Shown: positions 1 to 64,000 of the stretch, one piece after another
Numbering within the stretch: the first letter of the stretch is position 1
How the letters are laid out: every line of letters starts with the position of its first letter
Source: Elusimicrobiota bacterium
GTDB lineage: Bacteria > Elusimicrobiota > Elusimicrobia > UBA1565
Length of the DNA stretch: 64,000 bases
NCBI GenBank assembly: GCA_043819795.1
Contig: JBDREN010000083.1
Span: forward strand, 5,298 to 69,297
Direction: 5' to 3'
Position numbers and translations under genes: made by a program
Notes under the pieces: generated by a model
The model's database searches: none
What the model was told of the DNA's origin: nothing
What the model saw: the letters and a program-made list of their open reading frames with translations, nothing else

Positions 1-714
1 CCCCTTCAGGAAATCCCCGTCTCCCGGACGGGAGCGGTCGAGCGCCGCGTGCTCCGTCTTCATGAGGTCCACCACGAGGCGGGGCGGATCCTTCGCGACG
101 AAGGCGCTGTACGGGACCGGCCGGTCCAGCTTGAGCCGCACCTGGTCGGCGCCGACCTCGACGCCGCGCAGCGAGGCGACCCTCGCGGGCACGGGCGGCA
201 GGGGCGAGAGGATCCCGAGGGCCCGTCTAGCCGGGGAGCTCTCCGAAGCCGGGCCCGACAGCGGCCCCAGAGCGTCCTTCAGGTCGCCGGGGACGTCGGG
301 CACGAGGCGCAGCGACATCTCGGACCCGAGCCAATAAGTCCAATAGCGCGCCTCGGCGCTCAGGTCGAGTACGATCCGCGTCACCGGCACGGGATCGGTC
401 TCGAACTGACCGCTGCGGACGGCGCGGAACGGCGCGCCCCGCCCTTCCCACAAGCGCGGCGCCGCGTCGTGGACGGTATCGAAGAGGTCGACCACAAGGC
501 GCGGCGGGTCGTGGAGGAGGAAGGTCGCGTGCCGCGCGGGGTTGTCCAGCGAGATCTGAATCCCGTCCGAGAAGACCTGCACGCCCTGGAGGACGCTTTC
601 CGCCAGCGCCTGCCGGGGCGGCAGCGCGGACGCGACGACGAACGCGGCCAGCAGAGCCCCGGCGGCCGTGCGGGTGCCGCACCGGCAGACGTCTAGGTTT
701 TTCGGTTTCATCAT
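1..714 (-). CDS. AMIN-domain secreted protein, N-terminal part (gene runs off window start); signal peptide MMKPKNLDVCRCGTRTAAGALLAAFVVASALPPRQALA followed by three AMIN-like repeats (..PPRLVVDLFDT.., ..VTRIVLDLS.., ..PPRLVVDLMKT..); amidase AmiC-type or secretin-type N-terminus
   Basis: Hand translation of minus strand from ATG 714; open to position 1 in frame (no tta/cta/tca at positions =1 mod 3); start abuts OMP stop (TAAATGATG). Not in the supplied ORF track because it is truncated. Confidence 0.6.
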   Translation of the reverse strand, partial: MMKPKNLDVCRCGTRTAAGALLAAFVVASALPPRQALAESVLQGVQVFSDGIQISLDNPARHATFLLHDPPRLVVDLFDTVHDAAPRLWEGRGAPFRAVRSGQFETDPVPVTRIVLDLSAEARYWTYWLGSEMSLRLVPDVPGDLKDALGPLSGPASESSPARRALGILSPLPPVPARVASLRGVEVGADQVRLKLDRPVPYSAFVAKDPPRLVVDLMKTEHAALDRSRPGDGDFLKG

Positions 715-2379
715 TTAGAACATTACCCTCAGGTTGAAGGATGTACGGTCGTCTTTGTAGTTGAACTGGCCGCTGAAGCGCGAATGGCGCTGCCGCCGGC
801 CGTAGGCGATCCCGGTGGACAGCCAGCGCCGGACCGCGTAGTCGGCGCTCAGGGTCCCGCCGTAGAGATCGTCGCGCCGGTTGGCCGACTCCCCGGACAC
901 GGTGGACGACTCCGGGTAGCGGTCGGTCTGGAGGCTCCCGTCGATGGACACCTTCAGCTTGTGGTACGTATGGCTGGCGCCCAGGCTGGCCCCCGTCGCG
1001 ACGTAATAACGGTTGCTGGAGAAGGTCGCCTCGTTGATCCTGCGGAACGCGCCGATCCGCACATTGGTGCGGCTTCCCGGGGCGTAGACCAGCTGGACGG
1101 AGGTCAGCAGATTCCGAACGTCCCTGTCGCCGCCGGCGGGGGCGTAGTCGTAGCGGCGCAGCTGCGCGTCGGCCTGGACTCGCCCCGAGAGCTTCGCCGT
1201 CAGGCGCCCGTCCACCCCCAGCCCGAAGCGGTGGGACTTCGAATGCTTCCGCGCTCCCGCGGAGTAGTGGATGATCTGGCGGCCGTAGGCGGCGAACAGG
1301 CGCGTCTTCGGCTGCAGCCGTATGCCCGCCTCGCCTTCTATCGAAAGCTCGAAGCGGTTGAGGTTAGAGGAAAGAGACGGGTCGAGGTACTTGTGCAGCA
1401 CGTGCAGCCCGGAAAGCTTGTAGACGAAGCGCCGGCTGCGGGCGTGATCGACGCTCACGCCGAGATCGGCCTTCGTGCGCCGCTTCCGGGCGACGAGCTC
1501 GCTGAAGGCCGGGTCCTCCGTGTTGAGATAGGTCTCCCACGCGCGCATCGAGACGCCCCTGCGCCCCTTGTGGGCGAAAGCCACCTTGATGAGCTGATCC
1601 ACGGAGTTGTTGGCCTTCGGCTGCCGGGAGTACGTGGTCAGCTTCGAGTCGTAGACCACGTCCAGGCGGTTGCGCCGGTTGAACGGGACGGCGAAGTCCG
1701 CTCCCAGGTTGTTCTGGGTGATCCAGGAGCTCCTCACTCCTCCGCCGGTGCGAGCCCCGTTCGCCCTGTCGGGCGGGACGAGATAGATGTTCGAGTCGTA
1801 TGTCTGCCTCAGGCCGTAGTACGGATGCACCTCGATGACCAGGCGCAGCTCCGGCTTCTTGAAGCGCGCCATCTTGTCGAAGGCCCTGGCCAGCCCGGCG
1901 AGCGGGTCCCAGGCGGCGGGTGGAGCGGGCTCCTCGGGGAGCGGGGGCCTGAGGGGAGCGGGCAGCTCTCCGGCCTTGGGCCCGGTCAGAGGCACGAACT
2001 GCCCGGCTCCGACACCGACGGCGGCCGCGCCGCGGGGGGTGACCTCGACCTCCCCGGCGTGGACGAGCATATGCCCCTCCCCTTCCGCGATCAGGAACGT
2101 GAACGAGTCGCCCTTGTCCGCGCGGACCAGCGTCTCCTCCACCAGCAGCAGAGCGTCACCCTCGACGATGGACGCGCGCGCGCCGGAAGGCAGAGAATAG
2201 CCGGAAGAACCGGGAGCGAGGCGGACCGGCCGCTTGTCCACCTCCAGGAGCAGCTTGTCCGAAAAACCGATGACCTGCAGCTTCAGGTCCGCCTTCGTTT
2301 GAGCCAAGCAGGTGTTCGCCGCGATGAGAAGGCCGGCAGCCGCTATACAAGCGCGGATACTCCGGTCCCAGTCAATCAT
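715..2379 (-). CDS. outer-membrane beta-barrel protein (554 aa from MIDWDRSIRACIAAAGLLIAANTCLAQT signal peptide; C-terminal ...FNLRVMF aromatic terminus typical of OMPs)
   Basis: ORF 715..2553; internal Met at 2379 followed by signal peptide; alternating beta-strand pattern and C-terminal F. Confidence 0.6.
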   Translation of the reverse strand: MIDWDRSIRACIAAAGLLIAANTCLAQTKADLKLQVIGFSDKLLLEVDKRPVRLAPGSSGYSLPSGARASIVEGDALLLVEETLVRADKGDSFTFLIAEGEGHMLVHAGEVEVTPRGAAAVGVGAGQFVPLTGPKAGELPAPLRPPLPEEPAPPAAWDPLAGLARAFDKMARFKKPELRLVIEVHPYYGLRQTYDSNIYLVPPDRANGARTGGGVRSSWITQNNLGADFAVPFNRRNRLDVVYDSKLTTYSRQPKANNSVDQLIKVAFAHKGRRGVSMRAWETYLNTEDPAFSELVARKRRTKADLGVSVDHARSRRFVYKLSGLHVLHKYLDPSLSSNLNRFELSIEGEAGIRLQPKTRLFAAYGRQIIHYSAGARKHSKSHRFGLGVDGRLTAKLSGRVQADAQLRRYDYAPAGGDRDVRNLLTSVQLVYAPGSRTNVRIGAFRRINEATFSSNRYYVATGASLGASHTYHKLKVSIDGSLQTDRYPESSTVSGESANRRDDLYGGTLSADYAVRRWLSTGIAYGRRQRHSRFSGQFNYKDDRTSFNLRVMF

Positions 2380-2439
2380 CCTGGACGATGGGCGCGCCGC
2401 ATCCGATAGCGATTCCTCCTTACGACGACAATCCGGCAA

Positions 2440-2480
2440 GAAAAACGCCGCGGCGCCCCCCGCGGGGGGGTTTGTCGCGG
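2440..2480 (-). terminator. GC hairpin (CCCCCCCGCGGGGGG / CGCCGCGGCG) followed by TTTTTCTT on minus strand between LysM gene and OMP gene; terminator or attenuator
   Basis: Palindrome plus T-run read on minus strand; sits between a TTGACA-17-TATCCT promoter-like sequence and the AAGGAGG of the OMP leader. Confidence 0.3.
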
Positions 2481-2604
2481 CGTCAATGGTCCTAAAGTCC
2501 TTATAGGACTTTTGGGAACATCGAAGGATAACCGAAATTACGCGATTTGTCAAGACTCTACACGCTCTTTTCGCAAAGTAGCCTTACTGTGGCGGAGCCT
2601 GCCC

Positions 2605-3378
2605 TCACCTCTTGACCACCGGCACCAGCAGCTTCTGGCCCGGCGTCAGCTCCCCTCCGCGCTGGATCCTGTCGTGATTGGCCTGATACAGCTCGATCCA
2701 GCGCTCGGCGCTCCCGTAAAGCTTGGTCGCGATGCTGCGCAGCGTGTCTCCCCGCCGGACCACGTAGATCCGCGCCCGCGACTCCTCGGAGGGAAGGCCC
2801 CCGTCGCGGAGCGTGGCCTCGATGACGTCGAGGCGCTTGCGCGACTCCTCGGCCTCGCGCTTGGCGCGGCGCGCCTCCGCCTGGGCCTCTTCGACCTCCC
2901 TCTTGAGTTTGTCGAGCTCCTCGGACGACGGAGCGGGGACCTCGACAGAATCCCCCGCCTGCCCCGGATCCGGCGCGGCGGCCGCCGGCGCCTCGACCTG
3001 GATCACCTCCGGGGGACGCGAAGCCTTGGCCGCCCAGCCTGTTCCCGGCGGGGCCTCCACCGTCAAGCGGTAAGCCGCCGAGAGCGCCTCTTCGGGGATC
3101 GCGGAATCCTCTCCCAGGGTCGCGATGAAACGCCCCTTCTCGGCCAGAACGTAGCGGGACTCTCTCCAGACCTCCTTGCCACCGGCGAATTCGTTCCAAA
3201 GGCGGAAGTGCAGCAGGAAGGTCCCGTTCTGCGGTTGGCCTCCGGAATCGGTGAGCTCCCCGGAATATCGCAGGGTCGTCCTGCCCGCGGATGCCGGCAG
3301 ACACAGGATCATGACCGCCAGGGCCGCCAAAGCGCACGGACGAACGCCGGATGTGGATGTGTCGCGCGTCGTTCTCAT
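2605..3378 (-). CDS. LysM-domain periplasmic protein with signal peptide and central coiled coil (257 aa)
   Basis: Start MRTTRD at 3378 with GGAGGA SD; ATGA overlap with upstream response-regulator stop; C-terminal LysM motif YVVRRGDTLRSIATKLYG...YQANHDRI...L.PGQKL. Confidence 0.8.
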   Translation of the reverse strand: MRTTRDTSTSGVRPCALAALAVMILCLPASAGRTTLRYSGELTDSGGQPQNGTFLLHFRLWNEFAGGKEVWRESRYVLAEKGRFIATLGEDSAIPEEALSAAYRLTVEAPPGTGWAAKASRPPEVIQVEAPAAAAPDPGQAGDSVEVPAPSSEELDKLKREVEEAQAEARRAKREAEESRKRLDVIEATLRDGGLPSEESRARIYVVRRGDTLRSIATKLYGSAERWIELYQANHDRIQRGGELTPGQKLLVPVVKR

Positions 3379-4625
3379 GGGATCTCCTCCCGTATTCGTT
3401 CTTCGAAGGCCGACAAGGGCCGGACATGGACGGTGCCGGAGCCGTCCCGGCCCATCCATACGTCGTCGCCCCGCAGCGTGAAGCCGGACAGCGGCGCCCC
3501 CCCCTCGTTCAAGAGCGGGAGGCTGTAGACGGCCAGGACGCCCAGCCTGGCGTCGAGCCGGTGCCTGTAGATCATCCGCGTCTCCGAGTCGGCCGACCAG
3601 AAATACGAGCCGTCCTTGAAGATGGAGGAGGGGGCCCTGCCCGGGGCCGGATAGCTCTCGAGCACCGTCAAGCCGGCGTCGATCCCATGCTGATAGAACC
3701 GCCGCTCCGAGGCGTCGCTGGACCACAAGTAGCGACCGTCGAAATAGACCCCGGCGGGGTTCGGTCCCGGGCTCCGATAGGCGCGCACGAGAGAGAAACG
3801 CTCGTCGAGGCGGCGCTTCTGGATCTCGCGCTTCCAGGAGTCGCATACGTAGAGATGCTCGCCCGAAACGGCGATCCCCGTGATATGCGTCTCCGGCAGG
3901 TGAACGGAGCGGACGACCTCGAGGCGGTTGCCCCGGCGCTCGTACTCGTAGACGCTCTGCGTGACCCAGTCGGCGCTCCAGAGCCGGTCCCCGCGCCAGA
4001 CAAGCGCCGTGGCGTTCTCGTGGGGGATGGCGAAATCCCTGCCCGCCTGCCGTCCGTAGAGCGTCCAGAGGATCCAGGCGCAGAACGCTCCCGCGATGAG
4101 CGCGCCCGCCAGCAGCCACGGCCACCCGGACGCTTCGCGCTTCGCCGGCCCGGCGGACCGGCCGCGCGCCGGCAGAGGCGCGGGACGGGCGTCCAGCGGC
4201 GCGATGACCCCGCGGACCTTCTCCGCGAGACGGCGTCCGAGGACTCCCATCCCTTCCGGAGCCTTGCCGCCGGTGAGAACGCGGTCCACGGTCTCCCTCA
4301 GCTCCCGGTTGCTGAAAGGCTTGGCCAGATAGTGGCTCGCGCCCAGCTGCATGACTTCCACGGCCGACTCCACGCTGCCGTAGCCGGTCACCATCACGAC
4401 CGGCGTCGTCCCATCGACCTCCCGAAGCTTGCGCAGGATCTGCACGCCGTCCATCCCCGGCAGGCGCATGTCCAGCAAGACGAGGTCCGCGCCCTCGCGG
4501 GACAAAAACTGCAGCGCGGTGGGGCCGTCCCCGGCCTCGTAGACCTGGTGACCCAGCCGGCTAAGGACGTTCGCGAGCGCCATCCGCATGTCCGCTTCGT
4601 CGTCTACCACCAGGATGCGTGCCAT
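3375..4625 (-). CDS. response regulator with N-terminal REC domain, one TM helix and a C-terminal extracytoplasmic repeat (beta-propeller-like) domain
   Basis: MARILVVDDEADMRMALANVLSRLGHQVYEAGDG..LVLLDMRLPGMDG = CheY-like receiver; TM WPWLLAGALIAGAFCAWILWTLY; 5 repeats with (L/F)(W/Y)xxD(W/S) motifs. Confidence 0.85.
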   Translation of the reverse strand: MARILVVDDEADMRMALANVLSRLGHQVYEAGDGPTALQFLSREGADLVLLDMRLPGMDGVQILRKLREVDGTTPVVMVTGYGSVESAVEVMQLGASHYLAKPFSNRELRETVDRVLTGGKAPEGMGVLGRRLAEKVRGVIAPLDARPAPLPARGRSAGPAKREASGWPWLLAGALIAGAFCAWILWTLYGRQAGRDFAIPHENATALVWRGDRLWSADWVTQSVYEYERRGNRLEVVRSVHLPETHITGIAVSGEHLYVCDSWKREIQKRRLDERFSLVRAYRSPGPNPAGVYFDGRYLWSSDASERRFYQHGIDAGLTVLESYPAPGRAPSSIFKDGSYFWSADSETRMIYRHRLDARLGVLAVYSLPLLNEGGAPLSGFTLRGDDVWMGRDGSGTVHVRPLSAFEERIREEIP

Positions 4626-4626
4626 G

Positions 4627-7600
4627 TCATCCTCTCTTCGCTTCGACCGAAAGCGTCACAGTCGAGGTGCTGCCCGCGTCCTTCTTGCTCCGGAACTCGA
4701 AGGAACCGCCGTGCGCCGCGACGATCCGTTTCGCGATCGCCACGCCCAGCCCCAGGCCGCCGGCCTTCATGGTGTAGAACGGCCGGCCCACATCCTTGAC
4801 GTGCTCCGGCGCCACTCCGGCGCCGGTGTCGGAGACCTCGACGCGGACGGTCCCGCGCGCCGCCTGATAGCGGGCCCTGATCGTCAGAGTGCCTCCCTCC
4901 GGCATCGCCTCGATCGAGTTGAGCAGCAGGTGCAGCAACGCCTCCTTGAGCCGCTCCGAATCGCCGCGAAGCTCCGGGACACCCTCCGCGACATCCGCCA
5001 CGATCCTGATATGCTTCTCGTCGCACTGCCGGGCGACCTCCGCGACGGCCGAGTCGATCCACGCCTCGACCTCGAGCGCCTGCGGCTTCAGGCCCAGGGG
5101 GCGAGTGAAGTCCGTGAGCTGCTCCAGACGCTCCCGCAGGTTCCCGATCGCCCGGAGGATGGCGTCCATGGTCGCGCGCTCCTTGCCGCCGACCCACAAT
5201 CCGGAGAGCCGGTCCTCCGCCAGGCTCTGGATGATGCCCAGCGGGTTGCGGATCTGATGGGCGATCCCGAAGACGAGATCGGTGAGCTCGGTCTCGAAGG
5301 CCACCTGCGGCAGGCGCCCCGTCTCCGCCTCGGGCTTCAGCCCGGAGAGCAGCCGGTCGCGCAGCTGACGGAGCTCCCTCTGCCGCCGCTCGATGTCGAC
5401 CTCCGCCCCGGCAAGCTTGTCCTCGCGCCCCTGGGACTGCCTTTCCCTGGCCGTCATCTCCTCATCGAGCTTCCGGCGACGACGCTCGAGCTCGGCCTCC
5501 TCATTCTTGAGCCGCTCGCGCAGCTTCTTGTCCGTCCCCCGCAAGAGCTCCTCGACTTCCTCGCGGCGCCGCTCGACCTCCGCTTCCTTCTGAGCGGACT
5601 CGTCCATGAGGCGCTTCTCGCCGGACTGCTCGCGCTCCTTGAGCGCCTTATCGCGAGCGTCGAGCTCCGCCTCCCTCTTGTGAAGCTCGGACGACGCGGT
5701 TTCCTGCTGCTTCTGCAGGCGCTCGCCTTGGAGCCGCGCGGTCTGCTCGACCTGGACGGCGCTCTGCTCTTCGAGCTCCTTGCGGCGCTCATCGAACTCA
5801 GCCTCGAGCCTGGTGCGCTCCACCACGAGCCTCTTGCGGTTGGCGGCCAAGAGGGCCGACTCCTTCTCGGCCAGGACGGTCCGCATCTCGCGCTCGAGCT
5901 CCTCGCGACGCCGCGCCTGGTCCTCATCCGCCGCCCTCTGCGACTCGCGCAGCAGACGGCGCTCGTGCTCGAGCTGCGCGTCAAGGTCCCGCTCGTGCGC
6001 CAAACGGCGCTCCTCCCCCTGCTTCTCCAGGAGGTCCTCGCGCTTGCGCAGCTGATCCTCCAGGCTCTCCGCGTGCAGGCGGAACTCCTCCTCCTTCTCC
6101 TTGAGCTGCGCGCGGAGATCGTCCTCTTTGGTCTGCAGATCCCGGTCGTAACGCGCGCGCTCCTCGCGCCGGATGCCGCGACGCGCCTCCTCGACCTTGT
6201 GCAGGAACTCCTTCTGAAGCGCGGCGCGCTCGGCGTCGAGGCCCTCCTCGCGCCTGGCCATCTCATCGCGCAGAGCGACGTGCATCTCCTCGGACGACTT
6301 GCGCAGCTCCGCGCGGTTGCGCTCCTGAGCCTCGCTGACCTCATTGAGCAGCGCCTCCTCCCGCTTCTTCCACGCGCGCTGAAGCTCCTCTTCCCTGCCC
6401 AGATGCTCCCGCTGCAGGGCCGTCTCGCGCTCGCGGAAGTCGCGCTCGAGCTCGGCGCGGCGGGCGTCGAGCCCCGCACGGGCGCGCTCGAGCGCCTCGC
6501 GCTCCGCCGCGACGGACTGCCGCAGGTCGCTGCGCTCCCGCTCCAGCTCGGCCTCGCGTTCCTCGACCGACTCGCGCATGGCCGTCTCCTTGCGCGCGTA
6601 GGCTTCCCGCAGCTCCGTCTCCCGGGCCTTCAGCTTCCGGCGACTCTCCTCGACCTCGACCTCGAGCTCGGCCTTGGCCTTCGCCCAATCCTCCCGCAAC
6701 GCCTCCCGCTGCGCATCGAGATGACCCGAGACCTCCGCCTCGGCCTCCTCGCGCGCGCGCCGCAGCTCGGCCTCCTTCTCGCTGACCGCCTTCTCCAGAG
6801 CCCGCTCCCTCTCGCGGTACTCCCGGGCCACTCCGCTCTTAAACGACTCCAGCTCCCGGGACCGCCGCACCTCCTCGGCCGCGAGCTCGGCGCGCTCCCG
6901 CTCGAGCTCCCCGTGACGCGCCTGGTAGGCGGCCTGCAACTCCTCCTGCCGGTTGCGATACTCGGCCTCCAGGCCGGCCCGGGCCTTTTCGACGTCCCGA
7001 CTTCGCTCCGCCAGCGCGGCGCTCTTGCTCTCGATCTCCCGGACCTGCTCCTGCCGCTCCCGCTCGAAGCGCGCGGCCAGCTCGGTTCTCTGGTCGGCCA
7101 GCTCCTTGCGAAGCTCGGCCTCGCGATGAACGAAGGACTCCTCAAGAGCCTGCTCGCGCTTCCGGAGCGAATCCTCCACACGCTTTTGGGCCGCCCCCAG
7201 CCCCTCGGTCTGGCGTTCGAGCTCGGCCTGACGCGCGCGAACGCCCTGCTCCTGCTTCTGCTGCTCCATGGCCAGAGCATCGCGAAGCTCGGCCTCGCTC
7301 TGCGCGAACGACTCCTCAAGAGCCTGCTCGCGTTTCCGGAGCGAGTCCTCCACGCGCTTGCGGGCCGACTCCAACTCCTCGGTCTTACGTTCGAGCTCGG
7401 CCTGACGCGCGCGAACGGCCTGCTCCAGCGTCTGCTGCTCCGCGGCCAGCGTCTCGCGGTCGCGCTCGAAGCCGGCGCGCAGCTCCCGTTCGCGCAACGC
7501 CGAGGCGGAACGCACCCCCTCCTCCCGCGCCCGGAAGGCGTTCTCGAGCTGCGTCTCGCGCTCACGCAGGCTTTTCTCAACCTGTAATTTGGACGCGTCG

Positions 7601-10600
7601 AGTTCCCGCATCCGCCGCGCCAGCTCCGCCTCGAGGCGCTCGCGCTCAGCGGCGAGCTCCTCCTCTTTCTGCCGGACCGCCGATTCCACCTCGGCCGCGC
7701 GGTCGCCGTGCTCGCTCTCCAGCAGCGACCGCCGGTGCGCGAGCTCTTCTTGGAAAGCCTTGCGCTCCCGCTGCGTCCGGGCGGAAAGCTCCGCGTCCCG
7801 CTTGGCGAACCCCGCGCGCAGCTGTTCCTCCCGCGCCGAGTAGGCGCGCTGCAGATCGGCCTCACCCTCCCGCGCGCGCTCCTCGAGCGCGAGGCGAGCC
7901 TCCTCGAGCGCCTTTTCCTTGCGCGCGAGCTCGTCCTGTCGCTGCTCGGCGGCCTGATCGAGCTGCTTTTCCTTATATATGAGCTCGGCCTGGCGCTCGG
8001 CAAGGACGCGCTCGTGCTCCTCGTACGTCTCCTGAAGCCGCCGGCGCTCCTCGACGAGCGCGGCGCGCAGCTCGCTCTCTCGAGCCGCCAACGCCGAGCG
8101 CGACTCCTCCTTCCGCTTCTCGAACTCGCGCTCGAGCCGCGCCTCGCGTTCCTGCAGCCTCTTTTCCTCGTCCATCCGGGACGTCTCCAGCTCGCGCTTC
8201 TTGCGCCCCGTCTCGTCCTCGATGCGGGTGCGCTCGCGCTCGATGGCCTCCTCCCTCCCGCGCAACACCAGGTCCATCTCACGCTGACGGTCCTCGAACG
8301 CCCGGTGCATCTCGGCGCGCTCGCTCTCCGACTCCACCTTGCGCCGCTCAAGACGCTCCATGGCCTGGGCGCGCTCGTTGTTCGCGGCGTCCTCGCGCTT
8401 CCGGAAGTCCGACTCGAGCTCCGATAGACGCTGCTGGTGGGCCTTCTCCAGATCAGCCTCCTGGGACCGGATCGCCTTCTCCAGCTCGAAACGCAGGCGG
8501 TCCAGCTCACCCTCCCTTCGGTCGTACTCGGCCTCAAGCGCGGCGCGCTGCTTCTCAAGAGCCGCCTCGAGCTTCCGTCGAGACTCGTCCTCCCAGCGGG
8601 CCTCGCGCTCGTTGAGACGCTCCGTGAAGGACCTGAGCTCGGCCGCCAGGCGGTCCTCGGCCTCGCGCTTCGAAAGATCCTGCTTATGCTCCCATTCGGC
8701 CTTCAACTCGGCCTCGAGCTGGAGGAAGTTCTTCTGAAGCGCATCTTCGCGCTCCCGGTAGAGAGCGTCGAGAGCGGCCCGCTCGCGGGACTGATTGTCC
8801 TGCATCTCGGAGACCATCGCCTGCTCGCGCCGACGCAGATCCTCGCCAAGAGACTCGTCCTTGGACTTGTACTCAGCCTCGAGGGCCTGCCTCCGCGAGT
8901 CAAGGTCCTTGACGCGCGACTCCAGCTCGGCGGCCTGCGCCGCCATCGCCTTGCGATGCTCCTCCTGGAAGTGCTGGTACTCCTTCGCGATCTCCCTGCG
9001 CTGATGGTCCAGCCAGGCGTCGTTGCGCTTCTTCATCTCCGCGCGGGACTCCGCGAGGCGGCGCTTGTACTCGCGCTCGAGATTGTCCTGCTGGTTCTTC
9101 AGCTCGGCTTCCCGCTGGGCGATCGCCTCGCGCATCTCGCCTGCGATGCGCTCGGTCTCGTAGCGTATGCGAGCGCGATAGCTCTCGCGCTCCTCGTCGA
9201 CCTTCTGCAGCAGCTCGCTCTCACGCTGGCTCCACCGCTTCTCGAGCTCAGCCTCGCGCTCGAGATAGGACTTATCCAGCCTCGTCTCCTTCTCCCGCAT
9301 CTCCTTTTGGAGCTGCGCCTGCAGCTTCTCCAGCTCCAGCTGCTTGCGCTCGTATTCCTCCTCCAGGACCGCACGTTGCGACTCGAGCTGCGCCGCCCTC
9401 TTGACCTCGAACTCGGCCTCCGACTGGCGGACCTTGCGCTGGATCCCGTCCTCCTGCTCCTTGAGCGAGCGTTTGAGCTTCTCGGCGGACTCCTCCTCCA
9501 GGAGTTGGGCCTTGTGCGCCCGGTCATCCTTCAGCTGCTTCTCGAGGCTCACATAGTTCGAATGCAGGGTCTCCTCGCGGCTCCGGTAAAGCTCGTCGAG
9601 GGACTGACGCTCCCGCGTCAGGACGACCTGCTGCTCCTCGATGAAGCGTCTCTCCCTGAGACGCCACTCGTCGGCGAGCTCCTCCTCCCGCTTCCGGTGG
9701 TAAGCCTGGAGGGCGTCGCGCCGCTTGGCCAGCTCACCCTCCCGCTCGTTCGACTCGGCGTTGAGCGCCTCGAGGTGGGCGCGGGCGTGCTCCTTCTGCT
9801 GCTCCCGTTCGCGGATGGTCATGCGGCGCTGGCGCTCCAGCCACTGCTCCTTCTCCTTCTCGGACTCGGCCAGGGCGTCTCTCTTCCAAGCTTCGAACCG
9901 CACCGCCAGCTGCGAGTCCGCCTCCGCGAGGGCCGCGGCGTGCTGCTCCCGCTCCTTCTGACGCTCGGCCTCGAGCGCCTGCACGGTCTCCGCGAAGCGC
10001 TGCGCCTGCGCCTGGAGGGCTTCCTGCCGCCGCGAGAGGTATTCCCTCTCCTTGCCCGTCCATAGCTCCTGAAGGCCGCGCTCCATCTCGATGTACTTCT
10101 CCTCGCGCTGGGCTTCTCGGCGCTTCTGGGCCTCCTGAATGGAGACGCGCTCCGCCTCGTGCCGGCGCTCGCGCGACTGCAGGTCCTCCCAGAGCGCCCG
10201 CTTCTCCGCATCCAACTTCTCGAACTCTTCGCGGACGCGGCTCAGCTCCAGATCCTTCTCCGAAAGCTGCTTCTCGCGCTCCAGGAGCTCGCTCTGATGC
10301 CCTTCCTTCAGGTTCTTGACCCGAAGCTTCCACTCGGCCTCGCGCCGCTCGTACTCGGCGTCCAGGTGCCTGGCCTGCTGGAGCAGATGCCGGCCCTGCG
10401 CCTCCTTGAGCGCCCGGACCTCCGCGGCGTGAGCGTCCTTGGCTTCGGCCTCCCGGCGATCGTAGCGGTCCTCGAGGTCCCGCTCCAGGCGCGCGTAATC
10501 CTGCTTCATCTTCTCGGACCGGCCGAAGAGATCGGCCTCATCGCGCTGGCGCCGCTGGTCGTGCTCCTCCTTCGTCTTCTCCATCTCCATGCGGGCCGCG

Positions 10601-12225
10601 CGGCGCACCTGCTCCAGCGCGATCTCGTAGCGGCGCACCAGCTCGGCCTCCCGCAGGTGCCACTGCTTATCGAGGTTCTTCTCCTTCTGGATGTACTCCG
10701 AGATCACGGTCTGCTTCCACGTCCGGAACTGCTCCTCGATCGTCTGCTGGGTCCTCTCCAGCTCGGCGACCCGGGCCTGGTAGGCCTCCTCGAGCGTCCG
10801 GTCGCGCTGCTCGAACTGCGACTTCAGGGAAGCCCGCTCGGCCTCGACGGCCTTCTCATGCTCCTCGAGGAGCTCCATCTTGCGGCGCGTCCACTCCTCG
10901 CGCAGCGCGTTCTCCTTCGCCAAGTACTGCTCCTGCATCTCCACGTGCTTGTGCTGGGAGGCCTCCTCGAGCGCCTTCTCGCGCTCTTGCACGCGGTTCT
11001 CGGCCTCCGCCCAGCGGGCGTTGAACTCGGCTTCGAGGGCGGTGCGTTGGCGGTCCCCGTCGCGCTGGACCTCGGCCTCCCGCCGCTCGAGGTCCCGGGA
11101 CCGCGCCTGATACTCCTCCTCGAGGGCCTTGGCGCGCTGTCGCGCCCGCTCGGCGGCTTCCGCCTTTTCCTTCTCGAGCTCGTCCTCGACGCGCTTGAGC
11201 AGCTGCGCCTCCTTACGGATGTGGCTCTGCTGCTGCTGGGTCTCCATCTCGGCGTAACGCGTCTCCACGCTCTTCACACGCTTCTGGAAGTCCTCCTCCA
11301 GCTCCCGACGCCGGCGCTCGAGAAGCCCTTCGATCTCGCGCGAGCGGTCGGCCAGCGCGCGGGCACGCTCCTCGAACTGCTCCTGCACGGCCGTATCCAG
11401 CTTCTCACGCGCATCCTTCGCGCGCTGCCACAAGCCGTTCTCGAGCTCCGCCCAGGCGGCCTGCAGCTCGGCCTCGCGCTTGCCGTACTTCTCCTGCAGG
11501 GCGAGCTCCTTGGACCGGAACTCCCCGAAGAGCTTCTCCTCGCGCTCCTGGAGCTTGAGCTCGCCCTCCTTCGCGGCGGCGGCCAGCACCCGCTGGAACT
11601 CCTCGTTCTTGCGCCTAAGATCGAGTATCTCGCGCTCCTTGAGCTCGAGCTCCGCCTCGCGGTTCTTCAGCGTGTTGAGGATCTCCTCGTCGCGTTTCTG
11701 GCGCAGCCGCTGCACCATATCCTGGTCGCGGTGGAAACGGTTGACGAGCTCGGCCTTCTCGCGCTGGGAGGCCATCAGCTCGGCGTCGCGCTGCTCGAGA
11801 ATGCGCCTGAGCTCCCGCCACTGCTCCTCCTTGGAGCGGTGCGTGCCCTTCCACTGCTGGACCTCTGCCGTCAGGCGGGACAGCTCCTCGTCCATGTGCC
11901 CGCGGTCGCGCTCCACGCGCGTCCGTTCCTCTTCGCGGACCTCGAGACGCACACGGTCGCGCCAGCGCTGCTCCTGATCCCGATGATTCTTGCGCTCCTC
12001 CTCCCAGCCTTTGGACTCGTCCTTCCATGCGGCGACCTGTCTCGTCAACTCCTCCTTCTCCTGCTGGAGCATCTGCTGTCCGTTCTGGGCTTCCTGGAGG
12101 TTCCCCTTGAGGCGCACATTCATATCCTGGAGGTCACGGATCGTGGCCACGGCCCCCCGGATCGCAAGTCGCGCAGCTTCCAGATCGGTTATCTCTCGAT
12201 ATGCCTCTTCATCCCATGGGTTCAT
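4627..12225 (-). CDS. giant (~2530 aa) coiled-coil sensor histidine kinase: ~2250 aa of E/R/K/A/L/Q-rich heptad sequence then HisKA (IAHQIRNPL) + HATPase_c (GTGLGLGVA)
   Basis: Single ORF 4627..12309; real start MNPWDEEAYRE at 12225 supplied by upstream repeat unit (GGGAGGcgaccATGA); no TM segments evident; internal 58-codon tandem duplication. Confidence 0.85.
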   Translation of the reverse strand: MNPWDEEAYREITDLEAARLAIRGAVATIRDLQDMNVRLKGNLQEAQNGQQMLQQEKEELTRQVAAWKDESKGWEEERKNHRDQEQRWRDRVRLEVREEERTRVERDRGHMDEELSRLTAEVQQWKGTHRSKEEQWRELRRILEQRDAELMASQREKAELVNRFHRDQDMVQRLRQKRDEEILNTLKNREAELELKEREILDLRRKNEEFQRVLAAAAKEGELKLQEREEKLFGEFRSKELALQEKYGKREAELQAAWAELENGLWQRAKDAREKLDTAVQEQFEERARALADRSREIEGLLERRRRELEEDFQKRVKSVETRYAEMETQQQQSHIRKEAQLLKRVEDELEKEKAEAAERARQRAKALEEEYQARSRDLERREAEVQRDGDRQRTALEAEFNARWAEAENRVQEREKALEEASQHKHVEMQEQYLAKENALREEWTRRKMELLEEHEKAVEAERASLKSQFEQRDRTLEEAYQARVAELERTQQTIEEQFRTWKQTVISEYIQKEKNLDKQWHLREAELVRRYEIALEQVRRAARMEMEKTKEEHDQRRQRDEADLFGRSEKMKQDYARLERDLEDRYDRREAEAKDAHAAEVRALKEAQGRHLLQQARHLDAEYERREAEWKLRVKNLKEGHQSELLEREKQLSEKDLELSRVREEFEKLDAEKRALWEDLQSRERRHEAERVSIQEAQKRREAQREEKYIEMERGLQELWTGKEREYLSRRQEALQAQAQRFAETVQALEAERQKEREQHAAALAEADSQLAVRFEAWKRDALAESEKEKEQWLERQRRMTIREREQQKEHARAHLEALNAESNEREGELAKRRDALQAYHRKREEELADEWRLRERRFIEEQQVVLTRERQSLDELYRSREETLHSNYVSLEKQLKDDRAHKAQLLEEESAEKLKRSLKEQEDGIQRKVRQSEAEFEVKRAAQLESQRAVLEEEYERKQLELEKLQAQLQKEMREKETRLDKSYLEREAELEKRWSQRESELLQKVDEERESYRARIRYETERIAGEMREAIAQREAELKNQQDNLEREYKRRLAESRAEMKKRNDAWLDHQRREIAKEYQHFQEEHRKAMAAQAAELESRVKDLDSRRQALEAEYKSKDESLGEDLRRREQAMVSEMQDNQSRERAALDALYREREDALQKNFLQLEAELKAEWEHKQDLSKREAEDRLAAELRSFTERLNEREARWEDESRRKLEAALEKQRAALEAEYDRREGELDRLRFELEKAIRSQEADLEKAHQQRLSELESDFRKREDAANNERAQAMERLERRKVESESERAEMHRAFEDRQREMDLVLRGREEAIERERTRIEDETGRKKRELETSRMDEEKRLQEREARLEREFEKRKEESRSALAARESELRAALVEERRRLQETYEEHERVLAERQAELIYKEKQLDQAAEQRQDELARKEKALEEARLALEERAREGEADLQRAYSAREEQLRAGFAKRDAELSARTQRERKAFQEELAHRRSLLESEHGDRAAEVESAVRQKEEELAAERERLEAELARRMRELDASKLQVEKSLRERETQLENAFRAREEGVRSASALRERELRAGFERDRETLAAEQQTLEQAVRARQAELERKTEELESARKRVEDSLRKREQALEESFAQSEAELRDALAMEQQKQEQGVRARQAELERQTEGLGAAQKRVEDSLRKREQALEESFVHREAELRKELADQRTELAARFERERQEQVREIESKSAALAERSRDVEKARAGLEAEYRNRQEELQAAYQARHGELERERAELAAEEVRRSRELESFKSGVAREYRERERALEKAVSEKEAELRRAREEAEAEVSGHLDAQREALREDWAKAKAELEVEVEESRRKLKARETELREAYARKETAMRESVEEREAELERERSDLRQSVAAEREALERARAGLDARRAELERDFRERETALQREHLGREEELQRAWKKREEALLNEVSEAQERNRAELRKSSEEMHVALRDEMARREEGLDAERAALQKEFLHKVEEARRGIRREERARYDRDLQTKEDDLRAQLKEKEEEFRLHAESLEDQLRKREDLLEKQGEERRLAHERDLDAQLEHERRLLRESQRAADEDQARRREELEREMRTVLAEKESALLAANRKRLVVERTRLEAEFDERRKELEEQSAVQVEQTARLQGERLQKQQETASSELHKREAELDARDKALKEREQSGEKRLMDESAQKEAEVERRREEVEELLRGTDKKLRERLKNEEAELERRRRKLDEEMTARERQSQGREDKLAGAEVDIERRQRELRQLRDRLLSGLKPEAETGRLPQVAFETELTDLVFGIAHQIRNPLGIIQSLAEDRLSGLWVGGKERATMDAILRAIGNLRERLEQLTDFTRPLGLKPQALEVEAWIDSAVAEVARQCDEKHIRIVADVAEGVPELRGDSERLKEALLHLLLNSIEAMPEGGTLTIRARYQAARGTVRVEVSDTGAGVAPEHVKDVGRPFYTMKAGGLGLGVAIAKRIVAAHGGSFEFRSKKDAGSTSTVTLSVEAKRG

Positions 12226-12348
12226 GGTCGCCTCCCATGGAGATGGACGCGGCCATCCCCTGCGCGATGCTCGGTCATGGTCGCCTCCCACGGCAGTCGA
12301 CGCGACCATTTCCTGCGCTATGCTCGGTCATAACACTGCCTCCAGGTA
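12222..12348 (-). repeat. two tandem 57-nt copies of SD/start-codon-bearing intergenic repeat (mini-ORFs MTEHSAGNGRVDCRGRRP* and MTEHRAGDGRVHLHGRRP*), with own GGAGG SD, ATGA-coupled to each other and to the giant HK start
   Basis: Reverse complement matches repeat at 50606-50719 and 59231-59397; internal 8-bp inverted repeat ATGGTCGC/GCGACCAT; GGGAGG 6 nt before terminal ATG. Confidence 0.7.
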
Positions 12349-12547
12349 GATACGTCCGCCCCCCACGATGGGGCGATGCCCTATAGCACGAACTCTCTCT
12401 TCAACGTTAGTGTATAGCCGCAACCGGAAAAATCAAGCACTCTCAGCCATTACTTGGCCGAGCCTCGGCGGGTTCCCAGATCCGACTCCTAGCCTAGGGA
12501 AAGGATAACGGGGGGTAATTACAGATTCTTTAACGAAAATCGGGGCC

Positions 12548-12774
12548 TAACAGTCCGTGGCAAAAGTCTTCCGGGGCCTGCGATCGCCTGGATGCGGCCT
12601 GCGCCCGCGTTGCTCCTCGGTCACACCGGGCCCCGGCAGGGGCCCAGTGCCGCACGACCTCAGGAAATGCTTCGGAGCGCTGTCATCCCGTAGAGGGATG
12701 CTACCTCGTCGCGCCTTGGCTCGGCTCGCCCCGGACGATTTCGCCATCCGAAATACTTTTGCCACGGACTGTTA
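12548..12774. mobile_element. MITE-like element: 20-bp perfect terminal inverted repeats TAACAGTCCGTGGCAAAAGT flanking ~187 bp, in intergenic region between two HK genes
   Basis: Left IR 12548-12567, right IR 12755-12774 (exact reverse complement); right IR overlaps stop codon of PAS-HK gene; symmetric spurious ORFs MAKVFR on both strands. Confidence 0.45.
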
Positions 12775-13839
12775 AGGCCGCGATCGAGCGGGGAAGACAA
12801 CGGTGACGGCCGTCCCTCGGCCGGCCTCGCTGTCGAAGGAGATGGTCGCCTCGTGCTCGGCCAGGACGCGCTTGGCGAGATAGAGCCCCAGACCCGTGCC
12901 GTCCTCTTTGGTCGTGAAGAAGGGCGCGCTGACCTTCGCCAACACCTCGGGCGCCATCCCCGCGCCCGAGTCCCCCACGACGAGACGCGCCCCCCCCCGC
13001 TCCGGGACGTCCGTGACGACGCGCAGGCGCCCCCCTTTCGGCATGGCCTCGATCGCGTTGACCAGCAGGTTATGGACCACGGCGCGGACATGCTGCTCGT
13101 CGAGGAGCAGTCTCGGGATGTCGCCGAGCCGCACATCGAGCTCGATCCGCTGCTTCTGGCACATCTTCTCGACGAGACGGACGACGCCGCGCGCCACCTC
13201 GTTGAGCGAGCCCTCGCGCAAGAGAGACTTCCCCACCTTGGCGAAGTCCAGAAGGGCCCGTATCGAAAGCGACCCGTGCCGGGCGTTGCGGAGGATCATC
13301 TCGAGGTTCTCTTTCATCTTGGAGTCGGGGGAGAGGGACTCGAGCCCGAACTCGGCCGTGCTGGCGATGACGTGCAGCGGCGTGCGCATCTCGTGAGCGA
13401 AGGTCGCCGCCATTCGCCCGACAGCGCTGAAGCGCTCCATCCTGACCAACGCCTCCTGGACGGCCTTGTGCTCGGGGGCCGTCTCGAAGTCGGCCACGGG
13501 GGGGCTGATCATGACGAGGAAGGCCTCGGGGCCCTTCCCCAGCGAGCGGACGGTCAAGAACACCCTTTCCGGGCTCCCGTCGCGGCGCGTCATCCGCGCC
13601 TCGTAGTTTTTGAGCACCTTCACGTTGCAGGCCGCCTTGAGCAATCCGACGCATTCCTCCCGCCTCGGGAAGAACTCCGCGAAGTCGCGATCGACAGCCT
13701 CCTCGAGGGGGACGCCAAGGAGCTCGGCGGCTCCGCGGGACCACGTCCGGACCACGCGGGAACCGTCGAGCCCGACGAGCGCATCCTCGGACTCGTCGAA
13801 CATGCAGGCGAAAAGGCGGTCTTTCAACCGTTCTTCCAT
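12772..13839 (-). CDS. PAS-domain sensor histidine kinase (PAS + HisKA FAHEMRTPL + HATPase_c)
   Basis: Motifs FAHEMRTPLHVI, NLLVNAIEAM, GDSGAGM, GTGLGLYLAKR. Confidence 0.85.
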   Translation of the reverse strand: MEERLKDRLFACMFDESEDALVGLDGSRVVRTWSRGAAELLGVPLEEAVDRDFAEFFPRREECVGLLKAACNVKVLKNYEARMTRRDGSPERVFLTVRSLGKGPEAFLVMISPPVADFETAPEHKAVQEALVRMERFSAVGRMAATFAHEMRTPLHVIASTAEFGLESLSPDSKMKENLEMILRNARHGSLSIRALLDFAKVGKSLLREGSLNEVARGVVRLVEKMCQKQRIELDVRLGDIPRLLLDEQHVRAVVHNLLVNAIEAMPKGGRLRVVTDVPERGGARLVVGDSGAGMAPEVLAKVSAPFFTTKEDGTGLGLYLAKRVLAEHEATISFDSEAGRGTAVTVVFPARSRP

Positions 13840-13979
13840 AGCTTTCCAGCGCCCCGGCGACGACCCCGGGACCGCGCTTCGCCGGTCCTGGCGCCGACGA
13901 CGGCAAGTATACCGCCTCCCCCGCGAAAAATCAATGACCGCTTCGCGACGTGACCGCTTCGTGACCGCCGTCGTGGGTC

Positions 13980-14008
13980 TTGCGAGGCTTCGACTTTTAC
14001 TTTACAAT
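13980..14008 (+). promoter_or_regulatory. sigma70-like promoter TTGCGA-17-TACAAT upstream of orphan gene 14029; preceded by three TGACCGC(TTCG) direct repeats (13935-13969)
   Basis: Near-consensus hexamers with 17-nt spacer; AGGAG SD 9 nt before ATG 14029. Confidence 0.45.
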
Positions 14009-14028
14009 TACGGACAGGAGCCCGACGC

Positions 14029-14919
14029 ATGAAGCCCGAGTCACCAACCGCAGCGCAGAAGCCGGCCGAGATCCGCGAGGGCCTGTGGAAGATCAAGCTG
14101 CCCAATCCGAAGTCCTTCTTCAAGATCGGGGTCGGCAAGAAGCACGCCCAGGCGAACTCTCTGTTCCTGGAGATCGACGGCAAGCGCCGCTTCGAGATCG
14201 GAAACGACTGCGACACCTGCCACTTCTGGTTCAAATGCCTGCAGGATCCTAAGATCTTCGCCCAGAAGAAAGTCGTCAACCTCCCGAAGTCCTTATCGGT
14301 GCCGCGCCCCCTCGACGCAAAGCTCATCCGCGAGATCCTCCCGGTGATCGAGCTCATGGACAAGGGGGATCACTACATATTCAACACGAAGCTCCAGCTC
14401 GCCGGACCGTACCGTTCCGACGACGAGTCCTCCTACTTCTACAACAGCGAGTTCATGGAGATATGGGACATCGAGGACCCCGCCTCCGAGGACCTCCTCT
14501 CCGGCTGGGAGCATTACGAGGGCAAGACCCCGCGCGTCTTTCGGCACGACGGTGTGATCGAAAAGCAGTTCGACTTCGTGATCCCTCTCGTCCCCCAACA
14601 ACGTCTCAAGCAGGAGAACATACGCGTCTACCAGCAGATGATCGCGGGCGGGGACCGGCCGCGGGTCCTGCTGCTGGGCATGCTCCACCGCCCCGTCCCC
14701 GGGAGCGTCTCCTCCGGACAGACGAAGAACCTGCATTCGTACTTCGCGGGCTTCGTGCTCGACGGGCACCACAAGCTGGCCGCCTATCAGCGCGCCGGGG
14801 TCCCGGTGAACTCCCTCGTAGTCTTGTCCCAGAAGGCCAGCAAGTACTTCCTGCTCGAGGGCGAATCCGCCCCTCAACGGACGCGCCTCGAGGACCGCCT
14901 GGCCTCGATGGCGACCTGA
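14029..14919 (+). CDS. hypothetical cytoplasmic protein (296 aa), lower GC than surroundings, no recognisable domain
   Basis: ORF with AGGAG SD and strong promoter; codon composition less GC-skewed. Confidence 0.6.
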   Translation: MKPESPTAAQKPAEIREGLWKIKLPNPKSFFKIGVGKKHAQANSLFLEIDGKRRFEIGNDCDTCHFWFKCLQDPKIFAQKKVVNLPKSLSVPRPLDAKLIREILPVIELMDKGDHYIFNTKLQLAGPYRSDDESSYFYNSEFMEIWDIEDPASEDLLSGWEHYEGKTPRVFRHDGVIEKQFDFVIPLVPQQRLKQENIRVYQQMIAGGDRPRVLLLGMLHRPVPGSVSSGQTKNLHSYFAGFVLDGHHKLAAYQRAGVPVNSLVVLSQKASKYFLLEGESAPQRTRLEDRLASMAT

Positions 14920-15167
14920 CCCGCCTCTTACACGAGCCCCTGTGGCGGAGCGTGGATCGTGCTGGGCCCTCCGGCCCTTTCGATCTCGCCACCCGGGACC
15001 AAGCGGCGGTGCCGGCGGCTTGGGTCCGGGCCTCAGCCGCCTCGGCCCACGCGCTCCTCCGAAAACGCTCCCGACGGGGACCCCCGATCCGCCTTAGGCC
15101 CTAAGTCCCGAGAAAGCATGGGCCCCCCGGCACTGGCCTTCTAGGACTTTTCCCCTATCCTATCGGT

Positions 15168-18100
15168 ATGCGGCGGACCAATGGGCCCAGGTGGGTTCTA
15201 CTCGCGGCCTGCGCGTTGAGCCTCCAGGGCGCCGCCCGCGCCGGGACCGGTCCCCGTCCCTCTCCGAAGAGACTCCAGGAAGAGAAGCTGCCCGGCGCCA
15301 TCGTCGCGAGGCTCCCTGTTCCCGCCGCCTTCGCGTCTCCGGGGGCCCCGGCTTCGACGCTCTCCTCTCCGGCGGTCCTGCTCGCGCGGGAGATCGATGA
15401 GCTGTTCGCCGGCCTGAGCAGTGAGACCAACGACGGCACGCGGGCTCTCCGCCAGCCGGCTCCGGAAAAAGCCCCGCCCCGGGGAACCGGCTCCGGACGG
15501 CTTTCGTCGCGATCGTCTCCCGCGGCGGGAACGCGCGAGCCCGCCGAGGTTTTCGCCGCCCTGGACCGACGGCTCTCCGACATCCGCGCCCGGATCATCG
15601 ATACGATCGACGATCCCGAGGAGGTCGCGATCCTCCTGGCCCGCGTCGACCGGATCCGTGGCGTCCTGGCCAAGCTCCGGAGGGCCGGGGAAACGGGCCA
15701 AGCCCGTTCCCTGTCCGGGGCGATGGCCGGACTGGCGCGGGCCCTCGGGCGGGGGACCGATGACGAGAACCTCTCCAGGTTCGAGACCCTGGTCGACCGC
15801 CTGATGCAAGCGCGGTCGCTGCCCCCCGACCGGCTCGGAACGATCTTCGACAACACGCCCGAGTTCCCGGACAGCGATGTTCTCGCCCCCGTCCCGGCGG
15901 AGGGCTTCAAGGCCCGGGCCCCGCGAGCAAGGGCGAGCGGAGCGGGCGTTTCGCAAGCGGCCCTGTTGGACATCGACCGCTACCCACGGCCCCTGACCGG
16001 GATCCGTGTCGACGGCGGCGTCGTTCCGAAGCCGAGAGGGCCGGGAACCTCGGCCAAGGCCGAGCCGGAGTCCGAGGTCGGCCGCCCACAGCGACGAGCG
16101 GTCACCGCTTCGCAGGGGCTTGAGCGCTCGGCTGTCGCGGCGCTCTCGCCCTTCGCGGGACTGAGCCCGAAAGGCCGCCAGGACCTGTTCCGAAAGGACC
16201 GGGCCGCTCTCAGGCGGGAGCTGCTCGCCGTCGGACTCCGGGCGCTCGAGGAGGGCGACGCGGAGCTCGAGCCGTATCGGGAGGATCTGGACGCCGCGGA
16301 CGGAAGGCTCTCCGGGATGCGTAAAGCGCTGCTGGCCCGGCTCGGGTTCGATGCGCCCCCGCACAACGACCAGGAGCGCAGCGGGCGGTTCGCGACTCTC
16401 ACGAAAGAAGCCCCCCATCTGTCTCTCTATTTCGCGCGGCGCGGGATTTACCAGATGCGCATGCGGCAGGCCCACGGCGAGCATGCCGTGCCGCCGGAGA
16501 CGCGCTTCGCACCCTGGGAACTCGGCATCGAGGACGGCAGCGAGAAAGCCGTCGTCTACGCTACGGCCAAGGACGGCGACCGCACGTTCTACGGGCTGCG
16601 CCGGGAGTTCCAGGACGGCTCCTCGCGCTTCGCGGCGACCGACGGAGCGGAGGGGCTGGTCGTCGTGGTGTCCCCCTCCGATAGCCGCGAGATCCGCACG
16701 CGTATCCGTTTCGACGACCAGGGCCGGCCGGATCGCACCCGGACCTCGATCATCGACACGGGGACCGGCAAGAGGATCCGGGAGGAGATCGCCGACATCG
16801 CGCGGGCGCTCACGCGCTTCGTCGATTACGATCAAGCCGGCGACGCGGTGAGGGTCCTGACCCTGGACAGCGGCACCGGCGAGCAGGTGGTGGAGGACCG
16901 CCGGCAGGGCCGCCGCGTCGCGACCGACAAAGACGGAAAGGTCACGATCACGCCGATCCGAGGCGGAGCCCAAGCCTGGCAGCAGCAGGGCCGGCTCGAT
17001 GAGAGCGGCCGCTTCATCCTCGACCGCCTGGTGCGCGAAGACGGCAGCGTCGTCGAGCGCGTCAGCCCGCACGTCCTGAAGATATCGCGAGACGGCAAGG
17101 CGCAGGGCTATGAGATCGTCGTCGACTCCATCTTCCATGGCGCCCGGGGGCCTGAGCGCGAAGCGGAGTCCTCCAGGATCGCCCGCGAGATCATCGCGGC
17201 GCTCGGCTACCAGGACAAAGACGACCGGCGCTCGCGCCCCCTTAGCAACTGGCTCTCCGACACCTGGACGAAGGACGAGCGGACGCGCGGCGTCGCGATG
17301 ACGGTCGATCCGCGCGGAAGGTTCCAGGTCGTCTACAGCTACAAAGACGGGACCAAGCGCATCGAGCGCGCCAAGTACGGCCTTTCGACCTCGTACGGCG
17401 ACGGGAAGCGGGAGCTCGCGCTCGTGACGCTGAGGCCGGTCCATACCGACCGCCAGGGCCGGGCGCGGCTGGACCCCCGGCGCTACCGCGAGTACCTGGC
17501 CGGCGGCGGCTACAACCAGTGGCATTCCACTTTCGAGTTCAAGAAGGCCGGCTGGTTCTCGAACGCGAAGACGATCGAGCACGTCTCCCTCATCCGCTAC
17601 GGCCGGGACGGAAGCCTTCCACGCCTGGGTCCCGGGAGCGGGGGCGAGCGGGACGGAGACTCCGGCAGCGGCCGCTGGACGGAACGCGGCCGGGAGAAGA
17701 AGGACGAATTCGTCAATGAGGTCGGCGGGACATCGACCTTCGGCATCGTGGGGACCGCGATCCATGAGGCGCCGGTGGTCGGGGACGTCCTGCAGGCCGG
17801 CGGAGCGGTCGGAAAGACGCTCTGGACGGGCATCATGGCGGCTCCGCCCACCTTCATCTATGCGGTCACCAAGGACACGGATTACGGCCTCGCCATGTCG
17901 GGAAGCTACGCGAAGAACCCCCTGGTGAACCGTCTGGTGGGAGACCAGGGACACCTCGACCGCATGGACGGCAAGATGTGGGAGGTCGTCCTTATCGAGG
18001 CCCGCGAAAACCGCCGAAAAGACCTCGATCAGATGGGCTACACCGAGGGGAATACGGACCCGGAGGAGCATCAGCGTTTGCTCTCCCAATGGCGCGGAGA

Positions 18101-20408
18101 CCGCTTCGTGTCCCCCGAGGATTGCCTCAAATCACATCCGCGCGGCTATTGCGATCGGTTCCGGTACAGCAGAGAGGAGCTCATGCGCGCGGTGCGCGGC
18201 TACGGCGCCCTGACCTGGGGCGACCGCCTGATCGAATCGGCCGAGGGCAAGAAGGGCGCGGCCTACTGCGCCACGGCCGGCGCGGGGTGGGGGCTCAAGG
18301 TGTTCGAGAACGTGGGCGAGACGCTCTTCAATCCCGTCATCTGGGCCACTTTCGGCGTGGGCAAGGGAGTGCAGGCCATGACGGCCATGCGCGCCGCGGG
18401 CAACAGCTCGCTCGCGGTCTCCGGCGCGCTCTCCACCGCTCGCGTCACGCACGCGCTCTTGAGCACGACGCTCTACAGCACGTGGGTCGTGGGCGGGGTG
18501 GACAACCTCGGCCAGACCGTGGTCGCGCTCCAGGAAGGCGACAGAGAACAGGCATTGAAGAAGTCGGCCGACCTCGGCACCGATCTCTTCTTCGTCTGGA
18601 TGATGGCCCGCGAGTCTCGCAGCCACAAGCTCCGCCAGAAGGCCCGACAGGCGCTCCTAAAGGAGCAAAGGCTGATCACAAAAGAATACAAGGCCGCTTC
18701 CAAAGCGGTCCGCACTAAGTCCGCGCACGCGACGAACGGCAAAGCCCCGGTCAAGAGCGCCGAGAAGGCGCTCCAGTCCAAGGCCGCGCACGCGACGAAC
18801 GGCAAAGCCCCGGTCAAGAGCGCCGAGAAGGCGCTCCAGTCCAAGGCCGCTCACGCGACGAACGGCAAAGCCCCGGTCAAGAGCGCCGAGAAGGCGATCC
18901 GTTCCAAGGCCGCGCACGCGCAGAAGCCCGCGAAGCCGGCCCCCGAGCCAAAAACGGAGGCCGCACGGGGCAAGACGACGGGCAAGGGCGAGACGCGGGC
19001 CACGAGCGGAGCCCCCAAGAAGCCGGCGCCGAGGACGATCAGGGAGCGCATGCACGAGTGGAAGGCCCGCCTGGTGGAGAACAAGCCCAGGGTCATGGAC
19101 TTTCTGAAGAAGCGTATGCCTAAGCTCAAGTCCTCTCAAGCATCCAAGGCCAAAGCGCTCAAGGCGCGCCAGACCGCAAGGCACACCAAGGCGAACCGGG
19201 CGAAGAAGACGGAATCCAAGTCCGGCAAGAATGCGAAGAGGGGAGGCGAGTCGCCGCTCCGGAATCTCGGCGAACGAGTCGTGGCGGTCGCCAAATCCTT
19301 GATCTCGAAGGGCAAGACGACGGGAAGGAAAGCCCGCAACGCCGGCAAGCTCAAGAAGGCCGCTGTCGCGCCCCGCGCAATCCTGAGTCCCGAGCTCAAC
19401 AGGTTCGCCTCCGAGACGGAGCCCGTACCCGCACCGGACCCGGCGGACTCGGACGCGCGATACACCGCCGATGAGGAGCCTGGAGAAGAGGCCGGCGTGG
19501 ATCCCGGGCAGCGCGGAGAAGACGACGGCCGCGCCGCCCGGGATGCCGCGAAGCCCCGGGCCGAGCCCTTGATCGGAGCCGGCCGCGCGGCGGATTCTCC
19601 CGCCGGCGCCCCGGATTCCGGCGGGGATCAGGCGAGCCCAGGCTCAGGCGGCGATTCCGGAAGCGAAGCCGGCGGCGGCGAGACCGGTTCGGGCACGGGA
19701 AGCGGCGCTCTGGGCGGCGGAAGTCTCGCGAGCGGATCGGGGAGCGGAGGCTCGGGCGGCGGCCGCAAGGGTGCGGGGCGGAATCCCCGCGTGCATGGGC
19801 GGGCGGGACAGAAGTTCGACGGTGGACGGACTACCGTCGCTCGCCTGACCCCGACTTCCCCCCGGCCGTTGCCCTCCCTGCAACCGGAGCGGCCCCGAAT
19901 CATGCCGAGAGCCCCCGAGCCCATAGATCCTTACCGCCAAGCGCACGCTTCGCCGGAGCGCCGGTCCGTCCCGCCAGTCGAGGAGAAACCCGCGCCCCGG
20001 GTGTCCAGGAAGAGTTCGCCGCCCGGGTTCAACGCGACGGGCGGGTCGGGCGGGTCTCTAGCGCCCGGCGGCCCGGAGTTCAAACCGCGGGACCCGTTCC
20101 CCGAGGGCAGGAAGGCGGCTCCGCCGGCGACACCTTCCCCGCCCCGAACCGAGGCGCGCAGCGGCGCTCCCGCCGCCGCGGCCGCCTCTCCCGCCGCGCA
20201 CGACGGCTTCTTCGAGATCCCGCGACACCGCCTCCGCCCGGCCGGCCACCTCCCCAACGGCCGCCTTCCCGAACGGGGGCAAGAGAGCCCCTACCGCGCG
20301 CACGCGCTCAGCCTCCTGCTGGAGCTGGCCGGGCTGGGGGCCGCGATCTACCTTTTTAGGCTCTCAAGATTCCCGTTCCTTATCGGCATCGCGCGCAAAC
20401 GTCTCTGA
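15168..20408 (+). CDS. giant secreted/membrane-anchored protein (1746 aa): signal peptide, large unknown domain, 3x21-aa tandem repeats, lysine/alanine-rich histone-H1-like basic region, G/S-rich and P-rich low-complexity region, C-terminal TM anchor
   Basis: Single long ORF; N-terminal MRRTNGPRWVLLAACALSLQGAARA; C-terminal LSLLLELAGLGAAIYLF; contains two in-frame copies of the 45-nt GC palindromic repeat. Confidence 0.7.
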   Translation: MRRTNGPRWVLLAACALSLQGAARAGTGPRPSPKRLQEEKLPGAIVARLPVPAAFASPGAPASTLSSPAVLLAREIDELFAGLSSETNDGTRALRQPAPEKAPPRGTGSGRLSSRSSPAAGTREPAEVFAALDRRLSDIRARIIDTIDDPEEVAILLARVDRIRGVLAKLRRAGETGQARSLSGAMAGLARALGRGTDDENLSRFETLVDRLMQARSLPPDRLGTIFDNTPEFPDSDVLAPVPAEGFKARAPRARASGAGVSQAALLDIDRYPRPLTGIRVDGGVVPKPRGPGTSAKAEPESEVGRPQRRAVTASQGLERSAVAALSPFAGLSPKGRQDLFRKDRAALRRELLAVGLRALEEGDAELEPYREDLDAADGRLSGMRKALLARLGFDAPPHNDQERSGRFATLTKEAPHLSLYFARRGIYQMRMRQAHGEHAVPPETRFAPWELGIEDGSEKAVVYATAKDGDRTFYGLRREFQDGSSRFAATDGAEGLVVVVSPSDSREIRTRIRFDDQGRPDRTRTSIIDTGTGKRIREEIADIARALTRFVDYDQAGDAVRVLTLDSGTGEQVVEDRRQGRRVATDKDGKVTITPIRGGAQAWQQQGRLDESGRFILDRLVREDGSVVERVSPHVLKISRDGKAQGYEIVVDSIFHGARGPEREAESSRIAREIIAALGYQDKDDRRSRPLSNWLSDTWTKDERTRGVAMTVDPRGRFQVVYSYKDGTKRIERAKYGLSTSYGDGKRELALVTLRPVHTDRQGRARLDPRRYREYLAGGGYNQWHSTFEFKKAGWFSNAKTIEHVSLIRYGRDGSLPRLGPGSGGERDGDSGSGRWTERGREKKDEFVNEVGGTSTFGIVGTAIHEAPVVGDVLQAGGAVGKTLWTGIMAAPPTFIYAVTKDTDYGLAMSGSYAKNPLVNRLVGDQGHLDRMDGKMWEVVLIEARENRRKDLDQMGYTEGNTDPEEHQRLLSQWRGDRFVSPEDCLKSHPRGYCDRFRYSREELMRAVRGYGALTWGDRLIESAEGKKGAAYCATAGAGWGLKVFENVGETLFNPVIWATFGVGKGVQAMTAMRAAGNSSLAVSGALSTARVTHALLSTTLYSTWVVGGVDNLGQTVVALQEGDREQALKKSADLGTDLFFVWMMARESRSHKLRQKARQALLKEQRLITKEYKAASKAVRTKSAHATNGKAPVKSAEKALQSKAAHATNGKAPVKSAEKALQSKAAHATNGKAPVKSAEKAIRSKAAHAQKPAKPAPEPKTEAARGKTTGKGETRATSGAPKKPAPRTIRERMHEWKARLVENKPRVMDFLKKRMPKLKSSQASKAKALKARQTARHTKANRAKKTESKSGKNAKRGGESPLRNLGERVVAVAKSLISKGKTTGRKARNAGKLKKAAVAPRAILSPELNRFASETEPVPAPDPADSDARYTADEEPGEEAGVDPGQRGEDDGRAARDAAKPRAEPLIGAGRAADSPAGAPDSGGDQASPGSGGDSGSEAGGGETGSGTGSGALGGGSLASGSGSGGSGGGRKGAGRNPRVHGRAGQKFDGGRTTVARLTPTSPRPLPSLQPERPRIMPRAPEPIDPYRQAHASPERRSVPPVEEKPAPRVSRKSSPPGFNATGGSGGSLAPGGPEFKPRDPFPEGRKAAPPATPSPPRTEARSGAPAAAAASPAAHDGFFEIPRHRLRPAGHLPNGRLPERGQESPYRAHALSLLLELAGLGAAIYLFRLSRFPFLIGIARKRL
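15899..15946 (+). repeat. 45-nt GC-rich palindromic repeat copy, in-frame inside giant secreted protein (EGFKARAPRARASGAG)
   Basis: Match to consensus GGAAGCCTTCAACGCCTGGGCCCCGCGAGCGAGGGCGAGCGGGAC. Confidence 0.6.
17606..17657 (+). repeat. 45-nt GC-rich palindromic repeat copy, in-frame inside giant secreted protein (GSLPRLGPGSGGERDG), flanked by GGACGGA direct repeats
   Basis: ggacggaagccttccacgcctgggtcccgggagcgggggcgagcgggacgga. Confidence 0.6.
18717..18905 (+). repeat. 3 x 63-bp perfect/near-perfect tandem repeats encoding KAAHATNGKAPVKSAEKALQS
   Basis: Units start 18717, 18780, 18843; partial fourth unit. Confidence 0.8.
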
Positions 20409-20450
20409 TGGTTCCGCAATTTGCTACACTCGGCAGGTAAACGCCCTGCC

Positions 20451-21470
20451 ATGAAGTGCCCGAACTGCCAGTTCGACATCAAAGAGTCCGTAGAGACATG
20501 CCCCTTCTGCAGCTTCGTGCTCCCCGTCGACGAGGAAGCGGAGCAGGACAATAAACCGCCCGATCTCCCATCGAGAACCGAGCAGACGGACCCCGCCGCG
20601 CCCAGCCTGATAGACCTGGACGGCGCGGATGTGGACCCCGAGGTCGGCCGGATCCCCAAGCGTCCGGAGGACGCGGCGGGCGCCGCACCGGAGCCGGTCC
20701 AAGCCCCGGAGCCGAAGCCCTCGGCTATGAAGTCAATCCTCACGTTGCTGGTCGCCGCCGCGATAGGCTTCGGCGGCTATCATCTGGGCCTGTTCGACAA
20801 CCTGCTGTCTTTGGCCGGCATCACGAGTGCGGCCCCGCAGCCCGAGGCGCAGACGGCCCGGCCCGGCCCGGACGCCCCCCGGCCCGCGCCGCCCTCTCCC
20901 GCCGCGCTCCCGACCTCATCGCCGGCCTCGGCGGGCGGCCCCATCGAGGAAGAGCCGCATCAGGGTCCGGCGGGCTCGGCGCTCGTCGACCCGCGCATGG
21001 CGGCGCTGCTGCAGGATCAGACCGCAGCGATCCAAGTCGAGCAGCCGCCTCCCCCCGAGCCCGAAGGAGACTGGGTATTCCTGGGGACGGTCTACGACAT
21101 GATCACGCTGAAGCCGATCCGCGACGCGCAGATGTTGTTCTTAAGCGGCAGCGCGCAGACCGACTACGACACGACCACGGATGCCAAGGGCCGCTACCGA
21201 ATCCGCCTGCCGGCGTCGACGCGCGACGACTACCGTTTGATCATCGACCATCCGGACTATCTGGCCGATTACTTCGACGAGAAGAGCCCCAGCTACCGGA
21301 CGGTCTCCCTCGCCGTCCGCCAACAGCTGCGCTCGGCCAAGCCGAAACTGGAGGCGTGGAAGGGCGTCGTGGGCAAGAACGCCCGCCGAGACATCGTCCT
21401 GTTCCCCGAGATCCCGGACCGGAACCTGCCCCCGGGAGAGTCCCACGGCGATTCCTTCCCGGCGCAATGA
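20451..21470 (+). CDS. zinc-ribbon (CPNC..CPFC) - TM - proline-rich linker - carboxypeptidase-regulatory-like domain protein
   Basis: MKCPNCQFDIKESVETCPFCSF; TM ILTLLVAAAIGFGGYHLGLF; C-terminal GTVYD..KPIRDAQ..TDAKGRYRIRLP. Confidence 0.6.
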   Translation: MKCPNCQFDIKESVETCPFCSFVLPVDEEAEQDNKPPDLPSRTEQTDPAAPSLIDLDGADVDPEVGRIPKRPEDAAGAAPEPVQAPEPKPSAMKSILTLLVAAAIGFGGYHLGLFDNLLSLAGITSAAPQPEAQTARPGPDAPRPAPPSPAALPTSSPASAGGPIEEEPHQGPAGSALVDPRMAALLQDQTAAIQVEQPPPPEPEGDWVFLGTVYDMITLKPIRDAQMLFLSGSAQTDYDTTTDAKGRYRIRLPASTRDDYRLIIDHPDYLADYFDEKSPSYRTVSLAVRQQLRSAKPKLEAWKGVVGKNARRDIVLFPEIPDRNLPPGESHGDSFPAQ

Positions 21471-22234
21471 CCGCGATGAATCTCGCGGGCTGCGCCCTGC
21501 TGATGCCGATCCTGCTGGCCGCCGCGCCCCCAGGAGCCGCCGCTCCCGGAATCCTCCCCGCTGAAAGCGCCGAAGCCGGCCCGGGCGAAGAGACTCTCGC
21601 CACCGGACAGTTCGGCAGCGTGCGCCGGCTCCTGGAACGGACATGGAAGATGGCCCGAGAGTGGTCGGAGGACGCCGCTCTCTACTCCGTCCTCGGGAAA
21701 ACGCCGCGTAATTCGGCGCGTTGGGAGCCTGAACAGTGGCAGTTCATCTTCGGAGACTCCAACGGCAAGGACGGCGCGTTCCTGGTTGTCTATGTCGATG
21801 GGGTCCTGCACGGCCGCGAGGGGATCAAGGGACAGGTCAGACTCACCGAGTTCTTCAAAGACGGGCATTTCGTGAATCGGAGTGCCCGGATCGTGGACTG
21901 GACGACGAACGACTACCGGGACTGCCGCCCGGTTTCGCCGAAATTCGCCGACACGCCGGTCCTCGAGGAGAAGATCCGCGACCTCAAGCTCGTCCCCAAC
22001 GAGCTCAGCCAGTTCCGCGTGGCGCTATTGCACCCCAGCAACAACAACTGCGACGGGCTCGGACACTTGAGCCTGTTCCTGCCCGAAAAACCGATCCCGC
22101 GCAAGCTGCTCAAGAGAAGCCTCTGGATCGTCACCGGCTCGAAGGCGACGACTTTCTTCGACGCGCGCACCGGCAAGAAGCTTTGGCGCCGCGCTCGGGA
22201 CCGATCCGGGAACGACCCGGCTCCAACAAAATAG
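21467..22234 (+). CDS. secreted hypothetical protein (signal peptide MTAMNLAGCALLMPILLAAAPPGAAA), start ATGA-overlaps upstream stop
   Basis: In-frame Met at 21467 overlapping TGA of preceding gene. Confidence 0.6.
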   Translation: MTAMNLAGCALLMPILLAAAPPGAAAPGILPAESAEAGPGEETLATGQFGSVRRLLERTWKMAREWSEDAALYSVLGKTPRNSARWEPEQWQFIFGDSNGKDGAFLVVYVDGVLHGREGIKGQVRLTEFFKDGHFVNRSARIVDWTTNDYRDCRPVSPKFADTPVLEEKIRDLKLVPNELSQFRVALLHPSNNNCDGLGHLSLFLPEKPIPRKLLKRSLWIVTGSKATTFFDARTGKKLWRRARDRSGNDPAPTK

Positions 22235-22287
22235 CTGGCGTCATCACGCCGGAATTGTGTATACTTTTATCCCGTTGACGCCGATTT

Positions 22288-22342
22288 AGAAAGCCACCGA
22301 CCCACTCCCCGTACGGCAACTCGCAGGTGGCTTTCTTCTTTT
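22288..22342 (+). terminator. stem (AAAGCCACC/GGTGGCTTT) with T-rich 3' tail TTTCTTCTTTT downstream of gene 21467..22234
   Basis: 9-bp stem, large loop, T-run. Confidence 0.35.
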
Positions 22343-22543
22343 CCCCCAAACCGAAGCGCCCCTACGACCTCATCGGCTTCGACTGCTGCGAAACGCTCAA
22401 TCAATATCGAGTTCGGGCTGGAGCAGGCCGGATACCGCCCCTACCGCCGGATCGTGGCCGCCGGTCCGCCGCCCGCCGCTGAATTTGCTATATAAGGGAA
22501 GCCGGCCGGAGCGGGAGGTACCCGTCACGCCGGAGCTTCACCC

Positions 22544-23572
22544 ATGAGCCCGGATTCGCCGAAGAAAATCCTCGTGATCGTCCTGGACAATCTGGGCGAC
22601 GTCGTCATGGGAAGCTCGCTGTTCGGACCTTTGCGGACGGCGTTCCCGCGAGCCGCCATCGGGATCTGGGTCAAGAAATACGCGGCCGGGGTATTCGACC
22701 TTCAGGGCTCCTCGATACGGGTGCACGCCGCCGACCTTTTCTGGGACAAGTCCCCGGGCCGCGGGAAAGGAGGCTGGAGACCGTTCCTGAGGACCCTGGG
22801 AGAGATCCGGGCGGAAGGCTACGATCTGGCTTTCGTTCTGAACGCCGAATGGAGGCGCTCGCTGGCCTGTCGGTGGGCGGGGATCCGCAACCGGGTGGGC
22901 CACGGGAAGAGGAAAGCCGGGATATTCCTCTCCCGCGCCGTCCCCGCGACGGGCGGGCGCAAGCACGTGGTCGAGGAGCACGCCGAGCTCTTCGCCGCTT
23001 GGACCGGCGCGCGCCTTCCGCTCTCCCGCTTCAAGCCGCAGATCGGCTTGTCCGACGGGCAGAGAAGGCGCGGAGAGGAGTGGGAATCGGGCCTGCGGTG
23101 GTCGGACAAGACCATCGTGGTGCTCCACGCCTTAACGGGCGATCCCGGGAAGGATTGGCCTCTGCGCAAGTGGACCCGGCTCGTCCGGCTCCTGTCCCGA
23201 CGGTCGGATGATTTCCGCTTCGTCGTCCTCAGCTCCCCGAAAGAAGCGAGCGTCCTTAACGGCGTCTTCGAGGCGTTTCCCAAGAGCGCCCTGCGGGTCT
23301 CGGTGGGTTCCGTGTCCGAGATCAAGCCGATCGTCTCCCGGGGCGACATATTCATCGGCGGGGACTCGGGCCCGGGCCATCTGGCCGCCGCGCTGGGGGT
23401 CCCGGTCGTCTCCCTCTTCGGTCCGACCGATCCGGACCGCTACAGGCCGATCGGGGACGCCCCCATCAAGGTCATCCGCCGCGATCCTTTGAGCGAGCTC
23501 TCCGTCGACGAGGTCATTGAGACCGTACTGGCGAGCAAGGCCTCGAATTTCCTAAGCTTCGCTACTCCGTGA
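22544..23572 (+). CDS. glycosyltransferase family 9 (LPS heptosyltransferase-like)
   Basis: KILVIVLDNLGDVVM N-terminal GT9 motif; GGDSGPGHLAAALGVPVVSLFGPTDP C-terminal motif. Confidence 0.8.
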   Translation: MSPDSPKKILVIVLDNLGDVVMGSSLFGPLRTAFPRAAIGIWVKKYAAGVFDLQGSSIRVHAADLFWDKSPGRGKGGWRPFLRTLGEIRAEGYDLAFVLNAEWRRSLACRWAGIRNRVGHGKRKAGIFLSRAVPATGGRKHVVEEHAELFAAWTGARLPLSRFKPQIGLSDGQRRRGEEWESGLRWSDKTIVVLHALTGDPGKDWPLRKWTRLVRLLSRRSDDFRFVVLSSPKEASVLNGVFEAFPKSALRVSVGSVSEIKPIVSRGDIFIGGDSGPGHLAAALGVPVVSLFGPTDPDRYRPIGDAPIKVIRRDPLSELSVDEVIETVLASKASNFLSFATP

Positions 23573-23597
23573 AGCCGGAGGCCAAGCGAGACATCCC

Positions 23598-24293
23598 ATG
23601 AACACACCCGCCGCCAAGCGCGAACTTCGCGATTTCAGGTCCCCCCGAGTGATCCGAGCCCAGAGCAACGTGGTCCGCCTTTGGCACGCTCGTGAAGGGC
23701 GGATCCGCACCTGGCAGGACGCCCGCCGGAGGATCCCGACGGCAAGGGGCCGGCTGCGCGAACTGGCGTCCTCGATCGCCAGGATCAACAGCTACCAGTG
23801 GCACGAGGAGGACAAGGCTCGGGCCACCGGCGTCCGCGATGGCGTGATCGCCCGGATCAAGCGGAACATCGACGCGTCCAACCAGCGCCGGGTGGACGAG
23901 ATCGAGAGGCTGGATTCGTGCCTGGAGACGTCTCTGAAGGAGCTGGGACTCCTTGGTGATCCGCGACTACCCTTGAGCTCCGAGACGCCGGGCAGCATCG
24001 CGGACAGGATATCGATCCTTATCCTCAAGATCTATCACATGAGCGAGCAGCGTCGCAGGAAGGACGCCACTGCCGCCCAGAGGCGGAGGTTTTCCGGCAA
24101 GGTCCGGATATTGAAGGAACAGCTGGCCGATCTCTCATCCTGTCTGGACGCCCTGATGGAGGACATCCTCGGGAAGAGTCGGCGGTTCAAGACCTATTTC
24201 CAGCTCAAGATGTACAACGACCCGGAGACCAACCCTTACATGAGAACCGCCCGGCGAGGTCAGGGCTCGCGCAAGCCGACCGCCCATCGCTGA
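23598..24293 (+). CDS. hypothetical protein conserved next to LPS-core glycosyltransferases (possibly DUF4254-like)
   Basis: ORF with ATG; family assignment from memory only. Confidence 0.55.
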   Translation: MNTPAAKRELRDFRSPRVIRAQSNVVRLWHAREGRIRTWQDARRRIPTARGRLRELASSIARINSYQWHEEDKARATGVRDGVIARIKRNIDASNQRRVDEIERLDSCLETSLKELGLLGDPRLPLSSETPGSIADRISILILKIYHMSEQRRRKDATAAQRRRFSGKVRILKEQLADLSSCLDALMEDILGKSRRFKTYFQLKMYNDPETNPYMRTARRGQGSRKPTAHR

Positions 24294-24305
24294 CGGTACG
24301 GCTCC

Positions 24306-25730
24306 GTGCCGAAGCCGGAACCGACACCGCGGCCGGAGACCCCGCCCATAGCGGGACGGAAGCCTTCAACGCCTGGGCCCCGCGAGCGAGGGCGAGCGGG
24401 ACGGACGCGCCGGCTGCTGGCCTTCGCGTTGCTCGCCGGGGCGTTGGCGCGCTTCGCAACGGCATTCCTCTATTGGGAAGCGCCGCTCAGCCCGGGCGGC
24501 GATGACCTCCAGTACCATGAGCTGGCCTCCGGGATCGCTTCCGGGCGGGGATACCTCCTGCAGGACGAGCCGAGCGCCTACCGCGGCCCTCTCTACCCCC
24601 TCTTTCTGGCGGCGGCCATGCGGGTGACGGCCAGCGACGCGCCCGGCGTCCTCCGGCTCATCCAGGCGATCCTGGGCCTGCTGGCCCTCTGGCTCGTCTA
24701 CCGTCTAGGCGCGGCCATCCATTCCCCCGAGGCGGGCGCCTGGGCGGCGATGCTCATGGCTCTCTATCCGGAGCAAGTCCTGCTCCCGACGTCGCTCTAC
24801 ACCGAATGCTTCTACGCCTTGATCCTGCTCGTCGTGGCGTGGGCGCTCGCATGCTGGCGGCAAGACCCCCGGCCGGCGCGGCTCGCGGGGCTCGGCGCCG
24901 CGATCGGCCTGAGCCTGCTGACGCGTTCGACGCTGGCGGCCTTGCCCGTCCTGCTCGCGGCTTGGCGGCTCGCGGAGCTCCGCGCCGGACGACGGTGGCT
25001 GCGGGAAACCGCCCTTCTCGCCGTGACCGTTCTGCTGCCGCTCACGCCCTGGATCGTCCGCAACTACGCGCGTTTCGGCAGGGTCATCCCCATGGAGACC
25101 GGCGTCGCCGGTCCCGCGTTATGGTACGCCTCCAAGGGCTGGGTCACGGCGCCCTCGGACATGTCCAGCGTGGAGCCGATGAGGACGATGTACCGGAGGC
25201 TTCCGCATACCGAGTGGGACCGCTTCGCGACGCCGCGAGCCCTGCGCAACATGCGGGCCCGCCCGATGGCGTATCTTCTCGGATGCGCGAAGAGGGCTCT
25301 CTACCTTTGGACCACCGCATACACCCCCTACCTGCTCTACTACCACCACCGCCTCTCGGCGTGGATGCAGAGCGGCGGCCGCTGGAGCTGGATCGCCCTG
25401 GGCGACTGGCTCCTTCGGCTCTGCCTGATCCTGCCGGGGGCCTGGGTACTGCTCCGCAGCGCGCGAAAACGCGGCGGAAGCCTTCAGCGCCTGGGCCCCG
25501 CACCGGCCTCCAACGCAAATCCAAAGGGAGGCCGGCACGGCGCCCCTACCGGGGTGGACGCCGCGAGCACGGGCGAGCGGGGGCTTTGGGCGGTGGCCGG
25601 TTTGGTCCTATACTTCCACATCCACGTCTTCGCGACGGTCTTCGTCCGCTACATGGCGCCGGTGACGCCCCTGCTGTGCGTCCTGGCCGGGGCGGGGTGG
25701 GCCGAGTGGCGAGCCTCGCGCCGAGGCTAA
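24306..25730 (+). CDS. GT-C family membrane glycosyltransferase (ArnT/PMT-like, GT83-type); start uncertain (GTG), N- and C-terminal regions each carry a copy of the 45-nt repeat
   Basis: Multiple TM helices, motif LSPGGDDLQYHELASGIASGRGY; repeat copies at 24353-24406 and 25474-25583 in frame. Confidence 0.7.
   Translation: MPKPEPTPRPETPPIAGRKPSTPGPRERGRAGRTRRLLAFALLAGALARFATAFLYWEAPLSPGGDDLQYHELASGIASGRGYLLQDEPSAYRGPLYPLFLAAAMRVTASDAPGVLRLIQAILGLLALWLVYRLGAAIHSPEAGAWAAMLMALYPEQVLLPTSLYTECFYALILLVVAWALACWRQDPRPARLAGLGAAIGLSLLTRSTLAALPVLLAAWRLAELRAGRRWLRETALLAVTVLLPLTPWIVRNYARFGRVIPMETGVAGPALWYASKGWVTAPSDMSSVEPMRTMYRRLPHTEWDRFATPRALRNMRARPMAYLLGCAKRALYLWTTAYTPYLLYYHHRLSAWMQSGGRWSWIALGDWLLRLCLILPGAWVLLRSARKRGGSLQRLGPAPASNANPKGGRHGAPTGVDAASTGERGLWAVAGLVLYFHIHVFATVFVRYMAPVTPLLCVLAGAGWAEWRASRRG
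24353..24406 (+). repeat. 45-nt GC-rich palindromic repeat copy (gggacggaAGCCTTCAACGCCTGGGCCCCGCGAGCGAGGGCGAGCgggacgga), translated as [15 protein letters not shown]
   Basis: Best-conserved exemplar; 8-bp flanking direct repeat GGGACGGA. Confidence 0.65.
25474..25583 (+). repeat. 45-nt repeat copy split by a ~62-nt nested hairpin insertion (CCGGCCTCC..GGAGGCCGG)
   Basis: 5' half ggaagccttcagcgcctgggccccgca and 3' half cgcgagcacgggcgagcggggg separated by insertion. Confidence 0.5.
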
Positions 25731-26563
25731 TAATAGACGCTTCGCGTGTCGGGCTGACGCTCCGATACGCCCCGGCGCCAGAGAAGGACGCCCGCGACCA
25801 GCAGTCCCGCCGACGAAAACCACTGGGAGGGAGAAAGGGCCGGCCACAAGAAAACGCCGCGGTCGTCGCCGCGAAAGAACTCGATAACGAAGCGCATCAA
25901 TGAATACAAGAATATGTAGCCGAGGAACGACGTGCCGTGGGTGAAACGCTTGCGCTCGATGTTCGGCAGCACGTAGTAGAGGAGAAAGAGCAGCAAAGCC
26001 AGCTCCCCCGCAGCCTCGTAGAGCTGGGTCGGATGAAGCGGCACCCCCATCAGCCCTTCGGACACGCTGCAGCCGGGATGGCTGAACGTCACGCCCCACG
26101 GCAGCGCCGTCGGCCGTCCGTGACAGCAACCCTGAGCGAAGCATCCGAGCCTGCCGAAAACATGCCCCATGGGAAGCGCGACGATCAGATAGTCGGCCAG
26201 GGGTAGGTACCGCCGCTTCTCCCGGCGTCCGCGGTTGAACACCCGCTGGAACGCCCAGCCGGCCAGCATCGCCCCGCCCAAGGAGGTCCAGAACACCCAG
26301 CCGATCTTCCAGCTCGACAGCATCTCCCGGGGCTCGGCGAGAAAGTCGCGCCATTCGACGACGAGGAACCCGATCTTCCCCCCCGCCAACCCCCCGAGAA
26401 CGAGGCTGTAGATCAGGGCCCAGAACTGGCCGGGGGTCTCTCCCGGAGCCTTTCCCCGAGGCCGCTCGACCCAGAGCCAGAGGATCCCCAGAGCGGCGCC
26501 GAAGACGACGAGCAGGCCGTAGAGCTCGAGGCGAAAAGGACCGGCGGTGAAGAAAGGCAGCAT
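25727..26563 (-). CDS. lgt: prolipoprotein diacylglyceryl transferase
   Basis: Motifs GRLGCFAQGCCHG, HPTQLYE; convergent 4-nt overlap with GT-C gene. Confidence 0.85.
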   Translation of the reverse strand: MLPFFTAGPFRLELYGLLVVFGAALGILWLWVERPRGKAPGETPGQFWALIYSLVLGGLAGGKIGFLVVEWRDFLAEPREMLSSWKIGWVFWTSLGGAMLAGWAFQRVFNRGRREKRRYLPLADYLIVALPMGHVFGRLGCFAQGCCHGRPTALPWGVTFSHPGCSVSEGLMGVPLHPTQLYEAAGELALLLFLLYYVLPNIERKRFTHGTSFLGYIFLYSLMRFVIEFFRGDDRGVFLWPALSPSQWFSSAGLLVAGVLLWRRGVSERQPDTRSVYY

Positions 26564-26576
26564 AAAACGAGACGCG

Positions 26577-27116
26577 TCAGTCCATCATGCGCAGGACCCC
26601 CAGCTTGGGCTGGGGAATCAGAGACTTGCTGAGGGAGCTGACCCCCTGCTGCATGAACATGGCGACGATGAGGATCACTGCCCCCATGATGAGCGCGACG
26701 CCCGTATTGCCCCTGCCGATCTCGACCTCCTCGTCGAGGTCGCGGGTCAGCACCTGGAAGAGCTTCAGCGCGATCTGGACGCACCCGACCGAGAGCAGGA
26801 AGCCCAAGACCAGGTGGCCGAGAGCGTAAGCGGCCAGCGCGAGCACTCCGTGCTCGGCCCCTCCGCGCCCCATGACGCCGACGGTGATGATGCTGACGAC
26901 GGGATAGATCGATTGGCGCATGATCAGCGCGGCGCCGGCCATCAGCGAGGCCATCAGCACCGAGACGGCGACGTTCCCCTTCCGGATCTCGGCCTCGGCG
27001 TCGAAGGCCGTGTTGAACCGGACGAAACTCTTGTAGCTCCAGAATACGATGAAGACCGACAGGACGATCGAGAGACCGAATTCCGCCAGACTAATCAAAA
27101 GACGCGTCCAGAACAT
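26577..27116 (-). CDS. DUF350-type membrane protein (two repeats ..AEIRKGNVAVSVL.. / ..VEIGRGNTGVALI..)
   Basis: Start MFWTRLL with GGGAGG SD; supplied ORF start is a GC-rich artefact extension. Confidence 0.7.
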   Translation of the reverse strand: MFWTRLLISLAEFGLSIVLSVFIVFWSYKSFVRFNTAFDAEAEIRKGNVAVSVLMASLMAGAALIMRQSIYPVVSIITVGVMGRGGAEHGVLALAAYALGHLVLGFLLSVGCVQIALKLFQVLTRDLDEEVEIGRGNTGVALIMGAVILIVAMFMQQGVSSLSKSLIPQPKLGVLRMMD

Positions 27117-27130
27117 CGAACCTCCCGTGT

Positions 27131-28222
27131 CTAAAGGTCGAGCGGCTGGATCCCGAACGAGTTGCCCGCCTCGAGATAGGCCCTCGTCGTGTCCCCGACC
27201 CGGCCCGGCGGCAGCCAAGCCGGACCCGCCGATTCGATCATCACGAAGGGGAACCCCTCGTGCTCGATGAATACGTCTCCGCTGCGCGGCACGCGCTGGA
27301 CGGCCATCAGGTAATGCCCGGGGATGGACAGTCCCACCATGCGCAGATTGGGCCAGCTCATGAGGATGCTCGCCAGGACCGCGGTCTTCGTGTCGCAGTC
27401 GCCCTGCCCGAGGGCCAGGGCCTTGGGCGGCGGCAGCATGCCCGCGATGACGCGGGAGCCTTCGCTCCTCCCGGGGACCTCGTAGCGCATGGCGGTCTGC
27501 ACCATGGCGGACGCCGCCCCCACGAGGTCCTCGGCGTCGTACCCGCGGCGACGCGAGAGGTCCGCGAAGCTCAAGGCCACGGGCCGCACCCGTTTCCAGT
27601 TGCGCCGCACCATGGCCGGGATATCCACCTCGAGGATGCCCTTTCCCTTCAAGCGGAAACCGGAGCGATCGAAGACCTCCAGCCGCCGCCGGCGGTACTC
27701 GCGGGCGAGGTCGGCGATCGTCCGATCCAGCTCCTGCTCGATCCGCGCGTTCTGGGCCTTGAGCCTCTCCATCTTGCGGGCGAGCTCCGCCCGGGTCTTG
27801 GCCGTCACCTTTCCGCTGACGTATCTCCCCTTGGCGGCGGCGATCGCGCTCTCCTGCGACCTTTTGTACCAAGCGTCGAGATCATCGAGCTCGTCCTGGC
27901 TGTAGCCGAACTCGCGGACCGAATCGGAGACCGTCCCGGAGTCCAGGCTCGCCTTGACCGACAGGACGTCCCCGTTGAAGTTCTTGAAACCGAACTCGAG
28001 GGAATAGCCATCCGGACCCTGGAGGATCCGGCGGTACGGGGGCGTCCTTTGGCGCGCGTCGCCGGAACCCATCGGCTCGAAGGGCCCGAAGCGGCGGGGC
28101 TCGAGCCGCTCGGCCGCGTGCGCTCCTCCCTGGTGGATCACCCAGGTAAAGCCCGCCAGATAGAGATATACCGACAGGGCCGAGAGGGCCCACCAACGCC
28201 CGCCGCGGGCTAGGCCGAGCAT
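27131..28222 (-). CDS. membrane-anchored protein with possible transglutaminase-like Cys-His fold (GQGDCDTKTAVLASIL...GLSIPGHY)
   Basis: N-terminal TM, coiled-coil segment, C-terminal C...H motif; weak assignment. Confidence 0.5.
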   Translation of the reverse strand: MLGLARGGRWWALSALSVYLYLAGFTWVIHQGGAHAAERLEPRRFGPFEPMGSGDARQRTPPYRRILQGPDGYSLEFGFKNFNGDVLSVKASLDSGTVSDSVREFGYSQDELDDLDAWYKRSQESAIAAAKGRYVSGKVTAKTRAELARKMERLKAQNARIEQELDRTIADLAREYRRRRLEVFDRSGFRLKGKGILEVDIPAMVRRNWKRVRPVALSFADLSRRRGYDAEDLVGAASAMVQTAMRYEVPGRSEGSRVIAGMLPPPKALALGQGDCDTKTAVLASILMSWPNLRMVGLSIPGHYLMAVQRVPRSGDVFIEHEGFPFVMIESAGPAWLPPGRVGDTTRAYLEAGNSFGIQPLDL

Positions 28223-28432
28223 GTCCGGATTGTATTCGCATTGGGAGCCCCTGGCAAGGGGTAGAACGCGAGGGTAGAACGCGAGGATGGGGATTCGCGA
28301 CGCGAATCTTCAGCCTTGCGCGACCTCACCGGTCCTTTAAGTCGGGCGCAAAGCGCCCGACGTCTCAAGTATCTTTGCGGAGCTAGGCGGCGATCGCGTA
28401 GAAATTCCGGTTCAGGACCTGGCTCATGCCGG

Positions 28433-29623
28433 TCAGTAGATCCATCCGGGAGCGGTGCGTCGCTTCTCCGGGACCCGGCGTCGGGGACGCCGCGCAGGCT
28501 CGAGGGTGCGAGGGACCTCCTCCTCGATATCCTCGAGCTCCTCCCTCTCGGGCATGCTCTCGATGAAGGGACGCCGCCGGGACTCCCGCTGCCGCGCCGA
28601 GACCCAACCGAACCGGTAGGTGAATCCGATGCGGTGGGTGTCGCTGAAGGTCTCCGTCATCCCCCAGGCGTAGTCGATGCCGATACCCCGCCAGGAAGCC
28701 CCGAATCCTATGGTCAGCCCCACCACGTCGCGGTTGAGCCGGTAGCCGAGCCGGAGCGCGTGCTGCTGGAGCACGGAGTACTCCATGCCGAGATTCACGT
28801 ACCACTGCCGCTCGAAGGTGAGGTACTCCCCGTCTGCGGCGAGCAGCAAGGCCCTGCTCTCTCCCAGCGTCACCGCGCCCGGGAGGGCCGGCCTGTAGGC
28901 GAACCCGCCGCGCACGGTCAGCGGCAGGGGATCGCCCTCCTCGATGAACCGCATATCGCTGCCCAGGTTCAGGACGGAGGCCCCCGCGGTGACGCCCACG
29001 TCGGGAACGTCGAGGAAATAGCCGATGTCGCTGGCGAAAGCGGTGGCCGAGTACGTCTGCGCCAAAGTCGACCGGACGAGCTTGCCGCTGACACCCAGGA
29101 AATGGTGCAGGCCGACGGGGCCGCGCTTGGTGTCGATATCGAAGCGCCCGAGACGCTCGGAGTAGCCCACGGAGAGGACCAGATCCCCCCCGGCGCTGAG
29201 GGACTCCGATCCCAGGAAAGAGCCGTCGGAAGCCGTCCGGTTGACCTCGATGGAGCCGTGCTGCGCGAAGAGCAGGCTCGCTCCCAGCGAGGCGTATCCG
29301 GAGCCGATGATCCCGGGCAGCGCAAGCGGAGTGCCGGCCGAGATATGCTCGATGGTCTGGTCCTCGATGCCCTTGAGGTACATGAAGCTGACCTCGCTGT
29401 GGTCGAGGTTGCTCAAGCCCGCGGGGTTGTAGAAGAGGGCCGACGCGTCCGAGGCGACGCCCGTGAACGCCCCGCCCATTCCCACCGCCCGCGCGCCCAC
29501 CGGCAGCTGCAGCACCGGCGCGGCCGTCACCCCGGGGTTCTCCGCTGCGAAGCACGGCGCCCCCGCGGCGGCTCCCGCCGCCCAGGCCGCCGCGAAAAGA
29601 ACCGTCGGCCGCATTCTCAGCAT
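28433..29623 (-). CDS. PorV/PorQ-like (UPF0164-type) outer-membrane beta-barrel protein
   Basis: Signal peptide; hallmark N-terminal motif GARAVGMGGAFTGVASDASALFYNPAGL; beta-barrel periodicity. Confidence 0.6.
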   Translation of the reverse strand: MLRMRPTVLFAAAWAAGAAAGAPCFAAENPGVTAAPVLQLPVGARAVGMGGAFTGVASDASALFYNPAGLSNLDHSEVSFMYLKGIEDQTIEHISAGTPLALPGIIGSGYASLGASLLFAQHGSIEVNRTASDGSFLGSESLSAGGDLVLSVGYSERLGRFDIDTKRGPVGLHHFLGVSGKLVRSTLAQTYSATAFASDIGYFLDVPDVGVTAGASVLNLGSDMRFIEEGDPLPLTVRGGFAYRPALPGAVTLGESRALLLAADGEYLTFERQWYVNLGMEYSVLQQHALRLGYRLNRDVVGLTIGFGASWRGIGIDYAWGMTETFSDTHRIGFTYRFGWVSARQRESRRRPFIESMPEREELEDIEEEVPRTLEPARRPRRRVPEKRRTAPGWIY

Positions 29624-29636
29624 CGCGTTCAGGCGT

Positions 29637-32600
29637 CTACTTGACGACGATCACCTTCTTCGTCTCCCGGATACCCGGAGCCTCCAGGTTCAGCAGATAG
29701 ATGCCGCTCGCCACGCGGCTGCCCAGCCGGTTCGCCCCGGACCAGTCGACCGAGCCCTTCCCGGCCGGCTTGAACTCGTCGATGAGCGTCAGCACGTGCC
29801 GTCCCGTGCGCGTGAACAGGCGCAGGCGCACGTGGCCCGCGCTCTGGATCTCGTAGCGGATGGTCGTGAACTCGCCCCGACTCGGATTGAAGACGTTGTT
29901 GAACGGCGTCAGCGCCGTCCTGTCGGCCGTCAGGTTGATCGCCGGCGAGAACCCGAGAGACTGCACGTGTCCGAGCGGGTTCCCCCCGAAGACCTCGAGG
30001 TGGACCGTCCCGACGGCCCGGAAGCGCTCGTTGAAGCCCGAAGCGAGCGCCAACGTCCCGCTGACCCTCCCGAGCCCGTTGCTCGAGGAGACGAACGTCA
30101 AGAAGGGAGAGGCTCCGTCGGTCGCCGTCCCCGGCAACACCCGGAGCGCATGGTCGCGCAGTCGCGCATGATGGAACATGTAGTTCTGCGACGTCACGAA
30201 GGTGGCCACGCGGACCTCGAAGCTTATGACGTCGTTGTCGAACGACGCCGCGACGATGCTCGACGCGACCGGGCCGGCCCGGCTGTACTCGGCCTCCAGC
30301 CCGTAGAACTCGGTGGAGTTGTTGTTCGTGACCAGAGCGTACTCGTCCCCCTCCGGCGCCGAGACCACGAGGAAGTACTGATCGGAGCGGGGGCTGACGT
30401 ACTCGAGCACGACCTTCCGGCTGCTCGTCCGGCAGCCCGTGTCGGGACAATAGCCCCCGAGCGTCGGATTGATATCGATCACGGGCCCGGCCTTCCGCAC
30501 GATCTCGTAGCGCGAGTCGATGAGCGACATCGAGTAGGCGCGGTAGGTCCCCGGAAAGCCCGGGTCCTGGGGGAGCGTCAGCGTGAGCCGGATGAGCCCC
30601 TCGGCGGCTCCGAAGGCGTAATAATCCAGATCGGCCGCCGGATAGATGCGGGCGCTGATGACCGGCGCGGTCGTGATGTCCGTCGCGGACTGGATCCCGT
30701 TGTTCGGCTCGTAGACGTCCTCGTCCGGCGGGTTGAGCACGATGTTGTGCAGCGCGAAGGCGTTCACGATGTCGCCGCCGCGGAGGTTGTCCCCCCCGCA
30801 GGCCGCCACGAGGGCCGCGGCGCGCTTATCGACCTCCAGCATCGCCTCCAGGAAATCCTCAAAACTGTCCGGAAAGAAGAACAGCGCCTGGAACACGAGC
30901 CCGTCGGCGCAGGCCTGGCCGTTGGCCGCGCCCAGCTGGGTCATGAGCTGTCCGCGCAGCCCCCACACAGCCTGGCTGATCATGCGGCTGTCGTCGTGGA
31001 TCGCGCCGGTCCAGTGGGCCGGGAAGATCACACAGGCCGTCTCAGACGGGCAGTCCAGCTCGCGCAGGGCTCCCTCGCTCTGGAACCCGACGTTGGCGTA
31101 CGTTCCTATGGCGCTGTTCCCCAGCGAGCTCGCGGCGAAGTAGTCGGCGAGGGCCTCCGAGATCGCTCCGAACTGGCCGAAGTTGATGATCGGATAGATC
31201 TGGTCCACGACGAAGTGGACGTACTCGTGTCGCACCACGCTCGCGTCCAGCGCCAGGCTGTTGCCGACGTCCCCGAACATGAGGTTCTCGTGCAGCGGGT
31301 CGTAGAAAGCGTTGGAAAGCCCCGGCCCCGCTCGAGCCATGACGGGCACCGGCTTGTCGATATCGGCGCCATCCGCGCTGTTCGGCCCGTCGGCGAAATA
31401 GTCGTGCATCCTATTGATGTGGTAGAAGAGGTTTATCTCGTCTTCGGTCCCGTCGAAAGTGCGGGCCGTGGTCCACGTGAAGGTCGCCGTCGCGTTGTCG
31501 CTGGAGCCGGGGCTGTTCGTCAGATAAAGGTAGCTGGAGTGGCTGATGTCGAAGCCGTTGCGCGTGCCGCTCTCGTTGGACTTCAGCCGCAGGCGCAGCT
31601 GCGTGCCCGCCACGGCCGCGCCGTTGAACGGGCCCCGATTGCCCAGGTAGCCGGCCACCGGGTAGCCGTCGGCGTCCAGGATGGCGACTTGGTCGTCGTC
31701 GGTGATTTCGAGATCACCCGCGAAAAACTCGATGCCTCCCACGTCGAAAGAGCTGAATACCGGCAGGAGCTTCACGGCTCCGGGGGCATCCTGCGGCGTC
31801 GCGTTGATCGTCGAGATGAGGACGGCGTCGTTCGAGTAGGGGTGCGGCGAGGACAGCGGCGTGGAGAAGGTCTTCCATTTCCCCCCGCCGTTGTCGTAGT
31901 GGGCGTTGGGGACGTTGAAGTTGGCCACATGGACGTACGGTCCCTGAAGGGAGGTGAAGATCTTCCCCGCGGTCTGGCTGCAGAAGAACCCGTTCGCGTC
32001 GGTCAGGGCGAAGGTGCTCGAATCGACCACGTAGACGCGCTGGTTCTTGAACGGCCGGACGGACAACGGCGAGGTGCCCGCGTCTATGTCGTAAACGTTC
32101 CCGGTCACGGTCCCCGAGCTCGCGCACGCGGCCTGGAACCGGAGGTCGTTGTAGCGCAAGAGGATCTCGCCCGAGCCCGCGTCCACGTAGTAGATCCAGC
32201 CGCCGCCGCGGCCCGAAACGCGGAACCTCCACGCCAGACGCACGGCATCGGAGCCGCGCAGAGGGAAGAACACCAGACGCCCTCCCCGAGGCCGCGGCGC
32301 CGCGCCGCCCAGGTCCGCCGCGGCGCGCAGCGCGGCCGCGGCCTCGTCGAGGCGAGGCACGGGGGATTCCCGGACGCCCGGGCGGTAGCTCGACTGGAGG
32401 CTCAGGATGGCGCCGGCCTCGTCGAGGTGCACCTTGACCCGCGAGAACTCGACGGGGACTCCCTCGACCACCTGCTCGAACAGAAGGTGATGGATCCCGC
32501 CCGCGGTGCGCCCCAGCTCCAGGCGAAGCTCGTCGGCGCGCAGACCCAGCTCCGGGCCGTATTCCCGCAGGAAGGCCACCGCCACCTCGCGCGCCTCCAC

Positions 32601-32927
32601 TCGGGCCCGCGGCGTCCCCCCGGGACCGACGCCCTTCGGACCGAAGCGCAGGCTGTGACGCCCCCGGCGGGCGCCGTTGAAGCGCCGTACCGCGGCGCGC
32701 GCCCGCCGAGACCTCCCCACCGCGCGCGTGCGGGGCGGCTCGGGCCGGTCCAGGCCGAAGCGTCCGGCGTCGTCGCGATGATGCGGCTCCGGACGCACGG
32801 CGAACGCGGCGCGGGCGCCGCCCGCCATGAGCAGCGCGGCCAACGCCCCGGAAGTCATCAACACACGGGCCCCGCGAGCCGGGGCTCGCGGGGAGACCGC
32901 CGGAGGCCTGGATACCCGGCGCATCAC
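29637..32927 (-). CDS. secreted zinc metalloprotease (fungalysin/thermolysin-like, HEYVHFV) with C-terminal T9SS-type sorting domain (ends KKVIVVK)
   Basis: HExxH motif VRHEYVHFV; propeptide-like N-terminus; C-terminal ~80 aa matches Por secretion CTD pattern (FNPSRGEFTTIRYEI...GIYLLNLEAPG...KKVIVVK). Alternative start 32858. Confidence 0.75.
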   Translation of the reverse strand: MMRRVSRPPAVSPRAPARGARVLMTSGALAALLMAGGARAAFAVRPEPHHRDDAGRFGLDRPEPPRTRAVGRSRRARAAVRRFNGARRGRHSLRFGPKGVGPGGTPRARVEAREVAVAFLREYGPELGLRADELRLELGRTAGGIHHLLFEQVVEGVPVEFSRVKVHLDEAGAILSLQSSYRPGVRESPVPRLDEAAAALRAAADLGGAAPRPRGGRLVFFPLRGSDAVRLAWRFRVSGRGGGWIYYVDAGSGEILLRYNDLRFQAACASSGTVTGNVYDIDAGTSPLSVRPFKNQRVYVVDSSTFALTDANGFFCSQTAGKIFTSLQGPYVHVANFNVPNAHYDNGGGKWKTFSTPLSSPHPYSNDAVLISTINATPQDAPGAVKLLPVFSSFDVGGIEFFAGDLEITDDDQVAILDADGYPVAGYLGNRGPFNGAAVAGTQLRLRLKSNESGTRNGFDISHSSYLYLTNSPGSSDNATATFTWTTARTFDGTEDEINLFYHINRMHDYFADGPNSADGADIDKPVPVMARAGPGLSNAFYDPLHENLMFGDVGNSLALDASVVRHEYVHFVVDQIYPIINFGQFGAISEALADYFAASSLGNSAIGTYANVGFQSEGALRELDCPSETACVIFPAHWTGAIHDDSRMISQAVWGLRGQLMTQLGAANGQACADGLVFQALFFFPDSFEDFLEAMLEVDKRAAALVAACGGDNLRGGDIVNAFALHNIVLNPPDEDVYEPNNGIQSATDITTAPVISARIYPAADLDYYAFGAAEGLIRLTLTLPQDPGFPGTYRAYSMSLIDSRYEIVRKAGPVIDINPTLGGYCPDTGCRTSSRKVVLEYVSPRSDQYFLVVSAPEGDEYALVTNNNSTEFYGLEAEYSRAGPVASSIVAASFDNDVISFEVRVATFVTSQNYMFHHARLRDHALRVLPGTATDGASPFLTFVSSSNGLGRVSGTLALASGFNERFRAVGTVHLEVFGGNPLGHVQSLGFSPAINLTADRTALTPFNNVFNPSRGEFTTIRYEIQSAGHVRLRLFTRTGRHVLTLIDEFKPAGKGSVDWSGANRLGSRVASGIYLLNLEAPGIRETKKVIVVK

Positions 32928-34039
32928 TTCTTCCTGGACCCCCCCGCCCGCTGCAGGAGGTTCACAAGGGCCGCGGCCGCCCGCACCCGCACGCGCATCT
33001 CGCGGTCATCGAGCGCGCTCTCGAGCTCCTCGATCGCCGCGTCCCCCCCGACCGTCTCGAGCACCTCGACGGCGAGCACGCGGGTGTCGACGTCATGCTG
33101 ATAGAGGGCACGCCGGGCGGCGGAAAGGTCCACCTTCTCGCCCGCGCGCGCCAGGCCGGCGATCGCGAGAAGCTCGATGAAGACGTTCGCGGAGGTCCGC
33201 CGCGCCTTCTCCAGATGCTGCACGGCGCCTCCGGCCCCGAGACGCCCCATCGCCGCCACGGCCTTCGAACGCACGAGCTCGTTCTGATCCTCGGCGCCGG
33301 CGGACAGCTCCTCGATGCCCAGGACGCTGCCGGACTCGCCCAGCGCCTCCATCGCGGCCGCGCGGACCTGGTGGCTCGGGTCCTTGGCCAGCGCCTTGAG
33401 ATACCGGACCGCCTCCGGCGCCGCCGAGACCGACGCGACCTCTCCTAGAGCGCGCGCGGCCTTCACCCGGATCTGGGTATTGTCGCTGCCGACGGCATCC
33501 ATGATACTGCCCATCTCCCGGTCGCTTCCGAGCCTCGCCAGCGCGACCGCGGCCGCGTCCCGCACCGCTCCGTCCCGGTCGGAAAGCGCGCCCTCCAAGA
33601 CCTTCACCGACGACGGCTCGGCCATGCGCCCCAGCGCCCGCGAGGCGACGACGCGGACCTTGTTGCGGGCGATGTAGCGCAACTCCTGAACCGCGCTGAG
33701 GGACGCGCCCTCCTCGGGGGGGTCCGGAGCCGCCTCGACGATCTTCTCCACCTCGACCACGCCGCTCTTGTCCCCCAGCTGATACAGGCTCCCCGCGGCC
33801 GCGATCCGCACGTTGGCGTTCCGGTCCTTCAAGGCGCGCTTGAGGACCCGCGCGGAGGCCCGGTTGCCGATCGGCCCCCATTGCTCGGCGGCCAGCACCC
33901 GGATATCGGAATCATCGTTCAGCATCGCCGAATAGAGGATCTCGAGGGCCTTCGCCCCGAGGGCGGCCTTCGGGTCCTTCCCGCCCGCGGGCCCGGCCAG
34001 CGGCGCGCGGGGAAGAGCCCCGACAAGGACGCCCACCAT
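32924..34039 (-). CDS. HEAT/PBS-lyase-type repeat protein with N-terminal hydrophobic segment; start uncertain (alternative ATG 34186)
   Basis: Repeated ..VR..AA.ALG.. HEAT-like units; stop abuts protease start. Confidence 0.55.
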   Translation of the reverse strand: MVGVLVGALPRAPLAGPAGGKDPKAALGAKALEILYSAMLNDDSDIRVLAAEQWGPIGNRASARVLKRALKDRNANVRIAAAGSLYQLGDKSGVVEVEKIVEAAPDPPEEGASLSAVQELRYIARNKVRVVASRALGRMAEPSSVKVLEGALSDRDGAVRDAAAVALARLGSDREMGSIMDAVGSDNTQIRVKAARALGEVASVSAAPEAVRYLKALAKDPSHQVRAAAMEALGESGSVLGIEELSAGAEDQNELVRSKAVAAMGRLGAGGAVQHLEKARRTSANVFIELLAIAGLARAGEKVDLSAARRALYQHDVDTRVLAVEVLETVGGDAAIEELESALDDREMRVRVRAAAALVNLLQRAGGSRKK

Positions 34040-34196
34040 AAAGGTTACGACGACGCATTTAGGAAAAGATTGCGCGGATGTTGCCGGAAGATGAACAACC
34101 GGGGCCCGGCGGCCGGCCTCCCGGACCGGGGCCTCGCGGCGCGGGAGCTTTTTGGCGGGGCGCCGATGCGGGATAGGGGTGAGCATGGCCAAGAAG

Positions 34197-34268
34197 TGCG
34201 CCCGGCAGGAATCGAACCTGCACCAGCGGTTCCGAAGACCGCTACTCTATCCGTTGAGCTACGGGCGC
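34197..34268 (-). tRNA. tRNA-Arg (anticodon TCG), 72 nt
   Basis: Hand-folded cloverleaf: acceptor GCGCCCG/CGGGCGC, D-stem GCTC/GAGT, anticodon stem GCGGT/ACCGC, loop CTTCGGA, T-stem GCAGG/CCTGC, T-loop TTCGATT. Confidence 0.9.
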
Positions 34269-34364
34269 CAGCCCTAAGTTTAAGAGGCCTCCGTCATACT
34301 GTCAATACCAAGAAAAACCCGCGGCCGCGGCGAGCCGGCGAACTTCCCCGCGCCGTCGATAATT

Positions 34365-34373
34365 TGCTAGAAT
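34365..34373 (+). promoter_or_regulatory. extended -10 element TGcTAGAAT upstream of yebC
   Basis: 30 nt upstream of ATG 34403; GGAGGGG SD follows. Confidence 0.3.
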
Positions 34374-34402
34374 ATCTCAACATTATTTCGGAGGGGCGAG
34401 AA

Positions 34403-35155
34403 ATGTCCGGGCATTCGAAATGGGCCAGCATCAAGCACAAAAAAGCGGTCGTGGACGCCAAGAAAGGCAAGGTGTGGACCAAACTCGTGCGCGAAATAAC
34501 GATCGCCGCCAAGCTCGGGGGCGGCAACCCGGACAATAACCCCCGCCTGCGCAAGGCCATCGACGACGGCCGCGCCTCGAACATGCCCGCCGACAACGTC
34601 AAGCGCGCGATCCAGAAAGGGACGGGGGAGCTCCCGGGCGCCCTCTACGAGGAGCTGACGTTCGAAGGGTACGCCCCGGGCGGCGTCGCGGTCTATTGCG
34701 AGGGCAGCACCGATAATCGCAACCGGACCACCAACCAAGTCCGCAAGATATACGAGGACAACGGCGGGAACATGGGCAGCACCGGCTGCGTCTCCTTCCT
34801 GTTCGAGCGCAAGGGCTACCTGAGGGTCAAGAAGGAGCGGACCTCCGAGGAAGCGCTCATGGACATGGTCCTGGAGCTCGGCGCCGACGACCTCAAGGCG
34901 GATAGCGCCGACGATTTCGAGGTGCTCACCGCCCCGGAAAGCTTCGAGAAAGTCCGCGACGGCCTCAAGGAGAAAGGAATCCCGTTCGAGTCGGCGGAGA
35001 TCACGATGATGCCGAAGACCACGGTCGTCCTCGACGAGGCCAAAGCCGCCAAGAACCTGAAGCTGATCGAGGCCCTCGAGGAACACGACGACATCTCGCA
35101 CGTCTACGCGAACTTCGACATCCCCGACGAGATTTTTGCCGCCCTTGAGAAATAA
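34403..35155 (+). CDS. yebC: YebC/PmpR family transcriptional regulator
   Basis: MSGHSKWASIKHKKAVVDAKKGKVWTKL... canonical family N-terminus. Confidence 0.9.
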   Translation: MSGHSKWASIKHKKAVVDAKKGKVWTKLVREITIAAKLGGGNPDNNPRLRKAIDDGRASNMPADNVKRAIQKGTGELPGALYEELTFEGYAPGGVAVYCEGSTDNRNRTTNQVRKIYEDNGGNMGSTGCVSFLFERKGYLRVKKERTSEEALMDMVLELGADDLKADSADDFEVLTAPESFEKVRDGLKEKGIPFESAEITMMPKTTVVLDEAKAAKNLKLIEALEEHDDISHVYANFDIPDEIFAALEK

Positions 35156-35245
35156 CCGGCCTGGACAAGGCGACCCCGGCGTGAACCGCGTCCTGGGGGC
35201 GGTCCCCCCGGCGGCGGAGCCGCGTCAATGAAGAAAGACCCCGGA

Positions 35246-35767
35246 ATGGACCGTGTTCTTGGAGTCGACCCCGGGCTCTCCGAGACGGGCTGGGCGGTGC
35301 TGGAAGGGCCGGGGAGCCGGCAGGCCCGTCTGGTCGCAAGCGGCTGCATCCGCACCTCGCCCCGGACCCCCCTGCCGCTGCGCCTGCGGGAGATCCACGG
35401 AGAGGTCGCCCGCCTCCTGCGGGCGCACCGGCCCGGCCACATGGCGGTCGAAGAGATGTTCTTCCTCAAGGCCGCGCACACGATCCGCGCGACGCTGCAG
35501 GCCCGCGGCGTGGTCCTGCTCGCGGCCTCCCAGTCCGGCACGCCCGTCACGGAGTACAACCCGCGCCAGGTGAAGATATCGCTCACCGGCTCCGGCAACG
35601 CGGCGAAACCCCAGATGCAGCGCATGGTCCAGGCGGCGCTTGGCCTGGCCGACAGGCTGACACCCGACGACGTGGCCGACGCGGCCGCGATCGCCCTGTG
35701 CCAACTGCGCTCGAGCCGCCTGAAGAGCCTCGTCGTCCTCGACCGCGTCGGCGGGAGGAAGGCATGA
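35246..35767 (+). CDS. ruvC: crossover junction endodeoxyribonuclease RuvC
   Basis: [19 protein letters not shown]...; alternative upstream ATG 35228. Confidence 0.85.
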
Positions 35768-36384
35768 TCGCCAGCCTCCGCGGGACCATCCTCGAGAACG
35801 ACGCCGGTCACGTGATCATCGAGTCCAACGGAGTCGGCTACGAGCTCGTCGTCAACCCTTCCACGGCCGCGCGGCTGCCCGGCGAGTCCCACGAGGCCGT
35901 GCTTTACGTGTCCGAGTCGTTCGGCATGTACGGGGGAGGCACGACGCTGTACGGATTCGCGAGCCGCGAGGACAAGCAGATGTTCCTCTGCTTCAAGGAC
36001 CTCCCCTCCACCGGAGCCAAGAAGGCCCTCGATCATCTCGAGAAGGCCTCCCGCTCGCTGCCCGATTTCCGCCGCGCGATCATCGACGGGGACGCGCGCA
36101 TCCTGACCGCCATGTTCGGCTTCACGCGCAAGACGGCCGAAAGGCTGATCAGCGGCCTCAAGGACAAGCTCGGCGCCGTATCGGTCGCGGCGGGAGGCGG
36201 GCGCATCCGGCACGACGCCGGCCGGGCGACCGCCGGCCCCTTGTCCCAAGCGCTGGAGGCGCTCTCCGCGCTCGGGTACCGCCCCGCCGAGACCCGCTCG
36301 GCGCTCGATGCCGTCCGGCACGACCTGGAGGGACGCGAGGCGGCCGTGGAAGAGATCGTCCGCATGGCCCTGCGCAAGCTTTGA
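35764..36384 (+). CDS. ruvA: Holliday junction DNA helicase RuvA
   Basis: [11 protein letters not shown]...GVGYEL; ATGA overlap with ruvC. Confidence 0.9.
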
Positions 36385-36386
36385 TC

Positions 36387-37415
36387 ATGAGCGAAGCCGG
36401 GGATTCCATCACCACCAACGAAGCGCTCAAGGAAGATGAGCGCTTCGACCGGGCTTTGCGCCCGAAGACCCTGGACGAGTTCATCGGCCAGGAAAAGCTT
36501 AAGGACAACCTCCGGGTATTCATCGAGGCCGCGCGAAACCGCCGGGAACCCCTGGATCATTCCCTCTTTTACTCCCCGCCGGGCCTGGGCAAGACGACGC
36601 TCGCCTCGATCCTGGCCCGCGAGATGGGCGTCAACCTGCGCACGACCTCGGGCCCCATCCTCGAGCGCGTCGGCGACCTGGCGGCCATCCTGACGGACCT
36701 GAGCGAGGGCGACGTCCTGTTCATCGACGAGATCCACCGGCTGAGCAGGCTCGTCGAGGAAGCGCTCTATCCGGTGATGGAGGACTCCACCTTCTACATC
36801 TCGACAGGCAAGGGGCCGATGGCGGCGACCGTCAAGCTGGCGATCCCGGGGTTCACCCTCGTGGGCGCCACGACGCGCGCCGGACTCCTGACGGGGCCGC
36901 TCCGCAACCGCTTCGGCATCGTCGGGCACCTGGGATTCTACGACGAGGCGGACCTCCGCCGGATCGTCAAGCGCTCGGCCGGTCTCCTCGGGGTAGAGAC
37001 GAAGCCGGCCGGCGCGGCGGAGATCGCGCGACGCAGCCGCGGCACGCCCCGTATAGCCAACCGCCTCTTGCGCCGGGTGCGGGATTTCGCCGAGGTCAAG
37101 GCCGACGGGACCATCACCGAATCCGTCGCCAAGGGAGCGCTCGAGGCGCTCGAGGTCGACGGGCTCGGGCTAGACCACATGGACCGGAAGTTCCTGCGCG
37201 CCCTCATCGAGAAGTTCTCGGGCGGGCCGGTCGGCATCGACACCCTGGCTATGGCCGTGTCGGAGGAGGTGGACACGATCACCGAGGTCCTCGAGCCCTA
37301 CCTGATCCAGGCGGGCCTTCTCCAGCATACCCCCCGCGGGCGCATGGCGACCCGCTTGGGCTTCGAGCACATGGGCGTCAAGCCCCCTCCCAAGCGCGGC
37401 GAGCTTTTCCCATGA
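36387..37415 (+). CDS. ruvB: Holliday junction DNA helicase RuvB
   Basis: Walker [12 protein letters not shown]; alternative TTG start 36381 overlapping ruvA stop. Confidence 0.9.
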
Positions 37416-38773
37416 GCCGCGGCGTCCTGCTCGCGGCGTCGTGCGCCTTGGCCGCCGTGGCCGCCGCGGCGCCCCTATCGGGGAGCCGCCCGGAGGGCCC
37501 GCCGGCACGCTCACGCGCTTTTGTGGCAAGCGCGGTACTGCACACTCCGGCGCCGGAAACACCCTCGGCACCGGCCGGTCCCGGCGTCGTTCCGGGGCCG
37601 GGTCCTGTGCCGGGCTCGCCGCCGCGCGCGGCCGCGGCGGAGTCCCTCACCCCCGCGAGCCCGTCGGAACCGATCATCGCGGTGGGCATCGCCCACAGGG
37701 TCCCGAAGATCACGGTGCGTCCGGAGGGCCGATTCTCGGTCATAGACGAGACGACCGGCGAGATGAAGCGGCTCGAGCGCGGACGCGCCTACACGGTCGA
37801 AGCCGACGAGGGAGAGCGCCTCATCCTGGGGCCCTTCCTCTTCTTCGGCCCGACGCGGCTCCTGCCCGGCCGGCCCGAGGAGTATGTCCTGATCGGGGAG
37901 CGCAAGTACCGCGGGAATCTGGTTTTCCGCCCGAATAAAGACGAGACGATCACCGTCATCGATGAGTTGGGCCTCGAAGAATACCTCTACGGGGTCCTGC
38001 CGACGGAGATGAGTCCCGAATGGCCGCTCGAGGCTCTCAAGGCCCAGGCCGTCGTCGCGCGCACCTTCGCGCTCAACAACCTCGGCAAGTACTCTTCCTC
38101 GGGCTACGACCTGACCGACGACTCCCGCAGCCAGATCTACACCGGGATCACGATCGAATCCGTCCGGGTCCGGCGAGCGGTGAAGGAGACGGCCGGCCAA
38201 GTGATCTATTGGCGCGGGAAACGCCTCCCGGTCCACTTTCATTCCTGCTGCGGAGGCCGCACGACCGATCCGGCCTCGGTCTGGGGCCCGTTGCGGACCG
38301 CCGACGCCGGAGAGCGGGGCGCGGCCGAGAGCCCGCGCCCCCTGCGCGGCGTGCGCGATCGCTACTGCCAGGACACGCCGCACTACGGCTGGACGGCGTA
38401 CTTCAGGAAAGACGACATGCTCCGGGCGCTCCAGCGCGGCGGCCACAACGTGGCCACCCTCACGGCGATCAAGCCCGGGCGCCGGACCTCTTCGGGCTAC
38501 CTCCGGTACCTCCGCCTCAAGCTCGACGGCGCCTGGAGACGCGTGGCGGCCAACGACCTGAGGATGTGGCTCGGCCCCGCCGAGCTAAAGAGCACGCGGA
38601 TACGACGGGTGACCCGCCGGCGCAAGGGCTTCGAGTTCGCCGGGCGCGGCTACGGGCACGGCGTCGGCCTGTGCCAGTGGGGAGCCCGCGTCCAGGCCGA
38701 GCGAGGCGGCGGATACCGCGATATCCTGGGATTCTATTTCCCCGGAGCGGAAATCGGCCCGCGGGAGCGCTAG
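37412..38773 (+). CDS. SpoIID/LytB-domain protein (amidase enhancer-like)
   Basis: Signal peptide, proline-rich linker, SpoIID motifs [39 protein letters not shown]. Confidence 0.75.
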
Positions 38774-38774
38774 C

Positions 38775-38825
38775 CACGGAAACCTTCAACGAGCGGACCC
38801 CGCGAGCGAAGGCCGGCGAGACGGA
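38775..38825 (+). repeat. 45-nt GC palindromic repeat, divergent copy 1 of tandem pair in spoIID-queA spacer
   Basis: cacggaaaccttcaacgagcggaccccgcgagcgaaggccggcgagacgga. Confidence 0.5.
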
Positions 38826-38829
38826 GGCC

Positions 38830-38888
38830 GGGACGGAAGCCTTCAACGCCTGGGTCCCGCGAGCAAGGGCCAGCGAAGCGCGGTCCCG
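38830..38888 (+). repeat. 45-nt GC palindromic repeat, copy 2 of tandem pair
   Basis: gggacggaagccttcaacgcctgggtcccgcgagcaagggccagcgaagcg. Confidence 0.6.
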
Positions 38889-38890
38889 GT

Positions 38891-39960
38891 ATGGGGAATC
38901 CGTTCCCGGGGCGAGCGGTTTTCGCCTCGAAGACTACGAATTCGCCTATCCCCGATCACTCATCGCCACGGCTCCCGCGACCCCGCGCGACGCGGCGCGC
39001 ATGCTGGTGCTCGACCGGACGACGGGCCGGATCGAGCATCGCCGCTTCCTCGACCTGCCCCAATACCTGCGGCCCGGGGACTGCCTCGTCCTCAATCGCA
39101 GCAAGGTCCTCCCCGCCCGCCTGGTAGGGCGCAAACCGACCGGCGGCAAGGTCGAGCTCAACCTCGTCCGCCGGCTCGCGCCGGACCGCTGGACCGCGCT
39201 CTCGGCGAACCTCAAGCCCGGCGTCGAGGTGCTCTTCCCCGGCGGGATCCGCGCCTCCGTCGAGAGCCTCGACCCCGAAGGCGAGTGGATACTCAGGTTC
39301 TCGGTCGGGGAGGTGGAGCTCCTCATGCTCCGCCACGGTCACGCGCCGCTTCCCCCCTATATCCAGAAGCGGCGCAAGCGGCTGCCGCCGGCCGCGGTCG
39401 AGGACCGGGACCGCTACCAGACCGTCTATGCCCGCGAGGAAGGCTCGGTCGCGGCGCCGACGGCCGGCCTGCACTTCACTCCCGAGCTGCTCGAAGCGCT
39501 GCGGCGGCAGGGCGTGCGCGTCGCGGAGGTGGTGCTCCATGTGGGCCGCGGCACGTTCCGGCCGGTCACCGCCCGCGACATCCGGGCTCATCGCATGCTG
39601 CCCGAGAGGTTCTACATCCCGGACGGGACGGCCGCCGCGCTCCGAGAGGCCCGCCGCGACGGAGGCCGCGTCATCGCGGTCGGAACGAGCAGCGTCCGCA
39701 CCCTGGAGACGATAGCCCGCCGCGGAGGCGGGGCCAACGGGGCGCACTCCCCCATCGAGGAGACCGAGCTCTTCATCCTGCCCGGCCACCGCTTCCTTTC
39801 CGTCGACGCCTTGATCACCAACTTCCATCAGCCGGCCTCCACGCCCCTTCTGCTGACATCCTCCTTCGCCGGACGCGAGCGTCTGCTCGAAGCCTACCAC
39901 GCGGCCATCGCCCGGGAGTACCGCCTCTTCTCCTACGGCGACTCGATGCTCATCGTTTGA
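38891..39960 (+). CDS. queA: S-adenosylmethionine:tRNA ribosyltransferase-isomerase QueA; N-terminus unresolved (conserved frame has no in-frame start after spoIID stop; ATG 38891 is in the -1 frame, possible 1-nt indel in G-run 38905-38912)
   Basis: GFRLEDYEFAYPRSLIA..LVLNRSKVLPARL..GRKPTGGKVE aligns with E. coli QueA from residue ~4. Confidence 0.75.
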
Positions 39961-39967
39961 GGCTCCC

Positions 39968-41131
39968 ATGAGCGGACAGCCCGCCTTCGAGGTGACCGCC
40001 AAGGACCGCGCCAGCCGGGCGCGGACCGGGACGCTCCGCACGGAGCATGGCCGCGTCGAAACGCCGGTGTTCATGCCGGTCGCGACGCAGGGATCCGTGA
40101 AGGCCCTCAGCTCCCAGGACCTTTCGGATCTCGGCATCCATGCGATCCTCTCCAACGCCTACCACCTCGCCTTGCGCCCCGGCGCCGACGTGATCGAGGC
40201 GGCGGGGGGCCTCAACGCCTTCATGGACTATCCGGGGACGATCCTGACCGACTCGGGCGGCTACCAGATATTCAGCCTGGCGGACCTCAGACGCCTCAGC
40301 GACGACGGCGTGACCTTCCAGTCGCATATCGACGGCTCGCTCCATACGCTGACGCCGGAGGGCGTGATCGGCCTGCAGGCCCGGCTCGGCTCCGACATCT
40401 GGACCTCGCTCGACGAGTGCCCCGCGTATCCCTGCACCGAGGCGGAGGCCCGCCGCGCGCTCGAGCGAACGATGCGCTGGACCGAACGTTCCCATCGCGC
40501 GTTCACGCAAGAGAACGGCAAAAAGGCCCTGTTCTTTCCCGTCATCCAAGGCTCGGTCTACCCCGAGCTGCGCCGCCGCGCATGCGAGCACCTGCTGGAG
40601 ATCCGGCCCGACGGGGTCAGCCTCGGCGGATTCTCCGTCGGCGAGCCCAAGGAGAAGACGTGGGAGGCCCTGGAAAGGACCGTGGAGCGCCTCCCGGACG
40701 GCATGCCCCGCTACCTGATGGGGATGGGCGCGCCCGACGATCTGTGGGAGGCGGTCCGTCTCGGCGTGGACATGCTGGACTGCGTCTGGCCGACGCGCAC
40801 CGCGCGCAACGGGGTCGTCATGACGGCGGCCGGGCGCTTGAACATCAAGAACGCGCCGATGCGCAAGGACTTTTCCCCCCTCGATAAGGAGTGCGACTGC
40901 GCGACCTGCGGCCGCTACAGCCGGGCGTACCTGTCCCACCTCTTCCGCGCGCGCGAGCTCTCGGCCTACCGGCTGCTGAGCGTCCACAACCTGCACTTCA
41001 GCCTGCGGATCATGCGGAGGATCCGCGCGGCCATCCGCGAGGGCAGGTTCCTCGAGGAGCGAAAGCTGTTCCTGGAGCGGTATAGGGGAGATGCGCGCGT
41101 CCCTCCCCCGCGGGGAGGGACGCGGAAGTAG
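39968..41131 (+). CDS. tgt: queuine tRNA-ribosyltransferase
   Basis: TPVFMPV, DSGGYQ, zinc site CDCATCGRYSRAYLSHL. Confidence 0.9.
   Translation: MSGQPAFEVTAKDRASRARTGTLRTEHGRVETPVFMPVATQGSVKALSSQDLSDLGIHAILSNAYHLALRPGADVIEAAGGLNAFMDYPGTILTDSGGYQIFSLADLRRLSDDGVTFQSHIDGSLHTLTPEGVIGLQARLGSDIWTSLDECPAYPCTEAEARRALERTMRWTERSHRAFTQENGKKALFFPVIQGSVYPELRRRACEHLLEIRPDGVSLGGFSVGEPKEKTWEALERTVERLPDGMPRYLMGMGAPDDLWEAVRLGVDMLDCVWPTRTARNGVVMTAAGRLNIKNAPMRKDFSPLDKECDCATCGRYSRAYLSHLFRARELSAYRLLSVHNLHFSLRIMRRIRAAIREGRFLEERKLFLERYRGDARVPPPRGGTRK
41095..41125 (+). terminator. perfect 13-bp-stem hairpin CGCGTCCCTCCCC-cgc-GGGGAGGGACGCG inside last codons of tgt, followed by second G/C hairpin at 41140-41165; candidate terminator/attenuator
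   Basis: Exact palindrome read directly. Confidence 0.35.
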
Positions 41132-41268
41132 GAGGGGGACAGATGCCGTGTCGCCCCCCCCCGCAGGGGGGCCGCATACTCCAGCGCTTGAGGGGCTGAC
41201 GCGTTATTTAGTAGGATTATCCGACTTTATCTGCATAAGTCCGCAAGTTCCGCGCACAGGAGCAGAAC

Positions 41269-41580
41269 ATGAACGGGGCATCGCCGTCTCCTCTCGCCGG
41301 GTTCATCCCGATCCTCTTCATCATCGGGATCTTCTACTTCCTCGTCATCCGCCCCCAGCAGAAGCAGATGAAGGAACAGCGCAGGATGCTGGAGCTCTTA
41401 AAGAAGGGAGACCGCATCCTGACCGGCGGCGGCGTCTACGGCACGATCGTCTCCCTCCGGGGCCCGGACCTCGAGCTCAAGATCGCCGACAACGTCAAAG
41501 TGCTCGTCACTCGCTCGTCGGTCAGCAAGCTGGCGAACCACCCGGAACTGGCTTCGGACGGCGGCCCCAAGGACGGATAA
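41269..41580 (+). CDS. yajC: preprotein translocase subunit YajC
   Basis: PILFIIGIFYFLVIRPQQKQMKEQ...; AGGAG SD. Confidence 0.85.
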   Translation: MNGASPSPLAGFIPILFIIGIFYFLVIRPQQKQMKEQRRMLELLKKGDRILTGGGVYGTIVSLRGPDLELKIADNVKVLVTRSSVSKLANHPELASDGGPKDG

Positions 41581-41626
41581 GAGGCCTGCGCGGATCCATC
41601 GCGGGGCCCGGAAACAGGCTGACAAC

Positions 41627-43075
41627 ATGACGAAACTGCAGATGAAATGGGCGGGAGTCGGCGTGCTGATCGCGCTGGCCCTGCTGTTGCTCTATCCCAC
41701 GGTCGACTGGTACACCAAGGAGGCCGGCCAGCGCCAGCGCCTGGAGGCCAGCCGCATGCGCCCGAAACGGCTGCTCAACCTCGGCCTCGACCTCAAGGGC
41801 GGGACCCACCTGCTCATGCAGCTCGACATCGAGCGCCTGCCGCCCGACGCCGATGTCTTGGACGCGCTGAGCCGGGCCATCGAGATCATCCGCAACCGGG
41901 TGGACCAGCTCGGCGTCGCCGAGCCCCTGATCGCCCGTCAGGGCGAGCGCTGGATCGTCGTCCAACTGCCCGGGATCCGGAACTCGCGCCTGGCCAAGGA
42001 GGTGATCGGCCAGACGGCGATGCTCGAGTTCCGCATGGTGGATTCCTCCGAAGCGGCTCAGGAGGCGTCCCAGAAGATGTACGAGCTCGGCGAACCGTTC
42101 CTCAAAGACGACAACGGGCAGTACGTCAAGATGGACGACGGCAAGTTCGCTATCTCGACCGCCGCCGCCGCCCTGCTTCCCAAGGGCGACTGGATCTTCC
42201 CGGCTCGTGAGGGTGGGTACTACATCGTCCGCGACACCGTGCCGGTGACCGGGGCCCAGCTGGACTCGGCCCGCGTCGAGACCGGCAACAACGGGCTTCC
42301 GATCGTGGCGTTCAAGTTCAAACCCGAAGGCGGAAAGATCTTCGGCGATCTCACGTCGGCCAACGTCGGCAAGAACCTGGCCGTCGTGCTGGACGGGCTG
42401 GTCCAGTCCGCCCCGGTCATCCGCAGCGCCATCCGCGGCGGCAGCGGGATCATCGAGGGGAACTTCCAGATGGAGGAGGCGCGCAAGCTGGCCATCGTCC
42501 TGCGGGCCGGCGCGCTGCCGGCGCCGCTGCGGATCATCGAGGAGAGGACCGTGGGCGCGACGCTCGGCGAGGACTCGATCCGCAAGGGCCTGCGGGCCTG
42601 TCTCGTCGGCGGGCTGCTCGTGCTCCTTTTTATTGCCGTCTACTACAAGATGGCCGGCGTATTCGCCGACGCCGCGATGATCCTCAACCTCTTGTTCGTC
42701 CTGGCGATGATGTCCTATTTCGGGGCGACTTTGACGCTGCCCGGCATCGCCGGCATCGTGCTGGTCGTGGGCATGGCCATCGACGCGAACGTACTCATCT
42801 TCGAGCGCATCCGCGAAGAACTGCAACTGGGCAAACCCACGCGCATCGCCGTGGACACCGGCTACGACAAGGCCTTCTCGGCGATCCTGGACGCGAACGT
42901 GACGACGCTGGTGGCGGCGCTCTTCCTGTTCCAGTTCGGGACCGGGCCGATCAAGGGATTCGCCCTGACCCTGACGCTCGGCATCCTCTGCAGCATGTTC
43001 ACGGCGATCGTCGTGACCCGGCTCATGTTCCAGGCGTACCTCTCGGCCGGCCCGGTGGATCGGCTGAGCATCTGA
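41627..43075 (+). CDS. secD: protein translocase subunit SecD
   Basis: Conserved SecD periplasmic and TM regions. Confidence 0.9.
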   Translation: MTKLQMKWAGVGVLIALALLLLYPTVDWYTKEAGQRQRLEASRMRPKRLLNLGLDLKGGTHLLMQLDIERLPPDADVLDALSRAIEIIRNRVDQLGVAEPLIARQGERWIVVQLPGIRNSRLAKEVIGQTAMLEFRMVDSSEAAQEASQKMYELGEPFLKDDNGQYVKMDDGKFAISTAAAALLPKGDWIFPAREGGYYIVRDTVPVTGAQLDSARVETGNNGLPIVAFKFKPEGGKIFGDLTSANVGKNLAVVLDGLVQSAPVIRSAIRGGSGIIEGNFQMEEARKLAIVLRAGALPAPLRIIEERTVGATLGEDSIRKGLRACLVGGLLVLLFIAVYYKMAGVFADAAMILNLLFVLAMMSYFGATLTLPGIAGIVLVVGMAIDANVLIFERIREELQLGKPTRIAVDTGYDKAFSAILDANVTTLVAALFLFQFGTGPIKGFALTLTLGILCSMFTAIVVTRLMFQAYLSAGPVDRLSI

Positions 43076-43108
43076 ATCTCATGAACGACAACACTTAACG
43101 AGACCCGC

Positions 43109-44089
43109 ATGAAAATATTCAAAAAGACCCCGACGATCGAATTCGTCGACAAACGCGCCCTCTACTTCGCCTTCTCCGGCGTCCTCCTGGCCGCGAGCCT
43201 CGCCCTGATCGTCACGCGGGGACTCAACTTCGGGATCGACTTCACCGGCGGCAGCCTCGTCCAGATCACCTTCGAGCAGCCTGTCGAGCTGGCCGAGCTG
43301 CGGGAGATGACGACGCGGGCCGGCTATCCCGACGCCATCCCACAGCACTTCAGCGGCACGGACTCATTCGCGATCCGCGTCAAGTCCCAGGGCGGCGCCG
43401 ATGAGTCGGCGGACACCGCCGAGAAGTTCCTCGGCGCCCTCGAGAAGGCCGATCCCGGGCGGCCCTTCACCGTGGACCAGAAGGAGTTCGTCGGCCCCAC
43501 CGTGGGGCGCCATCTCTACAAGCAGGCGCTCTTCGCGGTCGTCTTCTCGCTTTTGGGCATCGTCGGCTACGTGGCGTTCCGCTTCTCCAACCCCCTTTGG
43601 GGCTTCGCGGGCGTGTTCGCGCTGGCGCATGACGTCCTCGCCACCCTCGGCCTCTTCGCGGCCCTGCAGTTGGAGGTGGACCTCGTCCTCGTGGCCGCCG
43701 TCCTGACGATCGCCGGCTACTCTATCAACGACTCGATCGTCGTATTCGACCGCCTGCGCGAGAAGATGCGCGTCATGCGCCGCGAGAGCTTCGACACGGT
43801 CGCCAACACCAGCATCAACGAGACCCTGTCCCGGACGCTGATCACGTCCATGACGACGCTGTTCACGGTCGTCGTGCTGCAGCTCCTCGGCGGGACCGTC
43901 ATCCACGATTTCGCCGTGACGCTCACGTTCGGCATCGTCGTGGGGACATACTCCAGCATCGCGATCGCCGTCCCGGTCGTCTGCCAGTGGGAGGCCTCGC
44001 GAACCCGGAGAGTCGAGAAGGGCCGGACCGCGGCCGCTCCGGAGGCGACTCCCGAGAGCGCCCGCGGCGCCCGCCGCCGCAGGAGGTAG
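43109..44089 (+). CDS. secF: protein translocase subunit SecF
   Basis: NFGIDFTGGS..., C-terminal TM bundle. Confidence 0.9.
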   Translation: MKIFKKTPTIEFVDKRALYFAFSGVLLAASLALIVTRGLNFGIDFTGGSLVQITFEQPVELAELREMTTRAGYPDAIPQHFSGTDSFAIRVKSQGGADESADTAEKFLGALEKADPGRPFTVDQKEFVGPTVGRHLYKQALFAVVFSLLGIVGYVAFRFSNPLWGFAGVFALAHDVLATLGLFAALQLEVDLVLVAAVLTIAGYSINDSIVVFDRLREKMRVMRRESFDTVANTSINETLSRTLITSMTTLFTVVVLQLLGGTVIHDFAVTLTFGIVVGTYSSIAIAVPVVCQWEASRTRRVEKGRTAAAPEATPESARGARRRRR

Positions 44090-44092
44090 CCG

Positions 44093-44692
44093 ATGAGGAA
44101 GATCCGCGAATTCAACCTCCGTCTCCCGTTCAAGGAGATCCGGCGCCGCGCCCGGCAGGCGGCCGACCTGAACGCCATGGGCCTCGATGACCCGAAGCTG
44201 CAGCTGCTCATCGAGGTCGTCCAGCGCCGCCTGCGGCCGGCCGTGATCTTCGCCTCCTTCGGCCCCGAATCCCGCGAGACGGCCGCCCTCGCCCCGATAC
44301 CCGGTCTCGCCCACACGCTGGGGCTGGCGACCCTCGGCCCCGACATCGCGCCCCTGATCGCCGAAACACGGACCGAGAACGAGCAGCGCGGCGGCCTCCT
44401 CGAGCTGGTCGCCGCGGTCGCCCTGGAGCGCGCCGTCCAGTTCGTCACCGGGCTGCTCCGAGACGAGGTGGAGTCCGAGCGGTGCGAGCTCAGCCCGATC
44501 CAGCATCTCGACGAGGCGGAGGCCGTCTCGGCCGTGCTCGAACGCCTCGGGGGCGGGAAGATCGGCCTCAAGCTCGAGGCCGGACGCCTCTCCCCCGAGC
44601 ATTCGACGGCATTCTGCCTCAGCTGGATCGCCAGGAAGGGCCGCCGGAGAAAGTCCAAGACCAGGGCTTCGTCGGGAAGCCGCGACAGATAG
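44093..44692 (+). CDS. hypothetical protein (possibly methionine-synthase-activation-domain-like); C-terminal basic tail may be spurious
   Basis: AGGAGG SD; no firm family recognised. Confidence 0.45.
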   Translation: MRKIREFNLRLPFKEIRRRARQAADLNAMGLDDPKLQLLIEVVQRRLRPAVIFASFGPESRETAALAPIPGLAHTLGLATLGPDIAPLIAETRTENEQRGGLLELVAAVALERAVQFVTGLLRDEVESERCELSPIQHLDEAEAVSAVLERLGGGKIGLKLEAGRLSPEHSTAFCLSWIARKGRRRKSKTRASSGSRDR

Positions 44693-44697
44693 CGTTG

Positions 44698-45330
44698 GAC
44701 GTCCTGCGCGCCGCGGCCCCCTATCTCGCCTACGGCTTCGCCACGATAGTCGGGGGGACCTCCAGGATCCGCTGGGAAGGCGCCGAACACCTGCGCGCCG
44801 TCAAGAAGGGGGGCAAGGGCTTCATTTACGCCTTCTGGCACCAGCGGCAGATACTGTTCACCTACACCCACCGGAGCCAAGGCGCCCACGTGATGGTCAG
44901 CCGCAGCCGCGACGGAGAGATCATCGCCCGGACCATGCGCCTTTCGGGGATCGGAGCCGTCCGCGGCTCTTCGTCCCGGGGAGCGTCCGCGGCCACGCGG
45001 GAGATGCTGGATCTGCTCGCCCGCGGCCGGCCCATCGGGATCACTCCCGACGGGCCCCGCGGGCCCGCGCGCACCGTCAAGACGGGCGTGTTGTACCTCG
45101 CGCTCAAATCCGGCTGCCCCATCCTCCCGATCACCAATGCCGTGAGCCGCCGCATCGTATTCCGCAAGGCATGGGACGATTGCCATCTGCCTCTCCCGTT
45201 AAGCACGGCATGCGTGGCGCACGGCGCCCCCATGAGGGTCCGAGCCGGCGACGATATCCAAAGGAAGGCAGCCGAGCTCAAGGAAACCCTCGACCGGATC
45301 ACCGCGGAAGCGGACCGGCTCGTCTCGTGA
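44698..45330 (+). CDS. DUF374-type lysophospholipid-acyltransferase-like protein (commonly paired with Kdo transferase); TTG start inferred
   Basis: AFWHQRQILFTYTH...VMVSRSRDGEIIAR...ITPDGPRGP. Confidence 0.55.
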   Translation, partial: DVLRAAAPYLAYGFATIVGGTSRIRWEGAEHLRAVKKGGKGFIYAFWHQRQILFTYTHRSQGAHVMVSRSRDGEIIARTMRLSGIGAVRGSSSRGASAATREMLDLLARGRPIGITPDGPRGPARTVKTGVLYLALKSGCPILPITNAVSRRIVFRKAWDDCHLPLPLSTACVAHGAPMRVRAGDDIQRKAAELKETLDRITAEADRLVS

Positions 45331-45337
45331 ACGGACC

Positions 45338-46642
45338 ATGAGCCTGCTGCTCTACCAGATCGTATTCCCGCTGATCGGGCTCATGATCCTCGCGAGGATG
45401 CTGCTGGCGGGCAGAGGCGGCGCCATCAGGGAAGGGGCTCCGGACATCCGCCAGCGCCTCGGCCTGCTCTCGCCCGAGGAGCGGGCCCGCCTGGGCGACG
45501 GCCCCGTCGCGTGGTTCCACGCCGCCTCCGTCGGAGAGGTCCGGGCCGCGGCCCCCCTCCTGCGGATGCTCGCCGCGGCCGCGGACCGTCCCCGCATACT
45601 CGTGACGACGTCGACCGTCTCCGGGCGCGAGCACGCCCGGAAGCTCCCGGAGGTGGACCTCGCGGTCCTGGCGCCGATGGACTTTTTCCCCGCGGTGTCC
45701 GCCTTCCTGCGCCGCGCGCGGCCGCGCTCGCTCGTCCTCATCGAGACGGAGCTCTGGCCGATGACGCTGTGGGCCGCGCGCCGTCGCGGCATCCGCCTCG
45801 GCATCGCCAACGGACGCATCACGGAGCGGGCGTTCTCCCGCTACCGATGGATACGGGGCATCATGGCCCGCCTGCTCTCCGGTTTCGAGCGCGCCGCCGT
45901 GCAGACCGGCGCGGACGCCGAGCGCTACAAGGCCCTGGGATTGCCGCCGGCGGCGACGAAGCGGACCGGAAACTTGAAATACGACCAGCAGCTTCCCTCC
46001 GAAGAGGCCGTCGCCAAAGCCCGAGAGCGGCTCGCGGGCCTCGGCTGGGCCGAGGACCCGTGCTGGGTCGCCGGCAGCACGCGCCGCGGCGAGGAGGCCA
46101 TCGTGCTCGAGGCGCACAAGAAGGCCGTTCGCGAGATCCCCCGCCTGCGCCTCATCCTCGCCCCGCGGCATCCCGAACGCAGCCAGGAGGTCGAGAGCCT
46201 GCTGCGCGCCGGAGGCCTGCGCTGCGTGCGTTGGTCGCAGCTGCTCCCCTTCCAGGCGGACCCGGAATGCATCCTCATCGACGCCCTGGGCGTCCTCGGA
46301 TCCCTGTATCCGGTGGGGCGGGCGGCCTTCGTCGGCGGCACGCTGGTCCCGGTGGGCGGCCACAACCTGCTCGAGCCGGCCCTCGCGGGCGTCCCGGTCC
46401 TCTTCGGGCCCCACACCGCGTCCGTCCGAAAGGTCGCCCAGGAACTGGAGCGGTCCGGCGGCGGCCGGGTGGCCCAAGACGCCGCGGGGCTCGCGACGGC
46501 CCTCACGGACCTGCTCTTGAACGAGTCGGACCGCCGCGTCGCGGGAACGCGGGCCCGGCGGGCGGCCATGCGCTTCAGCGGGGCCACGGAGCGGACTTTC
46601 GAGCACCTCCGTCCCCTCCTCCTGCCGGAGAAAATGGTATAA
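45338..46642 (+). CDS. waaA: 3-deoxy-D-manno-octulosonic acid (Kdo) transferase
   Basis: WFHAASVGE motif, GT30 C-terminal domain. Confidence 0.85.
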   Translation: MSLLLYQIVFPLIGLMILARMLLAGRGGAIREGAPDIRQRLGLLSPEERARLGDGPVAWFHAASVGEVRAAAPLLRMLAAAADRPRILVTTSTVSGREHARKLPEVDLAVLAPMDFFPAVSAFLRRARPRSLVLIETELWPMTLWAARRRGIRLGIANGRITERAFSRYRWIRGIMARLLSGFERAAVQTGADAERYKALGLPPAATKRTGNLKYDQQLPSEEAVAKARERLAGLGWAEDPCWVAGSTRRGEEAIVLEAHKKAVREIPRLRLILAPRHPERSQEVESLLRAGGLRCVRWSQLLPFQADPECILIDALGVLGSLYPVGRAAFVGGTLVPVGGHNLLEPALAGVPVLFGPHTASVRKVAQELERSGGGRVAQDAAGLATALTDLLLNESDRRVAGTRARRAAMRFSGATERTFEHLRPLLLPEKMV

Positions 46643-46709
46643 TTCATCAGGTTTCTCCGTACGCGCGCCCGTACGCGAGCGTAGCGGCGGGGAATCTCGG
46701 CAGAAATCG

Positions 46710-48356
46710 ATGGCACGCCGCATCCTGGTCCTGCGTCTTTCCTCGCTGGGAGACGTGGTCCTTACCGCTCCGGTATACAAGAACCTCAAGGCGCACTGGC
46801 CGGAGGCACGCGTCTGCGTCCTCGTCAAGCCGCAGTTCGCTCCCGTCCTCGAGAACAACCCCTGCATCGACGAGGTTCTTCCGTATCGCGGCCTGCTGAA
46901 GACCCTGCGCGAGATCCGCCGCCGGGGATTCACCCATCTGCTCGACCTGCACGCCACGTGGCGCACTTTCTGGATCCGCCATCTGAGCGGCATCGCGAAC
47001 GTCTCGGTCTACCGCAAGAACGCGCTGGCCCGACGGCTCTACGTCCTTTTCCGCCGCTCCTCTCCCGTCCTCTTCAAGCACTCGCTCGACCGCTACCTCG
47101 AGAGCCTCGCGGCGTGGGGCGTCCCCGTCCGCCACCGCGACCTGGCCCTCGGCGATTACGGGAGCGTCCATGCGGGCAACGGAGCGCGCCCGAAGCCCGA
47201 CGCACAGCCCGAGACGCCCGGGGAAACGACTGAACGGCAAGAAAGAACACCCCCAGAAACAGAAACACGGACCCCCCGATCCCTCGCGCCCCCCCGCGGG
47301 GGGGGCGCGTATCGTGTCCTCATCGTGCAGACTTCGTTCCTCGGCGACGCCCTGTTGACGCTGCCCTTGGCGCGCCGCGTGGCCGAGATCATCGGCGGGT
47401 GCCGCATCAGCGTCCTGACCCGGCCCGAGACGGTCTCCGTCTTCCAGCGATCCCCCTGGATCGACGAGGTCATCGAAGACGACAAGCGCGGCGCCAGCGC
47501 GAGCGCGGCCGGACTGCTGAGGCTTGCGAGAGACCTGCGCGGGCGCGGGTTCGATCTGGCCCTCGTCGCCCACCGGAGCTTCCGCAGCGCGCTCCTGGCG
47601 TGGCTCGCCGGCATCCCCCACCGCATCGGCTTCACCTCCAGCGCGGGCTCGTTCCTTTTTCACCAGAAGGTGTTCTTCCCCTGGGGCATGCCGGATCTGG
47701 AGCGCAACCTCGCGCTGCTCCTTCCGCTCAAACCGGACCTGCGCGCCGACCGAGAGGATTCCCTCTACCTCGCCTCCGCGAAAAACTCTCGGGCCATCGC
47801 CGCCCGTCTGGCCGAGAGCGGCATCGGCCCCGGAGACCGGCTCGTCGGCATCCACCCCGGCTCGGTATGGCCGACGAAACGGTGGCTGCCCGAGCGCTAC
47901 GCTCTCCTCGTCAATCGTCTGGTCAGGGAGGCCGGCGTCCGCGTCGTCATCGTGGGGGGCCCCGGAGACCGTGAGCTCGCCGGGCGCATCGCCCGAGCGG
48001 CGGACGTCGCGGCCCTCGACTGGACCGGAAAGACGACGCTGCCCGAGCTGCTCGAGCTGGCCGGACGCCTGAGCCTGCTCGTGACCAACGACTCCGGTCC
48101 GATGCATATCACGGCCGCCCACGGCGTTGCGACCCTCGCGATCTTCGGACCGACGACCCGCGAGCTCGGGTTCTTCCCGTACGGGGAAGGGCACCGCGTC
48201 CTGGAGGCCGACCTCGCGTGCCGCCCCTGCGGCCTGCACGGCAGCCGCGCCTGCCCCGAGGGGCATTTCCTCTGCATGGGCCTGATCAGCGTGGACGAAG
48301 CCTATCGCAACGCCGTCGAGCTCCTCGAAGGCGTCGCGGCGAAAGAACCGGCATGA
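46710..48356 (+). CDS. GT9 heptosyltransferase-like protein with duplicated N-terminal domain (aa 1-170 = extra N-domain; 190-548 = complete GT9), joined by T/E/P-rich linker
   Basis: RILVLRLSSLGDVVLTAPVYK and RVLIVQTSFLGDALLTLPLAR both match GT9 N-domain start; single C-domain GPTTRELGFFP. Confidence 0.75.
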   Translation: MARRILVLRLSSLGDVVLTAPVYKNLKAHWPEARVCVLVKPQFAPVLENNPCIDEVLPYRGLLKTLREIRRRGFTHLLDLHATWRTFWIRHLSGIANVSVYRKNALARRLYVLFRRSSPVLFKHSLDRYLESLAAWGVPVRHRDLALGDYGSVHAGNGARPKPDAQPETPGETTERQERTPPETETRTPRSLAPPRGGGAYRVLIVQTSFLGDALLTLPLARRVAEIIGGCRISVLTRPETVSVFQRSPWIDEVIEDDKRGASASAAGLLRLARDLRGRGFDLALVAHRSFRSALLAWLAGIPHRIGFTSSAGSFLFHQKVFFPWGMPDLERNLALLLPLKPDLRADREDSLYLASAKNSRAIAARLAESGIGPGDRLVGIHPGSVWPTKRWLPERYALLVNRLVREAGVRVVIVGGPGDRELAGRIARAADVAALDWTGKTTLPELLELAGRLSLLVTNDSGPMHITAAHGVATLAIFGPTTRELGFFPYGEGHRVLEADLACRPCGLHGSRACPEGHFLCMGLISVDEAYRNAVELLEGVAAKEPA

Positions 48357-49495
48357 GGATCCTGCACATCATCGACGAACCCTACGATAGCGGGATCGTG
48401 CAGTACGCGCTCAAGGCCGCCGAGGGCCTGATGCGGCGGGGCCACGCCTGCCGCGTCTGGGGCCTGAAGGGATGCTATCCGCTTCTGGAAGCGCGGCGTC
48501 GCGGCATAGGGGCCGACGGCTACTCGCACCCCTGGCTGAACCTGGCGGTCCTGCGCCGGTCGCTCCGCATCCAGGGGCTGGACCTCGTCGTCGCGCATAC
48601 GGGCTCCGCCCACACGCTGGCCGTCGCGGCGGCCGCCTGGCACCGGGGCCCCGGGACGCGCCGGAGCTCCGCCGCCTCGTCCTCGGCGAGCGGACCGGTC
48701 CCGGCGGACGGAGGCGGAGGCTACCTCCCCGTCGTACGCACGCGCGGTGACGCCCGGCCGCAGAGCAGGCGTCCCGGTGGGCGCCTGCTCTGGAGCCGGA
48801 CATCCGGGTTCGTGGCGGCCAACCGCCGCATCCTCGATGAGCACTCCCGGCTCTACGGACGCCCGGACCTGCACGCGGCCGTCGTGTACGAGGGGCGCGA
48901 GGATCCCGGCCCGCCACGCCCGCCGGCGCGGGGCGCGCCGACCGTCGGCATCGTGGCCCGGCTCGACCCCGTCAAGGGCCACCGCTGCTTTCTCGAGGCG
49001 GCAGCCCGCGTCCTCAGGGAGTGCCCCGACGCGCGGTTCCTCGTCGTCGGGCGCCAGGAGAACGTGCGCGCGGCGGACCTGCTCGGCCACGCCCGGCGCC
49101 TCGGGCTCGCGGACCGCCTGGACCTGACCGGACACGTCCCCGACGCGCTCGAATTCATGCGGCGCTGCCACGTGGGGGTCGTGGCCTCGACCGGCTCCGA
49201 AGCCGTCTCTCGCTCCGCCGTCGAGTGGATGGCGGTGGGGAGGCCGCTGGTCGCGACGAAGGTCGGCTGCCTTCCCGAATACGTGATCGAAGGCGAGACC
49301 GGCTTTCTCGTGCCGCCGGGGGACGCGCCGGCGCTGGCGCGCGCGACCGGCCGTCTGGTGCGCGACGCGTTCCTGCGCGAGCGCATGGGACAGGCCGGGC
49401 GCCGGCGCTACGAGTCCCGCTTCACGCTGGAGCGATTCCTGGATGAGACGGAGCGCCTCTATGGCGAAACGATTCACGCTGTTCCATCTCGATAG
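48353..49495 (+). CDS. glycosyltransferase family 4 (with low-complexity insertion in N-domain)
   Basis: ATGA overlap with upstream stop; C-terminal E..G.PLVATKVGCLPEYV GT4 motif. Confidence 0.75.
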   Translation: MRILHIIDEPYDSGIVQYALKAAEGLMRRGHACRVWGLKGCYPLLEARRRGIGADGYSHPWLNLAVLRRSLRIQGLDLVVAHTGSAHTLAVAAAAWHRGPGTRRSSAASSSASGPVPADGGGGYLPVVRTRGDARPQSRRPGGRLLWSRTSGFVAANRRILDEHSRLYGRPDLHAAVVYEGREDPGPPRPPARGAPTVGIVARLDPVKGHRCFLEAAARVLRECPDARFLVVGRQENVRAADLLGHARRLGLADRLDLTGHVPDALEFMRRCHVGVVASTGSEAVSRSAVEWMAVGRPLVATKVGCLPEYVIEGETGFLVPPGDAPALARATGRLVRDAFLRERMGQAGRRRYESRFTLERFLDETERLYGETIHAVPSR

Positions 49496-50609
49496 CGAAC
49501 GCGGCTTCCGCGGCGGCGAGCGCCAGCTCCTGTATCTGGCCGCTCATCTGCGCGCCCGGGGTCACGAGAACGTCGTGGTCTGCCGGGGACGCGAGGCCCT
49601 CGAGGCCGAGGCCCGCCGCCAGCGCTTCCGAACGATGCGCCTACCCTTCCTCGGCGAATGGGACCCGGTCTCCGCGTGGCGGCTCCGGAGGGCGTCCCGG
49701 TCGGCGCGGCACGCCCCCGTGCTCCACGCCCACACCGCTCACGCCGCCGCCCTCGCCTACCTGGCGTCGCGCTTCGGAGGTCCCCCGTGGGTGGCGCACC
49801 GCCGCGTCGACTTCCACCTCAACGGCTCGCTCAGCCGCCGTCTCAAATACGACACCGCGCCCCGCGTGATCGCCGTCTCCGAGAGCATCCGCCGCATCCT
49901 GGTCGCCGACGGAATGGAGGGCTCGCGCATCACGGTCGTCCCGGACTGCATTCCTCTCACTGACGATGAGGCGCGCCTCGCGGGTCTCGACGCCGGTCCG
50001 ATGCGCCGGGCCACCCGCTCGGAAACCGCCGCCATACGCCGTCCCCTCGCCGAGAACCTGGGCCTTCCCGAGACCGGGCCCTGGATCGGCAACCTGGCGG
50101 CCCACGTTCCGCACAAGGACCAGGCGACCCTGATACGAAGCCTGCCTTCTGTGCTGAAGGCGCTGCCGAAAGCGCGCCTGCTGCTCGTGGGCGACGGCCC
50201 TCTCCGGACGGAGCTCGAGGCGCTGGCTCGGTCGCTGGGCGTCGAATCGGCCGTCCGCTTCGCCGGCCACCAGAGCGATCCGGCGCCGTGGCTGAGCTGC
50301 CTCGACGTCTACGTCCAGTCGTCCTGGGGAGAGGGGATGGGATCGGTGCTTCTCGAGGCGATGGCCTGCGGCGTCCCGATCGTCGCGACGACGGCGGGAG
50401 GGATACCCGAGGTGATCGAGCACGGGCGCAGCGGGCTCCTCGTGCCCCCGCGCGATCCGGAGCGAATGGCGGGTGCGATCGTCGACTCCTTGCTCGATCC
50501 CGAAAGCGCCCGGCGCAGGGCGGACGCGGCGGCCGAGGATCTGAAGTCTTTCGGCCTCAGCCGCGTCGGTGACCGCATGATCGCGCTCTATCGCGAGGTG
50601 ACGGAGTGA
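49461..50609 (+). CDS. glycosyltransferase family 4
   Basis: GEGMGSVLLEAMACGVPIVATTAGGIPEVI. Confidence 0.75.
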   Translation: MAKRFTLFHLDSERGFRGGERQLLYLAAHLRARGHENVVVCRGREALEAEARRQRFRTMRLPFLGEWDPVSAWRLRRASRSARHAPVLHAHTAHAAALAYLASRFGGPPWVAHRRVDFHLNGSLSRRLKYDTAPRVIAVSESIRRILVADGMEGSRITVVPDCIPLTDDEARLAGLDAGPMRRATRSETAAIRRPLAENLGLPETGPWIGNLAAHVPHKDQATLIRSLPSVLKALPKARLLLVGDGPLRTELEALARSLGVESAVRFAGHQSDPAPWLSCLDVYVQSSWGEGMGSVLLEAMACGVPIVATTAGGIPEVIEHGRSGLLVPPRDPERMAGAIVDSLLDPESARRRADAAAEDLKSFGLSRVGDRMIALYREVTE

Positions 50610-50719
50610 CCGAGCATAGCGCGGTTTCGGCTGCGTGCCTCAGCCATTCCCTCGCGTTTGGCCGCAAACGCTTCGGTCACAGGAATGGTCGCGTCGATCG
50701 CCGCGGGAGGCGACCATGA
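50606..50719 (+). repeat. 114-nt long form of SD/start-bearing intergenic repeat: mini-ORF GTG..TGA (37 codons) whose GTG overlaps upstream GT4 stop (GTGA) and whose TGA overlaps downstream GT2 ATG (ATGA)
   Basis: Near-identical to 59231-59344; internal hairpins GCGTTTG-gccg-CAAACGC and ATGGTCGC..GCGACCAT; GGGAGG 6 nt before ATG 50716. Confidence 0.7.
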
Positions 50720-51519
50720 AGCCGAAGCTGAGCGTCATCGTCATCGCCCGCGACGAGGAGCGAGACCTGCCGGCCTGCCTCGAGAGCGTGCGGGGCCTCG
50801 ACGCCGAGATCATCGTCCTGGACAGCGGCTCGACCGACCGCACGCGCGAGATCGCCCGCCGGTTCACGCCCCATGTCTTCCAGCAGCCCTTCCGGGACTT
50901 CGGCTCCCAGAAACAGTCGGCCTTGGAACGCGCCTCGGGCGAATGGGTCCTCTCTATCGACGCCGACGAACGCCTGAGCGGCGAGCTGCGCCTGGAGATC
51001 GCCCGCCTGATCGAGTCCCCCCCGGGCGGCGTCTCCGGCTACGACATCCCTTTCGAGGTCCACTTCATGGGCCGCCGCCTCCGGTTCGGCGGCCTGGGCC
51101 GGGAGCGGCACCTGCGCCTGTTCCGGCGCGGGGCCGGGGTCTTCACCGGAAACCACCTTCACGAGGGCGTCTCCGTCACGGGGGCGACGGCGCGCGCGGG
51201 CGCGCCGATCCGGCACATCCCCTACCGGGACCTCGACGACTATCTGGGGAAGCTGCGCGTCTACACGACCCGGGCCGCCCGCAAGAGATTCGACCAGGGG
51301 CGGAGGTTCCACCCGCTCCACCACCTGCTGCCGCTTTGGGAGTTCTTCCTGCGCGTCGTGGTGAGGCTCGGGATGCTGGACGGGACCCCCGGCCTGCTTT
51401 GGGCGGGGCTCTCTTCGTTCCATACGTGGATCAAATACGTGAAGCTGCGCGAGATCGCGGAGGAGCCCGGAAGCCTTCCACGCCTGGGTCCCGCGAGCAA
51501 GGGCGAGAGGAAGCGGTGA
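50716..51519 (+). CDS. glycosyltransferase family 2; C-terminal 15 aa encoded by a copy of the 45-nt repeat (51468-51514)
   Basis: SVIVIARDEERDLPACLESV...DADE; C-terminus PGSLPRLGPASKGERKR. Confidence 0.8.
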   Translation: MKPKLSVIVIARDEERDLPACLESVRGLDAEIIVLDSGSTDRTREIARRFTPHVFQQPFRDFGSQKQSALERASGEWVLSIDADERLSGELRLEIARLIESPPGGVSGYDIPFEVHFMGRRLRFGGLGRERHLRLFRRGAGVFTGNHLHEGVSVTGATARAGAPIRHIPYRDLDDYLGKLRVYTTRAARKRFDQGRRFHPLHHLLPLWEFFLRVVVRLGMLDGTPGLLWAGLSSFHTWIKYVKLREIAEEPGSLPRLGPASKGERKR

Positions 51520-52334
51520 CCGGCCTTTATCTGGTGGCCGGCGGCATCGGAGCCATCTCGGCGGCGGCGGTCTCGGCCCGCTGGAACTGGTGGCGGCCGC
51601 GCGCGCACGGCCTTCCGGTGCTGATGTACCATAGGATCGGAGACCCCCCCGCGGGCAGCCGGCTGAAGAAGCTCTGGGTCCGCCTCGCGGATTTCCGCTG
51701 GCAGATGGAGCACCTGCTTCGCGACGGCTACACGCCGCTGCTCTTCTCCGAGCTGGAGGCCCTGGAGGCCGGGAAGAGCCCGAAGCCGCCCCGGCCGGTC
51801 ATCATCACCTTCGACGACGGCACGGCCGACAACTACGAGCTCGCCTTTCCGGCGCTGCGGGAGCTCGACGTCAAGGCGAACATCTTCCTGGTCTGCGACG
51901 CGGTCGGCGGACACAACTCCTGGGAGGACCCGGCCGTGGGCCCTTGGCAGCGGATGCTGAGCTGGGGACGGGTCCTGGAGATGCAGGAGTCGGGACTCGT
52001 CGAGTTCGGCTCCCATACCATGAGCCACCGCGACCTGGCGCGGCTGCCTGTGGAGGAAGCCCGCTGGGAGGTCCGTGAATCGAAAAAGCGGCTGGAGGAC
52101 CGGCTCGGCCGGCCGGTGACGGCGTTCGCTTATCCCTACGGCTCCGGCGCCCGCGTCCCGGAGCTGCGCGCCGCGGTCCGCGAGGCCGGCTATCGCTACG
52201 ACTACGGGATCCGGCAGGGGATATCCCCATGGCCCGACGGCCGGGATGAGGCCGCCAAACGCCTGCTGATCCGCGGCGACGATCTCCGGATCGACTTCCG
52301 CCTCAACCTGACCCGCGGGAGGGCACGCCTCTGA
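51516..52334 (+). CDS. polysaccharide deacetylase (NodB-homology) family protein with N-terminal TM; GTG start overlapping GT2 stop (GTGA)
   Basis: VIITFDDGTADNYELAFPAL, SHTMSHRDL, FAYPYG motifs. Confidence 0.75.
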   Translation: MTGLYLVAGGIGAISAAAVSARWNWWRPRAHGLPVLMYHRIGDPPAGSRLKKLWVRLADFRWQMEHLLRDGYTPLLFSELEALEAGKSPKPPRPVIITFDDGTADNYELAFPALRELDVKANIFLVCDAVGGHNSWEDPAVGPWQRMLSWGRVLEMQESGLVEFGSHTMSHRDLARLPVEEARWEVRESKKRLEDRLGRPVTAFAYPYGSGARVPELRAAVREAGYRYDYGIRQGISPWPDGRDEAAKRLLIRGDDLRIDFRLNLTRGRARL

Positions 52335-53413
52335 TGCATCCTCCCCGCAGGATACTCGTCATCATGCTTCGCCGCATCGGCGACGTGATCCTCACGACCC
52401 CCGCGGTCCGCGCCCTGCGCCGGCTTTATCCCGACGCCGTCATCGACTTCCTCGTCGAGCCCCCCGCGCACGAGCTGCTGGCCGGCGATCCGGACATCTC
52501 GAACGTCCTCGTCTACGGAGGCGCGGATCTTCCGTTAAGGAGAGGGCTTCCTCGCACGCTGCGTGCGCTTTGGGATTACGTATACTGGCCGTGGCGCGTA
52601 TTCCGCTCGCGATACGACTGGGTCATCGATTTCATGGGCAATCCCCGCACCGCGGTGCTGACGTTCCTGAGCCGGGCCGGGGTCCGGGCCGGGCCGGGGC
52701 GCGTCTCGCACCGATGGGCGTACACTCATCGGCTCCGGCAGCCCTCCGAAGCGTGCTACGGCGCCCTCGAGAAGATCCGCATGCTGCGCTCGCTCGGGCT
52801 CGACCCGGACGAGTCGGACGCCCTTCCGCGCCTGAGCCCGGACCCGAGTTCCGAGGAGTTCGCGCGCGCCACGCTCAACCGCCTGCCGGAACCCGCGGGG
52901 CCGCTGATCGGCGTCGTCCCCGCCTCCCGCCGCGTCACCCGCCGGTGGCCGGCCGAATCCTTCGCGCGGCTCGGCCGGATGCTGCGCGACCGGCACGGGG
53001 CGAGCCTGCTGGTATTCTGGGGGCCCGGCGAGCGGGAGCTCGCGCGCAGGGTCCGCGACGGGATCGGCGAGGGGGCGCACCTTTCCCCGGAGACGAAGAG
53101 CCTGCGGGAGCTCGCCGCGCTCGTCGGACGTTGCCGGTTGGTGGTGACGAACTGCAACGGCCCCAAGCACATCGCGGTCGGCCGCGGCGTGCCCACGCTC
53201 ACGATCCACGGATCCAGCGACCCCGTGTCCTGGACGCCCATGGGCGATGTCCGCCATCGCGCGTCCCGGCTCGACCTGCTCCACTGCATCGGCTGCAGGC
53301 GCAACCGCTGCCCGTATTCGCTTGAATGCATGACGGAGCTGACGGCCGAGCAGGTCTGCACGACCGCCGAGAATCTCCTGAGATTGACCGGCAACGGAAG
53401 GCTGCCCGGATGA
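52334..53413 (+). CDS. glycosyltransferase family 9 (heptosyltransferase-like)
   Basis: RILVIMLRRIGDVILTTPAVRAL; NCNGPKHIAVGRGVPTLTIHG. Confidence 0.8.
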   Translation: MHPPRRILVIMLRRIGDVILTTPAVRALRRLYPDAVIDFLVEPPAHELLAGDPDISNVLVYGGADLPLRRGLPRTLRALWDYVYWPWRVFRSRYDWVIDFMGNPRTAVLTFLSRAGVRAGPGRVSHRWAYTHRLRQPSEACYGALEKIRMLRSLGLDPDESDALPRLSPDPSSEEFARATLNRLPEPAGPLIGVVPASRRVTRRWPAESFARLGRMLRDRHGASLLVFWGPGERELARRVRDGIGEGAHLSPETKSLRELAALVGRCRLVVTNCNGPKHIAVGRGVPTLTIHGSSDPVSWTPMGDVRHRASRLDLLHCIGCRRNRCPYSLECMTELTAEQVCTTAENLLRLTGNGRLPG

Positions 53414-54558
53414 GGCCCGAGGCGCTCCGCAATCGGATCCAGGCCCACGCCGCGGGAAGGCTATTGCTCGGCGCGCTCGCGCTCCTCTACGGCGCGGCGG
53501 TCCTGCTGCGCAACATCCTGTACTGGCTCCGCCTGCTTCCGAGCAGGAAGCTGCCGGTCAGGACGGTCTGCGTCGGCAACCTGACGACCGGCGGGACCGG
53601 GAAGACGAGCGCCGTGCTCCTGGCGGCGCAGACGCTGCACAAGAAACAGGTGAGTACGGCCATCCTCAGCCGGGGCTACGGCCGCCGGCGCAAGGCGCGC
53701 GACGTCCAGGTCCTGCTCAACACGCAAAGCGCGCGCTGGGAGGAGACCGGGGACGAGCCCTGGATGATGCACCGCGCCCTGAAGGGCACCGCCATCCCGA
53801 TCCTCATCTCGTCGGACCGCTGTCGCGCCGGCGACACGGCCCTGACCTACTACAAGCCGCAGGTGCTCCTGCTCGACGACGGCTTCCAGCACCGCAAGCT
53901 GCGGCGGGACCTCGACATCGTCCTCATCAACGCCATCAACCCCTTCGGGGGAGGCAAGCTGCTGCCGGCCGGGAACCTGCGCGAACCCCTGCGCGCCCTG
54001 CGGCGCGCCGGGCTGGCCGTCATCACCCACGCGGATCAGGTCCCGTCGCGGCGTCTCGCCGAGATCCGCGAGACGATCAATGGGTACAATCCCAAGCTCC
54101 CGGTGCTCGAGGCGATCCACCGCGCCGACTTCCTTCTCGACCTGAAGCGCGACCGCAGACGGCGGCTCTCCCACATCAAGAAGAAGGCGGTGGCCTGTTT
54201 CTCCGGGATCGGGGACCCCCGCCCCTTCGAGGAACAGCTGCGCCGTATCGGGTCCCGCCTGATCCAGACATGGCGCTATCCCGACCACCACCCGTACACC
54301 CTCGACGAGCTTCGCTCGATCGAGAGCCTCCGCCGCGGGCTCCCGGTCCTCACCACGTTCAAGGACTTCCCCCGGCTGCCGCCCGGCTGGCAGGAGATCC
54401 TGCGCGGAGAGGTCCTGGCGCTGGGCATACGCATGGAGATCACGAAGGGGCGGCCCTTGTGGGAGGAGGCCCTCTGGCCCCCCCCCGCGAGCGCGAAGCG
54501 CCCGCAAGATCACAAGCCCGCTAGCGAAAAAGGCCGGGAAAAGGATAAGACATCATGA
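53410..54558 (+). CDS. lpxK: tetraacyldisaccharide 4'-kinase
   Basis: VGNLTTGGTGKT P-loop; ATGA overlap. Confidence 0.85.
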   Translation: MRPEALRNRIQAHAAGRLLLGALALLYGAAVLLRNILYWLRLLPSRKLPVRTVCVGNLTTGGTGKTSAVLLAAQTLHKKQVSTAILSRGYGRRRKARDVQVLLNTQSARWEETGDEPWMMHRALKGTAIPILISSDRCRAGDTALTYYKPQVLLLDDGFQHRKLRRDLDIVLINAINPFGGGKLLPAGNLREPLRALRRAGLAVITHADQVPSRRLAEIRETINGYNPKLPVLEAIHRADFLLDLKRDRRRRLSHIKKKAVACFSGIGDPRPFEEQLRRIGSRLIQTWRYPDHHPYTLDELRSIESLRRGLPVLTTFKDFPRLPPGWQEILRGEVLALGIRMEITKGRPLWEEALWPPPASAKRPQDHKPASEKGREKDKTS

Positions 54559-55169
54559 GACCCAGATCACCCCGAAAGCCGTCCCCCCGTACCGGGGCCG
54601 CGCCCCGCTCGCCCGTGGTATTCCTGGACCGCGACGGCACAATCATCCACGACCGGCCGGGGTTCTACCTCAAGCGGCCGGAGCAGTTGCGCCTCTACGC
54701 CAGCACCCCGCCGGCGCTGCGACTGCTTCGCGACGCCGGTTACCGCCTCGTCGTGCTCTCCAATCAGAGCGGCATCGGCCGCGGCTTCCTCGACCACGCG
54801 ACGCTGGCGCGCATCCATCGCCGGTTGCTGAGCGCGTTGCGCCGCCGCGGAGCGGACCTCGACGCGATCTACTTCTGCCCGCACCATCCCGCCGACGGGT
54901 GCCGCTGCCGCAAGCCCTCGCCGGTGCTGGCCCGACGGGCCCTCCGGGAGAACCACATCACGCTCAGGGGTTCCGTCGTCGTCGGCGACAAGAAGGCGGA
55001 CATCGACCTGGCGCGCGCGATCGGCATCCCGTCGGTGCTGCTCAAGACCGGCCACGGCCGGGAGCAGCGCGCCATGTTCGGGCGAAGACTGAGGCCGACC
55101 CACGTGGCGCGCGACATCCTAGGCGCCGCTCGATGGATATTGAAGTCCGTGCCGAGGCCCCCGCGGTGA
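54555..55169 (+). CDS. gmhB: D-glycero-D-manno-heptose 1,7-bisphosphate phosphatase
   Basis: FLDRDGTI, HAD motifs, zinc site CRCRKP; ATGA overlap. Confidence 0.85.
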   Translation: MRPRSPRKPSPRTGAAPRSPVVFLDRDGTIIHDRPGFYLKRPEQLRLYASTPPALRLLRDAGYRLVVLSNQSGIGRGFLDHATLARIHRRLLSALRRRGADLDAIYFCPHHPADGCRCRKPSPVLARRALRENHITLRGSVVVGDKKADIDLARAIGIPSVLLKTGHGREQRAMFGRRLRPTHVARDILGAARWILKSVPRPPR

Positions 55170-55197
55170 CGCCCCGCATTCGAACGGTCCGCCCGCG

Positions 55198-56037
55198 ATG
55201 AGGCTTGGCTGGCTGGGACTGGCTCTGCTGATCCCCTCGGCGGCCGGGGCCGAGCCCTCATTGCCCCACGGCGAGCCGGTGCGGATCACGAGCGACACGG
55301 TCCCGTCCCCATACGCCCTCATCGCCGGCACCCTGCCCTACTCGTCGGAGTACGCCCAGGTCCCCTGGTTCCCCGAGTCCCTCGAGTTCGAGGTCAAATG
55401 GGGCGTGTTCTCCATGGGGTTCGCGACCATGGAGTCCAAGAGGATCGTGGATTTCGGGGGCCAGCCCGCCTTCGAGATCGTGTCCACGGCGAGATCGAAC
55501 CGGTTCGCGGACAGCTTCTACCAGGTCCGCGACATCAACGAATCCTGGATCCGAGCACGCGACCTGAGCTCTCTGGGATACTCGAAGAAGCTGCGCGAAG
55601 GGAAGTTCTTCCGCGACGAGTGGGTCCTCTTCGACTACGGCCGCAAGAGCTTCCTGTCCAAGCGCGTCAACCGCGACGGCAGCTTCAGCCATAGCGCGGG
55701 GGACATACCCGGCACGGTCCAGGACATCCTTTCGAGCATGTACTATATCCGCCCCCGCCGCCTCGAAGTGGGCGATGAGATCACGCTGGACGTCAACACG
55801 AAGGAGAACTGGCCGCTGGTGATCAAGGTCCTGCGCAAGGCCACGGTCCAGGTCCCGGCCGGACGCTTCCGGACTGTCGTCGTCGAGCCGTTCCTCCGGA
55901 AGGAGGGCATCTTCATCCAGAAGGGCAAGAGGATGCGCGTCTGGGTCACCGACGACGAGCGCCACATCCCGGTCCTCCTGAAGGTGGAGATCGTCTTCGG
56001 CCACATCTCCGCTTATCTCACCAAGATCGACCGCTGA
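55198..56037 (+). CDS. DUF3108-like secreted protein (frequent in LPS clusters)
   Basis: Signal peptide; family call from memory of architecture. Confidence 0.55.
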   Translation: MRLGWLGLALLIPSAAGAEPSLPHGEPVRITSDTVPSPYALIAGTLPYSSEYAQVPWFPESLEFEVKWGVFSMGFATMESKRIVDFGGQPAFEIVSTARSNRFADSFYQVRDINESWIRARDLSSLGYSKKLREGKFFRDEWVLFDYGRKSFLSKRVNRDGSFSHSAGDIPGTVQDILSSMYYIRPRRLEVGDEITLDVNTKENWPLVIKVLRKATVQVPAGRFRTVVVEPFLRKEGIFIQKGKRMRVWVTDDERHIPVLLKVEIVFGHISAYLTKIDR

Positions 56038-58094
56038 TGCCGCCCGCGGCCCTCCGGCGCCTGAAAGAGCCGGCGATCGTGCTCCTGATCCTGGCGGCGG
56101 CGATCGCCGTCGTCTACGCCGTCGTCCTGGGAGCGCCCGTCGTATACGACGACGACGTCCTGGTCCGGGGGAACCCGGCGTTCCTCCTCCCGCCGGCGGA
56201 GTTCTGGAGCCGCCTTTGGTCGCTCGACTATTTCGCGTTCACGCAGGAGCGCTCTTACCAGCCGCTCGTGACGCTGCTGCACTACCCGCTCTTCCGGCTG
56301 CCCTGGGCGTACCGGAGCCTGGGACTGGCTCTGCACGCGGCCAACGGCCTGCTCGTCTACGCGATCGGCCGCCGGCTCGCGTTCGGCTCCGGCCAAGCGC
56401 TGGCCGCGGCGCTCCTGTTCGCGCTGTTCCCGGCGTCCACTGAGGCCCTCAACATCTCGTCGTTCAAGGGCCACCCGCTCGCGCTCGCGTTCTCCCTGAG
56501 CACGCTGCTCGCCTGGATGCGAACCGGCGAACGGCCTTCGGCCCCGGCCCCGCTCGCCCCCGCTCGCGGGGCCCAGAAATTGAAGGCTTCCGCCCCGCTT
56601 CTCCTCGCCCATCTTTCGCTCGTCTTCGCCCTGCTGTCCAAAGAGACCGGGCTCATCGCCCCGGCGCTCGTCGTCGTCCACGCGCTGTGCTATCTGCGCG
56701 GGCGGCCGCGGGCGGCTCTCTGGCGCGCTTCGGGCCTGCTGGCGCTCAGCGCCCTCTATCTTTGGTTCCGCTTCGGGCTGCTCCCGCCGCCCCCTTCCCT
56801 GGCGCCCGGGGAACGTGCCGTCGCGACGCTCTGGCTCCCCTGGGAGTCCTTCGGCTGGTACTTAAAGACCCTGATCGCGCCGCTGCCCCTCTGCCTGGAG
56901 CATTCCCTGGACCACGGGCCCTCGGCGACGGCCCGTGCCGGGGCCGCCTTCCGCATGCTCTTGCCCGCGCTCTACGCCTTGCTGCTGTGGCGCTGGCGGC
57001 GCCGGTCCGACAGGCTCTTTTTGCTGCTCTGGATACTCGCCGCCACGCTCCCCTTCCTGCACCTGATCCCGTTCTCCAACTACAGCCCGGTCGCCGACCG
57101 CTACCTCTACGCGGCCTCGGCCGGTCTCTCGCTTCTGGCGGTCCGCGGTCTCTGGGACACGCGCATGAGGGCCGCCCTCCTGGCCGTCGCGCTCGCCTGG
57201 GGCGCGCTTTCCATCGCCCGCAACGCCCTGTATAGGGACACCCGCGCCCTCTACGAGCAGACCGCCGCGTGCGCTCCCGGCAACCCGCGCGCGCACGCCC
57301 TGCTGGCGGGCTGGCACTACAGCGCGGGGCGCGATTATCCCGCGGCGCTCGAGGGCTTCCGCCGGGCCTTCGCCTTGGCCCCGGAGCTCTTGTCCCACTT
57401 CCGCGACCCGGGACTCGTGCATGCGCAGCGCCCCTCGTATATCCTCGGGCTGATCCATCACCGGATGGGCGACGAAGACCGGGCCGCCGAGCTGCTCGAG
57501 CGGGCGCTGGGAGCCGAAAGCCGGCCCCTCGCCCGCGCCGCCCTCCATGAGAAGCTGGGCGACGTCCACGGGGCGCGGGGGGACCTCTCCCGGGCGCTGG
57601 CCGAATACCGGGCCGCGCGCGCCATCCTGCCGCACTGGGGATTGCCGTACCTCAAAGAGGGCCTCGCGCTCCAGACGAGCCAGCCCGCGCGTGCTCTGGC
57701 TCTCATGGAGCGCTCCCGCGCCCTGACCCCGGACCACGACGAGCCCCACCGCCGCCTGCAGGCCAGGATCGACCGGCTGCTCGGGGACGCCTATCTGGCG
57801 CAAGGGATGCCCGAGAGGGCCGTTCGCGCCTGGGAGTCGGCCGAAGCCAAGGTCCCGGGCCGACTGGACCTCCTGCTCCACCTAGCCGACACCTACCGGA
57901 GCATCGGGGATCGATCGGCTTCCGCTTCGGCCTACCGCCGCGCCCTGGCCGCGGCGGACCGGACCCTCGCCCGGCTTCGCCGGCTTCCGGAGGCCGGCGC
58001 CGGCACGGCTGAGTCGGAGAGGCTCATCTCCTCCGTGCGCCGGCAGGCGCGGAAGGCGGAGGCGGCGCTCCGAGAGCTCGAATCGGCCCCCTGA
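56037..58094 (+). CDS. TMTC/PMT_2-like GT-C membrane glycosyltransferase with C-terminal TPR repeats; carries in-frame inverted copy of 45-nt repeat (56546-56596)
   Basis: N-terminal VVYDDDVLVRGNP motif, ~10 TM helices, TPR-like C-terminal half. Confidence 0.65.
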   Translation: MPPAALRRLKEPAIVLLILAAAIAVVYAVVLGAPVVYDDDVLVRGNPAFLLPPAEFWSRLWSLDYFAFTQERSYQPLVTLLHYPLFRLPWAYRSLGLALHAANGLLVYAIGRRLAFGSGQALAAALLFALFPASTEALNISSFKGHPLALAFSLSTLLAWMRTGERPSAPAPLAPARGAQKLKASAPLLLAHLSLVFALLSKETGLIAPALVVVHALCYLRGRPRAALWRASGLLALSALYLWFRFGLLPPPPSLAPGERAVATLWLPWESFGWYLKTLIAPLPLCLEHSLDHGPSATARAGAAFRMLLPALYALLLWRWRRRSDRLFLLLWILAATLPFLHLIPFSNYSPVADRYLYAASAGLSLLAVRGLWDTRMRAALLAVALAWGALSIARNALYRDTRALYEQTAACAPGNPRAHALLAGWHYSAGRDYPAALEGFRRAFALAPELLSHFRDPGLVHAQRPSYILGLIHHRMGDEDRAAELLERALGAESRPLARAALHEKLGDVHGARGDLSRALAEYRAARAILPHWGLPYLKEGLALQTSQPARALALMERSRALTPDHDEPHRRLQARIDRLLGDAYLAQGMPERAVRAWESAEAKVPGRLDLLLHLADTYRSIGDRSASASAYRRALAAADRTLARLRRLPEAGAGTAESERLISSVRRQARKAEAALRELESAP
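56546..56596 (-). repeat. 45-nt GC palindromic repeat copy (inverted orientation), in-frame within TMTC-like gene ([17 protein letters not shown])
   Basis: ccgctcgcccccgctcgcggggcccagaaattgaaggcttccg. Confidence 0.6.
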
Positions 58095-58127
58095 TGATTC
58101 CTATTTGATATAATTTTGCTGGAAAAC

Positions 58128-59234
58128 ACGATGAAACCCTCCCGCCCGTCGCTCAAACGCCTGCTTTCCATCCTGGCGCGATTCCGCCGGAGACGAGTGC
58201 TCGTTCTCGGCGATCTGATGCTCGACCATTTCGTTCGGGGACGCGTGAACCGCCTCTCGCCCGAGGCGCCGGTGCCGGTCGTCGCCGTCGACGAGGAGAC
58301 CCATATGCCGGGAGGGGCCGGCAACGTCTGCAGCAACCTTAGCGCCCTCGGCGCGGCCGTCTCGGTGTTCGGCGTGCTCGGCGACGACGCGGCCGGCGGC
58401 CAGCTGATCCGGGACCTCCAGGCCAGAGGCGTGGACACCGGAGGCGTCGTGCTCGACGCCTTGCGCGTGACGACGCAGAAGTGCCGCATCGTCGCGGAGC
58501 ACCAGCAGGTGGTCCGGTTCGACCGGGAGACCCCTCGCGTGCTCTCCGCGCAGACGCAGTCGAAGCTCCTCCGGAAGCTGAGCGAGGCGATGAGCGGGGC
58601 CGACGCGGTGGTGGTTTCCGATTACGGAAAAGGCGTCGTCACGGCGAACGCCGTGCGTAAGGCGCTGCGGGCGGCGCACCGCGCCCGGCTGCCGGTCGTC
58701 GTCGACCCGAAGGTGGAGCACTTCCGCCGCTATAAGGGAGTCGACTGCATCACGCCGAACCTCCAGGAGGCGTGGGGCGGCATGGGACTGCACCCCTCCC
58801 AGGACGAGGCCGCCATCCACCGGCTCGGCCGCCGCATCCTGGCGGCCCTCCGCGTGCGCTCCGTGCTGATTACCCGGGCGGAGAAGGGCATGACCCTCTT
58901 CGCGGCGAACGATCCGGGGCCGATCTTGCCGTCGCGCACGCGCGGGGCGGAAGCCCTCGACACCCGGGCCCCGCGAGCAAGGGCGCGCGGGGCGGGCAAG
59001 ATCGTCGTCGACCACATCCCGACCCAAGCCAAGGAGGTCTACGACGTGACCGGAGCCGGGGACACCGTCGTCAGCGTGCTGTCTCTGGCGCTCGCCTCAG
59101 GCGCCCGCCTCTATGAGGCGGCCGTTCTGGCGAACCTGGCGGCGAGCATCGTCGTGGGCAAGCTAGGGACCGCCACCATCTCCGCCGACGAGATCAAGCG
59201 GGCGGTCCGCGAATCCGGCCGGAGGCGCTCGTGA
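58128..59234 (+). CDS. hldA: D-glycero-beta-D-manno-heptose-7-phosphate kinase (RfaE/HldE domain I type, stand-alone) with in-frame 45-nt repeat insertion (58945-58995)
   Basis: RVLVLGDLMLD, PGGAGNV, DPK, VTGAGDTV ribokinase-family motifs. Confidence 0.85.
   Translation, partial: TMKPSRPSLKRLLSILARFRRRRVLVLGDLMLDHFVRGRVNRLSPEAPVPVVAVDEETHMPGGAGNVCSNLSALGAAVSVFGVLGDDAAGGQLIRDLQARGVDTGGVVLDALRVTTQKCRIVAEHQQVVRFDRETPRVLSAQTQSKLLRKLSEAMSGADAVVVSDYGKGVVTANAVRKALRAAHRARLPVVVDPKVEHFRRYKGVDCITPNLQEAWGGMGLHPSQDEAAIHRLGRRILAALRVRSVLITRAEKGMTLFAANDPGPILPSRTRGAEALDTRAPRARARGAGKIVVDHIPTQAKEVYDVTGAGDTVVSVLSLALASGARLYEAAVLANLAASIVVGKLGTATISADEIKRAVRESGRRRS
58945..58995 (+). repeat. 45-nt GC palindromic repeat copy inserted in-frame into heptose kinase (EALDTRAPRARARGAG)
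   Basis: ggcggaagccctcgacacccgggccccgcgagcaagggcgcgcggggcggg. Confidence 0.6.
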
Positions 59235-59397
59235 CCGAGCATAGCGTGGTTTCGGCTGCGTGCCTCAACCATTCCCTCGCGTTTGGCCGCAAACGCTTCG
59301 GTCACAGCAATGGTCGCGTCGATCGCCGTGGGAGGCGACCATGACCGAGCATAGCGCAGGAAATGGTCGCGTCGATCGCCGTGGGAGGCGACCATGA
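59231..59397 (+). repeat. long (114 nt) + short (57 nt) tandem units of SD/start-bearing repeat between hldA and kdsB; GTGA overlap with hldA stop, ATGA between units, ATGA into kdsB
   Basis: Direct comparison with 50606-50719 (4 substitutions) and 12222-12335. Confidence 0.7.
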
Positions 59398-60164
59398 TCC
59401 TAAGGCGCAGCCGCTCGAGAACGCTCGTCGTGATCCCGGCGCGTCACGCCTCGACGCGCCTGCCCGGCAAGGTGCTCAAGCCCCTCGGCGGCATCCCGGT
59501 GGTCGAGTGGGTGCGGCGGTCCGCGATCCGGGCCGACCGCGGACCCGTCGTCGTCGCGACCGACCACCCGGACGTCCTGCACGCCGTCGAGCGTTTCGGC
59601 GGCTCGGCGGTACTCACCTCGGAGCGCTGCTCCTCCGGGACCGATCGCGTCGCCGAGGCGCTGCGGATCGTCGAGGCCGCCCGCGGGCTCCGCTTCCGCG
59701 CCGTCATCAATCTGCAGGGCGACGAGCCGTTCATCCGTCCGGCCACGATCCGCAGGGTCGCGGCCCTGATCGAGAAAGGGGCGGACATCTCGACCGCGGT
59801 CGTCCCGCTCTCCTCGCGGCGCGCGGCCGCCGATCCGAACGTCGTCAAAGCGGCCGTCGCGGCCGACGGACGCTGCCTCTATTTCTCCCGCTCGGCCATC
59901 CCCTTCGCCAACGGCGTGGACCGCCGCCTTTCCTTCCGCCATATCGGCATATACGGCTTCACTCGCGAGGCGCTACGGCGCTTCGTGCGCCTGCGCCCTT
60001 CGCCTCTCGAGCGCGCCGAGCGCCTCGAGCAGCTGCGCGCCCTCGAGGACGGCATGACGATCGTAGCCGCGCGCGTCGCCGATCCCGGCATCGCGATCGA
60101 CACCCCGGCCGATCTTGCGCGCGCGCGCCGGCGATGCCGAGGCAGGACCAAGACACATGGCTAA
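59394..60164 (+). CDS. kdsB: 3-deoxy-manno-octulosonate cytidylyltransferase
   Basis: [17 protein letters not shown]..., LQGDEP. Confidence 0.9.
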
Positions 60165-61785
60165 GTTCATCTTCGTCACCGGCGGCGTCGTCAGCTCCCT
60201 AGGGAAGGGCATCAGCGCGGCCTCGCTGGCCAAGCTCCTGCAGGCCCGGGGCATCAAGGTCACCTGCCTAAAATGCGACCCCTACATAAACGTGGACCCC
60301 GGGACCATGAACCCCTATCAGCACGGGGAGGTCTTCGTGACCGAGGACGGCGCCGAGACCGACCTCGACCTGGGCCATTACGAGCGCTTCCTCAACACCG
60401 ACCTGCACCACACGAACAATTTCACGGCCGGGCAGGTCTACGAGACCGTGATCGCCAAGGAGCGCGCCGGGGAGTTCCTGGGGAACACCGTCCAGGTCAT
60501 CCCGCACATCACCGACGAGATCAAGCATCGCTACCGCCTCGTGGCCAAAGGCCGGGACGTCGTCATCATCGAGGTCGGCGGGACGGTGGGCGACATCGAG
60601 AGCCTCCCCTTCCTGGAGGCGGCGCGGCAGCTCGGCCTCGAAGCCGGGAAAGACAACGTCCTCTACATCCATGTGACGCTTCTGCCGTTCTTGCGCGCCT
60701 CCGAGGAGGTCAAGACGAAGCCGACGCAGCATTCGGTCGGCAAGCTGCGCGAGATCGGCATCAACCCCGACATCATCATCTGCCGGGGCGAAAAGCCCCT
60801 CGCCCCGGAGCTGAAGGCCAAGATCGCGATGTTCTGCAGCGTCCACAAGGATGCCGTCATCGAGGCCCCCGACGTCTCGACGATCTACGAGGTCCCTCTC
60901 GTCTTCCGCCGGCAGGGGCTCGACGAGCAGGTGCTGATGCTGCTGCGGCAGCGCGCCCACACGAAGGATCTCGAGGATTGGAAGAAGCTGGTCGACCGGA
61001 TCAAGAAGCCCGGGGAGGAGGTGCGCATCGCGCTCGCGGGCAAGTACACCGAGATCAAAGACGCCTACAAGTCGGTCCATGAGGCCATCGTTCACGGAGG
61101 CATCGCCAACGACGCCCGGGTGCGCATCCACTACGTCGACACCACCTCCCGGGATCTCGAGGAGACCCTGAAGGATCTCGACGGGGTCCTCGTTCCCGGA
61201 GGCTTCGGCGACCGCGGCATCGACGGCAAGCTGCGCGCGATCCAAATCGCGCGGGAGCGGGAGATCCCGTTCCTCGGGCTCTGTCTCGGGATGCAGCTGG
61301 CCGTCGTCGAGTTCGCCCGGAACGTCCTCAAGCTGGCCGGCGCCAACTCGACCGAATTCGATCCCAAGACGCCCTACCCGGTCATCGACCTGCTCCCCGA
61401 GCAAAAGAACGTCAAAGAGAAGGGCGGGACGATGCGCCTGGGAGCCTACGAGTGCAGCATCAGGAAAGGAAGCTTGGCCCACAAAGCCTACCGGACCGGC
61501 ATGGTCTCGGAGCGCCACCGCCACCGCTTCGAGTTCAATAACAAGTTCCGGAAGCTCGTCGAGGACTCCGGTCTGCTCGTCACCGGGATCTTCGCCTCCA
61601 AGAACCTCGCCGAGATCGTCGAGATGCGCGGGCACCCCTGGTTCCTGGCGTCGCAGTTCCATCCGGAGTTCAAGTCGCGGCCCGAGGAACCCCACCCCCT
61701 ATTCGCCGACTTCGTCGCCGCGGCGCTCGCTCGCTCGCGCGCTCGGCGCCGCCCCGCGCGGAAGGCCCCCCATGCGAAAAGGTAG
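60157..61785 (+). CDS. pyrG: CTP synthase
   Basis: [19 protein letters not shown]..., GATase domain GLCLGMQ, HPEF. Confidence 0.95.
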
Positions 61786-62689
61786 CCCCGCTCGCCCCCG
61801 CTCGCGGGGCCCGGGTGTTGAAGGCTTCCGCCCTGCCCGCGGCGTGCGCATCGGAGCCTTCTCCGTCGGCAACGAACTCCCGCTCTTCTTCATCGCCGGC
61901 GCCTGCGTGCTGGAGTCCAGCGAGCTCCTCTACCGGGTGGGGCGCGCCCTGAAGACCGCTTTCGCCCGCGCCGGAGTCCCCTGGGTGCTGAAATGCAGCT
62001 TCGACAAGGCGAACCGGTCCTCCCTGCGCGGGTTCCGGGGCCCGGGCATGTCGCGGGCGCTCGAGGTATTCGCCCGGGCCAAGAGGGACCTCGGCGTGCC
62101 GTTTCTGACCGATATCCACCAGCCCTCGCAGGCCGAACAGGTGGCGAAGGTCGCCGACATCATCCAGGTCCCGGCGTTCCTCTGCCGGCAGACGGACCTC
62201 CTGGTGGCCGCCGGCAAGACGGGGAAGGCGGTCAACATCAAGAAAGGGCAGTTCCTCTCCCCCTGGGACATGACCAACGCCGTCGAGAAGGTCGCCTCCA
62301 CGGGGAACCGGAAGATCCTGCTCACAGAGCGCGGCACCTCGTTCGGTTACGCCAATCTCGTCGTGGATATGCGCTCGCTCGAGATCATGGGGCGGACAGG
62401 CTGTCCCGTGGTATTCGACGCGACGCACTCCTGCCAGCTTCCCGGCTCGATGGGGACCGCGACCGGCGGGCAACGCCGCTACGCGTGGCTTCTCGCCCGG
62501 GCCGCGGCGGCCGCGGGGGTCGCGGGCATATTCCTGGAGGCCCATCCGGACCCCGCCCGAGCGAAGTCCGACGGGCCGAACTCGCTTTGTCTAAGCGACG
62601 TGCCGGCGTTCGTGCGCAGCGTCACGCCCATAGACCGCCTCGTAAAGACCGGGGCGGCCCGACGCGCGAGGAGGGGCGTCCACCCATGA
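61772..62689 (+). CDS. kdsA: 2-dehydro-3-deoxyphosphooctonate aldolase (Kdo8P synthase); first 24 codons are an inverted 45-nt repeat copy, GTG 61844 may be true start
   Basis: [14 protein letters not shown]...[11 protein letters not shown]...[10 protein letters not shown]. Confidence 0.85.
61786..61836 (-). repeat. 45-nt GC palindromic repeat copy (inverted) at pyrG/kdsA junction
   Basis: ccccgctcgcccccgctcgcggggcccgggtgttgaaggcttccgcc. Confidence 0.6.
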
Positions 62690-62931
62690 AATGCCCGAAT
62701 TGCACTCAGGAGAACAAGGAGAACGCGAAGGCATGCAAGAAATGCGGCCGGGACCTGACTGCCCCCCCCGCGTGGTTCCCGGACTGGAGGTGGCACGCCA
62801 GGACGCTGGCCATCATCTACGCATGCCTCATCGTATTCTACTTCGCGACCTCGTTCGCCCTCAAGCAGCTTCCCGAGCCCTACAACATCCGCAAGATCCC
62901 GGCCGAGTTGACCCCCTGGCTGAAGCGGTGA
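62686..62931 (+). CDS. small zinc-ribbon membrane protein (81 aa), paralogous N-terminus to gene 20451
   Basis: [21 protein letters not shown] + TM LAIIYACLIVFYFATSFAL; ATGA overlap with kdsA stop. Confidence 0.6.
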   Translation: MKCPNCTQENKENAKACKKCGRDLTAPPAWFPDWRWHARTLAIIYACLIVFYFATSFALKQLPEPYNIRKIPAELTPWLKR

Positions 62932-63419
62932 AGGCCCTCGTAGTGCTGCTCGCATTGTGCGTGACGTCCTGCGCGCGCAGTTCCTCGGGGCCTCCCGAGC
63001 AAGCCCGTCAGGTCATGGAGGACTTCACAATGACGCAGACGGTCGCCGGGACGAGGCTGTGGCAGCTGGGCGCTCCGGAAGCCCGCATCACGCTCGAGGG
63101 GGAGGCCCGCCTCGATAGCCCGGAGATCCTCTTCTACCGCCACGGCGAGCATGTGACGACGGCCCGCGCCCGGGAGGCGTCCGTCGACGGGGAGACGAAA
63201 GACGTTTCGCTGAAGGAGAACGTCGTCATCACCGCTCACGGAGAGCGGACCACGCTCTACACCTCGCGCCTCGACTATTCCTCCCGCGACCAACGCTTTC
63301 GCACCAAGGCGGCCGTCACCGTGGAGCGTCCCGGAGCGCGCGTCCGGGGACGCGGCCTCGAAGCCGACGCCGCCCTCACGGACATTACCGTCTACCATCA
63401 GGAGACCGTCCTCCGGTGA
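62928..63419 (+). CDS. lptC: LPS export protein LptC-like (lipobox VTSC)
   Basis: GTGA overlap start; OstA-like beta-jellyroll pattern, position before lptA. Confidence 0.65.
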   Translation: MKALVVLLALCVTSCARSSSGPPEQARQVMEDFTMTQTVAGTRLWQLGAPEARITLEGEARLDSPEILFYRHGEHVTTARAREASVDGETKDVSLKENVVITAHGERTTLYTSRLDYSSRDQRFRTKAAVTVERPGARVRGRGLEADAALTDITVYHQETVLR

Positions 63420-64000
63420 TCAGGATACTCGCCGCCCTCCAGGCCCTTCTGCCGGCGACGGCGCTCCTGGCCGCCGAGCCGCCCGGGGCCGTCGTGGATG
63501 AGTCTTTGATCGGCACCGTCGTGCGAAGCGAGCGATGGAACGTGCGCCGCACCTCCGGCACGGTAGAAGAGCTGAGCGGCAACGTCGTCTATGAGTACGA
63601 GGACCGCATGGCGCGCGCCGAATGGGCGCGATACGATCACGAGAGCGGCGTCCTCGAGGCCAAGACTGACATCCGGGGCCGCCAGAGGCTCCGGGACGGG
63701 ACGACGGCCGCCCTGGAAGGCCAGCTCATGACCTTCGACCGGCGCAACGGGAAGGGGACGCTCCGCGGCGAAAGCGAGGCCGACCCCATCCGCTTCTCGC
63801 TGACCCCTCCGGACGGCGACGGGACCGCGCGCGGGAGCGCGCGCCGCCTGGTCTTCGACGCCTCGAAGGAGACGGTCTCCCTCGAGGGCGACATCCGCCT
63901 CGCCGCGCCCCGCGGCGACGCGCGGGCCGAAGACGCCCTCTTCGAGCGCAGGGCGCGCTCGCTGACGCTGAGCGGACGCCGCCCGGTATTGACCGCCCGC
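63416..64000 (+). CDS. lptA: LPS transport periplasmic protein LptA (OstA-like), 5' partial gene continues past window end
   Basis: Signal peptide ILAALQALLPATALLAAEP; OstA-like repeats; GTGA overlap with lptC. Confidence 0.65.
   Translation, partial: MIRILAALQALLPATALLAAEPPGAVVDESLIGTVVRSERWNVRRTSGTVEELSGNVVYEYEDRMARAEWARYDHESGVLEAKTDIRGRQRLRDGTTAALEGQLMTFDRRNGKGTLRGESEADPIRFSLTPPDGDGTARGSARRLVFDASKETVSLEGDIRLAAPRGDARAEDALFERRARSLTLSGRRPVLTAR

Follow-up and report, generated by a model that had tools for sequence, protein, structure and literature searches.

On the minus strand of the window (the whole 64-kb stretch of DNA analysed here), a giant coiled-coil histidine-kinase-like (HK) gene occupies 4627..12225. 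Its product, defined by translation and by the N-termini of homologues, begins MNPWDEE, has a C-terminal HATPase_c domain and is 2532 aa long from ATG 12225, rather than the 2530 aa given in the first-pass annotation. Directly upstream stand two short repeat units, each spanned by a mini-ORF of 18 codons. Reading towards the kinase, the order is a Shine-Dalgarno (SD) motif GGAGG at 12343-12339, 7 nt 5' of the unit-1 ATG (12331-12329); the mini-ORF of unit 1, MTEHSAGNGRVDCRGRRP and a stop (12331-12275, 57 nt with the stop), whose TGA overlaps the unit-2 ATG at 12278; and the mini-ORF of unit 2, MTEHRAGDGRVHLHGRRP and a stop (12278-12222), whose terminal ATGA holds the HK start codon, ATG 12225, overlapped by its TGA. 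Both units end in an ATGA, and each carries a GGGAGG SD of its own, at 12289-12284 in unit 1 and at 12236-12231 in unit 2 (minus strand). The sequence thus reads as first described, GGAGG-N7-ATG, mini-ORF, ATGA, mini-ORF, ATGA, MNPWDEE; the unit length of 57 nt proposed at the same time holds for the mini-ORFs, whereas the period of the repeat is 53 nt, since the 57-nt mini-ORFs overlap by 4 nt. Tandem Repeats Finder likewise returned a 53-nt period, with 2.1 copies, 86% matches and a score of 162.

The array had been described as uncoupled to any upstream ORF, and indeed no credible gene abuts it: the nearest real gene on its 5' side is a PAS-HisKA-HATPase kinase ending at 12772, approximately 440 nt away. 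A 31-codon, TTG-initiated ORF (12423-12328) that ends on the unit-1 ATGA was treated as a chance frame, since its GC3 is 0.55, compared with about 0.85-0.9 for genes in this DNA, and it lacks an SD. A scan of 12150-12900 for sigma-70 promoters and terminators found none, and Elusimicrobia promoters may differ from the sigma-70 model.

Both units can be folded into a hairpin. In unit 1 the proposed arms ATGGTCGC and GCGACCAT are present, with 12309-12302 pairing with 12284-12277; in unit 2 the equivalent arms, 12256-12249 (ATGGCCGC) and 12231-12224, contain one C.A mismatch. In every unit of the family described below an 8-bp hairpin is predicted, whose loop and 3' arm contain the SD and whose stem takes in the AU of the start codon. 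The comparison of units for compensatory changes that had been suggested gave thin support: two copies carry mismatches and a single pair has a double change (C-G to U-A, in the copies at L028 and L052), probably one compensatory event, in a set that is ascertainment-biased and weak as a test of covariation, 13 of its 20 aligned sequences having been found by a pattern that fixes most of both arms. The predicted fold energies of the two HK units were no better than those of shuffled sequences (z = -1.4 and +0.15).

The units at the kinase belong to a dispersed family. The window holds five of them at three loci, and the 15-mer GGGAGGCGACCATGA occurs in it 5 times where 0.32 occurrences would be expected; given this excess and the recurrence of the unit in other genomes, the repeat at the HK locus is not a chance resemblance. 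In line with the first-pass term coupling-repeat units, the same unit stands between co-oriented genes elsewhere, in the window at 50606-50719 and 59231-59397, and in other Elusimicrobia assemblies. At the first of these plus-strand sites, a long unit with a 110-nt period (50606..50719), spanned by a 37-codon open frame, begins with a GTGA that is the stop of an upstream GT4 gene and ends with an ATGA that is the start of a GT2 gene. At the second, another long unit (59231..59344), whose GTGA is the stop of a pfkB/rfaE-like gene, is followed by a short unit (59341..59397) whose terminal ATGA provides the kdsB start codon. The public annotation of a 100%-identical KdsB (P0006, 256 aa) uses this same terminal ATG as its start; exact look-ups of the KdsB and GT2 proteins of the window returned no record. 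Unit 1 of the HK array is identical to the short kdsB unit at 55 of 57 positions and to unit 2 at 48 of 57, and unit 2 has diverged further than any other copy in the window, with 47 of 57 positions matching the family consensus.

Beyond the window we found a further 13 units at 12 loci in seven Elusimicrobia MAGs, and a further 12 units in metagenome contigs, where 30 of the 42 pattern matches were chance hits without family similarity. In total these give 24 unique copies from approximately 10 Elusimicrobia MAG or metagenome assemblies. Every one of these copies is oriented in the sense of the downstream gene and ends ...GGGAGGCGACC-ATGA on its start codon, the 3' end consisting of the GGGAGG SD, a 5-nt spacer and the ATGA. 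The downstream genes are unrelated in function (HPr, PtsI, MiaA, GlyA, Obg, KdsB, GT2, HK and others). At the 5' end, the TGA is the stop of the upstream gene at about 7 of 16 genome loci, and the copy at L011 begins CTGA, leaving its mini-ORF without a canonical start. All 21 units of 57 nt show the ATGA overlap. Size classes include the 53-nt period and long variants of 110 and 125 nt, and tandem arrangements recur: two short units at the HK gene, a long and a short unit at kdsB, a 125-nt variant with a short unit at L049, and an internally deleted remnant with a full unit at L002. Searches of other databases were negative, with no match by blastn of the long and short units against plasmids and phages, none in a pattern scan of viral contigs, none beyond the window for the 60 nt inserted in the long unit (the window's two copies being the only ones found), and none in Rfam 15 at gathering score over the window. 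At L003 and L048 the downstream gene is the same and the upstream flanks differ, which could reflect a metagenome assembly chimera at the repeat; some repeat contexts may therefore be artefactual.

A comparison of filled and empty junctions bears on how the units came to lie where they do. The pfkB/kdsB junction is empty in L060 (...cgcgcATGAcccgg, ATGA) and in L061 (...gcggcGTGAgcggg, GTGA), both plain 4-nt overlaps. The same junction in the window is filled, reading gctcGTGA, the long unit, the short unit ending ...GACCATGA, and tccta. In addition, an SD-like motif lies 7-17 nt 5' of the left (A/G)TGA at 12 of 23 loci, against a background of 15% (P ~4.5e-5). This excess fits a scenario in which the left ATGA would be the original start of the gene, still preceded by its original ribosome-binding site, and not one in which the SD belongs to the element. 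The HK array had been credited with its own SD; the motif is present as claimed, 7 nt before the unit-1 ATG, and it lies outside the repeat, in flanking host sequence, where it is most likely the original HK ribosome-binding site.

We think it quite probable that this intergenic repeat family of high-GC Elusimicrobia, from which the HK units come, combines the architecture of the mycobacterial MIRU elements with a translational relay through the mini-ORFs. A unit lies precisely on an (A/G)TGA that is a start codon or forms a stop/start overlap, where the left TGA would be kept, either as the stop of the upstream gene or, after A or G, as part of the old start codon. The 3' end of the unit would supply a new GGGAGG SD, a 5-nt spacer and a new ATGA, and the downstream protein would therefore be unchanged. 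At the HK gene, the original ribosome-binding site (GGAGG-N7) and the original ATGA would now open mini-ORF 1, which would end in an ATGA and hand over to mini-ORF 2, whose own ATGA would start the kinase at 12225. Ribosomes on a mini-ORF would open the hairpin and reach their stop a single nucleotide beyond the next AUG, a position expected to favour re-initiation by termination-reinitiation coupling; direct ribosome entry at the strong, loop-displayed SD would also be possible. The net effect may be an insertion that is nearly neutral for expression, which would explain why only sense-oriented copies abutting start codons are seen. Translation of the mini-ORFs, coupling and mobility of the units are all read from sequence patterns in this scheme. 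For the broader proposal, that the repeat is an independently evolved and currently or recently active mobile family that specifically targets (A/G)TGA at start codons and at stop/start overlaps and preserves operon expression by a self-contained translational relay, made up of mini-ORF, SD-displaying hairpin and new ATGA, we consider the chances about even.

A rival possibility, which we regard as rather doubtful, is that the units are passive and that direct binding of 30S subunits to the strong unit-2 SD accounts for all translation of the kinase, the mini-ORFs being untranslated or irrelevant by-products and no coupling or relay existing. The SD lies mostly in the hairpin loop and would be accessible without prior melting, the unit-2 stem is already weakened by its C.A mismatch, the L011 copy does without a canonical mini-ORF start, and homologues of the kinase cope without an obvious SD. 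The reading frames are harder to reconcile with passive units. In 24 of 24 short and 3 of 3 long units, that is, in all 27 units across four length classes, the frame that ends on the next start is free of stops, and each of the three periods, 53, 110 and 125 nt, leaves a remainder of 2 on division by 3. Three 56-nt variants are frame-shifted, yet all three reach a stop at nt 5-7 of the host gene, no more than 4 nt after the start codon; with a background of 0.027 for a stop in that position, the chance of three out of three is ~2e-5. Frames kept in this way in all size classes support selection for a unit-spanning ORF with a terminal overlap, as far as can be judged from sequence, and the SD-like motifs before the left start in half of the loci also speak against purely passive units.

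We consider it improbable that the repeat is instead a trans-regulated cis-acting RNA element, such as a GGA hairpin bound by a CsrA-like protein or an sRNA, or an RNA thermometer, which would place the downstream genes in a post-transcriptional regulon and mean that the repeat is no near-neutral mobile insertion. Stem, SD and flanking AGGAAAT make up the invariant blocks of the unit, and the peptide does not belong to them; two GGA motifs lie approximately 25 nt apart, one of them in the hairpin loop; and there is the single compensatory stem change. Against this, the downstream genes lack functional coherence, the element is wholly missing from the orthologous junctions of relatives, repeats rather than regulators typically come as tandem copies and length variants, and no Rfam match was obtained even at E<=1 over 12150-12800.

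It is very unlikely that the longest ORF is right and that the kinase starts at ATG 12309, 28 codons before 12225, with a 28-residue N-terminal extension encoded by the repeat (MVASTAVGGDHD...), even though that 2560-aa frame is the longest and is ATG-initiated. This ATG, at 12307..12309 on the minus strand, lies in the unit-1 hairpin arm and is found in every unit of the family, where at single-unit loci it is out of frame. It is in frame with the HK gene only by accident: together the two units contribute 31+53 = 84 nt, and unit 2 has ATCGCG in place of the TAG that other units have in that frame. The nearest SD-like motif, AGGA, ends 2 nt before it, which is too close, and the GC3 of the 28-codon extension (~0.63-0.71, compared to 0.84 for the first 200 HK codons) is not coding-like. 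In contrast, five HK homologues have their first residue where 12225 would place it (MNQWDEE, MNPWDEQ, MDQWDEK and two others), and their DNA, for example ...ctcATGAACCAG and ...ctccATGAACCCC, has no repeat upstream, the MNQWDEE and MNPWDEQ starts reading ...ATGAAC. These homologues at repeat-less sites are 41-51% identical, shorter proteins and not strict orthologues. An exact look-up of the HK protein with either start matched no record. Taken together, the homologue N-termini and the repeat-less homologue sites place the true start at 12225, in keeping with the first-pass annotation, which held that the ORF track mis-extends the N-terminus.

We can attach hardly any credence to the idea that the kinase's translation-initiation region was duplicated locally in tandem to give the array, or that the mini-ORFs encode a functional 18-aa peptide, since the tandem layout and the intact small ORFs have to be set against near-identical units at unrelated loci and in other genomes, a unit 1 that is closer to the kdsB copy than to its neighbour, and peptides that vary non-synonymously and by frameshift (MTEHKRGNGRV... 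in one variant, MTEHSEEMVASI... in another).

A dispersed repeat with these properties would have several consequences. Longest-ORF and some automatic gene calls misplace starts wherever two units stand in tandem, as at the 2532-aa kinase, and mini-ORFs and operon junctions in these MAGs are prone to misreading. To our knowledge, the mechanism by which MIRUs are mobilised has never been established, and comparison with a second family, whose empty and filled sites are clean and whose target, (A/G)TGA, is sharp, gives leverage on that question. If the family is indeed independent and active, the comparison could expose the machinery that moves start-codon-seeking repeats. It is also tempting to speculate that, if copy number varies between strains as in MIRU-VNTR, the loci could serve as strain markers in metagenomes.

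Among known small repeats, REP/BIME sequences, MITEs and IS200/IS605-derived elements share with the Elusimicrobia unit a small, non-coding size, a GC-rich hairpin and a short repeated flank. MITEs are defined by terminal inverted repeats, and a classical MITE was rejected here because the first 20 nt match the reverse complement of the last 20 at 7-8 of 20 positions at best, at any offset. REP/BIME elements are imperfect palindromes of ~35 nt with a GTAG-type head, found in both orientations and mostly 3' of genes; the Elusimicrobia consensus has no GTAG, and all copies are in sense orientation, 5' of a start codon. Palindromic elements derived from IS200/IS605 have subterminal hairpins at both ends, insert on the 3' side of a fixed tetra- or pentanucleotide, which is not duplicated, and depend on a cognate Y1 transposase. 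The Elusimicrobia unit has a fixed left (A/G)TGA and a right-end hairpin, the short unit having only that one hairpin.

Two other kinds of element that set up translation are instructive. [quoted passage not shown] Neisseria REP2 and Borrelia IR-A/IR-B also carry a promoter, are described without tandem arrays and lack coupled mini-ORFs overlapping the flanking genes (PMC3184786); the Elusimicrobia element, in contrast, lies inside operon junctions, and the HK array gave no sigma-70-like match, with the reservation about Elusimicrobia promoters made above. In engineered bicistronic designs, as outlined in the part of a review that cites them, a short leader ORF contains the SD of the gene and ends overlapping its start codon, so delivering ribosomes and making expression independent of local mRNA structure (PMC12548453, ref. 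78). Those designs are synthetic, whereas the Elusimicrobia repeat is a natural, repeated and apparently mobile cassette, and may be regarded as the natural counterpart of such translation-coupling cassettes.

The closest known system is the mycobacterial MIRU, and we would class the Elusimicrobia repeat as an analogue of the same kind in another phylum, without filing it as a MIRU. According to the sections that deal with them, MIRUs are thought to be mobile and to insert at start codons, with an ORF coupled at -4 (Supply et al., 1997, Mol Microbiol 26:991; PMC12548453; PMC3184786), and their filled and empty sites are described as having tetranucleotide direct repeats (PMC3184786). The host is an uncultured Elusimicrobia bacterium and not a Mycobacterium, and the likeness is one of architecture, in which sequence kinship is not expected; the Elusimicrobia family is also set apart by its strongly conserved, predicted 8-bp hairpin, in which the SD is displayed and the start codon paired. 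Promoter activity has been reported for the senX3-regX3 intergenic region, which contains MIRUs (PMC4213456), whereas no promoter-like site was found at the HK array. In other respects the two families run parallel, at least as MIRUs are portrayed in those sections: both consist of short units (53 and 77 bp in MIRU; 53, 110 and ~125 nt in Elusimicrobia) in size classes set apart by internal segments, occupy intergenic sites of operons in sense orientation and often head to tail, and carry in each unit a small ORF that overlaps the preceding gene's stop with its start and the following gene's start with its stop (-4, ATGA) (PMC12548453; PMC3184786). Both also show a repeated tetranucleotide at filled and empty sites (PMC3184786), which at the Elusimicrobia pfkB/kdsB junction is ATGA or GTGA when empty and GTGA...ATGA when filled. 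Thus, the MIRU solution would not be a mycobacterial oddity: a distant, uncultured phylum has its own start-codon repeat, which restores stop, SD and start and so would pass translation on, and insertion at a start codon with little effect on expression is the outcome inferred for both families (PMC12548453; PMC3184786).

Upstream of the giant coiled-coil, histidine-kinase-like gene (minus strand, 4627-12225) lie two short repeat units, each holding an 18-codon mini-ORF whose TGA is overlapped by the following ATG. Unit 1 (12331-12275) reads, on the minus strand, ATG ACC GAG CAT AGC GCA GGA AAT GGT CGC GTC GAC TGC CGT GGG AGG CGA CCATGA, from ATG 12331 to the terminal ATGA at 12278-12275, and encodes the peptide MTEHSAGNGRVDCRGRRP. 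Unit 2 (12278-12222) encodes MTEHRAGDGRVHLHGRRP and ends in CCATGA, with its ATGA at 12225-12222 and ACCCATGGGATGAAGAG following, so that the third ATG, 12225, is the start of a 2532-aa protein with a HATPase_c domain at its C-terminus. The first-pass annotation described this array accurately, barring small points: it gave the kinase 2530 aa, and its 57-nt units correspond to the ORFs but not to the repeat period, which is 53 nt because the ORFs share 4 nt (Tandem Repeats Finder: period 53, 2.1 copies, 86% matches).

The longest ORF (4627-12309, 2560 aa) opens instead at an ATG within unit 1, and the statement that the ORF track mis-extends the kinase N-terminus is borne out, with 12225 supported as the true start. 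Homologs align with the kinase from residue 1 when it begins at 12225, and this ATG is preceded by a strong, well-spaced Shine-Dalgarno (SD) motif (GGGAGG + 5 nt + ATG). The same terminal ATG is also the start of the downstream gene in every other copy of the family, including the annotated KdsB (public protein P0006, 100% identical to the KdsB of the window). ATG 12309, in contrast, is the ATG of a 5' hairpin arm (AATGGTCGC), and its sole SD-like motif leaves a gap of 2 nt, too short a spacing. This arm ATG lies 31 nt ahead of the unit's terminal ATG and is, therefore, out of frame wherever a locus has one unit. Before the kinase, 31+53 = 84 nt brings it into frame, and that frame is open only because unit 2 has CATCGCG where other copies have CATAGCG, with a TAG in that frame. 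In addition, whichever frame is read, the repeat has a GC3 of 0.63-0.71, as compared to 0.84 in the first 200 kinase codons.

The array had also been described as uncoupled to any upstream ORF, and this essentially holds. The closest real gene upstream, encoding a PAS-HisKA-HATPase kinase (12772-13839, minus strand), terminates at 12772, leaving a 440-nt gap before the giant gene. A 31-codon TTG ORF (12423-12328) does terminate on the unit-1 ATGA, but this looks like chance, given its GC3 of 0.55 and lack of an SD. A HisKA/HATPase gene likewise precedes the N-terminal homolog at one other locus (L015), and a response-regulator gene (3375-4625, minus strand) follows the giant gene within 2 nt. 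The coiled-coil part of that gene contains a 174-nt tandem duplication (7108-7449; 2.0 copies, 87% matches), translated as ...VRARQAELER.TE.L..A.KRVEDSLRKREQALEESF... Elsewhere in the window, a 63-nt tandem repeat (18717-18920; 3.2 copies, 95% matches) lies in frame (21 codons) within a 1768-codon ORF (15105-20408, plus strand), and the window's only Rfam hit, a tRNA gene (34197-34268, minus strand), overlaps an open stretch of an ORF (32924-34246, minus strand) from the GC3 scan.

The units before the kinase belong to a dispersed family. Their 3' 15-mer GGGAGGCGACCATGA has five copies in the window (0.32 expected): in the pair before the kinase gene (12331-12222, minus strand), in a long unit between GT4 and GT2 glycosyltransferase genes (50606-50719, plus strand), and in a long (59231-59344, plus strand) plus short unit that together occupy 59231-59397 and separate kdsB from a pfkB/rfaE-like kinase gene. 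The long unit is a short unit with a structured 60-nt insert placed after TGACCGAGCATAGCG. The window too stems from an Elusimicrobiota MAG. In a pattern scan covering a single genome for each species, seven high-GC Elusimicrobia MAGs gave 13 short units at 12 loci, while a metagenome scan, whose pattern left both hairpin arms free, returned 42 loci, comprising 12 units of the family and 30 chance matches. The 24 unique copies are 84-100% alike, and all are sense-oriented and directly abut the start codon of a downstream gene, with unrelated functions including HPr, PtsI, MiaA, GlyA, Obg, and an ABC transporter. Invariant blocks are TGACCGAGC, AATGGTCGCGTC, and the 3' 15-mer; the hairpin loop, codons 4-6, and codons 12-14 vary, mostly non-synonymously, and the mini-ORF peptides are not conserved. 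Searches with the repeat gave no match among plasmids and phages or among viral contigs.

Another long variant, with a period of 125 nt (GTGACCGA...GGGGGCGACCATGA), occurs at L049 (minus strand, ~4817-4945), followed by a normal short unit; its ends are conserved, its interior is unrelated to the 60-nt insert of the window, and it holds a long internal inverted repeat (ccacagagacacagagagac / gtctccgtgtctctgtgcctctgtgg). At L002 (6494-6510; also L036), a full unit is separated from the HPr stop codon (TAG) by gCCGAGAGGCGACCATGA, apparently a unit that has lost its central 36 nt between two GAG triplets, and hence a footprint or a decay product. Two further loci, L003 (5635-5980) and L048 (reverse strand, ~1190-1372), agree completely in the unit and in the miaA 3' of it (100% identity), with wholly different sequence 5'. 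Either the genome was rearranged at the repeat, or the metagenome assembly formed a chimera across these 57 nt.

A comparison of filled and empty sites suggests how the element is placed. At two loci with kdsB 73% (L060, ...cgccgcgcATGAcccggg...) and 67% (L061, ...gggcggcGTGAgcggga...) identical to that of the window, the site is empty, with a 4-nt overlap of pfkB and kdsB. The filled site of the window reads ...aggcgctcGTGA, long unit, short unit ending ...GCGACCATGA, then tcctaagg; the array sits exactly within the stop/start overlap, its left TGA being the pfkB stop and its right ATGA the kdsB start. The kinase locus can be read likewise. Its homologs (41-51% identity in the N-terminal region) begin MNQWDEE, MNPWDEQ, and MDQWDEK and have DNA (...ctcATGAACCAG and ...ctccATGAACCCC) in which the repeat is absent, while the window reads gttATGA, unit, unit, ACCCATGG.

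The left-edge tetranucleotide is ATGA or GTGA in 23/24 copies, and at ~7/16 genome loci a long, coding-like ORF upstream terminates on it. An SD-like motif lies at start-codon distance before it at 12/23 loci, compared to 15% of all (A/G)TGA sites (P = 4.5e-5). We, therefore, read the left (A/G)TGA as probably the codon at which the gene once started, whether or not an upstream stop overlaps it, and for which the element would provide a new start. The first-pass annotation rightly noted an SD before unit 1 (GGAGG, 12343-12339, in the context ctGGAGG, cagtgtt, ATG 12331) but took it as the element's own; on our reading of the left edge it is part of the host sequence flanking the repeat, and the simplest view makes it the ribosome-binding site that the kinase had before the units arrived. 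Three repeat-free homologs (L013, L015, and L016, each 2780-3000) have no recognizable SD before the ATG, unlike the window kinase with its host GGAGG and element GGGAGG. The two most diverged copies (L005:5842-5897 and L006:5784-5839; 56 nt) start with ATGACTGA rather than the usual ATGACCGA, and the host gene after them likewise opens ATGACTAA or ATGACTGA; at L001, L002a, L009, L052, and L056 the host gene opens (A/G)TGACC, as the unit does. In this small sample, perhaps the repeated flank exceeds 4 nt, or perhaps recombination swaps the ends with the host start.

The two kinase units themselves differ. Of 57 positions, unit 1 shares 55 with the kdsB short unit and only 48 with adjacent unit 2, and unit 2 is the copy most distant from the family consensus (47/57). 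These identities are better explained by two successive arrivals, or by a conversion that changed unit 1, than by a recent local duplication; of the two, unit 2 would be the older.

An 8-bp hairpin (AUGGUCGC/GCGACCAU) is predicted in each unit, with GGGAG of the SD in the loop, its final G beginning the 3' arm, and the start-codon AU paired at the stem foot. Long units add a predicted multi-branch domain, closed by GUGACCGAG/CUUCGGUCAC, which takes in the upstream stop codon. The first-pass annotation had proposed comparing units for compensatory changes, and there is one, a C-G to U-A double change common to L028 and L052, along with a U.G wobble arising from a GTG start; two copies, kinase unit 2 among them, have a C.A mismatch. 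Most aligned sequences were ascertained with the hairpin arms fixed, and covariation supports the hairpin weakly.

The frame ending on the next start is stop-free in 24/24 short and 3/3 long units, and the periods of 53, 110, and 125 nt all equal 2 mod 3, the remainder needed for an ATGA relay. The 56-nt variants (L005, L006, and L010) are frame-shifted, yet in all three nt 5-7 of the host gene provide a stop codon (background 0.027; ~2e-5 by chance for 3/3). Together, these patterns are evidence that translation through the unit matters, and a ribosome relay through the mini-ORFs is the best-supported model. A ribosome loading at the host SD, or coming from an upstream gene, would translate the mini-ORF, open the hairpin, and terminate 1 nt beyond the next AUG, where the SD just behind it would aid re-initiation. 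Direct ribosome entry at the SD displayed in the loop is a live alternative. With the relay, the cycle would occur twice before the kinase.

As for the identity of the repeat, a classical MITE was rejected for want of terminal inverted repeats, a REP for want of a GTAG head and for strictly sense orientation at gene 5' ends, and a curated RNA family because Rfam gave no match for the repeat in the window or the locus. A ribosome-binding site and ATG are supplied by the Neisseria REP2 and Borrelia IR repeats as well, but these carry a promoter and lack the coupled ORFs of the Elusimicrobia repeat. The earlier "coupling repeat" interpretation is supported with one refinement: the SD before unit 1 is host flank, and the repeat is one of an Elusimicrobia family that is MIRU-like, apparently mobile, and associated with start codons. 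Such a family is of moderate interest to specialists in mobile elements and translation and for genome annotation, rather than a new principle. The closest known kind is the mycobacterial interspersed repetitive unit (MIRU; Supply et al. 1997). No mechanism is known to mobilize it. MIRUs are 40-100-bp units that are transcribed polycistronically and whose ORFs overlap adjacent genes; both filled and empty sites are described, with direct repeats of a tetranucleotide (PMC3184786). The senX3-regX3 spacer contains 77- and 53-bp units (PMC4213456). All of the MIRU architectural features compared were found in the Elusimicrobia repeat. The likeness put forward is one of architecture, because the hosts, Mycobacterium and Elusimicrobia, belong to different phyla.

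Follow-up and report, generated by a model that had tools for sequence, protein, structure and literature searches.

Two histidine kinase genes of an Elusimicrobiota bacterium, one encoding a PAS kinase and the other a giant kinase, are separated by a 546-bp gap that contains an odd palindrome, and this raises the question of whether the palindrome is native to the locus or was brought there by a mobile element. To answer it we analysed the surrounding 64 kb of DNA (the window, by which we mean this whole stretch) together with related loci from other genomes and metagenomes. The palindrome is formed by TAACAGTCCGTGGCAAAAGT at 12548-12567 on the plus strand, which recurs in exactly reverse-complemented form at 12755-12774. 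With up to three mismatches allowed, TAACAGTCCGTGGCAAAAGT matched the window twice, at the repeat arms alone, and any match at all was found in 0 of 100 dinucleotide-preserving shuffles; a looser pattern for the ends of the family described below again returned just the two arm sites. The 20-bp perfect terminal inverted repeats of the original prediction are thus exact. A repeat search extended the arms to 32 nt at 88% (12543-12574 / 12748-12779). Comparison with 59 related elements places the first three nucleotides (TAA) of TAACAGTCCGTGGCAAAAGT in a target-site duplication, so the element proper spans 12551-12771 and has terminal repeats that are perfect over 17 nt and 92% matched over 24 nt. 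The stop codon of the PAS kinase gene, which had been assigned to the right terminal repeat, lies instead in the target duplication, outside the repeat of the element. The features of the locus are as follows:

12551-12771, minus strand (relative to the 158-nt family consensus): the element proper, very probably a MITE, 221 bp, CAG...CTG, as defined by covariance model R1 and the family termini.
12551-12567, plus strand: terminal inverted repeat CAGTCCGTGGCAAAAGT, the arm on the side of the giant kinase gene, from the repeat search.
12755-12771, minus strand: terminal inverted repeat arm adjoining the PAS kinase gene, the exact reverse complement of the other arm, from the repeat search.
12547-12550, no strand: one copy of the target-site duplication, CTAA, which reads TTAG on the minus strand, from the comparison of flanks across 60 elements.
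12772-12775, no strand: target-site duplication copy TTAA, which includes the TAA stop codon of the PAS kinase gene (12774-12772 on the minus strand).
12772-13839, minus strand: PAS/HisKA/HATPase_c histidine kinase, 355 aa, intact, from the domain search and orthologs.
12518-12535, minus strand: conserved intergenic motif CGTTAAAGAATCTGTAAT, outside the element, which marks the pre-insertion sequence and is shared with the related loci L137, L135 and L136.

Our analysis indicates that the element is in all probability a MITE, namely a 221-bp non-autonomous derivative of a ~1.47-kb IS family with a transposase of the IS1182/IS5 superfamily. It is an ordinary kind of mobile element and involves no new mechanism. 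Its size of 221 bp and its terminal inverted repeats are those of a MITE, and it has neither a transposase nor conserved coding capacity. The window holds one copy of the element and no transposase of its family, and the interior of the element shows no similarity to the interiors of full-length IS copies or to the rest of the window.

The search for other copies that the original prediction had proposed revealed dozens of short elements with the same ends in other genomes and metagenomes. A one-genome-per-species scan with the 19-mer AACAGTCCGTGGCAAAAGT returned 11 loci, four of them on one 6-Mb Acidobacteriota chromosome and further ones in a second Acidobacteriota MAG and in Bryobacterales, Aminicenantes, Planctomycetota and Phycisphaerae MAGs; a Rhodocyclaceae locus within a coding region is a probable chance match. 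The similarity of these loci to the window begins sharply at the 19-mer, and in 9 of the 11 an imperfect partner repeat lies 97-262 bp away. A degenerate end pattern matched at least 120 metagenome loci as well as three IMG/VR contigs. Copies often occur together: three elements lie within 2.4 kb at one locus (L004), nine loci have three or more end sites, and the Acidobacteriota chromosome OZ241897.1 (6 Mb) carries at least six family copies. Among whole metagenome contigs, an end repeat lies no more than 250 bp from a contig end in 45 of 96 (18.5 expected), a pattern typical of repeats at which assemblies break.

Pairing of left and right ends across the loci listed yielded 60 elements, which fall into the following size classes:

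97-420 bp: 50 elements, with a mode at 162 bp; 15 measure exactly 162 bp, including one flanking base per side.
1450-1517 bp: nine elements.
2127 bp: one element.

Short and full-length elements share the end consensus CAGCCCGTGGTGAAAGTC, in which conservation drops after nucleotide 18, and the ends of the window element depart from it at three positions, in each case with a common variant. The GTGGCAAAAGT variant occurs at 20 of 100 short-element ends versus 1 of 20 full-length ends, and no sampled full-length element carries it at both ends. Size variants of 170-279 nt are present in other loci. In longer variants (L057 5331-5559, L099 182-378, L119 2466-2662 and L027 1833-2026) one or two copies of a ~36-nt hairpin unit, GGGGTCCCCAACGCGGCAGCCGCGTTGGGGTGGAGC, follow the motif AGCAACGCAGCCAG, and this unit looks like a second, smaller repeat nested within the MITE. 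The single 2127-bp element (L040 499-2625) contains a group II intron between family ends, with Rfam matches to group-II-D1D4-4 at 614-741 and to Intron_gpII at 2403-2554 and a 462-codon open frame that is a putative reverse transcriptase, judged solely by how its sequence begins; here a group II intron appears to have inserted into a copy of the MITE.

When the window element was compared by blastn with all fetched loci, the matches comprised the ends only, plus 77% identity over positions 3-79. Its interior variant was not found elsewhere, whether among the fetched loci by blastn, in the plasmid collection or in protein searches with both of its open reading frames. When the end sequences were looked up as text in the literature, only unrelated primers came back, and the literature on MITEs with IS1182, Acidobacteria or stop codons contained no description of this family. 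The window element is a member of a very widespread, cross-phylum family of hairpin MITEs, represented in soil and peat Acidobacteriota, Planctomycetota and Elusimicrobiota, for which no earlier description seems to exist.

The nine elements of 1.45-1.52 kb (~1.47 kb) identify the autonomous relatives of the short copies. They carry the same 18-nt end consensus and each contains one open reading frame of 454-479 aa that starts with MAMGKR, MAMGRR or MAMGTR. A representative transposase matched the Pfam families DUF772, DDE_Tnp_1 and DDE_Tnp_1_6. Its best NCBIfam model was that of the IS1182 family (NF033551), with a score of 177.6 bits (E 4.3e-52) that does not reach the curated cut-off of 270, and the transposase can accordingly be no more than a divergent IS1182 member; the next model, IS5 NF033581, scored 95.3 bits against a cut-off of 140, also not reached, and other IS5 models scored 36 bits. 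The transposase clade is enormous, with at least 8000 candidates at E <= 1e-30, most of them on ~1.5-kb contigs; the few named candidates come from Vicinamibacterales and Rokuibacteriota MAGs.

The family differs from IS5 in that the NCBIfam IS5 models score below the IS1182 model for its transposase, and its end sequences are presumably unlike those of IS5. Like IS5, it has a YTAR target and a 4-bp duplication (5'-YTAR-3' for IS5; PMC5009759), and the catalytic domain DDE_Tnp_1 is common to both. It resembles the IS1182 family in that its autonomous relatives are 1.45-1.52 kb long, within the range of about 1.3-1.9 kb, with a single ~455-aa ORF containing DUF772 and DDE_Tnp_1/DDE_Tnp_1_6, short terminal repeats and a 4-bp target duplication; ISPse1 of the IS1182 family, for example, is 1653 bp long, with repeats of 16/16 bp and direct repeats of 4 bp (PMC3281130). 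The window element itself differs from IS1182 members in lacking a transposase. A related IS lies on plasmid pLB1 (AB244976.1); its transposase is ~50% identical over 90% of its length and is annotated as 'IS5 family transposase'. Its ends, CAGGCCGTTGACGAAGTC and CAGCGCGGTGACGAAGTC, resemble CAGYCCGTGGYRAAAGTC with several positions different, and it is flanked by a CTAA/CTAA duplication; unlike the window element, it is autonomous and belongs to the Alphaproteobacteria, where it is also found on Sphingobium and Novosphingobium plasmids.

A TTAA-like target-site duplication, which the original prediction had suggested looking for, emerged at the level of the family as a 4-bp duplication of YTAR. 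Most of the 60 elements listed have 4-mers next to CAG...CTG that agree with YTAR, with the central TA present in 43/60 and 48/60 on the two sides. The 4-mers of the two sides are equal in 28/60, versus 8.8 +/- 2.5 after permutation, and none of 10,000 permutations reached as high a number. Non-canonical targets were duplicated as well (TTGA/TTGA in L020, CTGA/CTGA in L041). At the window element the flanks are CTAA and TTAA, an imperfect YTAR duplication with three of four positions equal. An IS630/Tc1-mariner parent with a TA duplication, as the string 'TA ACAG' might suggest, was rejected because the full-length elements encode DUF772/DDE_Tnp_1 and because TTGA and CTGA are duplicated as 4-mers. 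In 22 of the 60 elements a frame open for at least 100 codons (stop to stop) ends in the TAA or TAG of the target; counted by sides, such landings make up 23/120, a modest enrichment over the 11.4% across all YTAR sites of the same loci. Landing on stop codons seems to be common for this family in GC-rich genomes.

The alignment of the 158-nt subfamily, with 21 members, shows a long hairpin with many compensatory changes. RNAalifold predicted 47 pairs, of which 27 show compensatory double changes, and in helix 2 all 13 of 13 pairs covary. The predicted structure has 92.9% of cells paired, versus 79.1% in shuffled alignments and 34-43% with slid partners, and a covariation score of 0.39 versus 0.15 (0/500 shuffles as high), although shuffle-based tests of this kind are inflated by the relatedness of the sequences. 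An AT-rich copy from Planctomycetota (42% GC) retains both length and pairing. The covariance model R1, derived from the 158-nt alignment, matched the window on the minus strand from 12771 to 12551 over its positions 1-158 (76.8 bits, E 4.4e-14), versus 36 bits on the plus strand, where only the terminal repeats matched. The motifs CAAGGCGCGACGA and UGUGACCGAGGAGCAACGC align between the window element and R1, and CAAGGCG and GAGGAGCAACGC are nearly invariant in the cmsearch and family alignments. The interior features are:

12604-12633 (approximate), minus strand: conserved family motif GUGUGACCGAGGAGCAACGC and the helix strand that follows it, from cmsearch and the family alignment.
Near 12706-12721 (approximate), minus strand: partner motif CCAAGGCGCGACGAGG, from cmsearch and the family alignment.
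12634-12705 (approximate), minus strand: apical sequence of ~72 nt in place of the 10-nt apical loop of the family, from the cmsearch alignment (72 versus 10).

Could the element then be more than a selfish MITE, namely a structured RNA (or single-stranded DNA) selected by the host, with the hairpin, CAAGGCG and GAGGAGCAACGC retained by function? Such a function could be, for example, that of a 3'-UTR stabiliser, an RNase III site, an insulator between the kinase genes or a transposition RNA. The compensatory changes, the pairing of the AT-rich copy and the retention of the conserved motifs in the window copy and across phyla speak for this reading, as do the folding energy of the whole window element with its terminal repeats (-141 kcal/mol, z = -7.1) and the orientation of the window copy as modelled, which is the transcription direction of both flanking genes. 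However, folding of the family alignment is nearly as favourable on one strand as on the other (-50.2 versus -44.2 kcal/mol), so that a transcript strand is not singled out, and among 11 copies that adjoin a long ORF on one side the orientation is the same in 4 and opposite in 7. The interior of the window element without its terminal repeats is barely more stable than its shuffles (z = -1.96, 8/200 shuffles), and the ~72-nt apical insert is not conserved, with no similar sequence in the sampled loci or the plasmid collection. Rfam gave no match at E <= 1 for 12000-13200 of the window, none at gathering score in seven loci with family members, and far sub-threshold matches only for one 158-nt member. 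Moreover, relatives manage without the element at the same locus (see below), and hairpin-templated repair or conversion can preserve the pairing of palindromic repeats in the absence of selection. We therefore regard a host-selected structure as possible but rather unlikely. The compensated stems and conserved loop motifs could mean that selection acts across the family on the single strand in its folded form, as RNA or DNA, but this is similarly doubtful. If it does, that strand might be a host-useful 3'-end hairpin on the YTAR stop codons of high-GC genes, or it might be a structure required by the IS1182-like transposase; to our knowledge, a requirement for structure has not been established for DDE transposases of the IS1182/IS5 superfamily. 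The maintained hairpin could instead reflect palindrome maintenance without function.

The second alternative is that the palindrome is an operator or promoter of the giant-kinase operon, native to the locus. The element does lie within the 546 bp that separate the PAS kinase stop (12772) from the giant kinase gene, whose true start is 12225 and whose minus-strand ORF ends at 4627, and a dimeric regulator could attach to the element's arms, which are perfectly palindromic. We compared three orthologous Elusimicrobiota loci, in which the PAS kinase is 64% (L137), 65% (L135) and 59% (L136) identical. All three keep the kinase and, just after its stop codon, the motif CGTTAAAGAATCYGYAAT, yet their intergenic regions lack the element: no end-like site was found near the kinase gene with up to five mismatches, and there was no match to the covariance model. 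In L136 the order from the small kinase to the giant gene is kept, in L137 the gene after the small kinase matches the giant kinase in its first 25 residues, and the L135 locus ends ~85 bp past the kinase stop codon. The minus-strand sequence is ...GGCCT TAA (CAG...CTG) TTAG GCCCCGATTTTCGTTAAAGAATCTGTAAT in the window and ...GGCACC TAG CCTCCCGG GCCCCGATTCCGTTAAAGAATCCGCAAT in L137. The element is thus present at one and absent from the others of a set of orthologous sites, although the relatives are distant (59-65% protein identity), so that loss of the element in their lineages is possible. A palindromic operator conserved in relatives, the observation that would have favoured a native origin, was accordingly not seen; what the relatives keep nearby is a different motif. 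In other phyla, moreover, dozens of unrelated loci carry the same ends, sharply bounded and flanked by target duplications, and a scan of 12150-12950 found no sigma-70-like promoter and no intrinsic-terminator-like site. A native operator or promoter is thus very unlikely. The element sits in the gap between the two genes, just upstream of the conserved intergenic motif and not inside it. The modulation of the giant kinase gene that the original prediction had considered is possible, but the scan gave no positive sign of it.

The true layout of the locus, on the minus strand, is the kinase stop at 12772, the element at 12551-12771, the conserved motif at 12518-12535 and the giant-kinase start at 12225. 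The positions of the motif in the relatives are ~4270-4290 (L137), ~7125-7142 (L135) and ~6840-6860 (L136), its invariant core is TAA-GAATC-G-AA, and it could serve the giant gene as promoter or operator. The window and L137 also share a second block, the hairpin GCCCCATCGTGGGGGGC at about 12358-12376 of the window. The giant-kinase start was placed at the ATG at 12225, where MNPWDEEAYREITDLEAARLAIRGA matches MNPWDEEQFKEITDLEAARLAIRGA in L137, and the mechanical ORF start at 12309 is wrong. Upstream of this ATG lie two tandem 53-bp units, 12222-12274 and 12275-12327, that are 83% identical (region 12222-12331, minus strand). In each, a GGAGG ribosome-binding site is accompanied by an upstream ORF of 18 codons (MTEHSAGNGRVDCRGRRP, MTEHRAGDGRVHLHGRRP), the TGA of which overlaps the next ATG (ATGA). 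Since L137 is without these units, they represent a tandem insertion of 106 bp that came to lie between the giant kinase start codon and the ancestral ribosome-binding site.

Least credible of all is that the element encodes a small protein: its two 72-codon ORFs, 12557-12775 on the plus strand and 12547-12765 on the minus strand, are both open from GTG to stop with a length that is a multiple of three, but they are mirror images of each other (both MAKVFR...TFATDC*) because the terminal repeat holds the GTG and the flanking YTAR of the target duplication holds the stop, open frames are common at 67% GC, neither ORF matched Pfam, no homolog was found among 5.8 billion clustered proteins, and 1.84 billion representatives gave two weak matches (proteins of 830 and 2698 aa), neither of them credible. 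The original prediction had likewise seen no convincing ORF here. Gene callers may annotate the 72-codon ORFs of family copies as hypothetical proteins.

The reading of the element as a MITE, which the original prediction had put forward as MITE-like, is in turn borne out by the family copies, by the transposase-encoding relatives with the same ends and by the YTAR flanks, and it accounts for both the odd palindrome and the two spurious 72-codon ORFs. We infer the following course of events. A transposase supplied in trans would bind the 17-18-nt terminal repeats (consensus CAGCCCGTGGTGAAAGTC) and excise the element, which would then insert at a YTAR site through a 4-bp staggered cut, the repair of which duplicates the target. 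At this locus the target was presumably an ancestral TTAR within which the PAS kinase gene had its stop codon, and the junction before insertion, without the element, would have read ...GGCCTTAR on the minus strand, followed directly by GCCCCGATT. The timing of the insertion, like mobilisation in trans, belongs to this proposed part of the account.

The kinase itself shows no trace of damage. It matches an NCBI protein derived from an Elusimicrobiota MAG at 100% identity, it is not truncated (355 aa versus 353-361 aa in orthologs) and its HATPase_c domain is complete (residues 247-352 of 355, profile 2-110/111). One copy of the duplicated target supplies an in-frame TAA, and hence the kinase protein is unaltered. 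The element now lies between the kinase gene and the motif that relatives carry about 8-60 bp past the stop codon. As in its relatives, it is predicted to form a long imperfect hairpin, the stems of which are maintained by compensatory substitutions, and an mRNA reading through from the kinase gene would, according to the folding model, end in or traverse a very stable stem-loop. If the kinase gene is read through, this stem-loop could affect mRNA stability or the coupling to the giant kinase gene.

In its general design the family is analogous to the ERIC, Correia/NEMIS, RUP and BOX-type MITEs. These are short, transposase-less elements bounded by terminal inverted repeats and flanked by a short duplication of the target; they are dispersed in many intergenic copies, each of which folds as a whole into a long imperfect hairpin, and they often adjoin stop codons and are co-transcribed with neighbouring genes. 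Unlike these elements, the present family has another parent transposase family and other ends, and it is found in Acidobacteriota, Planctomycetota and Elusimicrobiota, whereas ERIC, Correia, RUP and BOX are known from Proteobacteria or Firmicutes. Hairpin MITEs with short target duplications are already well known; what is apparently new is the description of this family.

Soil metagenomes abound in this MITE/IS family. It is defined by its end consensus, the YTAR duplication of its targets and the covariance model, and this definition makes it searchable, which is useful for repeat masking, for the curation of MAGs and for tracing horizontal transfer between phyla. For the host, the locus illustrates that in a GC-rich genome an element that targets YTAR can land on a stop codon, regenerate the stop and leave the protein unaltered.

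Follow-up and report, generated by a model that had tools for sequence, protein, structure and literature searches.

TonB and TolA each combine one membrane anchor with a long spacer that is charged and of low complexity, and with a distal folded domain that acts in the outer envelope; TonB has Glu-Pro and Lys-Pro repeats, and domain II of TolA is rich in Lys, Ala and Glu. The Ompα protein of Thermotoga maritima reportedly carries an SLH domain, has a coiled-coil as its rigid rod, and consists of a globular N-terminal part, a long spacer and a single C-terminal hydrophobic anchor arranged across envelope layers. The C-terminal sorting signals of the LPXTG/sortase, PEP-CTERM/exosortase and GlyGly-CTERM/rhombosortase systems comprise a short motif, a hydrophobic stretch and terminal Arg/Lys residues, preceded by a Gly/Pro-rich lead-in. 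Gly-rich and then Pro-rich stretches are typical of the wall-spanning regions of sortase substrates, and a single genome usually has many substrates that bear a given known sorting signal.

Very few Elusimicrobiota have been cultured, and little is understood of how their cell envelope is built. Here we analyze a large protein encoded in a 64,000-nucleotide stretch of Elusimicrobiota DNA (the window) that resembles each of these systems in part. It shares the general layout of TonB and TolA with the opposite polarity, having a C-terminal anchor and an N-terminal signal peptide that is predicted to be cleaved, and its head is unrelated and about ten times larger; neither TonB_C nor TolA domains were detected in the protein, nor ExbBD or TolQR genes among its neighbors. 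Compared with Ompα, it has a new-fold head, a disordered spacer containing a poly-Gly-type tract and no SLH match. Its C-terminus has these elements of a sorting signal, but the family motif, S-x-L-P-Y-L-x-G, lies inside the hydrophobic stretch or toward the cytoplasmic end of it, not before it. Part of its core is built, as are OspA, MORN and Rhs/teneurin YD proteins, from consecutive antiparallel β-hairpins with Asp-x-x-Gly-Arg/Lys turns, a likeness of architecture class and not a shown homology.

Results

The gene is a single open reading frame (ORF) encoding 1746 aa at 15168..20408 (+), as the sequence-only reading had it, and all features described below lie on the same strand (+). Its product is identical to the NCBI entry [quoted passage not shown], and Rfam has no match in or near the 15168-20408 locus. 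Residues 1-24/25 (15168..15242) form a predicted Sec signal peptide, MRRTNGPRWVLLAACALSLQGAARA, with three Arg, an 11-residue hydrophobic core (WVLLAACALSL) and a putative A-R-A site with cleavage before the following G. This is a heuristic reading of the sequence, and it agrees with the earlier proposal of a secreted protein: nearly all homologs whose N-terminus is complete start with a similar, signal-peptide-like sequence. The tetrapeptide LAAC (aa 12-15) fits a lipobox. Because the hydrophobic stretch preceding it is just six residues long and homologs do not retain the Cys, a signal peptidase I site is more likely.

An index-free search with aa 1-1200 as the query returned 54 cluster representatives besides the protein's own, of which 27 reached E <= 1e-30, with alignments that span query aa ~120-1190 and leave out the tail. 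Beyond these ~54 representatives, 44 further genomic loci carry family members, and a core HMM placed a member directly downstream of a 296-aa neighbor gene in 44/80 Elusimicrobiota loci located by means of that neighbor. All sources that bear a name are Elusimicrobiota metagenome-assembled genomes (MAGs), and the family so far looks confined to this phylum. It is previously undescribed, and no description of it was found in the literature. The large gene behaves as an accessory insert, which some loci have and others lack at one fixed position of a syntenic backbone.

The part conserved across the family is the core, aa ~120-1190, which has no match in Pfam, NCBIfam, PHROGs, PADLOC or PDB sequences. 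The sequence-only reading had called the core unknown and the protein a mosaic without a recognizable catalytic motif, and had set beforehand homology of the core to an enzyme family as the test of this view; neither sequence, profile nor fold searches revealed any such homology, and fold matches were generic. An AlphaFold model of the core (m65f02db34aa5) has a pLDDT of 78.2, with 465 residues at >= 90, and a pTM of 0.52, a value that leaves the packing of its domains uncertain. From N- to C-terminus, the model shows a region of helices, then a β-hairpin meander and last a domain that is helical throughout. The N-terminal helical region (aa ~125-437, 15540..16478), delimited by the model and by family alignments, contains a poorly conserved loop of low model confidence (aa 229-317, 15852-16118).

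The β-hairpin meander (aa ~445-852, 16500..17723) is supported by the model, the alignment and the charge profile, and has about 28 strands in antiparallel order plus a single helical insert, with conserved motifs that include PWELG, DGSxRF and PRRWREYL. Its strands are polar, with 23-38% charged residues, which rules out an outer-membrane β-barrel and argues for a soluble domain. Foldseek matches of the core were generic (OspA at E = 8e-5, teneurin at E ~ 1e-3, MORN), and TM-scores to OspA, MORN and Rhs/teneurin structures were 0.05-0.35 when normalized to the target and <= 0.11 when normalized to the query; for teneurin and Rhs, E values of 7e-4 to 1e-2 went with TM-scores of 0.05-0.07. RHS_repeat had no match in 55 family members, and the Y-x-Y-D-x-x-G-R motif is absent.

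The all-helical C-terminal domain of the core (aa ~857-1189, 17736..18734), defined by the same three kinds of evidence, carries a Cys-x8-Cys insert at aa 986-995. Two low-charge, Gly/Ala-rich, moderately hydrophobic stretches within it (aa ~861-900, 17748-17867, and aa ~1021-1120, 18228-18527) are kept family-wide and are the parts of the head most likely to touch a membrane or some hydrophobic partner. Candidate internal repeats in the core did not prove real, which leaves a 21-aa tail repeat as the sole genuine repeat of the protein.

The tail that follows is hypervariable. It begins with a basic, K/A-rich, low-complexity region (aa 1151-1400, 18618..19367) that contains 48 K, 22 R, 47 A and 13 P in 250 residues, for a net charge of about +55. 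Within it, a 63-nt tandem repeat (3.2 copies, 95% matching, 18717..18920) encodes the 21-aa unit KAAHATNGKAPVKSAEKALQS, bearing out the tandem repeats read from the sequence earlier; different homologs show independent repeat expansions. An acidic, Ala/Pro-rich segment, identified by its composition, comes next (aa 1401-1500, 19368..19667, net charge about -13), and then a Gly/Ser tract (aa 1484-1532, 19617..19763), the G/S linker of the sequence-only reading, which aligns with ~20-40-residue poly-Gly runs of homologs. Alignment of family C-termini further delineates a Pro-rich, membrane-proximal region (19818..20270) with three semi-conserved motifs: PEPIDPYR (19914-19940), FKPRDPFPEGRK (20079-20114) and FFEIPRHRLRPAGHLPNGRLP (20208-20270), the last being this clade's version of the family sequence EDFSYTYLxPARHKYELP.

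What the family conserves in the tail is its length (mostly 670-770 aa among anchor-bearing members), its disorder and low complexity (disorder-promoting residues make up 76% of the tail vs 55% of the core), the poly-Gly tract, here Gly/Ser, and the C-terminal anchor module. Tail net charge varies between -20 and +71 among 37 family members, many anchor-bearing members being near neutral, so strong basicity is not a conserved property; the tails of the closest relatives are strongly basic (P0004 +71, P0003 +56). The tail had been likened to histone H1. It does resemble H1 tails and chlamydial Hc1 in being Lys/Ala-rich, of low complexity and strongly basic over ~250 residues. H1 tails are more extreme than the K 19% and P 5% found here, and domain II of TolA matches the composition of the K/A-rich repeats at least as well. 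The protein differs from H1 and Hc1 in its predicted export signal and in the unconserved basicity of its family, and no linker-histone or Hc1 model, nor any other Pfam or NCBIfam family, matched at E <= 1 anywhere in the protein. The basic composition stands; "H1-like" is a loose compositional resemblance alone. We read the basic character as a lineage-specific trait that is probably not key to function, and the position of the tail, with the folded head on one side and the conserved anchor in the membrane on the other, would fit a spacer role.

The anchor (HALSLLLELAGLGAAIYLFRLSRFPFLIGIARKRL, aa 1712-1746, 20301..20405) was defined by hydropathy and family alignment. The sole strongly hydrophobic segment of the protein, aa 1711-1742, is followed by RKRL, in keeping with the C-terminal transmembrane anchor predicted earlier. 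In this protein the family consensus, …LALRxSAALSxGYLxxHS[DN]LPYLxGL[TS]RRRR, is degenerate. The module is present in ~22/25 complete long homologs, as well as in five other ORFs that share this genomic position. From the preceding Arg to the basic cluster the median span is 23 residues, and the charge of the flanks is +0.16 N-terminally and +3.5 C-terminally, an asymmetry that under the positive-inside rule places the C-terminus in the cytoplasm. The segment is marginally hydrophobic: it contains a conserved polar His-Ser-Asp and, in this protein, also a Glu and two Arg. It could serve as an interfacial segment, or as a signal for recognition or cleavage, rather than as a stable transmembrane helix, and the conservation of a polar, Pro/Gly-containing motif within it suggests specific recognition inside the membrane. 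When five family C-termini were searched against NCBIfam at E <= 10, the sole match was CoaP_CTERM (E = 0.17, 11.6 bits, against a cut-off of 35 bits). No other gene family carries the motif in the 64-kb window or in 86 loci; among the matches listed, the module occurs only in family fragments, its short carriers being fragments at contig ends.

Some members depart from this plan. A few have no anchor and end in enzymatic domains instead: P0013 in GGDEF, kinase and DUF6883 domains, with a DUF4926 gene following, and P0034 in a ParB-like nuclease domain.

The upstream neighbor (14029..14919) encodes 296 aa without a signal peptide and is phylum-restricted, highly conserved and syntenic with the large gene. 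It contains an invariant CxxCH and a near-invariant DGHHK motif, and it is the best-conserved gene of the locus, above the large gene itself. The neighbor had been described as a lower-GC orphan; its GC content is indeed lower (0.62 vs 0.684 in the window), but with 120 homologous clusters at 52-75% identity and an occurrence in 80 species-level genomes it is no orphan. Its confident model has no fold match in the PDB (best Foldseek E = 1.1). A PDB-profile match to designed PPR proteins was an artifact of summing over repeats, with an i-Evalue > 100 for each domain. DGHHR is an active-site motif of ParB (PMC3482391); a ParB/Srx fold was rejected, as Pfam ParB is absent in 43 homologs (E <= 10) and Foldseek found no PDB match. 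Neither is the neighbor related to the ParB-like C-terminus of P0034 (ParBc_2 region), for which BLASTP returned nothing and hhalign a probability of 3.3%. In about 15 loci the backbone is the same and includes the neighbor but lacks the large gene, and in six the neighbor lies in a different context, beside GSIII, which weakens an obligate functional pairing of the two; they are syntenic, and a functional link is putative.

The downstream neighbor (20421..21470) encodes a zinc-ribbon, a transmembrane segment, a Pro-rich linker and a CarboxypepD_reg-like β-sandwich. It begins 12-42 nt past the stop codon of the large gene, a gap that makes co-transcription probable. Recurrent envelope-type neighbors are this Zn-ribbon/TM/β-sandwich protein, Amidase_2, BacA and MscS. 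A giant coiled-coil histidine kinase adjoins the locus. Since the conserved syntenic backbone is one of mixed functions, context says little about the role of the large protein.

Discussion

The reading we favor, and hold at slightly below even odds, is that the large protein is exported by Sec, is anchored in the inner membrane by its C-terminus and tethers a new-fold head in the envelope. Its domain layout, conservation pattern, anchor charge asymmetry and synteny are observed; we infer export, a topology based on heuristics and a tether role. A cleavable Sec signal peptide would carry the chain over the inner membrane, and a folded head of ~1,100 residues, comprising the helical region, the polar β-hairpin meander and the all-helical domain, would come to lie outside the cytoplasm. 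A disordered, repeat-prone, highly charged spacer of ~550 residues, with its Gly/Ser tract (poly-Gly in relatives), would follow, and the hydrophobic anchor would stop transfer with the Arg/Lys cluster left in the cytoplasm, giving a type I topology (N-out, C-in). The outcome would be a long flexible tether that keeps the head in the periplasm or in outer envelope layers. Against this tether stand the unfavorable Sec export of a 250-residue stretch with a net charge of about +55 and the family members that have enzymatic C-termini in place of the anchor.

The sequence-only reading had suggested that the protein may be a surface adhesin that binds polyanions such as LPS or eDNA; the function would then lie in binding of these or another anionic polymer by the basic tail. 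An apparently exported large protein with a block that is 19% K and 19% A, and basic tails in its closest relatives, would suit such a role. We nonetheless consider it distinctly unlikely, since the family does not conserve tail charge, models of DNA-binding proteins, H1 and Hc1 among them, give no match, and the basic block sits in a spacer position between head and membrane anchor, not at a free end. The tail of this particular lineage may nevertheless bind polyanions. Nor was an outer-membrane translocator detected that could bring the tail to the surface; no family member has a Pfam match to an autotransporter β-barrel or an N-terminal TPS domain. Somewhat less improbable, though still unlikely, is that the C-terminal module is a sorting signal whose S-x-L-P-Y-L-x-G is read by a sortase-, exosortase-, rhombosortase- or rhomboid-like membrane enzyme, with cleavage followed by release or by attachment of head and spacer to the wall or an outer layer. 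The tripartite order of motif, hydrophobic stretch and basic cluster is that of known C-terminal signals, Ser and Gly are invariant and Pro nearly so within a marginally hydrophobic segment, and a Gly-rich and then a Pro-rich stretch precede the module. Yet no curated CTERM model recognizes it, CoaP_CTERM falling far below its cut-off; the motif marks this one gene family within the window and the 86 loci, its short carriers among the matches listed being family fragments at contig ends; and the conserved neighborhood showed no gene resembling a sortase.

We give still less weight to a delivery scaffold of the polymorphic-toxin type, a very unlikely reading in which the core, as a β-hairpin shell with a membrane-active helical domain, would carry or translocate variable C-terminal cargo, the tail and anchor of Elusimicrobiota being derived. 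The region past the conserved N-terminal core is highly variable, P0013 and P0034 end in enzymatic domains, and ParB domains are known toxin modules (PMC3482391). The weak Foldseek matches to teneurin/Rhs YD shells, the conserved low-charge helices and the presence or absence of the large gene at a fixed site point the same way. These points are met by TM-scores of 0.05-0.07 to Rhs and teneurin, by the lack of any detected RHS_repeat, PAAR, HINT, LXG or other trafficking domain and of DPxGL autoproteolysis and YD motifs, and by the gene immediately downstream, which belongs to the conserved backbone and is not immunity-like. Most long members, moreover, share one conserved anchor without diverse toxin domains, and their tails are of low complexity rather than folded.

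The tether we favor might also be one part of something larger. It is improbable, in our estimate, that the large protein, its C-terminal module, the cytoplasmic 296-aa neighbor and the Zn-ribbon protein form an Elusimicrobiota-specific trans-envelope apparatus, whose module would consist of poly-Gly, EDFSYTYL…HKYELP, the hydrophobic S-x-LPYLxG segment and RRRR. Such an apparatus might link the outer envelope and the cytoplasm mechanically or by signaling, and perhaps feed the adjacent giant coiled-coil histidine kinase; if real, it would bring together folds and an anchoring signal without described counterparts.

Because the function of the large protein is putative, the practical value of the family would for now lie in annotation and hypotheses. 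The large protein, the 296-aa neighbor and the unrecognized, putative C-terminal membrane-anchoring motif could all be added to domain databases, and the H1-like tail carries a lesson: its striking composition proved to be a lineage-specific flavor of a hypervariable spacer and no conserved functional element. The family emerges as a large, fast-evolving, presence/absence-variable putative envelope protein, whose head is a new fold modeled with confidence and whose conserved anchor is distinctive, and it is a concrete candidate for how Elusimicrobiota may organize or expose their envelope.

A large protein family with a conserved core

The longest open reading frame of its neighbourhood (15168-20408, forward strand; window G+C 68%) encodes a 1746-aa protein identical to the NCBI entry 'MAG: hypothetical protein ABII00_05865 [Elusimicrobiota bacterium]', from a 72-kb contig. 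Every sequence feature described for it in the sequence-only reading is present. At the N terminus, A-R-A|G follows three Arg and an 11-residue hydrophobic core. A tandem repeat (18717-18920; 63 nt x 3.2, 95% matching) encodes KAAHATNGKAPVKSAEKALQS, and a basic Lys/Ala-rich block (aa 1151-1400; net charge about +55) is succeeded by an acidic block, a Gly/Ser tract (aa 1484-1532), and a Pro-rich stretch. The sole strongly hydrophobic segment (aa 1711-1742) is followed by RKRL. No part of the protein matched Pfam, NCBIfam, PHROGs, PADLOC, or PDB sequences.

A word-indexed search with the full-length query returned only the protein itself. Index-free HMMER with aa 1-1200 picked out 54 others among 1.84 billion cluster representatives (27 with E <= 1e-30), and the named source organisms were always Elusimicrobia/Elusimicrobiota. 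Conservation spans aa ~120-1190 of the query (the core), beyond which the sequences are unalignable; the core hits no Pfam family in any of the 55 members. A shorter subfamily (600-750 aa) ends exactly where the core does, and a few members bear C-termini of other kinds: P0013 ends in GGDEF, kinase, and DUF6883 domains and its gene is followed by one encoding DUF4926 (locus L088), while P0034 (L087) ends in ParBc_2, a ParB-like nuclease domain, and, like P0044 (L005/L006), adjoins a Peptidase_M28 gene. The short subfamily and these three members all lack the C-terminal anchor described below, and the short subfamily and the members with other C-termini lie in other genome contexts that lack the 296-aa upstream neighbour of the large gene. 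In one Elusimicrobia MAG (L008, 260-13557), three family members (787 aa, 2221 aa, and >834 aa) surround this 296-aa gene, suggesting local duplication.

AlphaFold2, given a 52-sequence alignment of aa 101-1190, modelled the core with pLDDT 78.2, pTM 0.52, and 465 residues at 90 or above. The model comprises helices with a disordered loop (aa ~125-437), about 28 antiparallel β strands (aa ~445-852), and an all-helical domain (aa ~857-1189). Foldseek searches of PDB and BFVD yielded no match for the helical domain and, elsewhere, nothing more specific than β-hairpin matches of a generic sort to OspA single-layer-sheet mutants, MORN repeats, and teneurin/Rhs shells (TM-scores 0.05-0.35); the family profile matched no PDB sequence. 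Charged residues make up 23-38% of the β strands, which rules out an outer-membrane barrel. Within the helical domain, aa 861-900 and 1021-1120 are moderately hydrophobic family-wide, with few charges (6-18% of residues), a hint that these stretches touch a membrane or a hydrophobic partner.

A variable tail ending in a conserved module

The tail beyond the core is richer in disorder-promoting residues than the core itself (76% versus 55% in the large protein). Its repeats differ between members, having expanded independently, and its length is kept, mostly at 670-770 aa in anchor-bearing members. A Gly-rich tract is kept as well, and in many relatives it consists of Gly alone over about 20-40 residues, standing in the C-terminal ~250 aa where the large protein has its Gly/Ser tract (L008, L011, L027, L030, L053, and other loci). 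Such poly-Gly runs are encoded by long (GGN)n tracts, which are likely prone to slippage and assembly errors.

Tails also keep a C-terminal module: the motif EDFSYTYLxPARHKYELP (FFEIPRHRLRPAGHLPNGRLP in the large protein), then a hydrophobic anchor with consensus …LALRxSAALSxGYLxxHS[DN]LPYLxGL[TS]RRRR, carried by about 22 of the 25 long homologues that are complete. A median of 23 residues separates the preceding Arg from the basic cluster. The anchor of the large protein is degenerate, with two Arg and one Glu within it. Across the window and 86 fetched loci the module is limited to this gene family, and the short proteins among the matches listed in a module-only database search are family members cut off at contig ends.

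The large gene as an accessory insert beside a conserved neighbour

The 296-aa gene upstream (14029-14919, forward strand) had been taken for an orphan; it proves to be the best-conserved gene of the locus, 57-65% identical in two syntenic loci. Its product has 120 clusters at 52% identity or above, all unnamed Elusimicrobia proteins; of the 80 species-level genomes that have it, a few are labelled just 'bacterium' and the rest Elusimicrobiota. It has an invariant CxxCH, a near-invariant DGHHK, and no signal peptide; its confident AlphaFold model (pLDDT 87.9, pTM 0.88) has no fold match in the PDB (best Foldseek E = 1.1). DGHHK recalls DGHHR, a ParB-superfamily motif (PMC3482391), but this likeness is at the motif level, and membership finds no support in Pfam, hhalign, or Foldseek.

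At 44 of 80 loci, this neighbour is followed on its own strand, after about 100-200 nt, by the start of a gene matching the core HMM, and five further loci have an ORF at that position with the same anchor. The conserved backbone opens with opposite-strand histidine kinases and the neighbour, which a ~412-aa gene sometimes separates from the large gene; after the large gene come the genes for a Zn-ribbon/TM/β-sandwich protein, Amidase_2, an M24 peptidase, and MscS. Since about 15 loci have this backbone without the large gene and at six the neighbour adjoins a type III glutamine synthetase instead, the large gene is accessory, inserted at a fixed site and fast-evolving, and the neighbour is independent of it. 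The ~412-aa gene, without a Pfam match, occurs at L001 (6664-7929) and about 10 other loci; the window has a 248-nt intergenic gap at its place.

Directly downstream, and kept also in backbones without the large gene, is the gene for a membrane protein (20421-21470, forward strand). Its N-terminus is a zinc-ribbon and its C-terminus a CarboxypepD_reg-like β-sandwich, with a single TM segment and Pro-rich linkers between them. The gene begins 12-42 nt past the large-gene stop codon and is thus probably co-transcribed with it. Genes for envelope glycosylation cluster at 22544-25730 (forward strand), encoding a heptosyltransferase of family GT9, a DUF4254 protein, and a glycosyltransferase of the PMT_2 family. 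When the window was scanned with Rfam, a single match reached the gathering threshold, a tRNA gene (34197-34268, reverse strand).

Among the fetched Elusimicrobiota loci, 57 have an opposite-strand kinase cluster upstream of the 296-aa gene. In the window it pairs an ordinary PAS-HisKA-HATPase kinase (12772-13839, reverse strand) with an adjoining gene for a 2560-aa protein (4627-12309, reverse strand). The latter has about 2,300 residues of uninterrupted predicted coiled coil, rich in Glu, Arg, Ala, Leu, and Gln (E 20%, R 15%), no hydrophobic segment, and HATPase_c at its end (aa 2449-2555; histidine-kinase ATPase domain); these features predict a soluble coiled-coil histidine kinase of giant size.

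Discussion

We tentatively favour, as the best-supported reading, a Sec-exported type I envelope protein. Around the anchor, the flank charge rises from +0.16 (N side) to +3.5 (C side), which by the positive-inside rule places the C-terminus in the cytoplasm. Following Sec export, the folded head would lie outside the cytoplasm, kept away from the C-terminal inner-membrane anchor by a long disordered spacer. TonB/TolA and the Thermotoga Ompα spacer work on a similar principle; the large protein differs from them in its opposite polarity and unrelated parts.

It is unlikely that the anchor is instead a cleaved sorting signal; curated CTERM sorting models did not match the C-terminal module. The sequence-only reading saw in the basic tail a polyanion-binding adhesin module. 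The Lys/Ala block behind that proposal is there, but tail charge is not conserved, running from -20 to +71 across the 37 members with a tail; the large protein (+51) and its closest relatives P0004 (+71) and P0003 (+56) form the basic extreme, with many other tails near neutral. This weakens the adhesin, which we consider distinctly unlikely. Also weakened is a core acting as a polymorphic-toxin-like delivery scaffold, since all hallmark toxin domains and motifs are absent and the C-terminus is conserved and non-toxin; we regard that role as improbable.

Membrane-tethered envelope proteins with disordered spacers are already known in general; the large-protein family, the neighbour's family, and the C-terminal module are undescribed in the curated libraries and literature searched. 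The large protein is solid microbial dark matter with confident new-fold models, and nothing in it overturns current understanding. It is present in some genomes and absent from others, diverges fast, and turns over its repeats, as would be expected if diversifying pressure acted on an exposed part of the envelope.

Follow-up and report, generated by a model that had tools for sequence, protein, structure and literature searches.

A 45-nt GC-rich repeat lodged in frame within genes of an uncultured Elusimicrobiota bacterium is probably selfish DNA

Since the 5' end of a GT39-like glycosyltransferase gene (ORF 24306..25730) carries a GC-rich repeat (24352..24407, plus strand; nhmmer E 4.9e-16) that had been flagged as one of a family of palindromic elements inserted in frame within protein-coding genes, we asked whether this family is real and whether its copies are mobile DNA tolerated by genes, elements selected for a function or products of annotation. 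The analysis covered one 64-kb stretch of a single metagenome-assembled genome from an uncultured Elusimicrobiota bacterium, hereafter the window; it belongs to a contig of 72,290 nt that encodes proteins MFH1724134-MFH1724172 (locus-tag prefix ABII00). Using an nhmmer profile built from ten copies, we found 11 copies in it (E 4.9e-16 to 5.3e-5), about one per 6 kb: the ten coordinates given by the original prediction were correct to within a few bases, and one copy, at 32844..32899, was new. A density of 11 copies in 64 kb is far above chance. A scan of the window with the exact 45-mer gave a single match at up to three mismatches owing to divergence among the copies (mean pairwise identity 74%, range 61-89%), while a 20-nt core matched eight times, compared to 0.26 expected from shuffles. 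A repeat search of the window also recovered the direct families D1/D2/D4 and the inverted pairs I2-I20. The unit is about 75% GC, in a host genome of 68% GC.

All 11 copies could be aligned over 56 columns without a gap, and the motif CGGGRCGG occupies columns 1-8 and 46-53 of this alignment, with a fixed period of exactly 45 nt, or 15 codons, from one motif to the next; the flanking GGGACGGA direct repeats that had been described are thus real. The unit itself measures 45 nt (56 nt counting both direct repeats) and corresponds to AAGCCTTCAACGCCTGGG followed by an imperfect hairpin (GCCCCGCG-AG-CG-GRGG-CG-AG-CGGGRC), bracketed by the 8-10 nt direct repeat (G)CGGGRCGG(A). The hairpin (26-28 nt) makes up only half of the conserved unit. 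As for the proposed palindrome, it holds for the family in this imperfect form, but it is perfect (11 bp) only in the copy at 32844..32899. No terminal inverted repeats were found in any register examined, the ends being direct repeats. The R position is identical at both ends in eight of the 11 copies, and the direct repeat, being nearly constant, could belong to the element itself instead of being a duplicated target. A 10-nt inverted repeat flanking one copy, in a kinase gene (CGATCTTGCC / GGCAAGATCG), was rejected as falling within the range of chance (1.2% per locus, with 11 loci tested). Despite the 74% identity, there are no indels among the copies, which fits selection against frameshifts.

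Ten of the 11 copies lie inside annotated or inferable ORFs with the frame kept, in a window that is about 90% coding, so that genes are not avoided by the repeat. Two of them, at 15893..15948 (plus strand; E 1.1e-11) and 17604..17659 (plus strand; E 6.4e-14), are in sense within the same 1746-aa ORF (15168..20408; NCBI ABII00_05865), where they are read as ...PAEGFKARAPRARASGAG... and ...RDGSLPRLGPGSGGERDG..., respectively; this orphan ORF is annotated as one protein and its codon-position GC pattern is alike on both sides of the two copies, whose in-frame status is given by the NCBI annotation only. The GT39-like gene holds two copies as well. The one at its 5' end is read as an 18-residue stretch provided that GTG 24306 is the start, and the other (25470..25592, plus strand; two partial nhmmer matches) is complete but interrupted: a nested insert of 63 nt (25502-25564) separates its 5' part (25470-25501) from its 3' part (25565-25592) and has a hairpin, CCGGCCTCC(15)GGAGGCCGG, that is unique in the window. 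The newly found copy at 32844..32899 (plus strand; E 1.6e-11) sits between the stop of a HEAT-repeat gene (32924) and a protease-like gene on the minus strand (ABII00_05915; PGAP protein of 1073 aa), the annotated ATG of which (32858) falls within the copy. The only tandem locus, with a spacing of 57 nt, comprises the copies at 38772..38827 (plus strand; E 8.3e-11), directly past the spoIID stop (38773), and at 38829..38884 (plus strand; E 2.9e-15), both within the annotated N-terminal extension of QueA, where the second is read as ...EAFNAWVPRARASEAR....

Further downstream, the copy at 51463..51518 (plus strand; E 1.2e-13) forms the C-terminal tail of a family-2 glycosyltransferase (GT2; 50716..51519; PGAP protein of 267 aa) that ends in ...PGSLPRLGPASKGERKR before its stop codon, and the GTGA stop/start overlap of this gene with a deacetylase gene is preserved despite the copy. 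A copy antisense to its host (56542..56597, minus strand; E 6e-14) is read as a 21-residue stretch in a TPR/PMT-like membrane protein (56037..58094; ABII00_06040), and one at 58943..58998 (plus strand; E 9.4e-12) is read as ...RGAEALDTRAPRARARGAG... in an HldE-type heptose-7-phosphate kinase of the PfkB family (58131..59234). The last copy (61780..61835, minus strand; E 2e-14) is antisense to kdsA (61772..62689; PGAP protein of 305 aa), directly past the pyrG stop (61785) and within the first 25 codons of kdsA, the protein being read here over its first 28 residues. Altogether, five different frame/orientation combinations are used among the copies, and the repeat is therefore a DNA element, conserved at the DNA level, rather than a protein motif. 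Among the peptides cited as examples by the original prediction, GSLPRLGPASKGERKR corresponds to the GT2 tail and EAFNAWVPRARASEAR is found in the annotated QueA extension; for a third one, of 14 residues, translation requires GTG 24306 as the start codon.

We then compared six sites with orthologues, the nearest of which are 65-76% identical, and the extra residues are missing in every orthologue. The kinase carries a 28-aa insert that is missing from 14 orthologues; a loop of the TPR protein exceeds that of 11 orthologues by 13-23 aa; and in the GT39-like protein the split copy and its nested insert add 36 aa, absent from eight orthologues, in the loop between the last two hydrophobic segments. 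KdsA has 13 extra N-terminal residues and the GT2 protein 11 extra residues compared to their counterparts in GWA2_69_24. Such in-frame extra residues had been foreseen, and they are present at these five sites; the sixth is the N-terminal extension of the GT39-like protein, the orthologues of which start at about query residue 34. Net insert sizes estimated by protein alignment are 11-28 aa and not always 15 aa. None of the orthologues compared holds the segments as conserved sequence, so that the family withstands the refutation which the original prediction had set for itself, and no copy was found at the syntenic loci of three relatives (58.7 kb in total). When three orthologous empty sites of GWA2_69_24 were tested for a CGGGRCGG-like target, no significant signal was obtained (p = 0.43). 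Weak nhmmer matches near the orthologous GWA2_69_24 sites, including GCCTTTCACACCTGGGTC in the 3' end of the GT2 gene, were rejected (E of about 1-4): one is in the wrong orientation, and the SD-like GGAAG/GGAG motifs of gene junctions are a likely confounder.

Where the added residues fall on a protein can be seen in the kinase. Its Pfam PfkB match is broken into two stretches at the insert, and in its AF2 model residues 268-287 have a pLDDT below 50, while the rest is above 90, with flanking strands at 254-259 and 291-296. According to this model, the insert is disordered and loops out between two strands of the kinase, outside of the folded core, in line with the surface loop expected earlier. 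The other insert sites are at termini or in stretches between hydrophobic segments.

The explanation that we favor, and that we consider probable, is that of a selfish, non-coding DNA repeat of REP/RPE-like character, specific to this lineage, which multiplied in this genome. Each insertion would add 15 codons, so that the frame of the host gene would be preserved automatically; with five of the six frames of the unit free of stop codons, an insertion would merely add a Gly/Pro/Arg/Ala-rich and probably disordered peptide. Genes would then tolerate the repeat because its unit is 3n long and because a high GC content keeps most frames open. The idea that its stop-free frames are special was rejected, since five or more of the six frames are open in 65% of 54-nt windows drawn at random from this sequence. 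Insertions in loops, tails and N-terminal leaders would be nearly neutral and would persist, while those in structured cores, or in the single frame that contains a stop, would be lost.

We infer that the repeat may have spread by transposition in trans. No transposase of any kind, TnpA/TnpB included, was detected among about 40 ORFs of the window scanned against Pfam. Our guess for the mover is a hairpin-recognising single-strand enzyme (HUH/RAYT or IS200/IS605-like) that would insert the repeat beside a CGGGRCGG-like target, because terminal inverted repeats are lacking and the sequence flanking the element on its 5' side is identical to its 3' end. Exact-pattern scans of 185,579 species-representative genomes (GTDB), JGI metagenomes and IMG/VR gave only unrelated chance matches, and Rfam scans at every copy in the window, using gathering thresholds or E-values, gave no family. 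A bolder version, which strikes us as rather unlikely, is that of an active micro-transposition system, in which a 45-nt/15-codon cargo would insert almost regardless of gene boundaries and would act as a natural peptide-insertion mutagen remodelling the loops and termini of essential enzymes, together with a sister family that would target ATGA stop-start overlaps and rebuild translational coupling with its own ribosome-binding site. If that was the case, cargo and sister family would make up a class of "translation-compatible" mobile DNA suited to compact high-GC operons.

Alternatively, the repeat could be a selected cis-acting element, recruited often for its usefulness, for example as an RNA hairpin giving stability or punctuation to the long transcripts of LPS-biosynthesis operons, or else as a binding site for a protein, with GGAAG-C-CTTCC as the interrupted palindrome. 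The consensus does form a hairpin, in which 82% of the cells pair compared to 28-46% when the partner is slid, and many copies lie at gene junctions of tightly packed operons. Yet the covariation of the 3' hairpin was no better than in shuffles, it was also absent from an alternative helix formed by the 5' direct repeat and the central arm, and the folding energies of single copies were no better than those of shuffled sequences (z -2.3 to +1.0). The hairpin is moreover broken in four copies (those starting at 15893, 38772, 38829 and 51463) with no compensatory signal, a decay more in keeping with selfish DNA than with a structure under selection. Eight of the 11 copies are in sense with their host gene, but this 8:3 bias is not significant. 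Ribosomes would also unwind a hairpin in most copies, since these are in translated regions, and three relatives have the same operon without the element. We thus hold such a selected function to be unlikely.

Another possibility is that of a minisatellite-like (MIRU/VNTR-like) unit spread by local duplication, slippage and gene conversion, the coding context imposing its 3n length. The tandem pair with its 57-nt spacing, a unit length divisible by three, flanking direct repeats that could prime slippage and the presence of a second, MIRU-like family in the same window would all be compatible with it. Local slippage cannot, however, explain how unrelated genes across 46 kb came to hold copies at ten separate loci and in both orientations, and the arrangement is tandem at one locus only, which leaves this origin decidedly improbable.

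In-frame residence could also be an artefact of annotation at high GC, the copies being in reality intergenic or in spurious long ORFs. Spurious long ORFs abound at 68% GC (the window has 193 ORFs that reach 100 aa or more), and most random 54-nt windows have five or more open frames; the spurious antisense ORFs that the original prediction had attributed to the repeat are themselves ordinary for such DNA. The copy at 32844..32899 is essentially intergenic, and for the N-terminal cases (the 5' copy of the GT39-like gene, the tandem pair and the kdsA copy) translation of the copy hinges on the start codon that is truly used. However, the conserved host protein resumes in the same frame past the copies of the kinase, the TPR protein and the split GT39-like copy, and the stop of the GT2 gene and the coupled start lie downstream of its copy. 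The start codons point in the same direction: the kdsA ATG overlaps the pyrG end by 14 nt both in the window genome and in GWA2_69_24, and neither queA nor the GT39-like gene has a canonical start past the copy that keeps the conserved N-terminus. In the GT39-like gene, the PGAP start (TTG 24444) removes conserved residues, and GTG 24306 is the only upstream in-frame start. PGAP starts QueA (427 aa) at GTG 38677, and no canonical in-frame start was found between the tandem copies and the conserved QueA N-terminus (38920), the in-frame status of both QueA copies being taken from the NCBI annotation only. An artefact is thus already refuted for at least four copies and very improbable as a general explanation.

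The reading of the repeat as a module at the protein level, with one conserved peptide motif shared by several proteins, has virtually no chance of being right and is already refuted by the five reading frames in use: Arg/Pro/Gly-rich peptides do recur (for example APRARA in two hosts), but the same DNA gives a 16-residue peptide, GSLxRLGPxSxGER, a 28-residue peptide or a 14-residue peptide depending on the site, DNA identity exceeds peptide identity, and a concatenated query of five encoded peptides found no match among 5.8 billion proteins.

If the family is indeed a selfish repeat, it has consequences beyond this locus. Rickettsia provides the best-known case of selfish palindromic repeats colonising genes in frame, REPs having done so here and there in other bacteria, and intragenic in-frame palindromic repeats have been described outside of Rickettsia too (PMC3733652). 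The high density seen here, in a high-GC host from a poorly known phylum, would indicate that the phenomenon is no quirk of reduced AT-rich genomes and would suggest a simple rule, by which a 3n unit and the scarcity of stop codons at high GC turn genes into permissive targets. Annotation of metagenome-assembled genomes is affected through inflated protein lengths, split domain matches (PfkB) and shifted start codon predictions (the GT39-like protein, QueA, KdsA). The family also provides natural insertion-tolerance maps for enzymes of the LPS pathway.

Among the known systems with which the repeat can be compared, mycobacterial interspersed repetitive units (MIRUs; Supply et al. 1997) are reportedly short 3n-compatible operon units that keep the translation of the flanking genes. 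They are tandem mini-ORFs located between cistrons, overlapping the stop and start of their neighbours. The repeat shares with them a 3n-compatible unit in operons and one tandem pair, but it lies inside genes and is mostly single-copy. The window also contains a second family, with a 53-nt unit, at 59231-59397, 50606-50719 and 12222-12331, and it is this family that shows the MIRU-like arrangement of tandem mini-ORFs between cistrons overlapping the adjacent stop and start.

MITEs (ERIC, BOX and the Anabaena MITEs; PMC10969869) resemble the repeat as small non-autonomous elements able to fuse in frame to host ORFs; they are defined by terminal inverted repeats, which the repeat lacks, and by a site-variable target-site duplication, the ends of the repeat being near-constant direct repeats. 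Hairpin elements derived from IS200/IS605 (PATE-like) have a subterminal hairpin, no inverted termini, no duplication and a fixed short 5' target. The hairpin, the lack of inverted termini and the constant 5' flank of the repeat are compatible with such elements, while no TnpA/TnpB was found in the scanned ORFs.

REPs of the GTAG and CGTC super-families (Di Nocera et al. 2013, PMC3733652) are intragenic in Opitutus terrae, Thauera, Xanthomonas and R. conorii, some of them being wholly contained in ORFs, at either terminus or in the interior, and encoding 20-30 residues that shorter homologues lack; the CGTC type has no known transposase of its own (PMC3733652). The repeat is similar to these as a short GC-rich stem-loop with in-ORF copies that add residues compared to shorter homologues. 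It has no conserved tag, however: GTAG is found in one of the 11 copies (that of kdsA) and CGTC in three (those starting at 17604, 24352 and 38772), on the reverse strand beside the stem. Its unit also exceeds the 20-40 bp of REPs, as the imperfect hairpin of 26-28 nt is preceded by a 5' half that is not palindromic and direct repeats flank the whole, and its copies are mostly intragenic singletons, whereas REPs are mostly intergenic and often dimers.

Finally, RPE-1 to RPE-10 (Ogata et al. 2000, summarised in PMC10969869) are elements of about 100-150 bp in AT-rich obligate intracellular alpha-proteobacteria, with 44 in-gene insertions in R. conorii (PMC10969869). The repeat described here differs from these by a unit of 45/56 nt, about 75% GC and an Elusimicrobiota host, and it would not be expected to be related to them in sequence. 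It is like them in being a dispersed palindromic repeat inside unrelated housekeeping genes with no transposase of its own, and in preserving the frame while adding a peptide that is absent from orthologues and predicted to lie outside of the folded core. The five frame/orientation combinations and the orthologues that lack the segments support the RPE-like behaviour that had been proposed for it, and this likeness is one of analogy rather than of membership.

The window has a GC content of 68%, with a coding share of about 90%, and encodes two-component sensors, a 1746-aa orphan protein, LPS-core/Kdo genes (waaA, heptosyltransferases, lpxK, an hldE-type kinase, kdsB, pyrG, kdsA and lptC) and also ruvCAB, queA, tgt and secDF. 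At the protein level it is 100% identical to NCBI entries of a metagenome-assembled 'Elusimicrobiota bacterium', which have ABII00_* locus tags on a contig of 72,290 nt. A repeat search recovered a 45-nt family on both strands, with the consensus CGGGRCGGAAGCCTTCAACGCCTGGGCCCCGCGAGCGRGGGCGAGCGGGRCGG. Because its copies have diverged, the exact 45-mer gave a single match at up to 3 mismatches; a 20-nt core gave 8 matches against 0.26 expected. Using a profile made from 10 of the copies, we located 11 sites (E 4.9e-16 to 5.3e-5), which include all ten of the original prediction and an additional one at 32844. Since the profile found the 3' part of the copy at 25470 (c25470; copies are named by window coordinate) 63 nt further on, this copy is complete but split by a 63-nt nested insert that brings a hairpin of its own. 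The insert (25502-25564; 21 codons; hairpin CCGGCCTCC(15)GGAGGCCGG), which occurs once in the window, keeps the GT39-like host gene in frame and may be flanked by a CCGC duplication. Once it was taken out, all 11 copies aligned without gaps over 56 columns and averaged 74% pairwise identity. Columns 1-8 and 46-53 both hold the octamer CGGGRCGG, which sets the unit length at exactly 45 nt (15 codons).

Ten of the 11 copies lie in annotated or inferable ORFs, and the proposed in-frame residence within genes was borne out for most of them by comparison with orthologues, by which it was judged rather than by ORF length. In the HldE-type kinase, c58943 splits the Pfam PfkB match with a 28-aa segment that is missing from 14 orthologues (327-351 aa); this segment falls between two conserved strands and is followed, in the same frame, by the DVTGAGD motif. 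Mapped onto an AlphaFold model of the kinase (mean pLDDT 85.6, pTM 0.85), as had been suggested, it forms the sole long low-confidence, unstructured stretch. In a TPR/PMT-like membrane protein, c56546 lies in a loop exceeding that of 11 orthologues by 13-23 aa, while the 36-aa segment of c25470 in the GT39-like transferase (45 + 63 nt) is absent in 8 orthologues. In the GT2 protein, c51463 lengthens the C-terminal tail by 11 residues, and the gene still overlaps the following one at GTGA (stop/start).

Other copies lie near gene starts, and the repeats affect start-codon calls at 24306-24444, 38677-38920 and 61772-61844. A second copy in the GT39-like transferase, c24352, would be part of a predicted 33-aa N-terminal extension (orthologues begin at about query residue 34); the PGAP start, TTG 24444, removes residues that orthologues conserve, and the sole upstream start is GTG 24306. 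In KdsA, c61786 is predicted to add 13 residues directly after the start codon (PGAP ATG 61772), with the kdsA start overlapping the pyrG end by 14 nt, likewise in the relative GWA2_69_24. The tandem pair c38772 and c38829 lies in a predicted N-terminal extension of QueA, with no canonical in-frame start between the pair and the conserved N-terminus; NCBI/PGAP annotates 427 aa from GTG 38677, upstream of both copies, giving an 81-aa extension that overlaps spoIID by 97 nt. Finally, c15893 and c17604 lie in the ORF of the orphan protein, annotated as one protein with a codon-position GC pattern alike on both sides, and c32844 lies between two genes, the annotated ATG of the downstream one being within the copy.

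At the sites compared, the added segments were missing in orthologues. Three relatives (GWA2_69_24, GCA_041650695.1 and a JGI contig) had no copy in their syntenic LPS loci (58.7 kb in total), where gene order is conserved and stop/start junctions overlap. The nearest relatives are distant (protein identity 65-76%), and the repeat is known from 64 kb of one metagenome-assembled genome. When 185,579 species genomes and JGI metagenomes were searched with the exact degenerate pattern, every match was unrelated and due to chance; IMG/VR gave no match, and no Rfam family found in the window corresponds to the repeat. Some chance matches, in one Sphingomicrobium genome and three metagenome contigs, share a motif, GGGAAGCCTTCGGCTCCTGGGCCCCGGCCTTCGCCGGGGAGC (L002 6101-6125, L004 3667-3691, L007 1993-2017, L009 559-583), which resembles a structured RNA or a terminator conserved in that group and is unrelated to the 45-nt repeat. 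In addition, the 3' end of the GT2 gene of GWA2_69_24 (L011 5559-5617; codons AFHTWV, GCCTTTCACACCTGGGTC) shares 16 of 18 positions with the 5' half of c51463 (GCCTTCCACGCCTGGGTC; window 51468-51516) and lies about 45 nt upstream of the c51463 site; this match is not significant by nhmmer (E 1.2) and could be due to chance or hint at the element's origin.

Could the repeat be a selected RNA or DNA cis-element? Its 3' half can fold into an imperfect hairpin (8 pairs, a tandem G·A internal loop and 2 pairs), and 82% of cells across the copies pair, against 28-46% with the partner slid. This hypothesis is nevertheless weakened, since covariation is lacking (compensatory changes among the 11 copies are no commoner than in shuffles), since stems are decaying (4 copies have a broken one) and since the same operons of relatives do without the repeat. 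Single copies also fold no more stably than shuffled sequence, and the perfect palindrome of the original prediction exists in the 32844 copy only. An in-frame residence that merely reflects annotation is excluded for at least 4 copies, which conserved host sequence flanks on both sides. Ten loci that are dispersed and occur in both orientations cannot be the product of local slippage. A protein motif is ruled out, because the repeat is read, depending on the site, in any of three sense and two antisense frames, the sole stop-carrying frame never being the one read.

Altogether, the 45-nt family is a dispersed, diverging DNA-level repeat that adds segments to unrelated genes without breaking their frame and that relatives lack. 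A net insertion of 45 nt keeps any host frame, and stop-free frames are the rule at 68% GC and no special adaptation, since 65% of random 54-nt windows have at least 5 open frames. The lack of indels among copies this diverged fits selection against frameshifts once a copy is in a gene. We infer that copies arose through transposition in trans and would persist where a short Gly/Pro/Arg/Ala-rich peptide does no harm. As terminal inverted repeats are absent, the hairpin is subterminal and the 5' flank is constant (equal to the 3' end, and complementary to the 5' arm of the hairpin), our guess for the enzyme would be a hairpin-recognising single-strand transposase, RAYT or IS200/IS605-like. No transposase was found among the roughly 40 ORFs of the window that were scanned, and a search for a target motif at three empty sites in GWA2_69_24 was negative (p = 0.43).

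The window also holds a second family, with a 53-nt unit (ATGACCGAGCATAGCGCAGGAAATGGTCGCGTCGATCGCCGTGGGAGGCGACC(ATGA)), at 59231-59397 (+), 50606-50719 (+) and 12222-12331 (-), that is, in the pfkB/kdsB gap, in the gap between a GT4 gene and the GT2 gene and upstream of a 2560-aa coiled-coil histidine kinase. The unit is an 18-codon mini-ORF (37 aa in the 110-nt long form). On the + strand, its start overlaps the stop of the upstream gene (GTGA) in both cases; the overlap of its stop with the ATG that follows (ATGA) is common to all three sites, as is GGGAGG 7 nt upstream of that ATG. In three relatives, the pfkB/kdsB and GT4/GT2 pairs overlap directly, without the unit. This family has no Rfam match, looks MIRU-like and may be more unusual than the 45-nt one. 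Tandem repeats at the protein level occur in the orphan protein (18689-18925; three 63-nt units, KSAHATNGKAPVKSAEKALQS) and in the 2560-aa kinase (7096-7443; a 174-nt duplication), in which shorter internal repeats abound. In GCA_041650695.1 (L013 2646-2828), a heptosyltransferase gene (1147..2832) carries at its 3' end another GC-rich unit, of 57 nt (19 codons), in at least three nearly identical tandem copies, and short frame-compatible repeats may be common in the clade.

The 45-nt repeat behaves like Rickettsia palindromic elements (RPE) and like intragenic REPs described from several phyla (PMC10969869, PMC3733652). The proposed RPE-likeness holds for behaviour but not for membership, as size, composition, tags and termini differ: the termini are direct rather than inverted, intragenic copies dominate, and of the tags by which REP super-families are defined (PMC3733652), GTAG is present in only 1 copy and CGTC in only 3 of the 11. 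In the literature searched, we found no account of Elusimicrobia with repeats of this type. We rate the family as a solid, rather dense example of a known behaviour and not as a new principle, of interest to the study of genome evolution and to those who annotate metagenome-assembled genomes.
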